In this document: positions 1 through 64,000 of the stretch, one piece after another
Position numbering within the stretch: the stretch's first letter is position 1
How the letters are laid out: each line of letters starts with the position of its first letter
Assembly: GCF_006345805.1 (NCBI RefSeq)
Contig: NC_043007.1
Coordinates: 60,388,001 to 60,452,000 of the forward strand
DNA: 64,000 bases
Direction of reading: 5' to 3'
DNA from: Octopus sinensis
Taxonomy: Eukaryota
Made by a program: the position numbers and the translations under genes
The notes under the pieces: generated by a model
Databases searched by the model: none
What the model was told of the DNA's origin: nothing
The model's input: the letters and a program-made list of their open reading frames with translations, nothing else

Positions 1-2716
1 TGTGTTTTTGACATCTATTTGGTGGACATGTGTCTATACATACATGCATACCTATATATATAAATATTTATATATCATCATTATTTTAATGTCTATTCTT
101 CCAAGCTTGCATGATTGTAACATTTGTTTACAACAATTATCACGTGATGACATGGCTAGGAGACAGCAACACATGTACTCACACATATACTGATAGATCT
201 ATATAGATAGACAGACAGACAGACAGACAATCTGTGTCTCAACATTTAGAGAGAACACATTGATTTGTTGTTTATAGTTTAGGATTTTTTATTACCACAT
301 CAGTCAGTTGACCTGTATTATCCATTCTGATAACAGTTGTAACCCATAGTACTGTCAGGCAATCTTTTTCTAAATGATTTTTGTAATTGTAACTTTTCTT
401 GATTGTTTAAATTTCTAAGTACCTCAGTATTTTCTAATAAATTTATATTTCCATCAATAGTTAAAATTCACATACTTGACATGATTTCATTCTCTTCATC
501 CTTTAAAATGTTTTTTTTTTTTTTGTTTTGCCATATCACATGCATATAGAAATCAATTCTGTAGCACAGCTTTCACCTCTTATCTTCAATATTGCAGCTA
601 AGTCTAATGCTTCATTGTTGATTTGTTTCTTTGTATCTATGAGTCTTCCTTGATAGATACTATCCATTGTGAGTTTATTTCTCCTATTCAGTTTTCATTA
701 TATTTTGATTTTGTCATCATTATCATCATCCTCCTTTAACATCTGTATTCTATACTGCTGTGAGTTGAATGGTTCAACTGGGCCTGACTGAAAGTTGTGT
801 TGGTCTTTAGTGTCTGCTTTGAAAAAGTTTCTACAGCTGGATGCCCTTCCAATGCAAACCACTTTACAGATTGTACCCTGTGCTTTTTACATAGTACCAG
901 CACTAATGGGAGTACCAAGTAATTCACAAGACTAGACTCACTGAGTGGGGTGCAAAACTGAGGGAGGTGGCTTTGTTCCAGGTGTAGAGAGGCTAAAGTA
1001 GAAAAGGGTATCCCAACAGAAAAGGGAGAAAGGATAGTAGAGATGAGATACGAGGGTGTGTCTTCAAAGTACAAGAAGTTGAATAGAGAATAGGGGCTGA
1101 GAATCAAGGGCAGCTGAGTGGGTTGGTAAAAGATATGAAGTGAGAGGGAGATGGAAGATACACAGTGTCAGAGACAGAAGCTACATATACATAGGAGAGG
1201 ATATAGTGAGTTACAAAAAGGAGAATTGATGGCACAGATGAAAGGGTGTTCAGGAGAAATGGACATTGAGTGGACACGTGGTGGTAAGGGATGATGTTGG
1301 GCGTGCACATCCCTTATTCCTGTTAATTTCCTTGTGTGCTGTTGTCTTGCCTGTTCCTATGTTGAGTTGGAATTTCATTGTGTTTAGTTTTGAAAGCATT
1401 TTTGTTTTTATTTAAGTAAGTTTGTTCTGTAAGTGTAAGATTATAGAAGAATTCACTAAGTTGGTTTGCTATAAGGAGTGCAATGATGTAATTATGAGAT
1501 TGTAAAAATGTAGAACTCTGTAGCAGCAAGCTGGAGAACTAAGAGTAAATGTTTTTAATAGAATTTGCAATGTAGATCTTGTGCAAATAGTTTTAAATTA
1601 AGAATGACTAATTTAAAGCTGGCTTTTATTTTCATTAAAAATAACCCACTGTTTCTATTTACAACCAGTAAGCATCAGTCTTTTAGTTGTTTGCTCTGTA
1701 AGCTATGAGCAGCCTTTTTGCTTTTAGTCATTATTTTTATGTTATATCCTGCCAGATATGGTGCTGTGGTATTGCTTGTAACTTTTCTCAGAGAACCTGA
1801 TATCTATTCTCCCTCTAGATTAATGGAGATTAAGTGTCTTACTCAAGATTGTCTTACTCATAAACTGCAAAAAGGAACTCAGGACAATGTGATCTCATGT
1901 GATTATAGTCCTGTACTTCAACTATTGCCAGTTTTGTGTGAACAGACATATGAAATCAGCTTTGGGGTTGTTCACAACATAACTGGGTATGTTAATATAA
2001 TATAAGCAGATGTGTACATACTTATACTGATTTGAGTCTGTTGAGTTACTTTAGACTTTGCTGATAAATTAATGTTTAAACCTGACAATCAGCCAAAATA
2101 TCAGATTTACATAGCTAGCATGCAAGTAGGTTACTAATGTTGTGAAGAAGTGCTATAATGAATAGTCTTGTCACATTGTGTGTTAGAACACACCAGGTTA
2201 TCTTTAAGTTAAAGTCTTGTATTACAAATAAGTACAACTGTCACTGAGTTCTGAGCCACACATAACCACAATTCAAAGAACTAAGCACTCTTCTTTGCAA
2301 GAAATAAAGTTAAGCCTCCTTTTAGAAAAAATTCCTCTCAAAAGACTTCCAATTTACACCATGTTTTGTTTTGTTTTTTCCCCAGTTTATCAAAAAAATT
2401 TCTTTGGATAATTTTCTTTTTCAATTTTCAATCATCATGGCAGAATAAGGATTTGGTGATGTTGTTTATTAAGGTGATGTTGTTTATTAAAGATTTATTA
2501 TCTATCTTATTATTTACGTAGAGAAAGAAAGTTTCAACTTGTAGAAAATAAAGCTGTTTCAGAGTTATTTGTACACATCTGCAATCTAAGTGATTCTAAC
2601 TGGAATTTGTGTAGAGATTTATCAACATTGTATCAATGTTTTTTTGTTGAAGAATGGTATGGTTTAGAAAAAAAAACATTAATTTACTTATATATTTTAA
2701 ATGCACAATCTCTGGG

Positions 2717-3153
2717 GAGAGGAGCAGCCCGTTTCACCCGTTCCGAGTTCAAAAGTAGATTGAGGGTGCCAAGGTCCCCGGGGCCTCCAGTCGTTCGCTT
2801 TACCAGACGGAATTGCATGTCGTTCTCCCGCTGGTGCCAGCTATCCTGAGGGAAACTTTGGCGGGAACCAGCTACTAGACGGCTCGATTGATCTTTCGCC
2901 CCTACACCTGGTTCTGGACAATCGATTTGCACGTCAGAGGTGCTTCGGACTTCCACCAGAGTTTCCTCTGGCTTCATCCCAACCGGGTGTGGATCGCTGT
3001 CTTTTGGGTCCCCGGCCACCTGCTACATCTGAGTCGGTGCGGGAACACGACGATGCGCGCTGACCCGACCTAGGAACGATGCTTGGAAGCGTCGCGGGCG
3101 CGGCGACAACGACGTGTCACGTACTCGCAGTCGACTGGGACTCCTCGATCTGT
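2717..3153 (-). pseudogene. Retroposed fragment of large-subunit (28S) rRNA, D3 region and following core helices
   Basis: Reverse complement contains GAAGCCAGAGGAAACTCTGGTGGA, CTGACGTGCAAATCG, GGGGCGAAAGA, CTAGTAGCTGGTTCC, AGTTTCCCTCAGGATAGCTGG and GGTAAAGCGAA, the conserved eukaryotic LSU blocks in the correct order. GC/CpG-rich island in an AT-rich intron. Confidence 0.93.
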
Positions 3154-3550
3154 GGAGTGGCTGTGTGGTAAGTAGCTTGCTTACCAACAACATGGTTCCG
3201 GGTTCAGTCCCACTGCGTGGCACCTTGGGCAAGTGTCTTCTACTATAGCCTCGGGCAGACCAAAGCCTTGTGAGTGGATTTGGTAGACGGAAACTGAAAG
3301 AAGCCCGTCGTATATATATATATATATATGTGCGTGTGTGTTTGTGTGTCTGTGTTTGTCCCCCTAGCATTGCTTGACAACCGATGCTGGTGTGTTTATG
3401 TCCCCGTCACTTAGCGGTTTGGCAAAAGAGACTGATAGAATAAGTACTGGGCTTACAAAGAATAAGCCCCGGGGTCGAGTTGCTCGATTAAAAGTGGTGC
3501 TCCAGCATGGCCGCAGTCAAATGACTGAAACAAGTAAAAGAGTAAAGAGT
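3154..3550 (+). mobile_element. tRNA-derived SINE (family A), lacking about 7 nt at the 5' end, fused to the 28S fragment
   Basis: A-box-like TGGCTGTGTGG, B-box-like GGTTCAGTCCC, CORE-like CCTTGGGCAAGT, internal TA/TG microsatellite, (AAAGAGT)n tail; near-identical to copies at 26903 and 56651. Confidence 0.9.
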
Positions 3551-5089
3551 AATCTCTGGGTTTGAGGGGAGAGTAATTATTGTAATAAGATTAAATAACA
3601 CTAATTTGTTAGTAATGGGCCTTACAAAAACCTTTGAATGAAGATGAAAGTATATCTCAGAATTCTTTTCCAAATGGGTGCTGTGACAGAGACTTACTAG
3701 AGTACATATTCAACTCTGAGTCAGGAAATCAATGAACAGGAATTTATGTCTTGTAAATAGATGTGAAACACATAACCTACATGGAATAATGTGACATGAC
3801 AACTGGTAAAATTCAAGGGGCAAAAACCATACTCAAAATATACATTAACCATCATTATATCCTTTATTAAGTTTCATCCAAATTCACTCAATGGTTATAT
3901 TTTCATGATTTTTTTTTCTACTAATTGTATTTCATTAAAATCTCTAGTTTCTCAGGATTGGAAGATTTATAGAAAGCACTACAGGAATTTAAAAGTTAAG
4001 GCATTGTGTATTTGAAAAGTTTTTTGTGCACATTCTTCCATTGCTGATAGAGAAAGAGAGCAGAATTGTTACCATAAAATGTAGTTTAAGATAAAATAAA
4101 TAATGTGCTATGAAGAGCTTGATTAACTGGTGTGAACAGAGGGGGCAGCTGTAGAGTTTCATAAAGAAAAAGACAATAAATATGAACTAAGAAAAGTATT
4201 GTCTTTTTCAGAAATGATTGCTGAGATATCAAAAGCAATATTTCAGGCTGGTGTCATATAACATACAAAATGACTGCAAGAAAATCTCATTCTTGATGGT
4301 TGCCATAATAATGTACTTGTTAATTGTTGGATTATGCAATGTAGTTGGTTGAAATACAACCACTGGGAAACTAGTACAAGGTAACTTAAATAGCCACCAA
4401 TGAATTGTATGTTTCCAGGGATAATGCAAAAACAACAAAAATCTCTATCTTGCATTTATTTCAATCATTCTTCTGCAATATGTTGATAAAAGACAAGCTT
4501 GGTGAAACTAGTTCAGGTTTTGCAAGTAGCTACTACAAAAACTATAATCAAAGTTGGTAGATGAGCCAATCATTGATTTAGTATACTGTTGGGTATACAA
4601 ATCCTCTTATTTTCATTATAATACCAGAAGCAATCATAAGTTCAGGTCTGTATACTCATGAAGACATGTATTCTAATGATTTGATTTTAATTCCAGATTC
4701 TATTGAAGGATTGCACAACAAATTTACAAGATAAAACTTGAAAGAAAACAACCAAATTTTGCTTCCTGCTTAAGTAAGAAAACTTTCATCAGCCACAGGG
4801 AAGTAGCTGATGAAAGCTTTTAGCCATATGTGGAATACCAAAACTCAGATGGAAATTACTACTGTATTTTGTATGTATTGGTTGTTTTAAATGTGTAATG
4901 GCTTCTCAGGTGTAACAGAGAATCCAAGCTTTAGAAGCACCAGAAGCTATTTGAGCAACCATCAGCTGAAGACTGTGTAGACTCTTCCAGATGTGTTTAC
5001 TGAAAGTTAATACATTATGCTCTCTAAAGGGTATAATTTATGCCAGAAGGAGAAAGTGGTAGCAGGGTGGTTAAAGAAAGAGTGAATCT

Positions 5090-5330
5090 AGAGAACTACT
5101 GACTTTGATAGAACCTAGGGGTTACTTTCACTATGGAAATAGCAAACTCAATGAGTTTTGTATAGTTCTACTTCCACTTGATCTGAATCTATATTGAAAC
5201 TCTGGGACAATAGGGCAGTTTATGTATGACTGCAGCCAATTTAAAAGTTTGACAAATATCTTACCAACACTTGACAAGTACAGACACACTATGAAACTTA
5301 TAGTTAAACTTGGTACCTATTCCTTATAGT
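5090..5330 (+). mobile_element. Highly decayed Tc1-like transposase fragment
   Basis: gatctgaatctatattgaaactctggg resembles a frameshifted DLNPIENLW motif. Confidence 0.3.
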
Positions 5331-6469
5331 GAAATTACTATTGCAACACTCTAATCGCATGGAACTGTTGAGCTATTCCATTCATTGATAACTGATATAG
5401 TTACAACATCAATCACTGCAACCCTTACATGCTTAATGACATGTGCTGTTACACCATCAGCTCCTAGTGGGGGTTCTTCTTAATTTGTTTAGCTCTTTTG
5501 TTGTTATATTTCTGTTAAAATATACTGCCTTAGTTTCAGTTTAGTAAAATAGCTTTGTCATCATTAAATTGGTGTTTGAAACATGAATTAACACGAAATT
5601 TTGATGTAAGATTTTAATTTAGGCCACTTAAAAACAGTTTGTATCATATAGAACCCGGGACAGTCTTAGGTGGTTTATATCAAAAAAGTTAATGGTAATT
5701 TTGACTTCCTCTATACTAGATATTATCCATTTCTTCAATAAAATTGTGCTGTGATAGGTTTTCTATGACTTTCTCATTGATTGTAGATGGATTATGAAAA
5801 AGATCTGTGAAGTATACCATCTCTTCAGAAACACCTTCAGTATCATTAAAGTAAATCCATCTTTGGAGAGGAACAGAAGTTGATTGGCAAGAACCAAATA
5901 TATATATATATATATTCTAAATGTGCTCTAAAGGGGACCTAAACATGCTCTCCATTGTTTTGGTATCTTTTTTTTCAAAGGCCAGATAAATACCTGATGT
6001 GCTCAACCAGATGTATTCTTCATTACACAGGAATAGAACGTATTAAATTAGAATTGTGAGATGAACACATAACCACTAGGCCACAAGCCTTCACACATAT
6101 ATGCACACACACATATGCTTCTGTGTGTATATATTATCATATATATCTACTTGTTTCAGTCATTGGACTGCAGTCATGCTGGGGTACCATCTTGAAGGAT
6201 TTAGTCAAATAAATTGATCCTATTATGTTTTAAGTCTGGTACTTTTTCTGTCTATGTTAGGAAGGACATTGAGCTATAAAAATGATGCCAAAGCAGACAT
6301 TCAATGACAATGCAGCTCTTGGCCTCATCAAATCTTGTCAAACCACCCAACCAACCCATATCTACATAGAACATGGACATTTAATGATGAGATGAAATAG
6401 CGAGCAGTACCAACTCCCTCATCTTATTCATCATGGAACCAAATCTACTGCTAACAGCTACAGTGAAGA

Positions 6470-6990
6470 AATCCAAATGCCAATAATTTATTGTGGTACC
6501 TGCCAACCACAAATGAAAAGTTCTGTGGATGACCTAATCATATCAACATTTCAGTCTATGCAAATTTTGAAGACAATTGGTGGTATGACAGCATGAGCCA
6601 AAATGAAGTTGAAACCAAGGAATTCAAGAAATTTGAAAGTGACCTGCAAGATTTTACTTTCATGTTCTGGGAGATGTTATATCATCAACTGAGGAAAACA
6701 AAAGAAAGTGCCTAGATAAGTAGTATGATGCTTTTTCTATTAACAGAAATAGTGCATCCATGTCAGAGAGCCAATTAGATGAATGGTTGAAGAAGATAAA
6801 GGGATTAGACTTAGTAAGAGAGTTCAAAGCCTGGCTCTTCCAGCATAGGCTACTACTAAGACTTTTATGACTACTGACAATCTATGAAAGATTTATAACA
6901 TGTTGAAGAGACATGGGAAAAGGTGAGTAAACAAACATCTCCACACTGCACTTGGAATTAATAGCTTTTAGCTATTTATAGTGTATTCAA
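6470..6990 (+). mobile_element. Decayed non-LTR retrotransposon RT fragment, R2/HERO-like
   Basis: Degenerate translations MKSSVDDLI, AKMKLKPRNSRNL, KCLDK*YD and EFKAWLFQHRLLLRLL*LLTIYE resemble HERO-clade RT motifs. Confidence 0.55.
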
Positions 6991-7319
6991 ACTGGGACAT
7001 GGGTATGTTGCTGAAATCTAATTTGCATAACTGTACTATACAGCCTTTTGAAATAATTTATACATACACTTCTTTTTGCATTAACAATCAATTTTAGTGT
7101 CACTGAAAAATTAACAAAGTTATCACACCACAGATATTATCTGTCTGAATAGAGAAAGAGGGATCTTTTTTTTTTTTCTAGTTTCTGGGCAGTTTAGACC
7201 TTCATCAGACCATCATCTTCAGTCCATGGAAGAATTACTAGTTCATAATTGTTTATAGAGTATGTGAATGGCACAAAAACTAATGCATTAAGGAACCAAA
7301 TTACAAGGTTAAATATTTA

Positions 7320-7380
<61 letters not shown>

Positions 7381-7989
7381 AAGTGCTTCGGAAACATACA
7401 GAAATTGTATATATCTAATTTCATCATGAATGGGAAATATTAGTTTTCTTCTTCATCATCATCCTATTTAATAATTAATAAGTACAGTTACAGTCTGTGT
7501 ACTTACACTACTTATCTAGAGAGTACATCCCTGATATGCATAATACATCAAAAACCACATTGTTATATTTTAAACACATGCAAACATACATAAGAAAACT
7601 TATTTCATACATAGAGTTAATCATAAATATTGCAATTAATACTGAGCATTTGCACTGTCATTACACTGTTTCATATTACTACTTTCTGATATTTACATGT
7701 ATGTATGGTTGTATATCTTGTTTCAGTCATTGGAATTTGGCCATGCTGGGGTACCACTTTGGCAGGTTTAGTCAAGCAAACTGACCCCTGTACTAATTTT
7801 TTTTTTTTTGAAGTCTGGTACTTATTCTATCAGTATCTTTTGCCAAATTGCTAAGTTACAAGGACATAAATCAACACTGGTTATTAAGCAGTGGTGGGAA
7901 CAAAATTTGCTTAGTAGGTGCAAACTCAGGTCCAAATTCTTTTACAAACAAGGCTGATTTTTTTTTCAATCTTAATATCAAAACAAACA

Positions 7990-8830
7990 TAGGTAAGATA
8001 TTTTATTATTATATATGGAAAAGTAATGCTTCAAATCATTTAAAAGAATTTTCTATGCTTGCTCGTTTTGGCAATGAAATTTTCCAAGAGAATGTCCAAA
8101 AGGTTTTCATTGCTCAAGTTCTTATACATTACAGCACAGTGTATCAGACAGTGTTGCATCTTTATGGTACGGAGTCAAGTCTTCAAACAGCAAAAGTGTG
8201 CTGAACATTCTTATCACAAAGGCTTATCCATAGCCCTTTCAGAAGAATGGTACATTGGTGAACAAAATTCAATGTAGCAGTGACCAGGGCAAATGTAAAT
8301 CCAACTTCTTGGAGGACAAGGTCCAAAGAGTGGTTTCTGCAGTGTACAAAATATGTGCCAGGAAACCTATCTTTTAATCTCTTTTGTATGCCTGAAAGGT
8401 TTCCACTCATAGTGCATGCACCACCAAAGGCAAAAGCAGCATGATTTTGAGCTCAGAGAAATGTTTGGGCAACAAAAAACATCTGGAATAACCTTAGTCA
8501 GTGTCTCTGAAGTGTAGCCAGGAGGGTTATAAAAGCTGAGAAAATCTTCATGGACATCCTGGTTTTCAGAAACATAATGACAATAATTGATTCATTTTCC
8601 ATGCCAGAGCAATCACATATAACATCAATAAACATGGAATCTTCAACTTCTTTTCTGATTTCATATAGAGTATTATGAGCATATATGTCTCTAGGTCATT
8701 ATGCAAGGTATCAGATAGGAAATTAACTCGTTTAAGCTGCTGACTTATTTCTGCACCACATTCTTCAGCAAGTTCTCTTATGAGATTTGCAAAGTTTCCT
8801 GTGATATCTATTAACTTTCTGTTCAAAGAT
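7990..8830 (-). mobile_element. hAT transposase remnant (ZMYM1-like)
   Basis: MSGNLSGIQKRLK...YFVHCRNHSLDL carries the hAT C(2)H motif; GNFANLIRELA upstream; frameshifted. Confidence 0.75.
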
Positions 8831-9415
8831 GGAACTAGTAGCTTCTTTTGTCTTTTACTAAGAGTATTCCTTGATTCTTCAAATATGGAACTATTAAATG
8901 TTATTATCTTTTACTAAGGATTTCCTAAATTCTCTGATCAGGAAAGTGCTAACCACTTTTATCTTTCACTAAGTATGTTCTTAATTCTTCGATGTACTGG
9001 TAACTACTAATATCGTTTATTTAAAATATTCCTGAATTCTTTCTCTCCATAGACAGAATAGTTGGCTTACATGCAAAGCTTTGCTCAATGACATATCCAC
9101 ATGCTTAGTTATTTCTAGAAACAGCTGTAAGAAACTTTACATATAATTTCTTAACCCCTTATTTATTATTACTCTGCAATTACAATTGAATTATAGATTA
9201 TATTCTCTAAAGTGATACCACATGTTTTACTTGTCCATCTCTCTTTCTAATATATATCTACCAGCTCAATGATGAACTACTTATAACCATCTTTGATAGG
9301 CAGCTTAAACAACACCTTTGTTTCAGCTACTGTTCAAGTTGGAGTTTTAGTAGTAAACCAACCTGAACATTTACAATACACACATATTACATTATGTCAT
9401 TAGACAAAGTTTTCT

Positions 9416-9489
<74 letters not shown>

Positions 9490-9744
9490 TATAATAATGT
9501 ACGCACACACACGATAAGCTTCATTTCCATCTACCAAATCCAGTGACAAGGCTTTTGTTGACACAAAGCTATAGCAGAAGACACTTGCCCAAGGTGCCAT
9601 GCAGTGGCACTCAATCCAGAACCATGTAGTTCAGCGATTTCAGTTGTAGAACTGCAACCATGGTGGAGCATCACTTTAATTTATTTTCTAACAGCTTTGT
9701 TGTCACTTTATGACTGGAAGTTGGTCTATGATTGAGTTTGTACA

Positions 9745-9962
9745 TACATTACAGCACAGTCTATCAGACAGTGTTGCATCTTTATGGTACGGAGTCAGGT
9801 CTTCAAACAACAAAAATGGGCTGAACATTCTCATCACAAAGGCTTATCCAGAGCGCTTTCAGAAGAATGGTACATTGGTGAACAAAATTCAATGCATCAG
9901 TGACCAGGGCAAATGTAAATCCAACTTCTTGGAGGACAAAATATGTGCCAGGAAACCTATCT
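9745..9962 (-). repeat. Second diverged copy of the hAT segment 8123-8371
   Basis: Direct alignment by eye; internal deletion bounded by acaa microhomology. Confidence 0.85.
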
Positions 9963-9964
9963 CT

Positions 9965-10240
9965 GAGTGCATCCTTGAATGGCTGACTAGTCTAATATCA
10001 TTAGATGTCTTTTTGTTTAATGTTTCATTGGTGGTTCCTTTGATATTTCTGATTACTTTAGACAGGCAGTTGAACATTTGAGGACCCCCAAACATCAGGC
10101 TCATACAATAAAGTGTTTTTGCTTGTGATTTTGAAGGTGGTGTATTTGGAAGTTGACAGTATCTAACAGTTCATGCATTAAAATTCTCTCTAATTCTGAA
10201 GTTTGGAACAGGATTTTCCATACTTATGTGATAGTGTGTA

Positions 10241-10274
<34 letters not shown>

Positions 10275-12250
10275 GCATTTAAGAGAGTAGAGACAACGCT
10301 TTCAAATATTTCCAGTAGTTAAGGCTTTTAACCAAAGGTATTTTGCTGGTGAATGTTCTTTGTAACTCTTCAGTTTCTTCTATGAGACCAGATGTGTTAG
10401 GAGATCAAAGCTGTGAGCAGTAATCTAACCTGTTCAGAACTCAGGTTTTCCATAAAATTAGCCTTAACTACTGGTTCTCTTGTCACAATGGTTTGTAGAC
10501 TCCATCCTACGAGATGTCTGTATTTAGAGTTCAGTTTGGTGATGTGGCTAATGAAAGATGCATCATTTGGCATGATTACTTCTAAGTCCCATATGTCATT
10601 AGCACTTTGAATCATTCTGGCATCAAATATTGTGATGTGTGTATTCCCTCTGTAATGAAGAACCTGAAATTTTGATGTATTAAATTTCATATTGTTTTAA
10701 TCCACCCATTGATAAATGATGTTTAGCTCATTTTGAAGTTTGACAGTATCTTCTGGAGTTTGGTTAGCCATTGATGTTTTTGCATCATCAGCATAACGCA
10801 TTAGTTTGGATGAATGCACTTCTGATAGGTTGATAAATAATAATAGTCCTAGAATGATTCCTTGAGGCATACTTCTGCATGCAATATGTCTGGGGTCAGG
10901 TGCATTTCACTTAGTGATATACATATTGTCTTTTCTCGCTGTACAAGGTCTCTCTCGCTGTACAAGGTCTCTCTTGCTGTGCAAGGTCTCTAAGATATGA
11001 TAGCTTTGTTTGATTTGTGAAGTGTGAAAGACCTTGTATATTTGACATTATTATTGAATTGAGATTCTGGGATAATGACAACAATGGTGTGGTTGTGCAC
11101 TGGGATAATAGCAATGGTTGGTGATGTGTAAGAGCTATAGGTTTTTTTTTTATTTCTTTTGCCAGAGTCATCTCTATAAGAGAATTTTCTTGTTTTGGGA
11201 GGGGTTGTTGTCCGGAGTTGGTATGGTTGCACTGTTGAATATGGTTATAGTTATACAGTTTGCAGCTATTAATTTTATTATTGTACTCAGTAGATATTTG
11301 GGTGACTTCTGGGTTTCAATGAAAGTCTGTACCAACACTGCAACTGTAAGGGATGTTTTTACTGGTTCAACGAGTCCCTGGAAGATGAGTGAAGTCACAC
11401 ATCAGATATAATCTTTTATGTTGGGAATAACAACAGATTTTAAGATTCCAGGTTACATGTGTAGAAGTTATTGTGATTTAGCATGTAGTAGCAATTGTGA
11501 TGTTGTTATTGTAAGATGTGTGGTTTGGCATTGGCTGGTATTGCTTGTGTGAGTTGTGCATCTTGTTCCAGGTGAGTGGGTGAAGTTACAATCACTGTGT
11601 ATGCATAGTCTCTCACATTGAGAATAGCAGCATATTTTGAGGTTTCATGAGCTCATAAATTTTATTTTATTTACAGTTGGCAGATTTATGGAGCTGTCAG
11701 ATATACATTCAGATTGAGGTGGACAGTGGGGGAAGAAAGGAATGATTCTTCACTAATTGGAGTAGTAGCAGTGGTATTGGTAGTACTGTAGATTAGGATG
11801 ATGATGATGATGGATTCTGAGAAGAATTTGAGAGGCTTGACTGTGGAGAAGAGCTTGGGGCTGTGTTCTTTAATAGGCCATCAACTGTTCTAGTATTGAT
11901 GACTGACTTCCAATGCTGATCTTGTTGCTATTGTTTAGTTGTGGTAAGAGTGTTAGCAGGAGAACACGATGATGGTCCACTTGTGGTATTCCAGGAAGAC
12001 AAGGAAGTGGATAGCTCTTAATTGTGGAGTTTAATAGTTCATCAATTTTTCTAATAGTGAAGAGTGACTTCTAATGCTGATTTTGTTGCTATTGTTTAGT
12101 TGTGGTATGGTTAGGTGCAGTAGAACATGATGACAATGGTGATGAAGAGTCACTTGTGGTACTTCAAGGAAAGGAATAGCTGAACTGTGAAGGGCTCTTG
12201 ATTATGAAGTTTAATATTTCATCAATTGTGCTAGTATTGAGAGAGTGGCC
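9965..12250 (-). mobile_element. Decayed CR1/L2-like LINE (RT, endonuclease start, 5' region)
   Basis: Minus-strand RYADDA (about 10781-10798), MPQGIILGLLLF, MKFNTSKFQVLHY and IMSNIQGL; many stops. Confidence 0.75.
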
Positions 12251-13786
12251 ATGGTTTTTGTTACATACACACACACACATACATATAAATGTAAGATCTA
12301 AGGATCCATTCTAAATCTAAAAAACACCTTTCAGGAACAATAGAGTTTTATTGAGGCAGAAGGTTGTGGATTTTTTTGTATCGAAGTATGATAAGCTGGA
12401 AAAAATTATTTTTATATTTCACAGACAACCAGGGTTGCCGGGTATGCGAATAAGAATACAAGAGTTAAGGAATAGAGTAGGTAAGATCCGGGCTACATAT
12501 GTTTCATAGCAAGCAAAACCTCATATATCCAAGTGAGGTGTATAATGCAGGCTACTCTTCAAGCCAAAGATATCTTGATTAAATTAAAGTTTACATTGTC
12601 GCAAGGAGGTACATGCTAACACATGGAAGATTCAATCACAATTCTGACAGAATCTTCTGTGTAAAAGGGTTCTTTTTATTTATTTTAGTTCTTTGTTCTA
12701 TTTTGTGAAGAAGCCTAACTTCAAGCAACTTTTTACAGGTCAATTTTTAAACACTATTTTCTAAGCTTGAGAAAGGTAAGTAAGGGGTACAATATTGAAT
12801 TTTGTACTCTAACAATATTTTAGGGGGTGCACTTGCACCCCCTGTTCCCAGGCCCTTGGGTGGGAACAATGACACACACACATACAAGCTTCATTCAGTT
12901 TCTGTCTGCCAAATCCACTCACAAGATTTTGATCAGCTTGATGCTATAGCAGAAGACACTTACCTCAAGGTATCATGCTCTCAGATCCATTTGATGGGGA
13001 TGCAAATGTCTTACCATGCAGCTGCAGTTATTTAGGCCTGAAATAGATTCCTAGCATTCTGTACAATGTATATTATCACTATCACTGTACTTGTCTTTGC
13101 TCCATACTACCTTCTTTAGGATGGATCACACAATTCTTCACAGCTTCTTGTCATCAGGTAGACACATCAGCAGAGGAAACCCAGACAATGCTCTCAGATG
13201 GATGTTCTTCCTATCAGCATCCACTTTGAAATGGGATGAGTGCATTTAATCATGTCACCTTGTTTTGTTCAGAATTGTAAATGACAACTAATTCAGTATA
13301 TATGTATGTAGTAATGTTTGTTTATTTGTATAAAATCAATGAATCACTCAGTTTTATGCATACCCAATTATTCAAGCTCTTATGCTTATAGATTGCTGAA
13401 AAATAAGATGGTAAAGAGAACTGTTACTGATTCTTTGCTCACACTGGCTTGTCGTGCTTAGGTGGTGATACTGATTAATGAACACCAAGAATTATTTTAC
13501 CACATGAGTACCTAAATGATCTTACATGCATAACATTATGGTTGAAAGAGACGAAGTGAATCACCAATTAACACAAATAAATGTAAAATTTCATCAAAGC
13601 TAATATATATTACCTTGGCCATAAATAAATGTTCTCTACTCTTTTTGTGTATGTCTGCTGTAATCGAGGGCAATGCTGTGCTGATGTCACCCATTGGGTA
13701 CCATCTGCTCCAAAAACATGGGAGCACAACTGTTCTCTTGTCTTCAGAAGATTAAACAAAAATGTCTTTTTCTTAATGGTGTGTGT

Positions 13787-13828
<42 letters not shown>

Positions 13829-13830
<2 letters not shown>

Positions 13831-14167
13831 GGACCCCCTTCGGTCACGACACTGACCATGGGATTGCACCTAGAAAGTTACCCTCCTAGTCACAAGACTG
13901 GGCAAGGTGGTTTATGGAAGACCATCAGTCGCCCATGCATACCGGTCTCCCCTCTCCACGCCTCCAGTGTTATCCAAGGGAAAGGCAGCAGCCAATACAG
14001 CTTGGCACCAGTGACGTCGCAACTCATTTCTACAGCTGAGTTAACTGGAGCAACGTGAAATAAAGTGTCTTGCTCAAGAACATAACACGCAGCCCGGTTC
14101 GAGATTCGAACTCACAACCTCACGATCGTAAGCTCGACGTTCTAACCACTGAGCCACACGCCTTCAC
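13829..14167 (-). mobile_element. tRNA-derived SINE (family C)
   Basis: Reverse complement begins GTGAAGGCGTGTGGCTCAGTGGTTAGA...GTTCGAATCT (A/B boxes); 3' part shared with 41588-41786. Confidence 0.85.
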
Positions 14168-14557
14168 ACACACACACACATATATATATATATTTATTTA
14201 TTGTTTCGGTGATTAAACTGCAGCCATCCTAGGGTACCATCTTTCTGAATTTTTGTGGAATGAATTGTCCCCAACACTTATTTTCTTTAAAGCCTGATAC
14301 TTTTTCTATTGTTCTCTTTTTTCAAAACTGCTAAGATACGGGGATGTAAATATGCCAAAACTGGTTGTCAAGTGGTCAGCAGGAGACAAGAACCACACAC
14401 ACATATACAATGGGTTTCTTTCAGTTTCTGTCTCCCAAATCCATTCACAAGGTTATAGTAGAAGACACTTGCCTAAAGTGTCATACAGTGGGACCGAATC
14501 CAGAACCATGTGGTTCAAAAGCAAACTTCTTACAACATAGTCATACCTTTGCCTATA

Positions 14558-15838
14558 CAGGGTGTACCAAAATGAAGGCAACACCCTTTTTTCAGTTTTG
14601 CCAAAGCAAAATATTGTCATATTTTCGGGTCTAAGCATTGCAATGCTATGGTAAAGGAAACACAATTATGGCACTACCAAATTTATTCAATATGACCACC
14701 TCTGTTTCGAATGATAGCCTTAAGTCTAGGTGCAAATGCTTCACATGTGGCACACAGCTGTTCTTGCAGAATCAAAACCCATTCCTGGCACAGTTTTGCC
14801 TTCAGTACATCAAATGAAGCATCAAGAGTGCTCAAGACCCTCATCTCTAAAATGAACCAAACAGAAAAATCCAATAAGATGAGACTGGAGCTTCTTGAAG
14901 GCCATACATCCTTGCCTGTGACCTGTGAATGACAATGTTTTTCTGAATCTAGTGTTGTGTCTGTCTGTTTGTAGAACTGTGGAGTGTTGCCGTGTCCTGC
15001 TGGAGCCTCCAAGGTGCACCTTGAAAGTGTTCATTTGCTCATGGAAGTGCTTCAGCTTCCAGAATGTTGCTAATGTATTGCTGGGTGTTAATTTTAACAC
15101 CCAAGGACACAAAAACAAGGAGAGACCTTCCAGTGGCTGTCACAGCCACCTAAACTATAACTGACTGTGGATTTCAGCGTCAATTTACAAGTCTACCCTT
15201 GACGGAGCCTGATACACTCCAAAGTCTGTCATTCTGGTGGTTTACTGTCTGTTCAATGTCAAATTTCTTTTCATCAGTGAACACCAAGTTGGGCAACATA
15301 CCTTCAATCTGACACAAGATAAGATGACTTCTCTTCAGTCTCATGGCCTTATAAACTTGTGTGTGTTCATGACAGCAGATCATCTTGTAGAAGTGGGTCC
15401 TGAGATTCTTCTTCAGCACTCTATACATCAATGTTCAGTTTATTTTGTTGAGGCAGCCAGTTTTCTGACAATAATGAGGATTTCACCATATCTTTTCTCT
15501 AGTACTTTTGATAGGCTGAAGGGTCCATACACTTTTTTTTCAGCCATGTCCAGGTCAATCAGTTGTGGAACTAGTCTCTTGAAATTTTTTGACAGACTGT
15601 TGTTCAGTTAATTTTAAGTTTTTTTTACTATAGTTGTGTTACTTTCACCTCCTTTGTGGAAGGTTATGATTGTATTTTGGTCTATAGCCATTATCTAATC
15701 TATAAATCTGAATTTTAGTCTGAAACAAAAAGAAGAGACACTAAGCTTTTATATGATGTATAATTTTCAGATTTTATCACACTTATTGATAGTTATTAAA
15801 GCCCAAAACTTTGGTTGCCCTAATTTCAGGATACCCTG
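14558..15838 (-). mobile_element. Tc1/mariner DNA transposon, maT/DD37D-like, decayed
   Basis: TIRs CAGGGTGTACCAAAATGAAGGCAAC / GTTGCCCTAATTTCAGGATACCCTG, left TA; fragments LVFTDEKKF...NHQNDRLW, WPSRSSSLILLDFSVW and RGGHIE. Confidence 0.88.
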
Positions 15839-15960
15839 TGTGTGTGTATAGATAGATAGATTCCAGAGAACTGTTCTGCTAAGGACAATTTTGCTTTTCA
15901 TCTTTTCAGGGTTGATAAAATAAGTAGGCAGCTGAGCACTGGACTCAATGTAATCAACTT

Positions 15961-16196
15961 TATTTCTTTATTGCCCACAAGGGGCTAAACATAGAGGGAA
16001 CAAACAAGGACAGACGAACGGATTAAGTCGATCATATCGACCCCAGTATGTAACTGGGACTTAATTTTTCAACCCCAAAAATTGATGAAAGGCAAAGTCG
16101 GCCTCAGCAGAATTTGAACTCAAAACGTAATGGCAGACGAAACACCGCTAAGCATTTCGCCCGGCGTGCTAACGTTTCTGCCAACTCGCTGCTTTA
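15961..16196 (-). mobile_element. SINE (family D, Meta-domain-like) nested in an older related SINE, with 14-bp TSD
   Basis: AATGTAATCAACTT at 15947-15960 and 16197-16210; GCCTTTCATC...GGGGTTGA-type central domain. Confidence 0.8.
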
Positions 16197-16595
16197 AATG
16201 TAATCAACTTACTCTTCCTTCGAAATTGCTGGCCTTGAGCCAAAATTTGAAACTAGTATATCAAGAATTTATTTTACATAGTATACTTTGTCTTTGTAAT
16301 TCAAAATTTATGCCATAGCAATTCTGTGTTATTTTTGTTCATACATATAAAGCAGCTGAAAAATTTATAATTCACATTAGAAATATGAGTGAAAGCATAT
16401 CAAAAATAAAAATCTACATTTTCAGTTCTATTTAAGGTACAGATGTGTGTCATAGATATAGAATCCCTTCATAACAACAGCTTAAGCAAGTGTCTTCTAC
16501 TACAGACTTGGGTCAACAATACATTGTGAATTAAATTAGTTGGCAGAAACTTTACGGAAATCTCTTGTGTGTGTGTGTGTATGTATGTATATATG

Positions 16596-16633
<38 letters not shown>

Positions 16634-19600
16634 GCCATATCACCTGAAGAAATGAAAAAAGACTCACCTGATATCCATATATATTATAGATTAAACTGTA
16701 ATCATCCCAGGTATGTGGGCTATAGTCACAAAAAATGTGATTTGTGGAAAATGGATTATTATTACTACTACATAGAAAGTGTCTGTGTGTATATATATCT
16801 TTTACTTTTTACTTACCTCATTCATCACACTGCAGCATTGCATTTAAGAATTTTAGTCAAATGAATTACTTATACACAATGGGCATCTTTCTGATTCTGT
16901 CTACCAAATCCACTCACGAGGCTTTTGTTGGCCCAAGACTATAGTAGAAGACATTTGCCCAAAGTACCACACAACAATAGTTGCATCTAATTAATTTCAT
17001 TGAGGTTTATAACATGCCTACCAGATCATTCCATGGATTTGCAAAATTCTCCTTTTTAATCAGTTTTTGAAGTATAATTGACTAGGTTCCTTCAGGAAAT
17101 GCTGATGCGGTGATCAGATTACACTTTTCCCCTAATTATCGTTATTATATAATATATATATATATATATATATTATTCAAAGGAATTCCAACTCTGTCTG
17201 TTTTTTATGTTTTATTTATATTCTTTATAATATTAATGTAGAATATAAAGTATAAATAGTATATATAGTAAAATGAAATGAAGTATTGATTGTCTTATTG
17301 AATAGATGAAATACTGAATATCAAATATTAAGGGACTAGCATACTTTCTTGTATTAAAGCAGTCTTCATGGTCCCAGGTTGTGACAGGAGTGTTTCAATA
17401 CATATATGTAAACATTATCAATACCACATGCTTAAGATGTGTGTTGTTTAAATGCCAGGAGCTGCAGTTTATTGTCCAGGAAAACCTCTTTAAAGACATA
17501 AAGTGTTAAAAAACATACTTTAGTGCAAATCAAAATAAAATCACCCTTGAAGCAAACACAAGAGCAATAAATATGCATTTCACTGTAAATGCAGCTTATC
17601 AATATCAGGCACTCAAGTCACCTCCCAAATGAAATCAAAATCTCTAGCCTGAAACATAATACAGATGGTATAAAACCTATTTATTGGTTAGCAACGGTAC
17701 ACAAGTAGAATATCTCCAGATTGTGCAATAGAAGCATCTTTATAATACAAACATTACTAATACCACATTCTTAATGTACATGTGTTATTTTGTATGTATG
17801 TGGCATTGTTTACCTTCCACATGGTGTCCTATGACAACTTTTGAACAAAACATCCTGTACCTCTTGGATTTTTTACTTCTAACATCTCATGAAATATTAA
17901 AAGAATAAAATCTTCTATTTGTTGGCAGCAGAAATGGCATCTGGCCATAAAAATATTGCTTCATAAAACATCTTCATCCAACTCATGCAATCATTGAAAA
18001 TTGGACATTAAAATGATGATATATATATGAATGTACTTTCATACATATGTGTTTGTTTAGGCATAGTTATAATAATGTTAAGAACTTCACTTCAGAACGT
18101 TGTAGTTTAAACTGGTCATGTCCAGCCCAAACATTTTACCCATTTTATCTTCAAACCAGCCAGATCCAGCCTTTCACATCTACCCTAAAATGTCATTCTA
18201 AAAATAAACAATCACATCTTCAAAATTTCAAAACTATGAGGTAATGAATGATTAATTCAAAACTATGTAATTAAATAAACATTTCTTTTGATAGTAATGT
18301 GAATGCTAAAGGGTTCGTTCCCATTGTCAGCCGTATCTTCTCCAGCTGCAGGCTGACCAATGCCTTGTAAGTAAAATTAGTAGACAGAAACTGTTAGAAT
18401 AATGTCTTCCCCTTGACTTAACATTTCACACACTTTGAAAACAGTTTCCATTCATACAAACTGTGTTGTTTGTTTACTGTCTTCCAAGAAAATATGTCCA
18501 GCAAATGAGCTGTTCATTGTTCAAAGGATTTGTTGAAATATTACCTTGCTTGGAGACGAGTGAGGGTTGATAACAAAAGTACCATCCAGTTGTAGAAAAC
18601 TATATCTCAACAAGCTCTGTCTGAACAATGCAAGTATAGAAAAGTGAGCATTAAAGCAACGATGAAAAAACGTCTTGTCATTAAGCATTTAAAACTTATA
18701 CTCATTCAGCAACAGGCAAGAATTTCAAAACACTAATCATTTAATTTAGCACTTCCAGTGTCTGTATGTTGCAGTACCCCACATACCTTCATATATCTAC
18801 ACAGGTCAGGGTGATGTTCCATTTACCTGTATTCAGAATTAGACATGTTTTGTTTTGGGGTTTTTTTCAACTTTTTGCTTTCACTCTTTTATTTCTAATG
18901 TGCATTGTGATTTTATAACTCACTCCTATCTATTTCACAATGCTTCAAATAACCTACTTTTTTGTAATATGTATGTGTGTGGAGGTAAGATTGTATAGTT
19001 AAGAACTTTACTTTGCAACCATGTGGCTTGGGGTTTGTTGTCACTTTGGACACTTGGACAGGTCTCCTCAACTATAGCCCTTGTCCATTCAAAGCCTTGC
19101 AAGTAGATTTGGTGGATGAAAACTCAAAGAAACCCATTGTATATATATGTGTACACACCTTTATTTTGCACAATGGTTGTAAACAAGTGGCATTGTCATG
19201 CAAGTTGTGTCCTTTGTTTCTAGTCTTCCATGAAAACATCTTAAGGGATATAAAGTCCATCTGCTCAACACATAAAAATGTAAAATAAATAAAGGAAGCT
19301 TGGGAAAGTGGATGTATGGGTAATGTAATGTGAATTTTTATAACACTTGATAAAAATATACAAAGCACCATCTAAGGATTGGGAGGAAGCATGCTTATAA
19401 ATTTTCTTCTGGAATAGATAGCTAGCTGTTGTTTGTACTATAGGTATACTGGTTATATACATGTATAGGTTTTGTCATGAATATTTGAGTATGGTTATTT
19501 AGAATTCATCCAGTGGAAATATATAATTTCTTTTCTGTAGTCTTGCAAGCACATTATTTTTAAGTAGCTTCTAAGTAAGAAGCTTGATTTTTTTTTTTTT

Positions 19601-22396
19601 TTTTTCTTCTCCAGCTAAAAATTTTCATTCCTTGATTTCTATGTAGGAACAGGAGTAAGTAGAAAATGAATCATTAGTTTTGAAAATTCTTTCTGCAAAC
19701 AGCCATTAATGTTATTCCTTTCATTCTCTAGAATTTTCAACCTTGTATTGACTAATTGTTGAGAATAACCATTATTGACTGAAATGTTGGTAACTGAAGA
19801 ATACATCAGAAGTAAATACTTTTGAAGGAAGTTTTATAAAATTTCATGTTAGCTAATCCGTTGTACTCTGTTCAGTGAATAGAGTAATTAGAATGCATAA
19901 GAAGTGAGAATAATCAAACTGATACGGTTAAGCTGTTTCATTATTGTTCTTTGAGACATTCTCTTACAGAGTATAACAGTTCGCTAAAAGATTTTTGAAG
20001 TCATACAGACAGAATTGCATTGTGGAGTTAATTTCAGCTACTTAAAACTCTTACCTAACAACCTGCTGTTACACAATAAAATATTTTCCTTTAAAACATA
20101 CTGTTGGTGAATTCATATTAAATAAAAAGTAGCTCTCACTTGGATGGTAAATATTTTTGCTAAATTTAATTTTCCTGACAAGCAGAATGATAAATCTTTA
20201 ACACAGTATCCAGTGACTGAAAACACCAAATTTACATATTCACAGCTCCCATTTGACTAGCTTTTTGATATGAAAATATATTGTCACTGCTGATACCAAC
20301 CCACCTAAGATGCCCCTTGATTCTATGATACAAACTTCCTATTTTAAAGTTATCTGAATTAAAACCTTCCATTAAAATTTTGTTAAATTATATTCCAAAA
20401 AGTTATTTTGATAAATCGTTTTTTTTTTAAATTATTCAAACAAAAGACTGTGCAACAGAAATATAAGAAAGATTATTAATATAAATAACAATGTTGATAT
20501 TTGCTATGGTCAGTAAACCAGTTAAGATATACAGAGACAGTATTAAGTCTTATTGTAAGAGAAAACAATAGTTTTCTTAATTTTCTAAATACAACGAGTT
20601 ATCTGTTGAAACTTGTACCTTTATGTATATTTGTGTGTGTGTATATATATATGTATATTTGTGTGTGTGTATATATGTGTGTATGTATATGTATACATAC
20701 ACTTCCTCAATTACATGGATTTTGGCATATTAACAATTCTGGACATATTCTTAAATCTCTTAGGTAACATTGCTCGACTGATGTGGTCTTTATTTGATGA
20801 TTATCATAGACTCTGTTGGTTATATGACTATTGTTCACTCTACTGGATAAGCTCATCATCTTAAGATTTGTCCCAACTTACTGAACCTGTTTATACTTAC
20901 GTAATCAATTTTGCCTTCAATTACCTCTATGCAATTTCTTCAGAGATTGCTGCATGTGACTCTGTTACAAGAATTTAGATTTTCATGGTGCATGTGAAAT
21001 TTTTTATTAATGTTATTTCAAAAGTAAGGGTCTTATTGAGTATAAGTATAATTTTATGATAATGGTCCTTTAGTGATTAGACATCATGACTTCATTGAGC
21101 CCTATGATTTTGTGTGTGTATGTGTGTGTCTATGTACACACACACACACACATGTATATAATGCATTACATTCATCATCATCATGAAATTAATGCATTGC
21201 AAACATGATTTCATTTTGTCACATCTACTTTTATCAAAATATACTTCTTTCATGAATGTTATATAGTGCATGATATTTTTCTTTGCTCTCTCACACATAT
21301 ATACATAATATTATGTGTATATATATGTGTGTGTGTATATAATTTTGTGAACTATACACCAGTTTCAGTTGCAGAGAGAACAGCATGCACTATTGCTGCC
21401 ATATTTGTCTCTATCAGCTTCACATGCCATCTGTGCATGAAATGCACAAATCCATATGTTGAGTTAATATTAGTGTGCAATCATCATTTCATAACCACAT
21501 AAATATGTTTCCTGTTGCAAAATGCACCTCATCCAATTCCATACATATGACTTGGGATTCAATCCATGCTTTCATTAGTAATGATCAGTTTGTAAACTTT
21601 AATCTTTAGTGATAGTTGATTTAAGCAACCAAATTATTAAGTTTTTATATTTATATTTTTTATTAATACAACCTTTAAGATTTGATATTTAATTTCAGTT
21701 CTACACAAAACACAAATTTTTATTCCATTTAATGTAATGTCTAATAGCTCTCCAATCAACTATCTACATAATCCAATGGTGAAAATTAATAAGACAGCCT
21801 TTTCTATATTATGGTCAGTTAACTATATATCAATTCATGACTGAGCAGTTCTAATGATAAACCAAAGTGGCGTGTTGTTGATACTGGTGTATTTTTATTT
21901 TTTATTTTTGTTTGTATTTTTGGGGGGTTTTTTTGTTGTTTTTTTTTTACTTTTCTTTTTAGGATATGAAGGCATTGTATTGCCCCATGTTGCTAGTACT
22001 GATAAACATTTCAGTTTATTACTTTTTATTTTTGTCAGTGTGTACACATTTATTTGTAAATATTTATATTGTTGATACAATTTGCAGAAAAATCTTGATG
22101 CTATTTTATACAAAACTTGTATAAAAAAAAATAAATAAATTGCCTTCCATCCAAACAACTGCAACTGTAAACAGTATTTGATATGAGTAACGTTTACCAA
22201 GATTTTACTGCATTTTTATGCACCAGAATTAATAAGAACAATTGTGTACACACCATTCTCCATATTTTATTTATAATTTCTACATTTCTTTTATAATCTA
22301 CAGCAGCTTACTATTTTTTTCATGATTTTGTTGGTTAATCACTCTACAGCTTTACGTCTTAAGTTAATATCAATTTGTTCTTTCTGTTTTTATTAG

Positions 22397-22426
22397 TGCT
22401 TGCTAATGAGCCAGAGGGGAATATTG
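22397..22426 (+). CDS. ATP2B: Candidate 30-nt PMCA microexon at splice site A (xLANEPEGNI)
   Basis: Polypyrimidine tract + tattag | 30 nt | gtatgt; phase 1/1 with no stop; GCATG 30 nt downstream. Confidence 0.6.
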
Positions 22427-24332
22427 GTATGTGTATTTTGAATTTTTGTTTTTGGGCATGCTTGGGCCAGATTATGGTGTTTCTTTTCAAACTGAATCTA
22501 CTATCTCTCACTCAATCCCTTTCTCTTGCTCTTCTCCTTCAATGCATAATCTGATATCCTTGTTCTAAACTAAACAACTGTTATTGCCCTTTATCATTCA
22601 TTAATCGTGTCCTGCACCCTGTTGCTTCCTTATTTATCTAATATTCCTGACCCATTCCTTGACTTCTGAGCTTCATTGCATGATACCACATTTATGTCCT
22701 CAAGTAATTCGATATTAAGACACTGTGGCCAACACTAGCTATAACACACTACTTTGGTGGCAATGGTTTTCTGATGCTCACTTAGCTTCTATACAGGATA
22801 GTGCTAAAACCAATAGTTGTTGTTAAAGAACAATTTCAGATAATACTCCATTTTAACATCTCACTTTATTTTGTGTTCTTGCTTTCATTTCTTTATCTTC
22901 ACTTTGTTTTTCTCTACCACCAGTTTTTCCTTACCTTCCTGTACTGATATAACCCTTCCTTTACAAGATACCCTTTTAAACAAAGACAGTCTGGACTTTT
23001 AAACACTTATCCCTTCAACACTTCTCTTAGTTTGCAACCTTTGTTTTTTTTCCCACTTTTTTGTGTTCACCAAAAATTTTAATATATTTTTGTTTTATTT
23101 GAGCATGAATTTACATTTGTATGTCATCATTTTTTATCTGTAAGTATTAAACACTAATTTCGTTATATACTAAACATTTTCCCTTTTTTTTTTTTTGTGG
23201 TCTAAGTTACTTTCTTTCCTCATTACAGTGTATATTTTTCGTTATTTTATGTTATATAATATTATTTTAAAATACATACATTTTTATTGTATTCATAAAC
23301 AACACACTAGGCAGCATTTTTATTTTTATAAATCTAATCCCCAAAGGTTTAGCTTAATTTAAAACCAGTGCCTTCTGTTTTAAATTTAGAAACAATTTTT
23401 TTTTTATTTTGTCTGAACATGTCAAATCAGATGTAAATATGATAATTTTTGGTTGGTTTTAGTTTTTCCATTGACAGTTCTGTCGTATGGCTTTAGTTTT
23501 ATGTGTATATGTATATTTTGTTTTGTCGTATGTCTTTTATGTTCCTTTTTCAGCGTTTGTCCAAATGTACTTTCATTTTCCTGTTCTACAGGTATACTTC
23601 ACTCCCCTTTCCCCCTTTTGTTGCGTTACTTGGAGGCTATTTTTAGGTAGGAAGCTGTGAAAGTGCAACGATATAAGCCTGGCTTGTTAGTCTAATTTCA
23701 CTTGTTATTAATTCAGTGAAATCAATTTTGAGGAATGATCTATATAAAAACAATTTATCATGTTCTAGTTTTGGTGTCTATTCTTCTAAATCAAACTCAG
23801 TTGTTCAGGCTCTATCATAAAATTACAATTAAAATAGTTTGTTAATTCTAAAAGTACCCCCACCACCACCAATCAAAAAATTCAGTTTTATACTTAGAAG
23901 AAAATCTAAGTAGATGCATAAAAATTTTATACAAAATGCTTTTTTTTTTTTATTTCAAAAAAAAAAAAAGTTTTTCTAGCAAGTTTAGATATCATAAATA
24001 TTCTAATTAGAAATAAAATATGACACTTACTCATAATTATTATAAGAATAACACAAAAGTTTTCCTACTGTTTTATTCAATAGATTTGGAAGACTTTCTA
24101 ATATTTCAGTAAACTTTGTTTAATGTTTTATAACATATTCTTTCAGCTCCATTTGTGATTGCATTTTTTGCAAAGAAGTAAATATATCAGAAACTTTCAG
24201 TTTCTCCTATTTGTAAATAGTTTGTTGAAGCTTCATAATTTAGTATTTAACCGAGGTGCTCTTAGCCTACTTGCACATATATGTGTTGCCATCTGTTTAA
24301 TCATTGGTGGTATTTCACCATTTGAATTTCAG

Positions 24333-24410
24333 ATAATAATAAAGTGAATACTGCGGACTCAGGAAAGAAAGCTTCCCATGTCTCTAAGGCATGGCTTAAT
24401 AAATCAAGCT
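24333..24410 (+). CDS. ATP2B: Candidate 78-nt PMCA cassette exon at splice site A (xNNKVNTADSGKKASHVSKAWLNKSS)
   Basis: tttcag | 78 nt | gtaagc; phase 1/1, open, polar and basic like the PMCA A-site loop. Confidence 0.55.
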
Positions 24411-26142
24411 GTAAGCGATTTCTACTGTTTCAACATATTAAACTTGCTGAGCCCTATCTTTGTTGGCCTTCATCTTCTTTCTTACTGCTATTTCTAACTT
24501 CCTGGAAAGCACCTACTTTACCGTACTCTCAGTCCTCTGCCACAGACTTTGTGATTGTTATTGTGTAGCTTATTGATAATGTGGAATAATTTCTTCATTT
24601 CTCCTTGACTTGTTGTGCTTTCTCAGTTCAAATGTTGTTTTGTTCAATGTCTTAGTTTTTCTTTCAGTTACAATTTATTAGTTGCTTAGATCTTACCACT
24701 CAGAAGTATGTTACTTCTGAAATCTGCCCTAGTCAATTATCCTCTGCTCTTCCAAGGTCAGCTAAAATAGAAACTTCTGAATGTAGGTCTTGCTCTATAA
24801 ACAGATCTAACTAAGCTTCAATGTTTGAAACAAATCCTTTTCAATCTGTTTACACATTTATGTCTGTGTTTATTCTAATGCCACCTAAATTGCAGCAATC
24901 CAGAACTATGAATAATACATGTGCTGTTTTATTTCGATGTGTTGACAACTTCTACACACATAGATATTTGCACGTTAGTATGCATGCATGCATACTATTA
25001 AACAAAAGAAATTAACTCAGTTTTTTGCATATATGCGCCCTGAATAAATTTTACACGCTTCATTATCATTTCTTTCTTTTTATTGCCCTTTTATAGAAAG
25101 TTATTGATAGTTTCTTAGATACAATAAGCTAAAAATAATATATACTTATCTACTGTCATTTCAAATTAAAGTTACTCACCATTTAATCTGCGTAGTTGTG
25201 AATAAAGATTTTTTTTTTTTAAAGGAAATGAAGAATATTTTAAACTAACAACTGCTGAAATCTTCAACCTTTGATTAATAGAAATTACATTGATTATCCT
25301 CTAAAGTATAAGGATAAGATGTCTAAGCTTCTTGTTTGATGTTTCAGTTTTGATTTTGTTTTGTCTTTTACCCAATCAGCTCTGATGAAACTATTATCAC
25401 TGATACCAATCTTGTGTTGGAACAACCCCCAAAGACAATATGTCTAATTATGGATTGGTTTTTTTTTTTTTGATAGTTTTATGCTAGAAAAATTTTACCA
25501 CAGATGATGGTACAGGCAGAGTAACTTCAGCAGGATTTCAATTTGGGACTGTAAGTTATTGAGTCCTCAGTGAATTACATCCTACTCCAGCACCTAACCA
25601 TTGAGTCACTTTCTGTCATTGTTTGCATCACGCAATTGTCAGTTTTGAAACCTACCCTGTACTTAGTGGTACTGGAAATTCAGAAAGTCTTAAGAAAAGC
25701 TTTTAAGAATTACCGATTAAATTTTGCTCATTTCAGTATCATACAATGAGGAATGCAATGCTTTCTGAAGAAAATATTACTTATGCAGGATACATTATTT
25801 AATAGAGAAATTATCTAAAATTCCATACATTTTCAAAAGTTTTTAATTAAATAGAAATTGTCCTCCAATAATGTACGTTTTTGCAATATTTAAGGATATC
25901 TTTTCTTTTTAAATTCCACTTATATAAATCTTTGCCATTATATTCTAAACATGTCTTTGCTTATTTCTCTGAAACTGTAGTTGCTTTTGTACATCGCTTT
26001 CAACAGAGACAAGAGATGAAGAATGGCATCTCCACAGACTTAAGCTTTGTGTATTTTATTGAAAGGAAAAAAAATCTATTCCTTGTGTGTATCTGTATGT
26101 TCAACATGTTGGCTATTTCTCCAAACTTCTTTTATTTATTAG

Positions 26143-26160
26143 GTAATATCTCACCATCTG
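26143..26160 (+). CDS. ATP2B: Candidate 18-nt PMCA microexon (xNISPS)
   Basis: cttcttttatttattag | 18 nt | gtacag; phase 1/1; donor only moderate. Confidence 0.4.
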
Positions 26161-26902
26161 GTACAGTTTGATGTACAGTAAATTGTTTGAGTGAATACAT
26201 GTTCTGTATTCATCAGTAACATCAATATGCACATATATATACATATGTGTATATTATACATTTTTATTTTTGTTAAACAAAAATCAGTTTTATTGAAGAG
26301 CTGTTGGTGTTGTGTGCCTGTTCATGCATGCAGATTGGCAAAATGCCAATGTGAAGACAGTTGCATTCTAAGTAGTTTTTAAAAAGTTAAATATTAAAAA
26401 CTTTTTCCTTTCCTTATTTCAGAGAATAGAATCAAAACTTTTCTCAACCAAAATATTATTTTCTTTTGTGTGTGTGTGTGTGTGATAGGCATTCATCACA
26501 TGAAAATATTAGTATTTCTTGTATGCCTTGCATATAGTTTTCTTGATTTCACTTATTGGACAGTGGTCATCCTGAGGTACCACCCCAAAGGTATAAGCTT
26601 CTTCTCAACTTCAATTTTTCAATGTGTATATATATATATATTTATATTTATAAACCATAAAATGTTAGGATATATGAGAGGTGAATATATTTAACCATTA
26701 TACATGCATAGGATTACAGCTGTTTCGCAACCTTCATCATGTAATAATAATTTCCATGTATAGTAAATTATGTTTATATGTCTGCACTAATATGCATGCT
26801 ATGCATTACACAATACAATTGTACATTCATGATTCATTAAATAGAGAAAGCTAGCTCATCAGATTACCAGAACATCAACTGTATGTATACATACAAAATT
26901 TT

Positions 26903-27131
26903 CTCTTTATACTCTTTACTCTTTTACTTGTTTCAGTCATTTGACTGTGGCCATGCTGGAGCACCACCTTTAATTGAGCAAATCGACCCCAGGACTTATT
27001 CTTTGTAAGCCTAGTACTTATTCTATCGGTCTCTTTTGCCGAACCGCTAAGTTACTGGGACGTAAACACACCAGCATCAATTGTCAAGCGATGTTGGGGG
27101 GACAAACACAGACACACAAACATATACACAC

Positions 27132-27224
<93 letters not shown>

Positions 27225-27401
27225 TATATATATACACGACAGGCTTCTTTCAGTTTTTGTCTACCAAATCAATCCACTCAGAAGGCTTTGGTTGGCCCGA
27301 GGCTATAGTAGAAGACACTTGCCCAAGGTGCCACACAGTGGGACTGAACCCGGAACCATGTGGTTGGTAAGCAAGCTACTTACCATACAGCCACTCTTAT
27401 G

Positions 27402-27402
<1 letters not shown>
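26903..27402 (-). mobile_element. Full-length family A SINE with expanded (TA)n
   Basis: Reverse complement of the 3154-3550 type element. Confidence 0.9.
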
Positions 27403-27444
<42 letters not shown>

Positions 27445-29639
27445 TATCTATGAATGATCGAGACTAGATAACATTAGTTAGGTACGGTCAGTGAAAACAA
27501 AGATGTTGTTTCAAATTAATTAGAAAATGTGATTGAAATTAAGGTCCATAAGTTCATATAGATGTATAATGTGTAACATGCATATTAATGCAGACATGTA
27601 AACATAATTTATTATGCACTGAAATTATTATTACATGAAAAAGGCTGTGAAATGGCTGTAATGCTAAAGATGTCAAGTGGTTAAATAAAAATAGTACTTC
27701 TCATACGTCCTGACATTTTATAATTTATATACTCCTCATGAAATAATTTCATTAGTCAGATCTTCTGGATTTCAACTGCAAGGAACTCTGCATTATACTC
27801 TGTTAACTGAGTCTGTTAGAGAAGCTTTCAGTGATAGCCACACAATTCTATAAATCCATACATTACTCTGCAAATGTGTGTGTGTGTGTGTATTTATAGA
27901 TATGTGTGACATAAGTGTATATATACATGCATATATATATATGTATATATGGCCTGGTTCTCTTGCTTATGTCAACAAATGTTTCAGTTGATCATGAACA
28001 GAACAGTCTGCTCATGAAATTAACATGCAAGCGATTGAGCACTCCACAGACACACATACCCTTAATGTAGTTCTCAAAAGATTCGGTATGACAAAGAGAG
28101 GGACAAGGCTGGCCCTTTGAATTACTGGTACAGCTTGTTTTTGCCAGCTGTAGCAATGTGAAATAAATTGTCTTACTCAAGGATACAACATACTGCCTTA
28201 TGATCATGAACCAAATGTACTGACAATGTACTGACCTTATGATCATGAACCAAATACCCTAACCACTAAGCCGTGGGCCTTGATGTGTGTGTGTGTGTGT
28301 ATGTCTAATGATCATTATTTACCATTCAGCTTCCATAATAGCTTAGGCTACACTCTTTGACAGGATCTAATGGGTGAAAGGACTGTATACTGTTTCAGTG
28401 TTTGTTTTGGCATGGTTTTTACAAATGGATCCCATTCCTAATGCCAACCACTTTGCAAAGTGTACTGAGTGTTTTTCTCATGGTACTAGTACTATTGATA
28501 ACTTGCAATGTTATAGGGGCTCCAAAGTAGCCCCTATAACTGTGGGAGGACAGAAGAGACAGTAGACAATGATCCTAGGTGAAGGGCTGAAGGAATGGCA
28601 TGTAGGAGGGAAGGCTGGGGAACTATGGCAGGGAACAAGGGAGAGGGGAAAGGATTAGTGGGAGGGCTGAGAAAAGGTGGATGTAGAGTTGAAAGGTGAG
28701 AAGATGAGTTGTGTTAGGCTAGTTGACATTATAACCTGTGAGTAAAAAAAGGAACGGGGAGAAACAGACTAAGTGGGAAAAGAATCCTGCATGAATTAAT
28801 GAATAAAAGAGATATGTGGGAAGTTGTGCCAGGGGGTGGGGAAATGAGGTGTGTTGAGTGCTGTGAGAGAAAAGATGGTAGAAGGAGATGGGTGAGAAGT
28901 AGACACTGGAGAGTACCATACAAGCAGGAAGAAGAGCAGTGTGTTAATACTACAGAAGCATTATAGAGGAGGAGACAGTGCAAAAGAAGGAGAGAAAGCA
29001 AAGGGATGAAACAGTAGGTAGGTGCAGCAAGAAAAAGGAAAAGCTAGAGGGCATTCAAGAGCTGTAAGGAGAGGTTGTGGGATGTTGGGAGGTAATGGAA
29101 GTAACACAGGAAAAAGGTATGATGTGAATAATGAAGAGATGCCAGTCCTAGAAGGGAGATATAAGGAGATGGGTGATAATGTAGGCTTGATGAAGTTCAG
29201 TTTATATACATACGTATGTATTTAGAGAGAGATGTATCTGCGTATATATGTGTGTGTTAAATATATAGGTGATATGTACAGAAAACAAAAGACAAAGACA
29301 GGTGAAAGAACAAGCAGGTGCATTAGTTTGATGCTTGGGAAAAAGGAAAAATCTTTGAAGTTTTGAACCTAAGCTCTTTGATAGAAAGGGATGAGAGAGG
29401 AAAAAACGAAGAGAGAAAAATGTGCTGGGATTAACAATTCAATATGATGAAATGTGTGTGTGTATGTATATAGATATATATGAGTTGTCTAACAAGTAAT
29501 TTGGTCTGAGACCATGTGTTATAACTAAAGCAATTACAGCATTGAAGACATTTGTTAGTGATTTAAAAGATGTTAACTTCAATTATTTATGTCAAAATTT
29601 TTTTCTCAGTATCTGCAACCTGACTACTGACACAAGTTT

Positions 29640-31414
29640 CACTGCAACTGGTCTGAGACAAGGCTATTGATTAATATATGTAGCCATTGGTAGGTTTTAA
29701 GCAGTCATTCTGGTTACCATCACCTGGTGCTCATTGTAGGTCAGTTAATTTGGTTTTTGATTGAAATTCATTTCAATCTCTTCATTTCTCCTTTCAGTGG
29801 GAACACTTATGGCATTGTACAATCTAGCAGAATCAGAGTTTAATCATTTCAGAGAAAAGAATTTATCAGTTCATGACAATAGAACAGACATAATAGGGAG
29901 AAAAGTTGATACAAACAGTATGAGAGTGCAAGCAACAGCAGTAGTAGTAGTAGCAGCAGCAGCAGCAAAAGTGGTATTATGGCACTTTTAGTGACAAATA
30001 TAGTAAATCCTTTAAATTTAACTAAATAACAAAAATTCTATAGATGAAAATGGTTGCTAATTAAGCAGATGAAAAACTAAATACTAAAAATTGGTATGGG
30101 TACTAAAAATAACATAATAATAATAATAATGATAAAATGATGATGATGATGGATAAAGAGTGGATAAAAAGTAATAGTAAATAAAAGGTTACAGAGAGGC
30201 AGAAGGGTGGAAAATTGAGCACTTTTCACATGAGGTGTACAGTTTTTGCAGTTGAGGCTATGCATATGCAGACAGACTCTGTGACTTGCCTTAGTATAGT
30301 ATCAGAGACATGGATATGATATCTAATCTAAATCTATGGAGCTATTATGGTAATCAAGTGCATGTTGTTAGAAAAGAAAGAGGTTGGTCTCTTTTCAACA
30401 TAGCTATTCCAGTACTCCATGGAAACTTTAAAACTCTTAGAAGTATCACCTACATAGGATTCAGGGAGATTTGCACATGCTCCTTCTAGACACCTTATCT
30501 GATTTACAGTGTTTTTAATTTGTGATCAATATGTGGATTTGTGGTTTGCTATAGTGTTAGTGGAGTGTGCATGGTTTCATTACTTCATTGATCATGACAT
30601 CCTCAATCCACAACTCTGTATCAAAAACAGAATATTCTACAAGAGTATTTAGAGGGGCAGTCTACAGTAACTTTTTTACTATAATGAATAGAGTTGGTTA
30701 CATATTGTATCACCATCATCTTGTGTTTTCATCTGACCAACAGCATGTGGCAAGTTTTACACAGGACCAATGTCATCTACATAGCAAGAGTACATTGCCA
30801 AGTGAACAGCAAGAGCCACTAGCTTTTCTCTGAAATGTCTGTCATACCATACTATAAAAGTTCTAGTGACAACTCCTGCAATTCCAATCCCAGTTGTGCT
30901 GCCTTTCACCTTTTTATAAAGTTTATTATTAAACTCGAAAATGTGGGTGCTAAGTGTATGTTTTTTTAAGCTAGCACTGACAGATGGGTGTGATAGCAGC
31001 CCTAATGTTGTGAAAGTCCAAAGTGGGGTGGCTAGGTCTGATCCAGCAAAGGAAGTGTTCTTTATGGGCCTTTCTGATTGTTAAGCAGTAGTGTAGAGTG
31101 TTTAATTATGAACAATTTTGCTTTTAGAATTTTTGTAATTTAAAAGACATTAGTTTGTTACTACAACTGTCACTATACTACTTTTACAACTACTACTATT
31201 GTTGTTGCTGATACCACTTTCACACCCACCCCCTTATAATGTTTGTATCAACTCTTCTATTGTCTTTGTTCTGTATTAGATTCTCTTTGAAATCATTAGA
31301 TTCTGATTCAGCTAGACTGAAGAATGCCATTAGTGTTCCCACTGATAGAAGAAATGAAGAGAGAGTACATACCTCAACCATGAATTTCAACAAAAAAACC
31401 AAATGAACTGACCT
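29640..31414. mobile_element. Two copies of the same repeat (probable LINE 5' region) in converging orientation
   Basis: 29738-29960 (+) matches 31175-31414 (-); the ORF track gives SSFLLSVGTLMA on both strands. Confidence 0.7.
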
Positions 31415-31899
31415 ATATAAATGAGAGAGAAAGAATATAGCAACTTCCCTTAGTCTTGAAAGACCATGGATCTATGATGCTGGAAAGATTTTCTTCACCA
31501 TTATTTGTAGAGCAATGTCTACTGTGATTATAGAGACCCACACATGAGTGATAGTCCTGGCTGCAGTGATTGCATTTGAAGGTGCTGTCCTCCAGTCTTG
31601 TCCTGGCATTAGGTTTTCCTTAGGTTTTCTCTTTCTTTTTGCTGCTCTGAACAAAACGAAGTACTGTGCCAAGGTGTTAAGCACACTCCTACCATTGCTA
31701 TCAACAGCTGCAGATATATATATATATATAGTCTACAGATATATATATGTATGTTTATGTTTATGTGGCTGTGTGGTTAGAAGCTTGCTTTGTAACCACA
31801 TGGTTTGGGATTTAGTCTCACTGCACGCCACCTTGGGCACTTGACTGAGAGAAAGTGTGTAGAAGTTCATTGTGTATGTACACATTCATATATTGCACT

Positions 31900-32770
31900 C
31901 GCTTCTGACACATCTGCTGTAAATAAAACAGTCATTGACATTCTTGAACACCTTAAATCTTCCTCTCTCTCCTCAATATGGATCCCCTGATAAAAGTTCA
32001 GTTAAAGTATTGACTGCATCTTGCATATAGATTCCTCATCTAAACTTTTCACTTACAGATTCCATACATATCTTATCTCCTGGTTCTATAACTGCCTATC
32101 AATTTGCTCCAATACTGTGTATACTGATGGAGCTTTTCTATCTTACTCCTCATGAGCTTTGATGTGCCACGGGATTTTCTTTTGCCCCCTATTCTCATGT
32201 CTAACAATACTCACTTTTATAAGATGACATGATCCATCATGCCTCACTAACCTTTCCCAACCACATATCCCATCATGACCCAGACAGCACATGGCTTACC
32301 TGTGCTGATCTATAAATGATGACCTTGAAAGCATTCTCCAATGGAGTTATACCAATCTTATCTCTTAGATCAGCAAGTACTACTCAAATCAAGAAAACAA
32401 CACACCTCCACACACACAAGCAGTTCTCTACTAGAATCCTGCACAGTTGCCCAAATTTTATGCTTTACTAGGATGGCAAGTCTCTCTTAGTGAAAGCATG
32501 TCCTTAACATCATAGAACTACATCTAAAGGACTAGCCCTTTAAGAAACAGAGGCCATTATAATAGATGAAGAAAGGCAATAAGAATAGATGGTGTGCCAG
32601 TGGGACAGAAGCTGCAGTGTGTCTGTTAGGTGAGTGGTATATCTTTGGATGCAATCCAGGATATCCATGTGTGCAACTGGAGTATCAGCCCACATGTAGG
32701 AGCAATACTGCATTGTGGGTCTGATTTCAGCTTTGTAGAGTATTGACAATTGCTGACCCTTCCTCCAATC
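31900..32770. mobile_element. Decayed CR1/Jockey-like LINE RT, 3' part inverted
   Basis: Plus-strand gtgccacggga (GVPQG-like) region; minus-strand LYKAEIRPTMQYCSYMWA. Confidence 0.55.
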
Positions 32771-35700
32771 CCCACAAGTAATATATGTGTGTGTGTAAGA
32801 GAGAAAGAGACACAGATAGACAGGATGCACAGCTTCCAACTTCTAAATTCCACTCACATTATTATGGATTGATTTGAAGCTATAGCTGAAGATACCCAAG
32901 GTGTCATGCAATAAGATAAAATCCAATCCCATGTGATTGCAAAGTGAACTTTTTAATTATACCATCTTCTTTGCACCTGTACCGAAGTATATTTCAAAAT
33001 TTCACAGCTAAATAAATAAAACAGAAATATCAATGAATTTTAACCTTTTTTTCTTTTTACACACAACTCTAATTAAACCCACTTCTTCATCAATTGTTTT
33101 TAATATATTAGTTATATTTTCTTATAAACTTAGTTACATTTCATTTTGTCTGATTAGACTTTCTTTGTATGATTTGGGTTTCACCTGAGTGCATAAGACT
33201 GAATTTAAAATATAATAGATTCTTAGCTTCTACAATATACCACACAAGTCTTCGACATTAAAATAGATTGGCCCATTTTGTTTTTCTTTCCTGGAACATT
33301 TTTACTACTTTGTTGTATTTCTTTTTATTCGCATTTAACATTTTATAAGTGTTTTGTAAAGTAATAAAAAGGATTTCTTCTTAATTCTGGATTCTAGAAG
33401 AATTTCTTCTTTCGTTAGAAACCAACCTTTTTAAATGTGACATTCTTAGAAGATTTGTACCACTAAGCACAGTAACCAGTTGAAGTGAGGTGTTTATAAT
33501 TTTTTTGTCCAGGATCATGGTGCGATTGATATGAACTCATTTATAACCCAATAACCCTTGAGTTGATGGTCTGCTAAGTTATTCCATCTGTATACTCAAG
33601 TTGATTTAATCTCAGTTTGATTTAATCTTTGACAACACGTTTGCTTTCTACTTGCCAACAGGCACATTTTGAATTCAAACTGAAAAAAACATTATTACCA
33701 AAGTGTTTCACACATTGTCAAGTGCATAAAAGATGACTTACTAGATATGTTATATATCAGATATATTCCAAAATTAAGTCAAATTGTGTGTACATTACAA
33801 AGATTGTTTTACTTTTTTAGATCCTAGATTTTGGTCTGTAGGACTTATAAACCCGGCAGTATATGTAGAATGTATTAAATTTGCTGCTTCAAAACTGATT
33901 TCTTTTCAAAGAATTCTGACAACTGAGGATTTTGAACTTTGAAGTTTTAGCTGTTAATTTGATTTATATAGTCTGTTTGTAAATGAAAAATATGGCTTTG
34001 AGAGTGAAAAATTAGTTCTAGTCTTCTGCTTGCTTTGCTATTTGCAACAATTTTATTCAACAATTATTAGTTGAATAAAGTGAAACATATGTTTAAACTA
34101 TTGTGCTTTCTTCGTTTGAATCATTTCAATGTCCATCAAAAATGTGTTATAATCTTGATAATGTTTTGATTTGAATGTTGTAATATTTTAAATGCAAATA
34201 GCTTTTTTTAAGATTTAAAACCTATAAACTCATGAAAGTTATTGAGACACTACAGCTTTTAATTGTCACAGAAAAATTGCTGAATGTTTGGCAGTTGTTT
34301 TTACTATGAAATAAAATGTAGTCACTGCCTGAAAAACTTACCAAATTGGTTGTGATATATTGATATATATATTGATTGTTATTTGGGTCAGTTCAATTCA
34401 AGAACATAACTAATATTAAATTCTTGAAATATATGTAACTGTTGATAGCAAGTCTATCAAATGAATCCCAATAAAGGAGTGATGAAATCAAATTCAAATT
34501 TCTCTGCCAAATAAAGCTTGACTCCTAGTGCAAGCAGCTATTATGAAATTCAGACAACTCTCTTTTGCTTGCTACTTTGATATGACAGCATAGCATTCTG
34601 TGATGCTAAGTAGTTTTTTTGTTGTGTTGCTATTAAACCAATGTGGCTTTCTTTGGAATATATGTTCAAGTGGAACAACCAATACACTAGCCTAAGTAAA
34701 TTTTCAAATTATTACATTTCCAAACACAAAAGTCACAAGGACAGACCATGAACTTTGGATTATCAATATTATGACGTGAGTAAACTTCAACAGACTTCAA
34801 CAACTGTGATGAAAGCAAATAAGATTTAGAGTAGGTCAAATTAGCTTAGTGTAATTGTCTATGGCTTGCTTTTCATTTGATTACTCACTTTCTATGGTGA
34901 CATTTTTTCTTATGCTTTGTGCACATGGATTGTTTTTGTATGTTTTATTGCATTTGTTCCCCTCGACCCCTTTTTTCAGTTTTGGACTGTTATTGTTGAA
35001 TTCAAATGCTTCTACAAAATCTATTACACAAGTCATTAAAGTTATGTAAAAATTAATTACATTTAATACTAATATGTTCAGAAACTTGATTTTGAGAAAT
35101 TAAAAAAATATATCTATGTACTTGTATGAAACTTTTATCTCCTACCAACATGTGCTTAGAAAATCATTGTATCTCTCTCCTCAATTAAAAAGTAACAAAA
35201 TCCTATGTTCAAGGATTGATGAAACTAATGAACATGTTAATATTATATAACTATTACTTAGTTGTATTACTTTAAGTTAAGAATTTGATTTTAATTGGTT
35301 AAGGTAAAAGGTTTTCATGTTTGTCAAAGTTCAGGGTTGGTACAAGAAGTTTTTTCTTTGTTTATTGATTAAAAGCATCTTACCATCATTTCTTTTTCCA
35401 TATTCCTTGCCAGCCATTTATCTTTTTTGCTGCATTAAAACAGCAGTCCTTTCCTGTAAAGAATTTGCTGTCTTAAGCTATATGTGTTGAAACTGAGCAA
35501 AAATTTGTTATAAAAATGATACTTGTGACAGATGAGATCCGTTACCTCAAAACTTACCATTCAGTACAATATTGTAATATTTAGACATCAATGGAACGTC
35601 TGTCAGAAATCACTCTAGAATTCTTGGTAACAGAGATGCCGAAAGCTATGATTGAAGCAGATACTAATAAAGCTACTTGAAAGATAAGTTAAACAATATA

Positions 35701-36819
35701 GTGTCTCTCAATCCAAGATCAGATGTCATTTCAATCTGAAACAGTTAAACATTTGAATAGATTGATAGCCTAATGAGTAGTAAGAAGAAAAAATTGTGCA
35801 CAGAAAATGTTGTTACTTTTACATGCATAAAGTTAGTGAGTCATTCTTGAACTGGATTCTACATTGTGATAAAAAAGAATGTGCTCCTGTAAGATAACCA
35901 AAGATATACAGCATAAGAAAAATCACATGAATCAAGTGTTTGTCTATATTCTCTGGATTATAAACTTATGAATTTTAACTTATCCAATTTACTTGACCAT
36001 TGATCATTTCTTGCAGCAATAAATGTTCTCCAAATGAGCAGCTATCAACCAAATCATCTGATATTTCAACTTTCTTTCTGGATAATAAGATTCTTTCTGG
36101 ATAAAAAGAGAGTATTAAAACTAATTATGTCTATTGTGATTAATAAAAATTACTTCAAAATGTGTAATTTTATTTTCAACTTTGATAAATATGACAAACC
36201 TTTTATACCAATTTAACGTTTTTGAGAGAGTTATCAATGCTAGTTACTGTCAAAAATGTGTAGTGTTTTAGAAAACTCAAAAAAATTTATATCAATATTA
36301 ATTTTTCAGTGCCAATTATACTTTAGCCTTTGGTATATCGTTGTTTATCAATAAATAGTTTTATTCTTGAGCCAACTGTATTGAATTCGCACATAACTTG
36401 TGATTTTTTTTAAATTAAAATACTTCACAGTATCAAGATTAAAGTTGGTTTTATTCATTAATACTGAATAAAACTGATTTTTAAGTATTTGTTGGATAAT
36501 AAAAATAGTTTGTAGAGATTAAATATTGAAGAAACTGATTGTGTAGAAAATTTGTTTTACATTTGTGTTTAAATCTTGTTTTCTTTTGAAATATCCTCCA
36601 TTTATATGTATAAAGAGAGAATTGGAGAATTGTTGTTTTTAATCTACTAGAATGTAAACTGAAACAAAATGATTAAATAATACAAGTACACAATATAAAG
36701 AAAATAAATACTGTCTGAGTTAGAACTGAAAAAGTGATTCTCAAGATATCTTACATCCTTTCCACACCTCTCTCATGTATCAGTTAGCAATAATAACTTG
36801 TTTCATCTTACATTTTCAG

Positions 36820-37041
36820 ATTCAGATCCTAGTAACATTGCTACAGGCAATTCCAACAATGTCTTAAACACCAATGAACATAAGGCAGGAAGCCATAAGA
36901 AAACTCTTGAAAACCAGAAAGAGGAGAAGATAGAATGTGTCGAAAAGAAGGAAGAAGAAAAAGCTAAAAAAGTCACGCGGAAAGAAAAATCTGTGTTACA
37001 ATCAAAACTCACTAGATTAGCAATCCAAATTGGATATGCAG
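36820..37041 (+). CDS. ATP2B: PMCA exon: end of first cytosolic loop up to TM3 (DSDPSNIATG...KEKSVLQSKLTRLAIQIGYAG)
   Basis: ttttcag acceptor and g|gtaagt donor. KEKSVLQxKLTxLAxQIGxAG is the PMCA signature before TM3. Phase 1/1. Confidence 0.93.
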
Positions 37042-37251
37042 GTAAGTTACAATTTTATAAACCTATTTTCTTTATCTGTGTGATATTTAGCAAGACTTAC
37101 AAAATTTAATGTCAATGTTTTTTATTCATTTACTTCCAAGAATACAATATTTTTAAAGCTAACCACTAAATAAATGTAAATTTTATATCCTTCTTAAAGA
37201 TAACTGCTAAATATGTATTGTCTTTTATTTATTTATTTATTTATTTTACAG

Positions 37252-37466
37252 GCACAGCAATTGCTGTTTTGACTGTTGTTATTCTCGTCATGAAATTCTG
37301 TATCCACGAGTTTGCAGTAAAGAAAGAAGTTTGGAGTAGTGACAAGACTACAATATATCTAGAGCTCTTTGTTAAATACTTTATCATAGGTGTTACAGTT
37401 CTAGTTGTTGCAGTTCCAGAGGGTTTACCTCTGGCAGTCACTTTAGCTCTGGCTTACTCCGTTCGG
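37252..37466 (+). CDS. ATP2B: PMCA exon TM3-TM4 (GTAIAVLTV...VVAVPEGLPLAVTLALAYSVR)
   Basis: tttacag acceptor, gtaagt donor, PEGLPLAV motif; in frame with neighbours. Confidence 0.97.
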
Positions 37467-37947
37467 GTAAGTTTTACAGGGAGTTCTTAATCTAGACATT
37501 CTCTTATTTTTATATGATATTATGTTACCTTATTAGTAAGGCATTGAGCTAACAGAATCATTAGCATGTCAGACAAAATGCTTAATCGCATTTCATCCAT
37601 CTTTACATTCTGAGGTCAAATTTCGCCGAGATCAACTTTGCCTTTCATCTTTTTGGAGATGATAAATTAAGTACCAGCTGAACACTGGGATCAATGTAAC
37701 TGACTTACTCCTCTCCTAAAAATTTCTGGCCCTGTGCAAAAATTTGAAATTATTATGTTACCTTATTTGTACCATATATTAAATGCTATTAAATATCTTT
37801 TAAATTGACTTTAATAGAAAGTACAAAAATAGTTTGTCGTGTTTTCTGAAATAATTCTAGTTTATTAGTGAATTTAAAAGTTATTTAATTACAATAGAAA
37901 TTATTTACTTTTGTTTTTTATAATGTTTTAAAATCTTATTTTTTTAG

Positions 37948-38133
<186 letters not shown>

Positions 38134-39764
38134 TGAAGTTACCAACTAAAATTTCTGTAGAGATGACTGAGTGGATAAGGTACTGGATTTCTTATGGATC
38201 AGAAATTTTACATCTTCTGCAAACATTTCATTCTGTTTCTACTCAGTATCTAGAAAATATGTACAAGATCATCTGGCAATATTTATGCCTCTTCTGATTT
38301 ACATCATAAAACCACTAAGCACCAACTCTTGAAAGTCCTGGAGAGCTTAGAAAAGCTCTATATTATAAAAGTATAGAATTAAAATTAACTCATTTAAAAA
38401 ATTTTTCTTTTTGTATGTACTATTTATAGTACCATTTTTTATCCATCATTCAGTGTCTGGTAAATGCCTATTTGGGTGCCTAAATGGGATAGTCAATTGT
38501 TACTTTAATGCTACCATAGATAGAATTTGCTTAGCTCTTTATTGTACTCATCATGTGTTCTTCATTCATGTTATCAGTGTGAGGAATCATTTTGACAACA
38601 AGGTTAATATCATCCACAAGCTTAGAGTACAACACTTGATTATACTTACTATTTAGCTATTTTTGTTTAAATTGCCCATTACACCACACCATAAACAAGA
38701 TAGGTGATGTATCCAGCAATTCCAACTCCAACCATCCTTTATTTGTTTATAAAATTTGATGTCAAAGCTAAATATATGGCTATTTAAGACAGTTTAAAGA
38801 CTGAATACCTGCTGCATGTACAATTGTGGCTCTAATACTGCGAACATCTCTATTCACTCAATAGCTTTTTAAAAGCAAAGATGATAAGAATAGGTGTCTA
38901 CTTCTTTTAGGTCAAGTGGAACAGGGATTTACCAGGATATGTTTAATTGGTGTTCTTTACTGCATTATGGAACACCATCTACTATCACTAATCAGTTCCA
39001 CACATTTTGCAATGGTAAATTCTCTACCAGTGGATGGATACAATGAAATTACATAACTACATCCATACAGCTTATAACATAGTCAGTGATGTCGTATTTA
39101 AGATTACCATCATTGATTCTGCTGAGGAGGTCTTCTGTTTCATCACATATATTTACTGGTGTCTGTATAAGGCATATAAGAGTACCATTTGCTTGGAGGT
39201 TATTAGCCATTCATGTTCCTGCTTGTAAACTGTTGCACCACAATCCTATGCCAGTGTTTAGTACTATGGCCACCTCATTCATATCTTTAATGTATGATAC
39301 CATGCTGCTGACATTGTTCAACAGAATGTCAACAGACATCTTGTCTTATCTGTAGGGAAATATGCAATTTCTTTAGTTATGTCTTCTTAGATTAGTCAGA
39401 CTCTTTTTAACACTAATCTCAAGCTAATGAGACTCTTTAACATTCTAGTATTATAAACTTAAATTTCACTGAATCTTATCTCCCTAGAAGCTTTGACATA
39501 AGATAGCATTCAGATTCTTTTGTCGAAAGGTAAGCTGACTGAGCAAATCCTTTCAAAGGATTTGTTTGTCAAAAAAAGTGAGAGGGTATGGGAGTTAATA
39601 TCAAACTTATTGTTATCTAGTGTTATAGTGTTTACTCTCATAATATAATTTTCAGCTCATCTTAATAAAACATACTTCTGTATCAGATAAGATCGATATG
39701 TCATTGACCTTATTGCCACCTGGCCATCTCATTTAAACATTGTGTCATTTTCACTATGCATTTG

Positions 39765-39978
39765 CCCTTTTGATACCAATCCATCTGAGACTGTCCCTTG
39801 TTTCTATGATAAAAACTTAGTTTTCAAGAGAATGAATTAAAACCTTCCATCAAAATTTCTTGTATAAATTTATATTCCAAACACCAGCTTAATAATGATA
39901 GCTATTTTACTAAATTATTATTTTCAAAATTAACTGAAATAAAAGTTTGTTTCAACAGAAATACAGTATCAAAAGGGT
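39765..39978. mobile_element. piggyBac-type MITE (related copies near 5500-5690 and 20290-20470)
   Basis: TIR CCCTTTTGATAC...GTATCAAAAGGG; degenerate TTAA-like flanks; dispersed copies in the window. Confidence 0.6.
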
Positions 39979-40072
39979 TGATATCTTTTAAAACTGATTT
40001 TCATTTCTGTGACTTATCTGAAAGTATGTTTATATATGTAGTTTAAAACTTGTATATATTTCTCTTCTTCAG

Positions 40073-40179
40073 GCATACACTATAAACAAACGCCAAACTT
40101 TAATGATATAAATCCAGCAATAAGCAATCTTTTGATACATACCATTGCAATCAACAGTGGATATACATCTAAAGTTATA
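40073..40179 (+). CDS. ATP2B: PMCA exon, N domain (CIHYKQTPNF...IAINSGYTSKVI)
   Basis: cttcttcag acceptor, gtaagt donor; phase 1 in, phase 0 out, matching neighbours; INSGYTSK is PMCA-like. Confidence 0.93.
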
Positions 40180-41587
40180 GTAAGTAGATTACACGTTTCA
40201 TTGATATTATTGTTGCCTTATGGTTTGTTCCAATACTTTCTTTCCATATCCTGTTGGATATTTCCCATCAAATTTATCTACTTAAGTTCATCTTTTTTTT
40301 TTCCAATCTTTTTACATTTACTTATTTCAGTCAGTGGACTGTGGCCATACTGGGGTACTACATTGAAGGATTTAATCAAACAAGTTGACTCCAATACTGA
40401 CTTTTGAGTTTGTCCTATCAGTCTCTTTTTCTGAACTTCTAAATTATGGGCACATAAACAAACCATCACATGTTGTCAAGCAGTGATGGAGACAAACACA
40501 ATAGACGCACATATACATGAATGCATACATACATACATCTGAGCATGATCGTTGCCAGAGCAACAAACTGGCTTCCATGCCAGTGGCACGTAAAAATCAC
40601 CATTCAAACGTGATCGTTACCTGCGTCGCCTTACAGGCACTTGTGCTGGAGGCATGTGAAAAAACATTCAAGTGAGGTTGTTGTCAGTGCCGCTGGACTG
40701 GATTCCGTACAGGTGGCACATAAAAAGCACCATTTGAGCATGGCCGTTGCCTGTACCGCCTGACTGGCCCTTGTGACGGTGACATATAAAAGCACCCACT
40801 ACACTCTCGGAGTGGTTGGCCTTAGGAAGGGCATCCAGCTGTAGAAACTCTGCCAGATCAGATTGGAGCCTGGTGCAGCCATCTGGTTTGTCAATACATC
40901 TTAGTCAAAATTTTATTTTAGTATGTGTGTATGTGGCCTCTAATGCATGCATGTTAAAATTTAGTGTAATAGTACTTGTTTCTCTCTTCCTTCCTATCTG
41001 TTTGAGACACACATACACAGGTGCAACATGGCTAAATGGTTAAGAAGTTTGTTTCACAACCATGAGGTTCCATAGTTGATCATGCTGCATGGCATCTAGG
41101 GCAAATGTCATTTTCTATGGCACCCATACTGGTGACATAAAAGACACCTGTTCCAGTGACACATAAAAGACACCTAGTATTCTTCATAGAATGGCTGGTC
41201 TTAGGAAGAGCATCCAGCCATAGAAACCAAGCCCAAACTGATGACTGGAGCCTGATGCAGTTCTCTAGCTTACCTGCTCCAGTCAAACCATCTAACTCAT
41301 ATCAGCATGGAAAGCAGACATTAAATGATGGTGATGATACCTTGTGACTGAAATTGGGTAGACAGAGACTGTAAAGAAGTCAGTCAGGTGGATTGTACCC
41401 AGAATTCAAAAGATGCAGCCTTGTCACACACTGTGTCTGTCTGGTTCTGCCTGTGGATTACAGAGTACACATGTGTATGAAATGCTTGGCCATTTACATG
41501 TCAATTAAGGTGTAGGTAATTCAATTGAACAACTGAATCCTCATTGTTCAAATAATAGATTCACTATCATCATACATACACACATTG

Positions 41588-42099
41588 TGTGACCTCCTTC
41601 GGTCATGAATGACCATGGAATTGCACCTAGAAAGTTACCCTCCGAGGTACAAGTCTGGGCAAGGTTGTTTATTGAAGACCAGCAGTCGCCCACGCATACC
41701 AGCCTCCCCTCTCCATGCCACCGAAGTTTTCCAAGGGAAAGGCAAAGGCCAATACAGCTTGGCACCAGTGACGTCGCAGCTCATTTATTAACGTGCAAGT
41801 GGCTGAGCACCTCACAGACACGTGTACCCTTAACGTAGTTCTTGGGGAGATTCGGCGTGACACAGAGTGTGACAAGGCTGGCCCTTTGAAATACAGGTAC
41901 AACAGAAATAAGAAGAAAGAGTGAGAGAAAGTTCTGGTGAAAGAGTACAGCAGGGTTCACCACCACCCCCTGCCGGAGTCTCATGGAGCTTTAGGTGTTT
42001 TCGCTCAATAAACACTTACAATACCCGGTCTGGGAATCGAAACCGCAATCCTACGACCGCTAGTCCGCTGCCCTTACCACTGGGCCATTGCATTTCCAC
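41588..42099 (-). mobile_element. Composite/nested SINEs (family C 3' part plus another tRNA-headed SINE)
   Basis: 41588-41786 matches 13829-14030; reverse complement of the 3' end has TGGCCCAGTGGTAAGG and GTTTCGATTCCC boxes. Confidence 0.75.
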
Positions 42100-42124
42100 A
42101 CATACACACATTAACACATATATA

Positions 42125-43374
42125 TCAGGCTGAGTAAAAAGTAAGCAACGTTTTGAATCATGAAATTCATCACAATATATTTCAACAATACAGCAATTTT
42201 ATTCATCAAAGCAAGTACCATTACAATCAACACACTTTTGCCAATGAGTTACAAGTTTGTTTATTCCGGTAACATAAAAATCTGGAGTTCTGGAGCTGAT
42301 GAACTTTTTGAACACACGTTCAGCATCAGTTTGACTTTTAAACACTTTCTCTTGCAGGAAACCATCAAGGTGCTTGAAAGAGTGATAGTCAGTAGGAGAA
42401 TGGTCTGGGGAATAAGCTGGGTGGAGAAGAACTTCATAGCCGAGTTCCCTCAATTTCTGGAGCATCATTAGTGAAATGTGTGGTTGAGCATTGTCATGAA
42501 GAATGATTGGTCCTCTTCTGTTGACCAGTCTGGGACGGAGAAGTAGCAGTTTTTTTTCATTTTGGCAATTTCATAGCAATGTTTCTGCAGTAATGGTTTT
42601 TCTGGGTTTTAAAAAGTTATAGTGGATGAGTCCAGCAGTACACCACCAAACAGTCACCATAATCTTCTTTTTAAAGAGCTCAGGTTTATGGCAGGTTTTC
42701 AGTGCTTCAATTTGGTCCAACCACTGTGAAGAACGTTTTTTATCATTGTACAGAATCCACTTTTCATCACAAGTTACAATATGGTTGAGAAATGGATCAG
42801 TCTGGTTATGGAAAAGAAGTGACGAGTAAATCTCATATCTGCACATTTTCTGATTTTCATTCAAATCGTGTGGTACCCATTTTCCGAGCCTTTTTGATTT
42901 TCCAATCACATGCATATGGTTTTGTCAGTTCTCGAGTGGTTTACATGGATCTTTCTCAATGACAGTCTTTAATTGACCATCATCAATGACAGATAGGCAT
43001 CCACTACACTCACGATCTTCAAATCTCAGGTGTCCACTGCGAAATCGTTTAAACCCTTTTCAAGCTGACTACTCACTGGTTGTTTCCTCACCAAACATTT
43101 CATTGATATCACGAGCAGTTTCAGTTGCTTTATGTCCTTTTTTGAAGTTGAATAGCAAAATTGCTCAAATATCGCACTTTGACAGCTCCATTTCAGATGA
43201 TTGTAACAATGGTGAAAAAAAATATCAATGTTAATTTATTGATGCATTTGGGCAGGTCTATATCTGTATTATCAGGCAATTGCAAAATATTATTTTAAAA
43301 AATTCAAAACTTTGCAAAAATCCGGTACAAATACTTCACGGTTCAAAGTGTTGCTTACTTTTTATTCAACCTGA
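42125..43374 (-). mobile_element. Full-length mariner (DD34D) transposon with frameshifted transposase
   Basis: TIRs TCAGGCTGAGTAAAAAGTAAGCAAC / GTTGCTTACTTTTTATTCAACCTGA, TA on both sides; WVPHDL, TCDEKW, HDNA and HPAYSPDHSPTDY motifs. Confidence 0.95.
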
Positions 43375-44224
43375 TATTAGGGAGAGAGGGTGAAAAATCT
43401 CTATCTGTCCCACTTTTCAATTACCACTGTGACAATGTAAATTTTATAACATAAATAAACCAAAACATTGCAGAGATGGTTTAGATATAGCAGACAAAGG
43501 AAATTTGGCATTTTGGAGACTAATGCTGATTCAACCAGATCAGATACATATGTCAGACTGTTTGCACCATATTTTCTAGAGTTTCTAGGTAACAATGTTG
43601 AAATGGAAGAAGAATTTTATATTTTCCTTTGATCTATTTTCTCCTTGCATAATTTGTCTTCTTAATTTATTAAAACTTGGTAGCTTGCTACTATTGTTAT
43701 ATGTCCAATAATCTCAAAATTATTGAGTTGGCACAGCTTGTTATCTTATAAAAATATTTATTACATCAAAAGCTTTTTTAACCATTTAAGGATACATGAA
43801 AATCTGTTATGCTCACTTTCATTTATTTTTTTTTGATATTATTGATTTCTAAGACTGTAAAAAAATAAGTTGTCACACTTCTACCAGCTTGTTACTGACA
43901 TGATTCCATTACTATTCCAGAAGTAGTAGAGGTGTGTAAAAGTGTAATAAAACTTGTTGACTTTTAGTTAATATAATTAAGAAATAAACCATGCTGTCAG
44001 GGTCTAGTTTGCCTTTCATTCTTTCAGGAATCAATGAAATAAGTACCAGTTGCACATTTGAGCCATTATAATCAACTTACTACACCCTTCAAAATTGTTG
44101 TGCCAAAATTAGGAAAACATTAAGAAATAAACAAGAATGTTAGAGTTTTGGAAGTATTCTTAAATGGCCAAAATTACTTCTATGATGTAATTGTTTCTGC
44201 TTCATCAGATGGCTTTCACAGTCA

Positions 44225-44585
44225 TAGCTGGGTGGCTTAGAAATGTGCTTCTCAACTATATGGTTTGGAGTTCAGTTCAGCTACACAGCATCTTGGTCAA
44301 GTCTTCTTCTGCCTCTAGCCTACCAATACCTTGTGTGTGATTTAGTAAAAGGAAGTGTATGGAAGCCAGTTCTCTGTGTTTGTGTTTGACTCTCACCACT
44401 TGATAGCTGCATTGGTTTGTTCATCTCCCTATGACTTAACAGTTGGGTAAAAAAAAAAAAAGAGATTGATAGAATAGATATCTGGCTCAAATTAAGTACT
44501 GAGTTTCATTTGATCAACTAAACGCATCAAGGTGGTGCCCCAGCATGACCACAGGCCCCTGACTACTGAGGTATAAAAGAATAAA
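44225..44585 (+). mobile_element. Old family A SINE
   Basis: Degenerate match to the 3154-3550 consensus from head to tail. Confidence 0.7.
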
Positions 44586-45147
44586 ATCTCAAGTCAGTTT
44601 GTTTGCCACTGAAGTGTCAAGTTAGTTTCATAATTATATAATTTTCTTTTGTCTGTGTCTTTTCTTTTTTGGAGGGTTTGGGAGGTTGTCAACACATGCT
44701 TCCAAGTAAACAACTCTAGACTTGTTTTTTAAAAAGAAATCCACAAGTGCTTGTGAATTGGCAATTGCGTCTGCAAGTGATGGTATACACAAGTCTAGTG
44801 CGAGTGAACGTGATTCAGAAAACAATTATAATAGTAATATTTATTATAAATGATCTTGACATTCTTTTTACTTTACATAAAATATTCTTTACACTCTACT
44901 GTTGTTTTATTGCCATTTATTTATGGGTATTATAAATTTTATAGGTAAAATATTTTTCTGGGAACGGAACGAATTACGATTTATAGCATTACTACTATAG
45001 AGAATTATTGATCTGTTTTACAAGTTTTTGCTTTACAAGTGGTCTCCAGGCACAAATTAACTTGTATATCAAGACATTACTGTATGTATATTTCATTTAT
45101 ATCCATTTCTATTTCATTTTTTTTCTTTTTCTTTTTTTTTTTTTTAG

Positions 45148-45386
45148 CTAAGTAAAGATAGTTCCACGTTACCAACACAACTTGGTAATAAGACTGAATG
45201 TGCACTTCTAGGCTTTGTTTTGGATTTGGGACAAGATTATGATGCCTTGAGAGAAGAAACTCCCGTTGATAAAATCTATAAAATTTATACTTTCAACTCT
45301 GTTCGAAAATCTATGAGTACAGTTCTAAAGCTTGAAGACGGATTTCGGTTATATACAAAAGGAGCATCTGAAATTGTCTTAAAAAA
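45148..45386 (+). CDS. ATP2B: PMCA exon, N domain (LSKDSS...[11 protein letters not shown]...[12 protein letters not shown]...[10 protein letters not shown])
   Basis: Long poly-T/ag acceptor, gtaagt donor; [17 protein letters not shown] and KGASE motifs (hand-translated, absent from the ORF track). Confidence 0.97.
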
Positions 45387-45527
45387 GTAAGTTAATTACT
45401 TTTTCTGTTTTGTACAATGTTTTTAAAAAATGTACCAACAACAAAAAAAAATACATGAACTAGTGTAAGTAAAGATTATTTAGATGCAATAATTTCCTTA
45501 ATAAAATATTTTAATTTCTTTCACAAG

Positions 45528-45670
45528 GTGTGACTTTATTCTTGGACACGATGGAATTCCCAAACCTTTTTCTCTTCAAGACCAGGAAGATATGGTGGCA
45601 AACGTTATTGAGCCAATGGCTAATTATGGTTTGAGAACTTTGTGCTTGGCATTTAAACATTTTGTTCATG
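45528..45670 (+). CDS. ATP2B: PMCA exon (KCDFILGHDG...VIEPMANYGLRTLCLAFKHFVH)
   Basis: AAG acceptor, gtaagg donor; IEPMAxxGLRTxCxA motif; phase 2 in, phase 1 out. Confidence 0.95.
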
Positions 45671-47819
45671 GTAAGGAAAAAAGTTTTTTCATTTACATTC
45701 TTGAATTATGGTCTAGATTATCATTTATAAAAGCAGATTACTGTTGACATTCTGAAGTCAGTCAGCAACACAGGATATACCATGTAATTGAGGAAGAAAC
45801 AAAACAAAGACACAAGACAGGAAAATCAACCAAAGTTCACTGTTGCAGATTCAATAAAACTTCAGTGAATCAACACCATGCAAACCAATCAGCCTCTTAT
45901 ACATACCTTCAAAAATCCTAGAGAAACTCAGTTGGAATCTTTCTCAGATTTCCCACCCACATATTCCTCTTTCCAACTCACTACATGTAAACAGACCATT
46001 GCATTCAACCACCACACTACCCACAACTTTTACAAATAAAATACATGATAGCTTCAATACCAACCCCTCTCTCTCACACACACACACACACACAAAATAT
46101 TAATTATCATTTACATCAGCAACACATTTAACTGTTTTGCACTACCCAGTCATACAAAAAAAATGTTCAACACCTATTCAAGAAACAACACAAAATGATG
46201 GCTATCAAACCTGTGTAATAGACATTCAGAATTTTGGAATTTGTCTTACAGAGTGTCACAGTTATCCATCCTCTCACCCACTCTTCTTAATCTATACAAG
46301 TGCAGCCTTGCTGTACCTCTACAAAAAATATACATACCTCATTAGTAGATGAATGTCATCACTCTCACATCTCAACACAGTTGCACAACTGCTCCAACCT
46401 TGCATCTATAACAAAAAATCCTTACTCCAAAACAACAGATTTATAGAGGTCAAACTACCAAATTTACCGTCTTTCCCTTCTTTTCAAAGAACAGTAAATG
46501 CAACCATCCATTCCATTTAGCAATTTACCACACACAGAAAAAAAAATTGCAAGAGATTACATATATACCACCTCTACCACAGTCACAGAACATTAAGACG
46601 ATACAGTAAAGAAAGCAAGACCATGTCATAATGTACTTAGAGTACATGCAGGAACAGCATTTTACTAACAACAATAATTAGTAAACCAATATGTTAGATC
46701 CATTTTGAAATATATGTGGCCTTCAATTTTTCTAAAACAGTCTCTAATAAATTACAGAGATCACAAAACATGTTGCCTCATCACACATTGTTCACAAGCC
46801 ACACAACAGATCATAAATACTAGGTGTAGCAGACCAACAAGACTTACAAAGGGCAATATTTATTACCACAGCTGATTTTAATATTTGCACTATTTGCTGC
46901 TACAGGTACAGTCACACTCGGATATATTTACAACACCACCGTCACACTACTTTCTGCACACTAATACAATATCATCCTAAATTACTATCTCACCTTTTCA
47001 GCCATCTTTCATATACAAACATTGAAAGAGCTATGATATCAATAGTCTTAAGAACCTCCTAAACCCAACTGGGATGCACATCACCATTGATGAAAGCAAA
47101 GGACCAACAACTGCTATGATCTAATGAGTTTATTTTGTCCACCTCTACTCTGGCCACTTACCAGAATATACAGGTGTACAGAAATAAACAGAACAGTAGA
47201 GAGAGCACGTGGCTTGTTTGTCACCCTGTAGGATTAATCATTATCACCATGTGTCAAAGTGTGCAGTATGGTCTCTTGTTGAACAAAGTTACCGGATGCA
47301 AAAGATCAGGGGTCTCTTCAGCTAACTTTTCGTATGGCTTGGATCTGCTTGTTTATAGCTAACCTGGTTGTTATACAACAGCAACTATTTTGTCATCGTT
47401 GAGATGCTGATATGATTTTGTTTTTCTGTTTTCAATATTCAAACGACGATGATGATGATGATAATGATGACTGAAATTGCTTATTGAAAATACTGGCCAC
47501 CAACATATCTTCTTTATTCAATGCTCATATTAACACTTTAGCATCTAAACCAATCATAGATGACCTAAATATTCTACCTGTTTTACATTTAAATTGGCCA
47601 GATCCAACCCCTTACACCTACCCTTCAATGTAACACTCACACCATCAAAATCTTGAAGTTATGAGATGATGCATGATTAATTCAAAACAATGTGGATAAA
47701 TATGCATTACATTTGGCATTACCTAAATAAGCTTTATATTAGATCGAGTAATCTGAAGGCTGAAGGACTCAATTCATTCAGCATCACACTTTGTAATCAC
47801 AAGGTCTTTTTACTCTGAG

Positions 47820-48640
47820 AGAAAATTCTTTTTATGCCAACAGAGATAACATCTCCCTAAACTTCTTTCCTTTCTTTTTATTACAAGCACTTCCAGTACT
47901 AATTAGGTTACTTAACTCTTAACATCCTGTTGAAGTGAAGAGTCCAACCCTTTAAAGATATGGAACAAAAACGAATGATAGAAGAAAGGATTAGAGTTTT
48001 CTCCCTTACATTTGAGAATAACTCACTTCTTCCAAACTAACTGTAAAGAAGGTTATGATTTTTGGTGATATCATGTTTCAGAACTGGCTGACCTATACAA
48101 TTCCAATAACTAACTACAACTTCTAAGTAGCTATCTGAGCAGTTCATGAATTTTATAGGTGCTTTGTGCATAGAAATCCTACTTCCTTGCCAAATTTTCT
48201 ATTGCATTATCTATGTAATATTTGTATAACGCTTGCTTGCAATCATACATTGTACTGGTTTAATTAACTTTCTTCTGAATTATCAAGTAAGGCTATTTTT
48301 CTGGTGGCACTGAGTACTTTTACTTTCAGTTGCTAACTTGCACTTTGGTCTTTTATATCTTTGCACTCTAGATCATTCTTCTTAGTGTAGATCTTTCTCT
48401 GCTTCTCTTAAATTCTCCAATGAGAACCAAGTCATCATTGTATAAAAGCCCCTATGAACATCCATTCATGAACTCCTGTATTTTTCCTAAAATTAAAAGA
48501 CTGAAAACAGAGCACTGATGAACCTGTAAATAAACTAAAATCCTATTTCAACCTGCTACCAATTTTAACCATGAAAGAGCACTCACATACTTAGCTTACA
48601 CAGCTCTCACAAACCATTTACCCTTACTGAGCTTTCTCAG
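47820..48640 (-). mobile_element. Decayed RTE-like LINE RT fragment
   Basis: Minus-strand GLLYNDDLVLI (YADD-like) near 48420-48455. Confidence 0.55.
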
Positions 48641-49354
48641 TACCCAGGCAAATGTGTTTCTAGATTGTTGAATACATTCAAAATAATGTGGTGTGTTCCT
48701 TTCTTGCAGTCATTTCACTAGGAATAATTCTCTTGCTTGTGTTGTAAATTCTTCTTTTTTCTCAGCAACTGAATTTATCAAATTTTCCTATGGACAAATT
48801 TTGCTAGTTTAGGCCAACATTGTTTTCTTCAGATTCTGCATTTTTTTCCTATTCTATTCAGATATTGTCTTTTATTTTTCATATCCATACTTAGACACAC
48901 ACACACACACACACACAGAGCTATGTATACTTATTGTCTGAAAAATGAAAATGAATTTAGTTATGCTTTCATTAAATAAGGAATGTTGAATTTCAACATA
49001 ATGCAGAGTCATAAATTTAAGGTAAGGAGTAAAGTTAATTAAATCAATTGCAGTATCTTGGTGGTGCATTATTTTTTTTTTATCTGCATCCCATCTCCCA
49101 GAATGGTAATAGGCACCATTGACATAGATAGGATTTGAATTCAAAACATAAAGGGTTGTAACTAAATACACTTAAGGCATTCTGTCTCATAACTGGATGA
49201 TTCTGCCTATTCACATGGCCAGTAAATTAAAAATACTTACCAAAAAACAAATGTTCACTTGTTTAGTGCAATAAATGTTGATTTTTTTTCTTTTTTTGAG
49301 TGCAATATTAGAAGAAAATAATATTTATCAACTCTTGAAAATGTCAATTTCCAG

Positions 49355-49476
49355 GACCTGCCAAGGAAAATGAAACTCATTATGATGAAGAACCTAACTG
49401 GGAAAAAGAAGATGAAATTATTCGAGGACTGACTTGTATTGCTGTTGTTGGTATTGAAGATCCCGTACGAAGTGAA
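49355..49476 (+). CDS. ATP2B: PMCA exon ([41 protein letters not shown])
   Basis: tttccag acceptor, gttagt donor; [14 protein letters not shown] motif. Confidence 0.96.
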
Positions 49477-50584
49477 GTTAGTATATTTTCAATAACATAT
49501 GTCAATATTAATTTATCTCCTTTTAACCATTATAGAAATAACTAATAGTACCAACAGAAATGCCTTTGTTGATATTCAATCAAGTCTTTTTACAGAACAG
49601 ATATTTGTCTCCTATTCCAAGATTTCCTCTGAACTGGATATCTGCTTGACTGGTTAATTTCTCTAATTAATTTATATCTTTTCAAAGTTGATAGACAGAA
49701 GTAAATAGATTCCACTTGTCTGTCAGGTGTAAATTCACAATAATCCAATTAATCTCAGGCAAATGTGTTTTCCAAATTGATAAATGCATACATTCAAAGT
49801 GTGTTCCTTTATTGCAACCATTTCACTGGAAATAATTCCCTTGCTTATGTTGTAGATTCTTCACTCCTCTCAGCAATTAAATTTATCAAATTTTCCTATG
49901 AACTAATTACTGCCAATTTATGCCAACATTGTTTTCTTCAGATTTTCTGCAGACATAATTGTGTGGTTAAGAAGTTCACTTTCCAACTACATGGTTTCTG
50001 ATTCAATCCTACTGTGTAGTACCTAATGTTCTATAGCTTCAGGTCAACCAAAGTCTTGTGTGTGTTTATAGTTGTGACTGCCACCATCCTACAAGCAGTA
50101 TCATTCATTTCCAGTTCTCTATGAAAAACATATCTGGACAAGGGTAAATATTACCCTACTTGGAAACAGTGGACTGGTGTCAAGAAGAACATCTAGCCAT
50201 AGAAAATTTACCTCAACAAATTCTGTTTGACCTGTAATAGTGAACAATAAAATAATGATGATGGTGGACACAAAATATTCTATGAAATACATCATCTAAC
50301 ATCTTTGAAAATTTTAATTTATATTTTTCTCTTCTAACTGAATATTATACCAGAGAAATAAGTTGTACCCAAATTACTGTCTTGGATTCTTCATTTACCA
50401 TGTTTCCATGTAATAAAATAAATGACTGGGTGCTTGCAGAAGGATAAGTGCCAAGAAATATTAGTTTAGGATGAGTCATGTAAATATTATGCATGATGGT
50501 TAAATAATTTTAGGAAATTAATGCTGATTAGTGTAATCAATGCCACTTGAATGATGGATGTCTTTTGTTTTTTTATTTTTCTAG

Positions 50585-50767
50585 GTTCCTGGTGCCATAA
50601 AGAAATGTCAAGAGGCTGGTATCACCGTAAGAATGGTAACCGGAGACAACGTTAACACAGCACGGTCAATTGCCGCAAAATGTGGTATTCTTCGCCCTGG
50701 TGAAGAATTCCTGGTGATTGAAGGCAGAGAATTTAACCATAGAATCAGGGATCCAGCCACTGGCGAG
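50585..50767 (+). CDS. ATP2B: PMCA exon ([30 protein letters not shown]...DPATGE)
   Basis: ttttctag acceptor, gttagt donor; MVTGDN motif. Confidence 0.97.
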
Positions 50768-51067
50768 GTTAGTCTAGTTTTCTTTAAGCTGATTCTTTTA
50801 ACTTTAAGTTCATTTATCAATGCTTAAATATGTACTTGATATATTTAAGAGTTTGGGTAATGGTGCTTGGAGGTTTCATTATTTTAGTTAGTCATATTCA
50901 TTTATTTTCCTACAAACCAAATTATAGCATACAAAATAATATGACATCTGAAGACCACAATTGCTTTTTGTAGTTTCAACTTATGTTTGAAGGAGTTTAG
51001 CTTTTGTCCCCTGAAACAATGATTCTTTAAGAAAAAGCGGTCATTATGTCAGTGGCGTTGATATATA

Positions 51068-51279
51068 CAAGGAGGTACTGAAAAGTTCAGCACCCACTTG
51101 TATAAAATACAGGAGGATCAGTCAATAATTTTATTCAAATTATTCCCTTCTCGGATTCATACAGTTATTACAGTGGTCCTTCAGTTTTTCTAAGCCCTAT
51201 AAAAGAACTCGGAAGGTTGAGCTTCCAATTAGGCCTTTTATGATACCCTTTAAACCAGGAACTTTTCAGCACCCCCTTG
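51068..51279. mobile_element. 212-bp Tc1/mariner-type MITE
   Basis: 21-bp TIRs CAAGGAGGTACTGAAAAGTTC / GAACTTTTCAGCACCCCCTTG (2 mismatches) with TA on both sides. Confidence 0.85.
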
Positions 51280-51599
51280 TATGAAGTGAAGTTACTGAAT
51301 GTAAATTTACAATTCCAGTTTGGATTTTTAAAATATTTTTTAAGAAAATAAATTTAAAATTTTCTAAGTTTCTTAATCGTGACACATATTCTGGTAAAAC
51401 TACTTGTATGAAAATTAATTATAGCCAATTTATTGCAATTTAATGTACATATTTTGAAGCTTCAGTGCTTTGTCTTCTTTAGATTGTTCTTCAGGTTAAT
51501 CAGAACAATATCTTTGGTGAGCAGTTTCATAGAATTCTTTATTCTTCTCCAGTTGTAATGTATTTCTATAGGTATTTCAAGGATAGATTTATATTCATG

Positions 51600-54500
51600 T
51601 AATCTATATTTAATACAATAGATATCTCAGAATCAGAAATTGTCTCTTGGCAACTCTGGAGATATCTTAGAGTCAAAGTTTGTCACTTGATAACATGGTG
51701 GGTGGGATATTCCCTTCAGCAATGGACAAAGAAAAAGATTAAATCTTTGGAGTGCCTATGGTGTAGCCTAAGCTGCAAAACCCCTTCAGTGATTGTTATT
51801 TTTGCATTGTTAATATGAAAGGCTTCAGTTGTTACAATAAAAGACAAACAAGGGATTAACCTAATTTGGAATCTCCACAGTGACCAGTACCAAATAGCAA
51901 AGAAATTCCTATACCACTGATTACCTCAGTGCTTGACCTTCCTTTTCAGATATTGAAAAAATGCAGAGCTTGGTGTAAACTATAGATTGTAATCATCATC
52001 ATCATCATCATCGTTTAACGTCCGTTTTCCGCGATAGCAAGGGTTGGACGGTTCGACCGGGGTCTGGGAAGCCAGGGGCTGCTCCAAGCTCCAGTCTGAT
52101 CTGGCAGAGTTTCTACGGCTGGATGCCCTTCCTAACGCCAACCACTCCGCGAGTGTAGTGGGTGCTTTTTACGTGCCACCTGCACAGGTGCCAGCGGGGG
52201 TCCGGCATCGGCCACGATCGGTTGGAGCTTTTAACGTGCCAGCAGCATGGAAGCCAGCCAAGGCGGCGCTGGCAACGTTCGGATGGTGCTTTTTATGTGC
52301 CTCCGGCACAGAAGCCAGTCGGAGCGGCGCTGGCATCGGCCACGTTCAGATGGTGCTTTTTATGTGCCACCGGCACAGAAGCCAGTCGGGGCGGCGCTGG
52401 CATCGGCCACGTTCGGATAGTGCTTTTTATGTGCCACCGGCACAGGCATTATAACTACTATTTCCATTGATATTTATTTCGACGTTCATGTTCATGACTC
52501 AATAGATCTCCTCAAGCACAGCGGGACGTTCTGGGATCCAAGGTACTTTGAATGGGCAGGGGCTATGCGGAACTGATGCAGGAAGCAGCCCGGGTCTTTG
52601 CAGTCACAGCATATCTCCAGAGATCTCGGTCCTTTGCCATTGCCTCAGTGAGGCCCAACGCTCTGAGGTCATGCTTGACTACCTGACTACCTGTAATGGT
52701 GAAAATAAATATACAGTATGCTTATTGACACTAAAGCAACTCTCCGAGAAAAAAAACTTTACGACCTGATATGAGACTTCAGTTTTTGAAAGCAGTCCCT
52801 GAACCTAAGCATCCAGGCTAAAAGAAAACTGCTACAACCAGAAGTGAAAGTAACAGCTTAGCAAAAAAGAGAGGAGGTACTTCTTCCTTACTTCAGCAAA
52901 GATGAAGATATTTTCTACTACAATAGCATCCCTGGACTTCTCTAAATGGGACTACCAGAATATCAACCACAAGATTGGCAACCTTTTATAGACAGCTCCA
53001 CCAGAACATTGAAATGTATTTTTATTACACAATGAAAACTGCTAGGCATCTTTATCAGTTGCTCATTCAATTAAAAATGTCAAAATTCTCTAGGAGAAAC
53101 ACTGCATGAGTACCACTAGTCTATTTGCTTTGACTTAAGGTTGGTGAATTTCTAGTTTGGATAGCAAAACAGCTATATGAAAAAACTTTGTTTCATGAGC
53201 AGTGGCCGCTTGTAGATAAAATGAGTTGGGGTGCTGCTTCAGAAAATTTTTAGAAAAAGAATATTTAAACTTGATCGGTTTGCATTTGATAGTAGTGTGT
53301 TTAATTTTTTCACTGAACACCACTGTGAATACCTATGGTTTTTAAAAATCCCACCTAAAACACAGAATCAGGGGCGGAAATCAGACCTATTTTTCAAATC
53401 CTGATGCTGAAAGCAGGATAATAATCTAATTCTACACTTTGTCACATTCAAGAATATAAACACATTTTTAAGCACAACACACGCGTAGTCAAAGAAACAC
53501 TACCTTTTACCGGCATTGCATGAACAACAGTGCTCTCTGTCCCTAGCATGAAGTTTCCTATCTCGAACATGTGAGCATGCACACAACAGCCAAACACTAC
53601 ATTGCTGGAATTGTGAAGTGCACAGTTCTATACAAAGATTTTTGTTTTTTTTCCATAACCTAGGGGATGACTACTGACATTAAGCTTAGGAATTATATAA
53701 TAAAGAAAGAATTAAAGAAAAATGGACTCATCATATTGAATGTTATCAACAATATCGAAATAGCGGGTGCTGCAGTTTCACAGTACCTCTCCATAAGCCA
53801 CCACTGTTCATTAGCAGAAAGTGACCTGGATTTCAAGGGAGACAATTGCAGTAGGGACTGAACATCATTAATGAATCTTTAATTCAAAAAGAAAACATCA
53901 TTTGTCATCCCCTTTACAGCAGACTTGAACAACTGAAGCAATTTTCCAAAAGTTTGGACAATGATGATGTTTGCATTTACAGATTGTTCCTCGACTTGAG
54001 AATTCAAAAACTAAAAGGAAGAATGAGAATATTTTTTGCTTCCTCATATTTGTAAACTCATTGTAGATTCTAGTCTTCTGAAATAACTACTTGGGCATTT
54101 TCCAGAGAATCTTGAAGATTTCAGTGAGGAACAAAGGGAGAGGTTCCACCAGGATATAAGAGTGATAAATGAAAGGTATCAAGGCAGATAGGACAGACAC
54201 AATGGCAGGCTTGTGCTGGACCCTTCAGCATAAATGTCCTGCTAAACCACACACCCACAAAAAATCATAGTGATTTTTTTAAGGGATTGATTGATATATT
54301 TTAATGTATTTAATTAGCCAGTGTGTCTGCATATTGTCGCGTAGACTATTATTGCATAAGATGCCATAAAATATTTTGCTTATTTTTTTCATGATTTTTT
54401 TTGTGTTACAATGTGGTATTTCTTTTAGCATTTTATGTCAATATGTTCTGATGTTTTATTAAAAAATTAAAATATTTTAAATTCCATCATGCATAAAACT

Positions 54501-54675
54501 CGGTTCACCAATGATGGGGGATCAGAAGGCTAACAATGATAAATTCTCAAATGTAGGGTCTTCAATTATGTTAAGCACTGGTGCTAATCTGGTAAAATTG
54601 ATGCCATATTCAGATTCAGCACCCTAAACCTGTCCTAAGATCACCTCAATGAATTTGATAATGAAAATAGTGTTG
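51600..54675 (+). mobile_element. Decayed Chapaev3-like (CMC) DNA transposon interrupted by SINEs
   Basis: Fragments FGVPMV...SDCYFC, DWQT/FIDSSTRTLKC/LLHN, DIKLR and FPENLEDFSEEQRERFHQDI in the expected order; ends are approximate. Confidence 0.75.
51992..52690 (-). mobile_element. Family B retroposon with (ATG)n tail and internal ~62-bp tandem repeats
   Basis: (ATC)n-GTTTAACGTCCG start; repeated GGTGCTTTT...GTGCCACCGGCACAGAAGCCAG units; homologues at 40540-40890, 60884-61290 and 62880-63380. Confidence 0.85.
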
Positions 54676-54731
54676 ATTATTGTTGTTTCCTATTTGAAAA
54701 CTTTTCATCATAATCTTATTTTATCCTTTAG

Positions 54732-54926
54732 GTTAAGCAGGAACTGTTTGATCAAGTATGGCCTCAATTGAGAGTCTTGGCAAGATCTTCCCCACAAGAT
54801 AAATATACTTTGGTAAAAGGCATCATTGACAGTCGAGTTAATGCCAATAGAGAGGTAGTTGCTGTCACAGGAGATGGTACAAATGATGGACCAGCTTTGA
54901 AAAAAGCTGATGTTGGTTTTGCTATG
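54732..54926 (+). CDS. ATP2B: PMCA exon ([24 protein letters not shown]...[23 protein letters not shown])
   Basis: cctttag acceptor, gtaata donor; hinge motif [10 protein letters not shown]. Confidence 0.98.
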
Positions 54927-56650
54927 GTAATAATATTTCACATTCTTCAAAGATATTTTCTGAAGTTTACATCAAATGTTGAGTGAATGTTGTTGAACTT
55001 GTACTATTAGTATGAAGAAACAAATACTGCTTAAGTTTGTTGGGCATTGGTAAGTACCCCAGCTTAATTCCAGACAGTTCTTATAACATCTAAATAAGTT
55101 TTCACTTCAACATTACCAGTGTAATTTCCATATTTCTATTGAGGTATATATTTCTGTTGATATATGTATACACATATTGTCAATGAATCATATATCCGAA
55201 AAAGAAGCACACACTAAAGTATTTAAAGTAAAGGCTTTAGAGTCTGACAATACATCTATGGAGTTAAGCTCTTTTTGGATGTGAAACCATTGGTCACTTT
55301 ATGACCAGACAGACTTCACTACATATATAAATATATTCTTTTATATGGTTCAGCCCTAAGGCTGTGTTCATTCTGGGGCACTGTCAATGTAATCACCTTT
55401 TAATTGGTTGATTCTATGTGACTGGCTTTTGGTGAAGGAGGGAGTGTGATACCACTGCCCTCTTTTGAGTTTCCTGCCTTGATATTGGTTCATCTGAGAT
55501 TTTGGATAGCAAGAGGTCAAGTTGTTTCTTGAAAACATCTACCCCGACTCCCTAAGATGCTTCGGCAAGGCATTAAATAGCTGCAGTCCCTTGAATCCCA
55601 AGCAATTGCAGTACATGGTCCTTGCCTTAGATGAGACAGCTGGGACTTTTGAAACAGTGCAGTGACGTCCAATTCAAGGTCTGGTATAACTCTCAAGTCC
55701 AAAGTTTGGTGCCAGCCCCTCCAGTATCTTTCACACATATATCACTGCATACCTCTCCTGTTTTCGCTTCAGGGAGTAGAGACTTAGCCCTCTCAGTCTC
55801 TCCCAGTTGTTCAGCTGTTCCATTGATGCAATCTTCTTCATGTAGCATCGCTGAACCACCTCAAGTTCTGCTATTAATCCTACACTGTAAGGTGACTACA
55901 GTTGAGAGCAGTAGTCCAGATGGCTGAGGATAAATGTCCTCCATAGGACCAGCATAGTTTCCTGGTTCCTTGTTCTGAAGGTTCTCAGAATCCAGCCAGC
56001 CATTCACCTGCACACTGCCACCATCTTGGTGATATGCATGTCAAACAAGGCATCGTTGCTCATATCAATCCCAAGATCACACGCGATTCTAGGATTGCCG
56101 CTCCTTTTGGTCTGGAGTATCATTGTTGTATATCTAGGCTTACCTCCCACTCCCTAATCCTGTCCCCTAGGCCCTGTGCCACTGCATCATTGCTCTTCGC
56201 TAGCTTCCAACCTGTGTGTTCCACCCATGCCCTGTCTCATTGCGTATGCCCAGCACTTTGCCATCATCTCTATCCTACTGTCTCCCTCTCTCTCTCTCTC
56301 TCTCTCTCCCTCCCTCCTTGTCACTTCACCTGGATTCCAGCTTAACTCTTCTCTCTTACTCCAAAGCCAAGAAGAAGCTCTTGACTTTAAATATAAATGA
56401 GAAACCACCAAGTGGATTCCTTGTATGCTAAAAATAGACATCAAGCCGTCCTACCCTGAAAAATGTGTTATTTTTTATGGTAGGACAGTTTGACATCTAT
56501 TTTTAGCATATATGGGATCCACTTAGTGGTCTCTCCCCTTATTTATATCTAAATATGATTTGCAGTCCCTGGACATTTTTTACGTATGCTGACCAGTGGT
56601 TTCAATTGGTATTATTTAATATTAATGTCTACCCTTATTACATATATATA

Positions 56651-56783
56651 GGCGCAGGAGTGGCTGTGTGGTATGTAGCTTGCTTACCAACCACATGGCT
56701 CCGGGTTCAGTCCCACTGCGTAGCACCTTGGGCAAGTGTCTTCTACTACAGCCTCGGGCCAACCAAAGTCTTGTGAGCCTGTC

Positions 56784-56835
<52 letters not shown>

Positions 56836-57075
56836 GTGTATATATATGTGTGTATATGTGTGTGTGTGTATATATATGTGTGTCTGTGTTTTCCCCCCAC
56901 CATCGCTTGACAACCGATGTTGGTGTGTTTACGTCACCATAACTTAGCAGTTCGGCAAAAGTGATCAATAGAATAAGTACTAGGCTTACAAAGAATAAGT
57001 CCCGGGGTCAATTTGCTCAACTAAAGGCGCTGCTCCAGTATGGCCACAGTCAAATGACTGAAACAAATAAAAGAA
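56651..57075 (+). mobile_element. Family A SINE with complete 5' end (GGCGCAGGAGTGGC...)
   Basis: Matches 3154-3550; a second partial copy lies at 57331-57480. Confidence 0.9.
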
Positions 57076-57098
57076 TATATATATATATATATATATAT

Positions 57099-57300
57099 AC
57101 TAGTATTATAACCCGATTTCATTCAAGTCTACTCGGGCCACATTTTAAAGATGACGAATTTTGCCCTAGTGGCCACGCCTTTCAATTGAACAAACTCAAA
57201 GTTTCCATGTACTCTTAACATAGGTGTACAAATTTTACTAACACTTTTGCATGCACAATGCTCGTGAGACAACGTCCGCCCGTTTCACAAATATATAGTA
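57099..57300 (-). mobile_element. Possible non-autonomous Helitron
   Basis: Reverse complement ends ...CGGGTTATAATACTAG|T with a CCCGA/TCGGG stem upstream and starts with CTATATAT. Confidence 0.4.
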
Positions 57301-58605
57301 AATATACACACACACACACACACACACACATGTGTGGTAAGCAGCTTGCTTACCAACTACATGATTCCGTGTTCAGTCCCACTGCGTGGCACCTTGGGCA
57401 AGTGTTTTCTACTATAGCCTCGGGCCAACCAAAGTCTTGTGAGTGGATTTGGTAGACGGAAACTGGAAGAAGCCCGCCGTACACACACACACACTAAATC
57501 ACAAGTGTGAATGTTTGTGTTCAAAAGGAAGCTGGGAAATATCTGTGAGAATGAGAAATATAGCTAGAGAAGTGGGTTGCAAAACAGAAGAATGAGAGTT
57601 GCTAGACAGACGAACATTACAGGACAGGCATACAGGAGAAGATAACTCGCGTAACACCAATTTTTGTAGCATATCATAGTTGCAAGATCATTTAGATGTC
57701 AGTTAAAAGTTTAACATATTTAATGAGAGTGTAATGATTCTGTAAATCTGGCATCTGTGTATGAGAAAATAATGACGTACAGCCATATCTGACCATGAAG
57801 CTAATGGCTTGCATTGTTTTAGGTGTCAATGCTTTCCTGATTTCTCTCCCTTACATTTACGATATTATGATAATGTTGTTTACTAATATTTCTGTCTGTG
57901 ATATGTAATCCAAACCTCACTTACTGCATCAGATTAAAGAAACAAACTAACTGCTAATCTAACCTGTAAGCAAATCCACAGATTCTATTGGTGATATTTA
58001 AAGAAATATGTCAAGTTGTCAAATACAGCCTAGGTAATATGAAAAGAAGGCAGGTGCACCTATGCTTTTTGATTCCAGATAACCACAGTTGATAGCCATG
58101 CCAATTTCTCAATAAGCAGAAACTCTGCTCATGACTTTGTTGCTATTAACACTGCATCTTCAACAAATAAACAAACTCCATGAAGATTTTTCTTGTTGAA
58201 TAGATGACAAGATAAATGAAACAGCCTTTTAACCTTTTGTGCTTTACTCAGTACCTTAAAATGGGTCTTGTTGGAGCCTCTACAAGATCAAATGTCGGGT
58301 ATCATATGACATAGTGGTTGGATACTCCAGTAACAGATTCTAACGTCATCTTTTTCTAAAACAGTTAGCAGTCTCCAAGGTCAGATTGACACATGCAGTT
58401 TCTATTAAATCAGGCACATTTTTTCAATATGATAACATATCTTTATATATTTCTATGTATGAGAAGCAAGAATATTTTGAATAAAATGTCTGTTTATAAG
58501 ATTGTTGAATTGGTTGGAAACATAATTAATTGATGATGAAGATAATGTTAGCTCAAACAATTTTATAGAGAAAGAACTATCAATATTTCTGTAAAATTAT
58601 CCTAG

Positions 58606-58917
<312 letters not shown>

Positions 58918-59182
58918 TAACTAATTTGTGATAGATCTTAGTAATATCAATTTATTGTATTTTGAAAGTAAGGACTCATGAAAATTATGAATTCAAGTTA
59001 TACATATTAATACTTTTTTAAAGACACCAAAATTCATATACATTCTGGAATATGACAGAAGCTGTTCTCTGTACATTTTCTGTGCTTATAGCATCTGAGC
59101 ATTTGCCACAGACTAGTAGTTAGCGACTTCCATGGCATACATGGAGTCTATGGTTTTGGTTCCTGCGTTTGACATGGAGAAA

Positions 59183-61292
59183 GCTTATAGCACCTGAGCA
59201 TTTGCCACATACAAAAACTATCTTCCCAGTTAGCATTCCTTTGATATTGCTGCACCTCTTATGTGTCCATAGTACATCTTATGGAGTTTCTACCTATACC
59301 TTTTCTACAGATTGAGAAGAGCTATCTACCTGAAGGGATTTGTGGTTTGTCTGCCTTCCTACTTATTAAGACTTTGGTTTTAGCTAGGTTGAGCTTAAGG
59401 CCCTTCGATTCTAATCCTTGCTTCCACACCTGAAACTTTTCCTCTAGTTCTCATAGTGACTCAACAATTAGAACAAGATCATCAACATATAGGAACTCCC
59501 AGGGGCATCTTACCTTGAATTCCTCTGTTATTGCCTGGAGGGCTATCCCTAGTTCATCTATTCATCTATCCCTAGTTTCCTCATTGACCACCAGATAAAG
59601 GATCAGAGGACCCTGTCAAAGGCTTTCTCCATGTCAACGAAAGCCAGGTACAGAGGTTTATCTTTGGTTCGGTATTTCTCTTTCGGCTGTCTTACCAGAA
59701 ATATAGCATCAGTAGTTCTTTGCCCTGGCATAAACCCAAACTGCTTCTCATCTAGACTGACTCTCCCCCTAATTAGTTGGGCTTTGACCCTCTCCATGAC
59801 CTTCATTATCTGATCCAAGAACTTGATACCTCTATAATTATTTGTATCTAAAGCATCACCTTTACCTTTGTAGCAGTTGACTATGGTGCTGCTACACCAG
59901 TCATTGGGTATGACTCCATGTATCACCTGGTTAACTATACAGGTGACTAGGCTATAGCCAACACCTCCAGATATTTTGAGCATTTCTGTGGTGATTCCTG
60001 ATGGGCCAGGGGGCTTTCCCTCTCTTCATACCCTTAATTGCTTTATCTACGAAGATACTGTCAATTCAGATAGCTGGTCCCTCTGTTGGGTTATTTGGCA
60101 GACTTTCTCTCTCCTTGCAGCCTCATTAAATGCAAGTGAACCATCATCCATGCGGACACATTTCTCTCCTACGACATCACAATTCTCTCTCACACACTCT
60201 TGCAACACGAAATACCTCAGGTCTTTGGTCCTCATAGGACATAACGTTGGCAGATGTTTTTCTTATCTGCTTTCACTCTGGCTAAATAAACCTGTCTCCT
60301 AGCTTCCCTTCTGTCAGTCTGATACAATTCCCTGCTACCACCATTCTTCCAGTCTTTCCAAGCCTCTCTCTTTTCTCTAATAGCCCTGTCAACAATATTG
60401 TTCCACCACCATGTTACCTTGGATTGAGAGGGGACTTTGCCCCATCCACAGATCTGGTCAGTGGCCTTCAGCAGGTTTTCCTGTAGATACCTCCAGTTGT
60501 CTTCCACATCATGTGATGCTATACCCCCTTCTATTTCGTCAAAGGCTTCAAGTAATATGTCTCTAAATCTCAGTTCATTCACAGGATCTTTAAGCTTCCA
60601 GGCCATTCTCCTCCATGCTGGTCGTCTTCTAGACATCTATTTAGCCCTGATCCTGAAGTCGCTAACTACTAGTCTGTGTTGTGGAGTACATTCTTCACCT
60701 GGGAAGATTTTGGCATTTATAAGCAGCCATCTTTCCCTTTTTCTGGCGAGGATGTAGTCAATTTGGCTAGTGCGTCTGCCAGAACAGTAGGTGACTAGGT
60801 GACTTGCAGCTTTCCTGAAGTTAGTATTGCAAACCATAACATCATTTGCATTGCAGAACTCCAGCAGCCTGGTTCCCTCCTCCTCATCATCATCATCATT
60901 TAACGTCCGTTTTCCATGCTGGCATGGGTCGGACAGTTTGACTGGGGTTTGGAAGCTGCACCAGGCCCCAGTCTGATCTGGCAATGTTTCTACAGCTAGA
61001 TTCTCTTCCCAACACCAACCACTCTGAGAGTGTAGTGGGTGCTTTTTATGTGCCACCGGCACAAGGGGCCTAAGAGGCTGGCATCAACCACAATTGGATG
61101 ATGCTTTTTATGTGCCACCATCACAAAAGCCAGTCAATGGCACTGGCATCAGCCACGTTCGGATGGTGCTCTTTACCTGCTACTGGCACGGGGCTCACAA
61201 CTACAATTTCCATTTGATTTGATGTTGATATCGCTGATGATGTACTTGACTCAATAGGTCTCCTCAAGCACCAGGTGACTTTTGGCCAACCC

Positions 61293-61336
<44 letters not shown>

Positions 61337-61750
61337 TATACTCACACATACATACGCACACATAGAAGCTAGTACCAATGTCATCAAAAATGATAGTTTT
61401 TGACATATGACCCAATTGGTAAATATCTTATCTAAAGCTTCACATTTATTTTAATTGTAAAATCATATCAATAATTTGAAAAAGTGATAGTGCATGTCAT
61501 GCTGAAAATGATGGGTTACAATAGTATATAAGCATGTAGGCAATTGTACCATCAAGGATGACAGCTTTTTGGCTTACCATACTTTTACCTGTTCACTGAA
61601 CAGTTTATTGGCAGTAATAAAAACGCAGGAACCAAAACCATAGACTCCATGTATGCCATGGAAGCCCCCTGCATGTTGTCCAACATGTCCATTGAAGTTT
61701 TTCTGTCCATCAGGTAGCCCTGGTATAGGTCAAGATAATGGTTGCTAACC
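59183..61750 (-). mobile_element. RTE-clade LINE (endonuclease + RT), deleted internally and interrupted at about 60884-61620
   Basis: FNGHVG...HGVYGFGS (61621-61700), GTRLLEFC, SQIDYIL, YKGKGDALDTNNYRGIK, QFGFMPG, LAFVDMEKAFDRV and LYVDDLVLI. Confidence 0.92.
60884..61290 (-). mobile_element. Family B retroposon inserted in the RTE
   Basis: Homologous to 51992-52690. Confidence 0.85.
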
Positions 61751-61961
61751 CATGATGTAGCACTAATCTTAATCTTAGGGATTATATATATATGTATTTT
61801 TATATGTATATATATATATAAAATAAAAAATATATGCGCCCTTTTAAAGCCTAGCCAGGCTCATGGGCCCGGTTTCCCATTTTCCATGGCATATGTGTTC
61901 CCCAGCTGGACGGGACACCAGTCCATCGCAGCGCTACTCATTTTTGCCAGCTGAGTGGACT

Positions 61962-62532
61962 GTATATGTATATATATATGTGCATGTATATGTATTTATA
62001 TATATGTATATATATGTGTGTATGTTTATGTATTTATATATATATGTATATATATATGTGTGTATGTATATGTATTTATATATATGTATTTATATATATG
62101 TATATATATATGTGTGTATGTATTTGTATTTATATGTATATATGTATGTGTATGTATATGTATTTATATATATGTGTATGTATATGCATTTATATATAAG
62201 TATATGTATATGTATTTATATATAAGTATATGTATATGTATTTATATATATGTATATATATGTGTATGTATATGTATATATATATATGTATATGTATTTA
62301 TATGTATATGTATTTATGTATGTATATATATATGTATATATGTGTATGTATATGTATTTCTATATATGTTTGTGTATGTATATGTATTTCTATGTATGTA
62401 TATGTATTTATATATATTTATGTATGTGTATATGTATTTATATATATTTATGTATGTGTATATGTATTTATATATATTTATGTATGTATATATGTGTGTG
62501 TATATATGTGTGTGTATATATATATATATATA

Positions 62533-62565
<33 letters not shown>
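61962..62565. repeat. ~600-bp compound (TA/TG) low-complexity microsatellite
   Basis: Directly visible; source of the spurious Y/I/V/M/C ORFs. Confidence 0.95.
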
Positions 62566-62879
62566 CTTATATAATAAAGCTCAATGTCTGTGTATCTGTA
62601 TATCTACAGGACAAAAGTGAATAGAAGATACATAAAAACAAATTATGTGTTCTCATGTAAAATTTTACGAGAAAGACGATGAGCTACATAAAATTTACTT
62701 TCCATTGCGTTTAGTGGGCTTCAAGCAAGGCAAACACCAGTTGTGAAATTTCAAATACCTCCGATTTCAATGAAAATAACAACATATCTACTAGAGACTA
62801 AATGAAGACGATTTCCAAAATTTCGCTATCTTACAATATTATTTACCCCACCCTCCCGATGTATATTTATATGCATGTG

Positions 62880-63380
62880 TATGTCGGTGGCATGTAAAAA
62901 GCGCCATCCGAATCGTGGCCGAAGCCAGTGCCGCCTCGACTGGCTTCCGTGCAGGTGGCACGTAAAATGCACCAATCCGACCGTGGCCGATGCCAGCCTC
63001 GCCTGGCACCAGTGCAGGTGGCACGTAAAAAGCACCCACTACACTCACGGAGTGGTTGGCGTTAGGAAGGGCATCCAGCTGTAGAAACATTGCCAGATAA
63101 GACCGGAGCCTGGTGCAGCCTTCTGGCTTCCCAGATCCCCGGTCGAACCGTCCAACCCATGCTAGCATGGAGAACGGACGTTAAACGATGATGATGATGA
63201 TGATGATATATATGTGCCAGTGGCACTCACGGAGTCGTTGGCATTAGGAAGGGCATCCAGCTGTAGAAACACTGCCAGATCAGACTGGGCCTGGTGCAGC
63301 CGCCTGGCTTCCCAGACCCCGGTTAAACTGTCCAACCCATGCTAGTATGGAAAGCGGACGTTATATGATGATGATGATAT
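62880..63380 (+). mobile_element. Two tandem family B retroposon 3' parts
   Basis: Both end in CGGACGTTA...(ATG)n; reverse complement of the 51992 type. Confidence 0.85.
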
Positions 63381-63750
63381 ATATACTTGTATATACATAT
63401 ATATATATATATATATATAAGTATGTATATGTCTATGTGTATATATATGTATGTGTGTGTGTATATATATATATGCATCTGGTTGTAAAACAATGCCTGA
63501 AATAACAAGGAAAACTAGACAAAACAAACAGAACAAATGAATGACCTTTGAAAAATGACCCCCTACTCTGCTCAAGCAGGAACCTCCAGAATAAAGATGG
63601 CCAGTTGAATGCCAGTGGGAATGCAATAAATTCAAGCACAATGTGTTACCAATCTGGATGGAGACACATTCAAGGAATTTCTTTTGTTTTATTCAATCTA
63701 AATTTTTATCATATAAATAATAATTTTTATCATTTTGTTTATTTTTCCAG

Positions 63751-63964
63751 GACAGTCCCCTGAAAGCCATACAAATGCTTTGGGTCAACTTAATTATGGA
63801 CACTTTAGCATCCCTTGCTCTTGCAACAGAGCTCCCAACTGAAGAGCTGCTGAAAAGAAAACCATATGGAAGAACAAAAGCTCTTATTTCTAGAACAATG
63901 ATGAAAAATATTATAGGTCATGCTATTTATCAATTAACTGTTATTTTTGTACTGCTGTTTGGAG
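63751..63964 (+). CDS. ATP2B: PMCA exon TM6-TM7 ([27 protein letters not shown]...VLLFG); gene continues beyond the window
   Basis: tttccag acceptor, gtaagt donor; [10 protein letters not shown] motif. Confidence 0.98.
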
Positions 63965-64000
63965 GTAAGTAACACTTTAATATACATATATATATACTCC

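Follow-up and report, generated by a model that had tools for sequence, protein, structure and literature searches.

A decaying antisense 28S rRNA copy head to head with a SINE in Octopus sinensis, probably inserted by one twin-priming retrotransposition event

A decaying copy of host 28S rRNA was observed in antisense orientation, head to head with a tRNA-like SINE, in a 64,000-nucleotide stretch of Octopus sinensis DNA (contig NC_043007.1, positions 60,388,001 to 60,452,000, hereafter the window), and the two parts were probably inserted together in one twin-priming retrotransposition event. The 28S piece is of a known kind, a decayed host 28S retro-fragment, and its head-to-head chimera with a SINE is somewhat uncommon. 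As it stands the locus matters little, being one among many rRNA retro-fragments and ordinary genomic debris; it is at the same time a clean candidate for twin priming of a SINE RNA and a 28S rRNA outside mammals. No report of the locus or of mollusc SINE/antisense-28S chimeras was found among the papers listed in a literature search confined largely to non-subscription papers. The features of the composite insertion are presented in Table 1.

Table 1. Layout of the composite insertion in window coordinates
Feature	Position	Strand	Remarks
Left copy of target-site duplication	2707..2716	+	10 bp, AATCTCTGGG; final 2 G shared with the 28S fragment at its 3' end, as microhomology
Decayed host 28S rRNA fragment	2717..3153	-	D3 region and conserved core after D3; 437 bases
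Conserved core	2721..3041	-	28 substitutions at 320 sites against host units, plus a 1-base insertion
Expansion-segment part	3047..3112	-	Older-class states at 3112 and 3055-3049; length below that of either the old or the present class
Breakpoint of 49-base deletion	3122..3123	-	GCGAG repeat alongside, breakpoint one base off
Head-to-head junction	3148..3155	+	G3154 common to rRNA and SINE
tRNA-like SINE	3154..3550	+	Internal (TA)/(TG) microsatellite, (AAAGAGT)n tail
Right copy of target-site duplication	3551..3560	+	Perfect 10-base match to the left copy

The 10-mer AATCTCTGGG has only two matches in the window, against 0.06 expected, and as it stands at both ends of the composite and nowhere else in the window, one duplication encloses the 28S piece and the SINE; this bracketing duplication was absent from the initial annotation of the locus. 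The two enclosed parts lie in opposite orientations, and they share two bases with their neighbour at the left junction and one at the inner junction, lengths short enough for chance; the left microhomology was read from the continuation of host rDNA in the alignment. The opposite orientation and the junction microhomologies (at the 5' and the internal junction) are published signs of twin priming and, with the single duplication around both parts, support a single event. The surroundings of the 28S piece are AT-rich, its LSU match is the sole Rfam match in the 64 kb, ARAGORN found no tRNA there, and 13 open reading frames of at least 130 amino acids were recorded. Two GC-rich tandem arrays with units of 63-67 bases, which appear related, were also observed in the window at 52161-52445 and 62886-63036.

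In the proposed mechanism, a LINE reverse transcriptase would have copied the SINE RNA from the first nick by target-primed reverse transcription, the second nicked end, with its terminal GG, would have annealed to CC within a 28S RNA and primed a second cDNA, and the two cDNAs would then have been joined at the single shared G. After insertion CpGs would have been lost and neutral changes gathered, and the short-repeat deletions may date from the copying or from a later time. Comparable products are described in PMC13174262, where 18 human 28S/LINE-1 chimeras (83% sense, 28S fragments of 50-482 nt) carry, like the composite here, a 28S fragment at the 5' end of a retroelement, with a single duplication around both parts, and where antisense chimeras, among them those of 5S or tRNA with LINE-1, are attributed to twin priming; the partner here is a mollusc SINE instead of the LINE-1 of primates, and the 28S part is antisense and from the D3 region. 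PMC2912911 describes twin-priming junction microhomologies and tailless rRNA retrocopies, and SINE 5' inversion as rare. The 28S piece resembles those tailless retropseudogenes in being a 3'-truncated rRNA that lacks an A tail, seems to have been primed by the target DNA and is flanked by a duplication, and differs from them in that the duplication also encloses a SINE, head to head; it resembles the twin-primed, 5'-inverted L1 insertions of the same source in its inverted 5' part and in the microhomologies at the 5' and inversion junctions, and differs in that its inverted part derives in trans from a separate RNA and not from that of the element itself. Since the human chimeras are 83% sense and SINE 5' inversion is rare, the composite here would be of an uncommon type.

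The 28S piece is almost certainly of host origin, and its closest relative, as judged against host rDNA and Rfam, appears to be the host's own rDNA. The minus-strand LSU match (Rfam RF02543, 2868-3139, 139 bits, E 1.9e-33) covers positions 675-954 of the LSU model, and homology with host rDNA runs on to 2717, so that the host alignment spans 2717-3153; the initial recognition of a minus-strand 28S fragment is borne out. Of 118 candidate matches to the piece in the genome the best 40 were scored, and the highest-scoring ones other than the piece itself proved to be long, GC-rich copies of rDNA with 84% identity over the whole piece, deletions included. Ten long assembled rDNA copies (L002-L011) were utilized as a yardstick, and two of the ten were scanned for completeness of the unit: the region L002, which is also L067, contains 18S, 5.8S and full-length 28S (model 1-3401), and the second contains 18S and 5.8S together with a 28S whose match becomes broken beyond model position 1888. 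Over the 320-base core, four of the ten long copies equal the column majority and the remaining six differ by at most 6 substitutions. The 28S piece itself is a fragmentary, dispersed rRNA pseudogene outside any rDNA unit.

Capture of rRNA from an intracellular parasite or symbiont, which the initial annotation had listed among the possible templates, is scarcely credible on these comparisons. The piece is divergent from the Rfam consensus, and nothing else was found in favour of a foreign source; against it, 292 of the 320 core sites match host rDNA, host-type expansion segments are present in the piece, and at the seven sites (model 815-954) where host rDNA differs from a strongly conserved letter of the Rfam consensus the fragment carries the same departure every time (7/7, compared by eye on the Rfam alignments). 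Coleoid 18S rRNA is itself GC-rich, long and long-branched (PMC2841657). The host's own fast-evolving 28S, the first of the templates that had been proposed, is the one supported by the comparison with host rDNA. At the level of words, 5 of the 407 31-mers of the piece are present in host units, and RNA and metatranscriptome runs contain 0.05-0.10 of 42 words of the piece among the 21 runs listed in the run index, which is in itself no evidence of expression. Three runs of organisms B and C contain 0.24-0.26 of the 42 words (10-11), exceeding the 5 host-unit ones, a lead from index words only that hints at a common orthologous insertion.

The same host units account for the compensatory base pairs that had been taken as a possible sign of a functional variant rRNA. 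AGACAGC (2996-3002) faces GCCGTCT (2877-2883), and ACACCCGGTT (2981-2990) faces AACCAGGTGT (2904-2913), both at the places first described and opposed in the Rfam structure; the compensatory states are real but not specific to the fragment, as host rDNA reads AGATGGC/GCCGTCT and ACGCCCGGTC/ACCGGGTGT. A third proposed helix, TTCCG/CGGAA, consists of words that are present and identical in host units, but Rfam pairs TTCCG with 2732-2739 instead. Because the host copies already have the same helices and the fragment has the same seven departures, the compensatory pairs are changes of the host lineage and not of a variant rRNA. The view that most of the divergence predates insertion holds against human and yeast, owing to the lineage divergence of host 28S; the fragment's own changes give no signal of structural selection.

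Decay of the core was heaviest at CpG, where 18 of 78 positions carry transitions and one a transversion, while just 9 of the 242 remaining sites are changed, and the CpG loss of the fragment is the highest of the copies counted in the core comparison. Decay at CpG had been offered for the residual mismatches of the helices, and it fits 18 of the 28 core differences; the G>A at 2998 stands apart, since it lies in a host TG and needs a prior T>C at 2999 or a variant template. In a 21-locus alignment, where 18-20 copies cover these positions, seven of the nine non-CpG core changes are private to the fragment; of the remaining two, that at 2998 is also found in 2 copies and that at 2999 in one, the old-class copy L074, so that the template may already have had a complete C-G pair there. 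Among 76 Rfam pairs, Watson-Crick pairs fall from 59 in host units to 50 in the fragment and mismatches rise from 10 to 15, through five changes from Watson-Crick to mismatch, six from Watson-Crick to G-U, two from G-U to Watson-Crick and one double change (2941/2920), with CpG on both sides. When the same number and kinds of changes were scattered at random 20,000 times, 50.5 +/- 2.6 Watson-Crick pairs were retained against 50 observed and 14.6 mismatches against 15, at least one double change was obtained with a probability of 0.56 and at least two gains with 0.33; structural selection on the fragment's own changes thus gave no signal in the 76 Rfam pairs against the 20,000 scatterings.

In addition, 49 host bases are missing between 3123 and 3122, comprising two D3 hairpins, GCGAAAGCGAGA included. 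The host equivalent of the GAAAGTGAA block of D3 sits within this deletion; that block had rightly been described as unrecognisable, the cause being the deletion and not divergence. A working 28S would be unlikely to survive the loss of two D3 hairpins. The fragment decays neutrally, with an excess of CpG changes, a loss of pairs equal to that simulated and two conserved hairpins deleted, and it presumably yields no functional RNA. A functional variant rRNA is not borne out, as host units carry the same helices and the loss of pairs is what random decay predicts. Near identity to the ordinary 28S apart from CpG changes, which the initial annotation had named as the mark of a plain rRNA retro-fragment, is essentially what was found, except for 9 differences among the 242 core sites outside CpG and for an expansion segment that matches an earlier class of host 28S.

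To judge from the expansion segment, where positions 3112 and 3055-3049 of the piece differ in state from all ten long copies, the template was likely a host 28S somewhat older than today's. Exact matches to the 20-mer of the old state were found at 5 places in the genome, all of them decayed dispersed pieces of 0.3-1.7 kb, and the present 20-mer at 15 places, all ten long copies among them. With nine further matches added, the old states were observed in about 11 dispersed loci, several with independent flanks; five of these have a common downstream flank, and hence probably count as one event. At a nearby CTTC/CCTC site the piece carries the present state, so that its template was possibly intermediate. 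The core and its helices are identical in the old and present classes, and turnover by concerted evolution, with dead copies recording an earlier state, would be the simplest reading; dispersed 28S pieces would then record the replacement of an expansion segment while the core stayed fixed. A literature search for octopus rDNA pseudogenes under concerted evolution returned no paper. The five loci with the common flank (L026, L029, L073, L074 and L079; G000, three on C17 and one each on C11 and C6) have differing 5' ends and the same non-rDNA sequence, which is entered at about L006 position 2210 in four of them and about 100 bases earlier in L026, where the first bases of the shared sequence are absent; they may have arisen by duplication of a single old insertion or have been carried by a mobile element.

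Genome assemblies collapse rDNA arrays, and the older 28S could survive as a minor, unassembled class of host rDNA, expressed for example in the germline and hidden in collapsed arrays; in favour of this, its states recur at about 11 loci with several independent flanks. Such a class is very improbable, since all of the old-class copies inspected show decay or are mere fragments (about 73-94% identity to L006), since most of the non-CpG core changes are private to the fragment, and since its changes fail to keep base pairing; an intact unit with the old-state 20-mer was also absent from the 5 places in the assembly, where collapsed arrays are invisible. The second, germline rRNA type that had been suggested from the helices is not supported by them, because the core helices do not differ between the old class and the present one and so do not mark a second class. 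If such a class did survive, the host would possess two kinds of 28S, alike in their core helices but distinct in their expansion segments, and this would bear on specialised octopus ribosomes (cf. PMC13321053); nothing here indicates one. That source deals with a break of octopus 28S in another region, helix 88, and three host 28S motifs and two phrases had no match in its supplementary file.

The SINE lacks the first 7 bases of the 5' end present in most other copies. Its head is tRNA-like, with A-box and B-box-like words, and its genomic copies are very numerous (1411 first-look candidates); in both respects it is like the tRNA-derived octopus SINEs reportedly described by Ohshima and Okada in 1994 (cited in PMC9223172), and it may be one of these. 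Among the copies listed, rRNA was found upstream of the SINE in none of 28 (29 minus one without a match), and the junction was absent from these 28 SINE copies and from the other 28S matches examined (best 40 matches scored per search). The composite, found once, is thus not an amplified rRNA-derived SINE family; SINE28 of mammals, said to be a 28S-derived, amplified family reported by Longo in 2015 (cited in PMC13174262), likewise links 28S to a retroposon. More copies of the same SINE were observed in the window at 26926-27396, 56657-57066 and 57331-57476, together with older pieces, at 72-94% identity.

The gap in divergence between the two halves is the main result against a single event. 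Against the column majority of 26 copies, the SINE differs at 3 of 31 CpG positions and 5 of 311 others, compared with CpG transitions at 18 of 78 and changes at 9 of 242 in the rRNA half, which is about twice as diverged; the SINE value is biased low because its comparison copies were chosen by likeness to its 5' part. Each single test of the age gap gave p of about 0.17-0.18, and a pooled test with the CpG transversion included gave p of 0.02-0.03 when the whole SINE was taken. With only the 3' part of the SINE, which had played no role in picking the comparison copies, the pooled p was 0.25-0.35. An older template together with heavier CpG loss could account for the gap. The gap would also be explained if an older, tailless 28S retrocopy with its own duplication had been joined later by a SINE landing in the right-hand copy of that duplication, and such a two-step history would also give the resemblance of the junction 8-mer (3148-3155) to the duplication, with which it agrees at 7 of 8 bases. 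We consider this improbable: the middle copy, though it would be the younger, has 2 non-CpG mismatches in 9 bases where the outer copies agree at 10 of 10, the same bases also read as host rRNA with two transitions, and the difference in age loses significance when only the unselected part of the SINE is compared.

Slightly less improbable, and still unlikely, is one insertion in which the 28S was copied from an rDNA unit as DNA filler during repair of the SINE 5' end. The orientation of a filler would be free, and repeat-flanked deletions are not confined to the piece: L016, one of the long rDNA copies, has two in this part of D3, each with microhomology at its edges, so that such deletions need no reverse transcription. 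The piece lies wholly inside mature 28S, a position compatible with an RNA or a DNA template that nevertheless weighs against filler, and no closer decayed donor was present among the best 40 of the 118 matches. Moreover, rRNA is abundant and is a known template of retrocopies (PMC2912911), and flanks of 7-18 bases that look like duplications, some of them low-complexity, border several further short 28S pieces (L069 (C12613), L072, L061 and L022), as expected of tailless rRNA retrocopies. Twin priming from a 28S RNA remains the preferred reading.

Other 28S loci in the genome displayed features of their own. At the 3' end of L022, 34 bases are inverted. L019, L021, L022 and L025 end at L006 positions 1940-1956, near the 3' end of the window piece (2717), and such clustered ends may reflect a preferred 28S break or priming site, although the search query itself favours them. 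A 5'-truncated, inverted SINE stands head to head with 28S in the near-identical L023, L024, L027 and L030 (L066:1737-1970); these were rejected as a recurrent SINE/28S chimera type, as in L024, which is L066, the rDNA continues beyond the 28S end into a further unit, indicating a SINE-bounded array edge. A 141-base tandem repeat, with units up to 99% identical, adjoins truncated 28S in L003:1-1093 and recurs near L012/L013 (3' part).

Follow-up and report, generated by a model that had tools for sequence, protein, structure and literature searches.

Does the transposon-poor DNA inside a giant intron of an octopus PMCA gene hold optional exons of the pump, and for what is that DNA conserved? 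PMCA splicing at site A is textbook knowledge in mammals. The 64,000 nt of Octopus sinensis DNA analyzed here (NC_043007.1, positions 60,388,001 to 60,452,000; hereafter the window) belong to such a gene: its exons are identical, letter for letter, to RefSeq proteins named PMCA, and exact spliced mapping in a 264-kb block placed them on the RefSeq isoform P0017, which matches PDB 9gsd_A (PMCA2) and 6a69_A (PMCA1) with E = 0, as a full-length homologue of PMCA1-4 with the P-type order of domains would. The site-A intron is 59.2 kb long and in phase 1, and the constitutive exon upstream of it ends at window coordinate -22430, i.e., 22.4 kb before the window. The optional exons described below fall after the actuator domain and before TM3, on the upstream side of the basic stretch, which is where site A is expected. 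Evidence of splicing was taken from the contigs of seven runs, which omit rare forms, and the junctions given are those listed for them; the runs were guessed to be RNA, and the GT..AG joints in their contigs demonstrate spliced RNA. RefSeq counts refer to the 12 listed Octopus isoforms that span site A, with 15 of the 28 cluster members listed. The coordinates of all features are collected in Table 1.

Table 1. Features of the PMCA site-A region in window coordinates (position 1 is the first letter of the window; negative positions lie upstream of it).
Feature	Position	Strand	Basis
Cassette A1, 36 nt, upstream of the window	-12884..-12849 (G000:C11:60375116-60375151)		P0017 spliced mapping
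3' part of the site-A intron of PMCA (ATP2B)	1..36819	+	exact spliced mapping of P0017
Interspersed-repeat-free island, 6.2 kb	20466..26648	.	self-comparison of 864 kb and own-genome searches
Conserved core of the island	21962..25082	+	organism B: 16 substitutions over 2068 covered bases (0.8%)
Predicted 26-bp RNA hairpin, 7 G-U pairs	22367..22430	+	fold -21.4 kcal/mol, z -4.5, 0/200 shuffles
Cassette A2, 30 nt, phase 1/1 (x-LANEPEGNI)	22397..22426	+	RefSeq isoforms, junctions, homologues
Lysine-rich cassette A3 (x-NNKVNTADSGKKASHVSKAWLNKSS), 78 nt, phase 1/1, with a weak donor	24333..24410	+	RefSeq isoforms, junctions into the exon
Near-invariant intron downstream of A3, about 670 nt	24411..25082	+	organism B contigs
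22-nt palindrome with two overlapping UGCAUG words (candidate RBFOX-type)	24976..24997	+	sequence
AATAAA, then U-rich tract; possible intronic poly(A) signal	25043..25048	+	sequence, contig ends
Unsupported 18-nt exon candidate of the original prediction	26143..26160	+	splice model, contigs, proteins
Element bounded by 125-nt terminal inverted repeats and enclosing a high-copy repeat; marks the right edge of the island	26649..27687	.	genome search and self-comparison
Constitutive exon with a phase-1 acceptor, running towards the basic stretch ahead of TM3	36820..37041	+	P0017 mapping

A2 and A3 are real optional exons of the octopus PMCA gene, and a third cassette, A1, is situated 35 kb upstream of them, outside the island. 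A2 is present in 8 and A3 in 9 of the 12 listed isoforms, and the three cassettes occur in five combinations in the RefSeq isoforms of two Octopus species. Five junction types among the cassettes and their flanking exons were seen in RNA contigs: from the upstream exon to A2 (runs X1, X4 and X10), from A1 to A2 (X1, X4 and X14), from A2 to 36820 (six of the seven runs, representing four studies), and two junctions into A3, one out of the upstream exon (X1), the other out of A2 (X10). The dominant contig of most runs includes A2. As all three cassettes are phase 1/1, any subset preserves the reading frame and adds 0-48 residues, in steps of 12, 10 and 26. The original prediction of combinatorial site-A splicing through frame-preserving cassettes is borne out by these isoforms and junctions, but it had placed a third cassette within the island and expected annotation to miss the exons, while A1, A2 and A3 are all in public annotation already, as RefSeq isoforms. 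We consider it likely that the island holds two real optional PMCA exons, of 30 and 78 nt, combined in frame with a 36-nt exon 35 kb upstream, that the conserved DNA around them serves splicing control, and that the resulting loop variants tune the pump.

The prediction had also described a cephalopod system, and here too the distribution is wider. Homologues of A1 and A2 are optional across molluscs and nemerteans, in gastropods and bivalves (Patella, Haliotis, Littorina, oysters, Mya, Mercenaria and Biomphalaria) and in the two nemerteans Tubulanus and Lineus, with A1 also found in a chiton. The form containing A3 was seen solely in Octopus; compared without gaps, A3 and a chiton exon of 25 residues (P0064) agree at 6 of 25 positions (p = 0.006 at zero offset, rising to 0.17 when any offset is allowed and to 0.39 under local alignment). 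Gastropods and bivalves carry an extra cassette of 7-9 residues before A1, and no homologue of it with usable splice sites was found in the octopus site-A intron (best profile score 5.6, with poor sites). Further site-A cassettes occur by lineage in oyster, snail, chiton and scorpion. A search for shorter proteins and JGI metagenome scans for DNA of other cephalopods gave no match. Our literature search returned no account of cephalopod or molluscan site-A cassettes, which may be listed in VastDB and in the supplement of bioRxiv 10.64898/2026.09.05.749416 (O. bimaculoides), and the same search did not find the A1-A2 junction, the A2 hairpin or the approximately 670 near-invariant nt after A3 that are described below.

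The codon split between exons encodes leucine only where A1 joins A2, giving Pro-Leu-Leu, because A1 ends in a pyrimidine; it is otherwise Val when A2 follows another exon, and Tyr when A2 is skipped. Among homologues, the junction residue was L in 29/29 distinct A1-A2 contexts (Pro-Leu-Leu/Ile, i.e., PLL or PLI), V in 36/36 contexts where A2 follows another exon and Y or H in 15/15 contexts with A1 but without A2, counts that leave 22 contexts unclassified and draw on related species, which are non-independent samples. The pyrimidine end is unusual, 13 of the 18 constitutive donors of this gene ending in G. When the PLL window was compared with the constitutive QPL segment of vertebrates, this was the best window in four of four vertebrate loops (p = 0.03-0.13), and it was not the best in two chelicerates or one hemichordate. 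Acidic dileucine sorting signals have the consensus [DE]xxxL[LI]. Leu-Leu/Ile is present in the cytosolic loop in all 29 A1-A2 contexts, where the disorder of the mammalian loop suggests that it would be exposed, and the position at -4 is occupied by Gln or Pro, not by an acidic residue, in most of the 26 windows listed. A conserved motif that is built across an exon junction in this lophotrochozoan pair could be tested by a single point change, and bears on whether site A works via length alone or via sequence.

On the first of these options the cassettes would be real but would merely vary the length of a disordered linker, and no specific function would attach to their sequence, to the PLL junction or to the hairpin. 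The mammalian A-TM3 loop is described as disordered (PMC10690453), apical targeting survives the scrambling of an insert longer than 30 residues (PMC5641333), and the lineage-specific cassettes noted above show that such inserts are gained freely. A pure spacer would not, however, explain why the GQxxP|LL.E pattern, the sizes of the exons and the pyrimidine at the last position of A1 have been maintained from nemerteans to octopus, or why two Octopus species share an identical A3 peptide whereas their next constitutive exon does vary. A neutral linker is a possible explanation that we regard, on balance, as doubtful.

In the hairpin predicted at A2, the exon folds back on the polypyrimidine tract and 3' AG that precede it, and the stem also covers the first four bases of its donor. 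Squid and cuttlefish differ from octopus at two A2 codons. Fold z-scores at 21 other acceptors ranged from -1.6 to +1.3, and there are five comparable non-microsatellite hairpins in 32 kb of repeat-free DNA. The chance that such a hairpin would cover any of the three cassettes is estimated at a few percent, for a structure that was spotted post hoc. By concealing both splice sites, it would be likely to limit the inclusion of A2.

In the case of A3, no junction to 36820 was found among those listed in the seven runs, and this join is carried by RefSeq models only, in two Octopus species. Contigs that enter A3 by a splice continue through its donor, which scores 1.5 versus 6.0-13.7 for constitutive donors. 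An alternative is that A3 is mostly not a cassette but opens an alternative last exon or a detained intron, with readthrough to a stop codon at 24566-24568 and an end near the AATAAA at 25043, one of 14 such hexamers in 21500-26700. The truncated or non-productive PMCA message would throttle pump output, the 670 conserved bases serving as 3' UTR or as a retention element. Contigs of X1 and X10 do begin with the splice into A3 and run unbroken to 25088 and 25082, that of X14 stops at 25086 (three studies in all), the readthrough frame is open for 52 codons (p about 0.04), and organism B shows 1 difference in 751 nt over 24332-25082. The X4 contig, however, extends to 25180, and the other contigs stop 34-40 nt beyond the hexamer, in a T-rich tract. 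Read depth of X1 and X10 over 25239-25824 (18.8 and 19.4) is also similar to that over the A3 extension (23.2 and 11.5), as in unspliced pre-mRNA, and PMC10250204 describes upstream-first splicing before a long downstream intron as common. Since RefSeq has A3 spliced onward in the models of two species, and the conservation of A3 with its intron exceeds that of the remaining core by only a modest margin (p = 0.016), a terminal exon or detained intron appears unlikely. We favor A3 as a cassette, probably one that is minor and regulated, whose donor is slow and whose enhancers lie in the near-invariant intron behind it. That intron has no Rfam match and no stable global fold (z -0.65), and its long-range complements are no better than direct-repeat controls. 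A 3-nt exon candidate was noted at 25097.

The original prediction of a transposon-poor island holds, there being no interspersed repeat between 20466 and 26648, although microsatellites persist inside (20622-20694 and about 21100-21350). Searching its own genome with 21500-26500 returned four first-look candidates, namely itself and three low-complexity matches of 35-51 nt, and the two 5-kb flanks returned 17,355 and 17,674. Repeat-free gaps of at least 5 kb numbered 1/578 in 600 kb of other genome blocks (2/506 under a stricter mask), and none of the 578 reached 6 kb; the local repeat library used for this overlooks low-copy elements. Within the PMCA gene, the four gaps that contain alternative exons (4.1-13.8 kb) are longer than the 15 with constitutive exons (median 1.6 kb; p = 0.001), so that repeat-free gaps mark alternative exons well in this gene (4/4) and may be useful for finding unannotated exons in the repeat-rich genomes of cephalopods. 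The many splice acceptors also claimed for the island amount to a modest excess, with 19 acceptor-like sites in 5 kb; overlapping windows of that size along the gene have 9.0 +/- 3.8 and in some cases as many as 17.

The flanks of the alternative exons diverge less than bulk intron. In organism B, the one other taxon available and with partial contig cover, the core differs by 0.8%, versus 39 substitutions in 909 bases (4.3%) just downstream of it in the same run (16/2068 versus 39/909, p = 6e-10), and 174 substitutions were counted in 4020 bases near the acceptor. A DNA run of organism B retains 0.48 of the 31-mers, where about 0.2 would be expected at the background divergence of the intron. 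No A-to-G differences are listed in the island for X1, X4 and X14, whose contigs omit rare variants and thus carry no evidence on editing. Conservation over about 3 kb exceeds the usual need of exon-proximal splicing elements, and the island might instead owe its conservation to something besides splicing, for instance to an enhancer in the DNA or to a non-coding RNA hosted there, with the exons only incidentally located in it. Rfam, however, gave no match in the island beyond microsatellite artefacts (10/10 hits, all under the gathering score), the alternative exons of site C, like A1, also lie in such repeat-free DNA, and conservation drops 0.7 kb past A3, all of which makes this quite improbable. 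Selection on splicing-control sequence is the likely reason that the repeat-free DNA around the exons has been kept.

Geometry was a poor guide to exons in this intron. A splice model trained on the 18 internal constitutive exons of the gene found 10 candidates in the sense and 13 in the antisense orientation, so exon geometry is not evidence in itself. All three segments first proposed are indeed phase 1/1, stop-free multiples of three bounded by AG..GT, yet the RNA contigs and RefSeq isoforms support only the two that are A2 and A3. The 18-nt segment was rejected as an exon for now: it occurs in 0 of 338 proteins fetched and in no junction listed for the seven runs, the contigs of X1 and X4 pass through it unbroken, and it is outside the conserved core, with nine substitutions and seven gap letters in the 323 nt upstream in organism B, including a 3-nt insertion in its pyrimidine tract. 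With a score no better than chance, it is probably a chance AG..GT pair. The limit for microexons is 27 nt, a length that this unsupported candidate alone would satisfy, the real exons being 30, 36 and 78 nt. Only A1 combines UGC near its acceptor (at -9, -21 and -24) with a long AG-free zone (93 nt), a combination found at none of the 18 constitutive acceptors and, among the candidates, at A1 alone, outside the island; no UGC stands in the last 40 nt ahead of the acceptor of A2, A3 or the 18-nt candidate. The microexon label is not justified. A cephalopod-specific cluster of three or more unannotated microexons within the island, including the 18-nt segment, is therefore very unlikely, even though that segment ranks fourth of ten under the splice model, ahead of A2, has a 75-nt AG-free zone and is shorter than the contig word length, and rare forms could be missing from the contigs and from the 15 of 28 cluster members listed, since its unannotated and cephalopod-specific parts are already refuted, A2 and A3 being annotated and A1 and A2 pan-molluscan.

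The loop variants would be likely to alter membrane sorting, through length and the PLL motif, and acidic-lipid sensitivity, through the five lysines contributed by A3, by analogy with site A of mammalian PMCA2. The octopus loop, however, has 85-123 residues in the listed isoforms, against 47-61 for most mammalian PMCA4, and the threshold of about 30 inserted residues seen in mammals is therefore not simply transferable. A bolder proposal, which we put forward as speculation with little more than a slim chance of being right, is an ancient splice switch of molluscs and ribbon worms, in which a sorting-type PLL arises only when A1 and A2 join, A2 is gated by its hairpin in octopus, A3 adds lipid sensitivity or a truncating off-switch, and one gene is routed to different membranes. 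If that were true, the hairpin would be a possible temperature- or ADAR-sensitive switch, and one gene would do the job that vertebrates divide over four, whose site-A exons were gained independently.

The core result is ordinary in kind, site-A splicing being known in mammals and the exons already in RefSeq. Close to it are the w/x/y/z variants of mammalian PMCA2 (ATP2B2; PMC5641333, PMC8835232 and PMC10690453): there, too, site A is in the loop between the actuator domain and TM3, after a lysine run and before a basic, acidic-lipid-responsive stretch, and three in-frame cassettes are combined, with a maximum insert of 45 residues versus 48 in octopus. Octopus differs in having a much longer base loop, exons spread over a 59-kb intron, and one octopus-type PMCA gene found, whereas mammals have four PMCA genes. 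Site A of mammalian PMCA4 (x/z) resembles A1 in having a 36-nt optional exon straight after the lysine run (MmuEX0006835, supplement of PMC8797185), but it is a single cassette and its peptide is unrelated. The neural microexons of the eMIC/SRRM3-4 program (PMC8797185 and PMC10250204) are likewise short symmetric exons in conserved introns. Also close are the RefSeq PMCA sets of molluscs and nemerteans (for example XP_036363419.1, XP_052827678.1, XP_050411569.1, XP_034306043.2 and XP_074644591.1), automated models in which A1 and A2, with A3 in Octopus, appear in many combinations. A1-A3 gave no alignment to the inserts of PMCA4 or of fish PMCA2, the mammalian PMCA2 w insert being outside this comparison. 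Site A of the octopus would appear to work like that of mammalian PMCA2 using apparently unrelated exons, and the presence of apparently unrelated cassette sets in the same loop of vertebrates, chelicerates and lophotrochozoans is a clear example of exons being gained repeatedly at a single site.

The PMCA (ATP2B) gene lies on the forward strand, with open frames at 36738-37490, 45148-45747, 50585, 54732, 58606 and 63724, and the exon beginning at 36820 matches cephalopod and other molluscan PMCAs. RefSeq isoform P0017 aligns exon by exon across a 264-kb block around the window. In five listed O. sinensis RefSeq isoforms the acceptor exon begins 6 nt early (36813-36826), so that the intron would end in AT, not AG; in RNA contigs of organism A the splice falls exactly at 36820. 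Two additional codons are found at this point in other cephalopods, so the longer isoforms probably reflect an annotation error. An own-genome search with one PMCA exon gave two matches among 19 candidates: the gene in the window and another, compact and divergent, that lies on an unplaced contig (L082:2614-5967, G000:C8851; 41% GC). The latter shows 39-76% identity to the octopus protein, by segment, with apparent introns of ~25 nt. It may belong to a parasite sequenced along with the octopus, for example a dicyemid, a group with very short introns.

Coordinates of site-A features (window numbering; negative values lie upstream of the window)
Feature	Position	Strand	Remark
Constitutive exon before site A	ends -22430	+	spliced mapping
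Site-A intron	between -22430 and 36820	+	59.2 kb, phase 1
Cassette A1	-12884..-12849 (G000:C11:60375116-60375151)	+	36 nt, third cassette, outside window
Repeat-free gap	20466-26648		self-comparison, 864 kb of genome
Conserved core	21962-25082
Predicted hairpin, 26 bp	22367-22430	+	A2 paired with its own pyrimidine tract, both splice sites covered
Cassette A2	22397-22426	+	30 nt
Cassette A3	24333-24410	+	78 nt
18-nt candidate	26143-26160	+
Constitutive exon after site A	starts 36820	+	spliced mapping

The original prediction placed at least three frame-preserving cassettes in the window, and the three segments it named (A2, A3 and the 18-nt candidate) have the geometry it described. Geometry alone is uninformative, since with a splice model built from the 18 internal constitutive exons of the gene the intron yields 10 candidates of this kind and its antisense strand 13. 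A2 and A3 are borne out by RefSeq and by RNA junctions. Of the 15 members listed for the Octopus RefSeq cluster (28 in all), 12 span site A; A2 occurs in 8 of these and A3 in 9, and the expectation that annotation would miss these exons was therefore mistaken. Contigs of seven runs, from 24 listed, were compared with the window; among the junctions listed, A2 is joined to 36820 in six runs (four studies), the upstream exon to A2 in three, A1 to A2 in three, and the upstream exon to A3 and A2 to A3 in one each. The 18-nt segment is unsupported and improbable as an exon: it is present in 0/338 proteins and in no junction listed for the seven runs (whose contigs lose rare forms), X1 and X4 contigs pass unbroken through it, and it lies outside the conserved core. 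The exon structure of site A, with A1 as the third cassette, is held with high confidence. A1 carries UGC at -9, -21 and -24 and an AG-free zone of 93 nt, an eMIC-type neural exon signature, while UGC at -20..-4 occurs in 0/18 constitutive acceptors; on these features A1 would be the best candidate for neuron-specific inclusion.

No A3-to-36820 junction is among those listed for the seven runs, and the main rival reading is that A3 chiefly begins a truncating or detained form. Contigs entering A3 pass its weak donor unspliced, and three end near 25085; coverage beyond 25085 nevertheless persists at similar depth, as expected of pre-mRNA, and this reading is considered improbable beside that of A3 as a cassette exon. 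Where the near-invariant sequence behind A3 ends, 25097-25099 has a strong acceptor (UGC at -13, 74-nt AG-free zone) with a weak donor three bases on; it is a possible 3-nt microexon, giving a stop codon if placed after A1 or A3, and no RNA or protein support was found for it. After A2, contigs of runs X1, X4 and X9 cover the intron (22427-23170) about twofold or more relative to the intron before it, contig depth being a poor measure, and end at 23070-23170, near an ATTAAA at 23146.

The transposon-poor island proposed around A2 and A3 is real. The 5 kb originally named is single-copy (4 first-look candidates in the own-genome search versus 17,355 and 17,674 for the flanks), and in 600 kb of other blocks 1/578 gaps reaches at least 5 kb and 0/578 at least 6 kb (2/506 at 5 kb under a stricter mask), with a small repeat library that misses low-copy elements. 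The many acceptors noted there also recur as a modest excess (19 versus 9.0 +/- 3.8 per 5 kb). The island is one of several long repeat-free gaps in this gene: the four with alternative exons, of 13.8 kb (site-C last exons; the longest in 264 kb), 7.6 kb (A1), 6.2 kb (A2/A3) and 4.1 kb (third last exon), exceed the 15 with constitutive exons, whose median is 1.6 kb (p=0.001). Site C has three alternative last exons, at 82074, 83564 and 93211 (70161-93423, 3' of the window; loci L012-L014), the last two being paralogous (about 40% identity). Positions 26649-27687 are taken up by an element whose terminal inverted repeats are 125 nt long and 82% complementary, and into which a high-copy repeat has inserted. 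Two stable hairpins (z -5.5 and -4.4) are predicted at 32260-32328 and 32673-32741, where a 5.7-kb repeat-free stretch preceding the acceptor exon has its 5' edge, and minus-strand fragments in later introns (42199-43234, 59553-61083) are taken to resemble mariner-type transposase and LINE reverse transcriptase/endonuclease.

Contigs of organism B, a second taxon, differ from the window at 16/2068 covered bases in the core; the same run gives 39/909 over 25239-26156 (p=6e-10 for the contrast). Near the acceptor 174/4020 differ, and A3 plus the 670 bases behind it shows one difference in 751. An organism B DNA run keeps 0.48 of 31-mers, versus about 0.2 expected at background divergence. The conserved stretch matched nothing in Rfam and showed no stable global fold, and holds a palindrome with two UGCAUG words, candidate sites for RBFOX, whose motif is described as enriched near alternative exons (PMC2041973). 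The A2 hairpin (-21.4 kcal/mol, z -4.5, 0/200 shuffles) stands apart from 21 other acceptors scored in the same window (z -1.6 to +1.3); because it was spotted after the fact, and 32 kb of repeat-free DNA holds five hairpins comparable to it, it counts as a modest lead to a putative control element.

Splicing at site A of PMCA is an established phenomenon and, with these exons already annotated, this is not a hidden cephalopod microexon system; nor, from protein comparisons, is it cephalopod-specific. Counterparts of A1 and A2, of the same or similar size and each independently optional, occur in limpets, abalones, periwinkles, pulmonates, oysters, clams and two nemerteans, which makes the system lophotrochozoan. 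A1 is optional in a chiton, and A1+A2 or A2 is present in Argonauta and cuttlefish/squid-type proteins. A3 was found only in Octopus (9 proteins) among those compared, a chiton 25-residue exon perhaps resembling it; oyster and snails have additional cassettes of their own. None of the literature searched describes the lophotrochozoan set of cassettes, the motif built at the junction or the hairpin, and PMCA is absent from the main text of a 2026 preprint that includes octopus, its supplements and VastDB lying outside the search.

Because all cassettes are phase 1, each junction codon is split between exons. Among 156 distinct non-vertebrate loops (related species not being independent samples, and 22 contexts unclassified), the junction residue is Leu in 29/29 A1-A2 contexts, Val in 36/36 where A2 follows a different exon, and Tyr or His in 15/15 where A1 lacks a following A2. 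A context was assigned to the A1-A2 class when Pro stood before a junction residue other than Val, the two Pro-Val cases being upstream-exon ends by isoform comparison. The final base of A1 is thus T (as in octopus) or C, both preserving Leu, whereas 13/18 constitutive donors of the gene end in G; we infer that Pro-Leu-Leu is under selection. Classical dileucine signals include an acidic residue, which the A1-A2 motif lacks. Dileucine motifs in the C-terminal tail are described as steering PMCA trafficking (PMC9307954).

One gene yields several forms of the loop from the actuator domain to TM3, distinguished by the subset of segments (12, 10 and 26 residues) that each contains, A3 adding five lysines. 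Elsewhere, scorpion PMCA has two different site-A cassettes of 13 and 22 residues; the longer one contains ELSPL and a mite has ELIPL (proteins P0266-P0273, P0158), sequences that recall EIQPL/EMQPL of vertebrates and PLL of molluscs. A 36-nt alternative exon is listed for Drosophila PMCA (PMC8797185 supplement). No homology was detected between A1-A3 and vertebrate site-A inserts. The mammalian loop is described as disordered and adjoining basic residues that mediate acidic-lipid activation, its splice form altering apparent Ca2+ affinity (PMC10690453), and PMCA2 site A as directing apical versus basolateral targeting (PMC5641333, PMC8835232). By analogy, the octopus cassettes likely act as PMCA2 site A does, by way of length, the junction motif and the A3 lysines; confidence in this functional step is about even, and the explanation as a whole, exon structure and function together, is probable. 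Against a simple transfer from mammals, most mammalian PMCA4 loops have 47-61 residues, whereas the shortest listed octopus loop already has 85.
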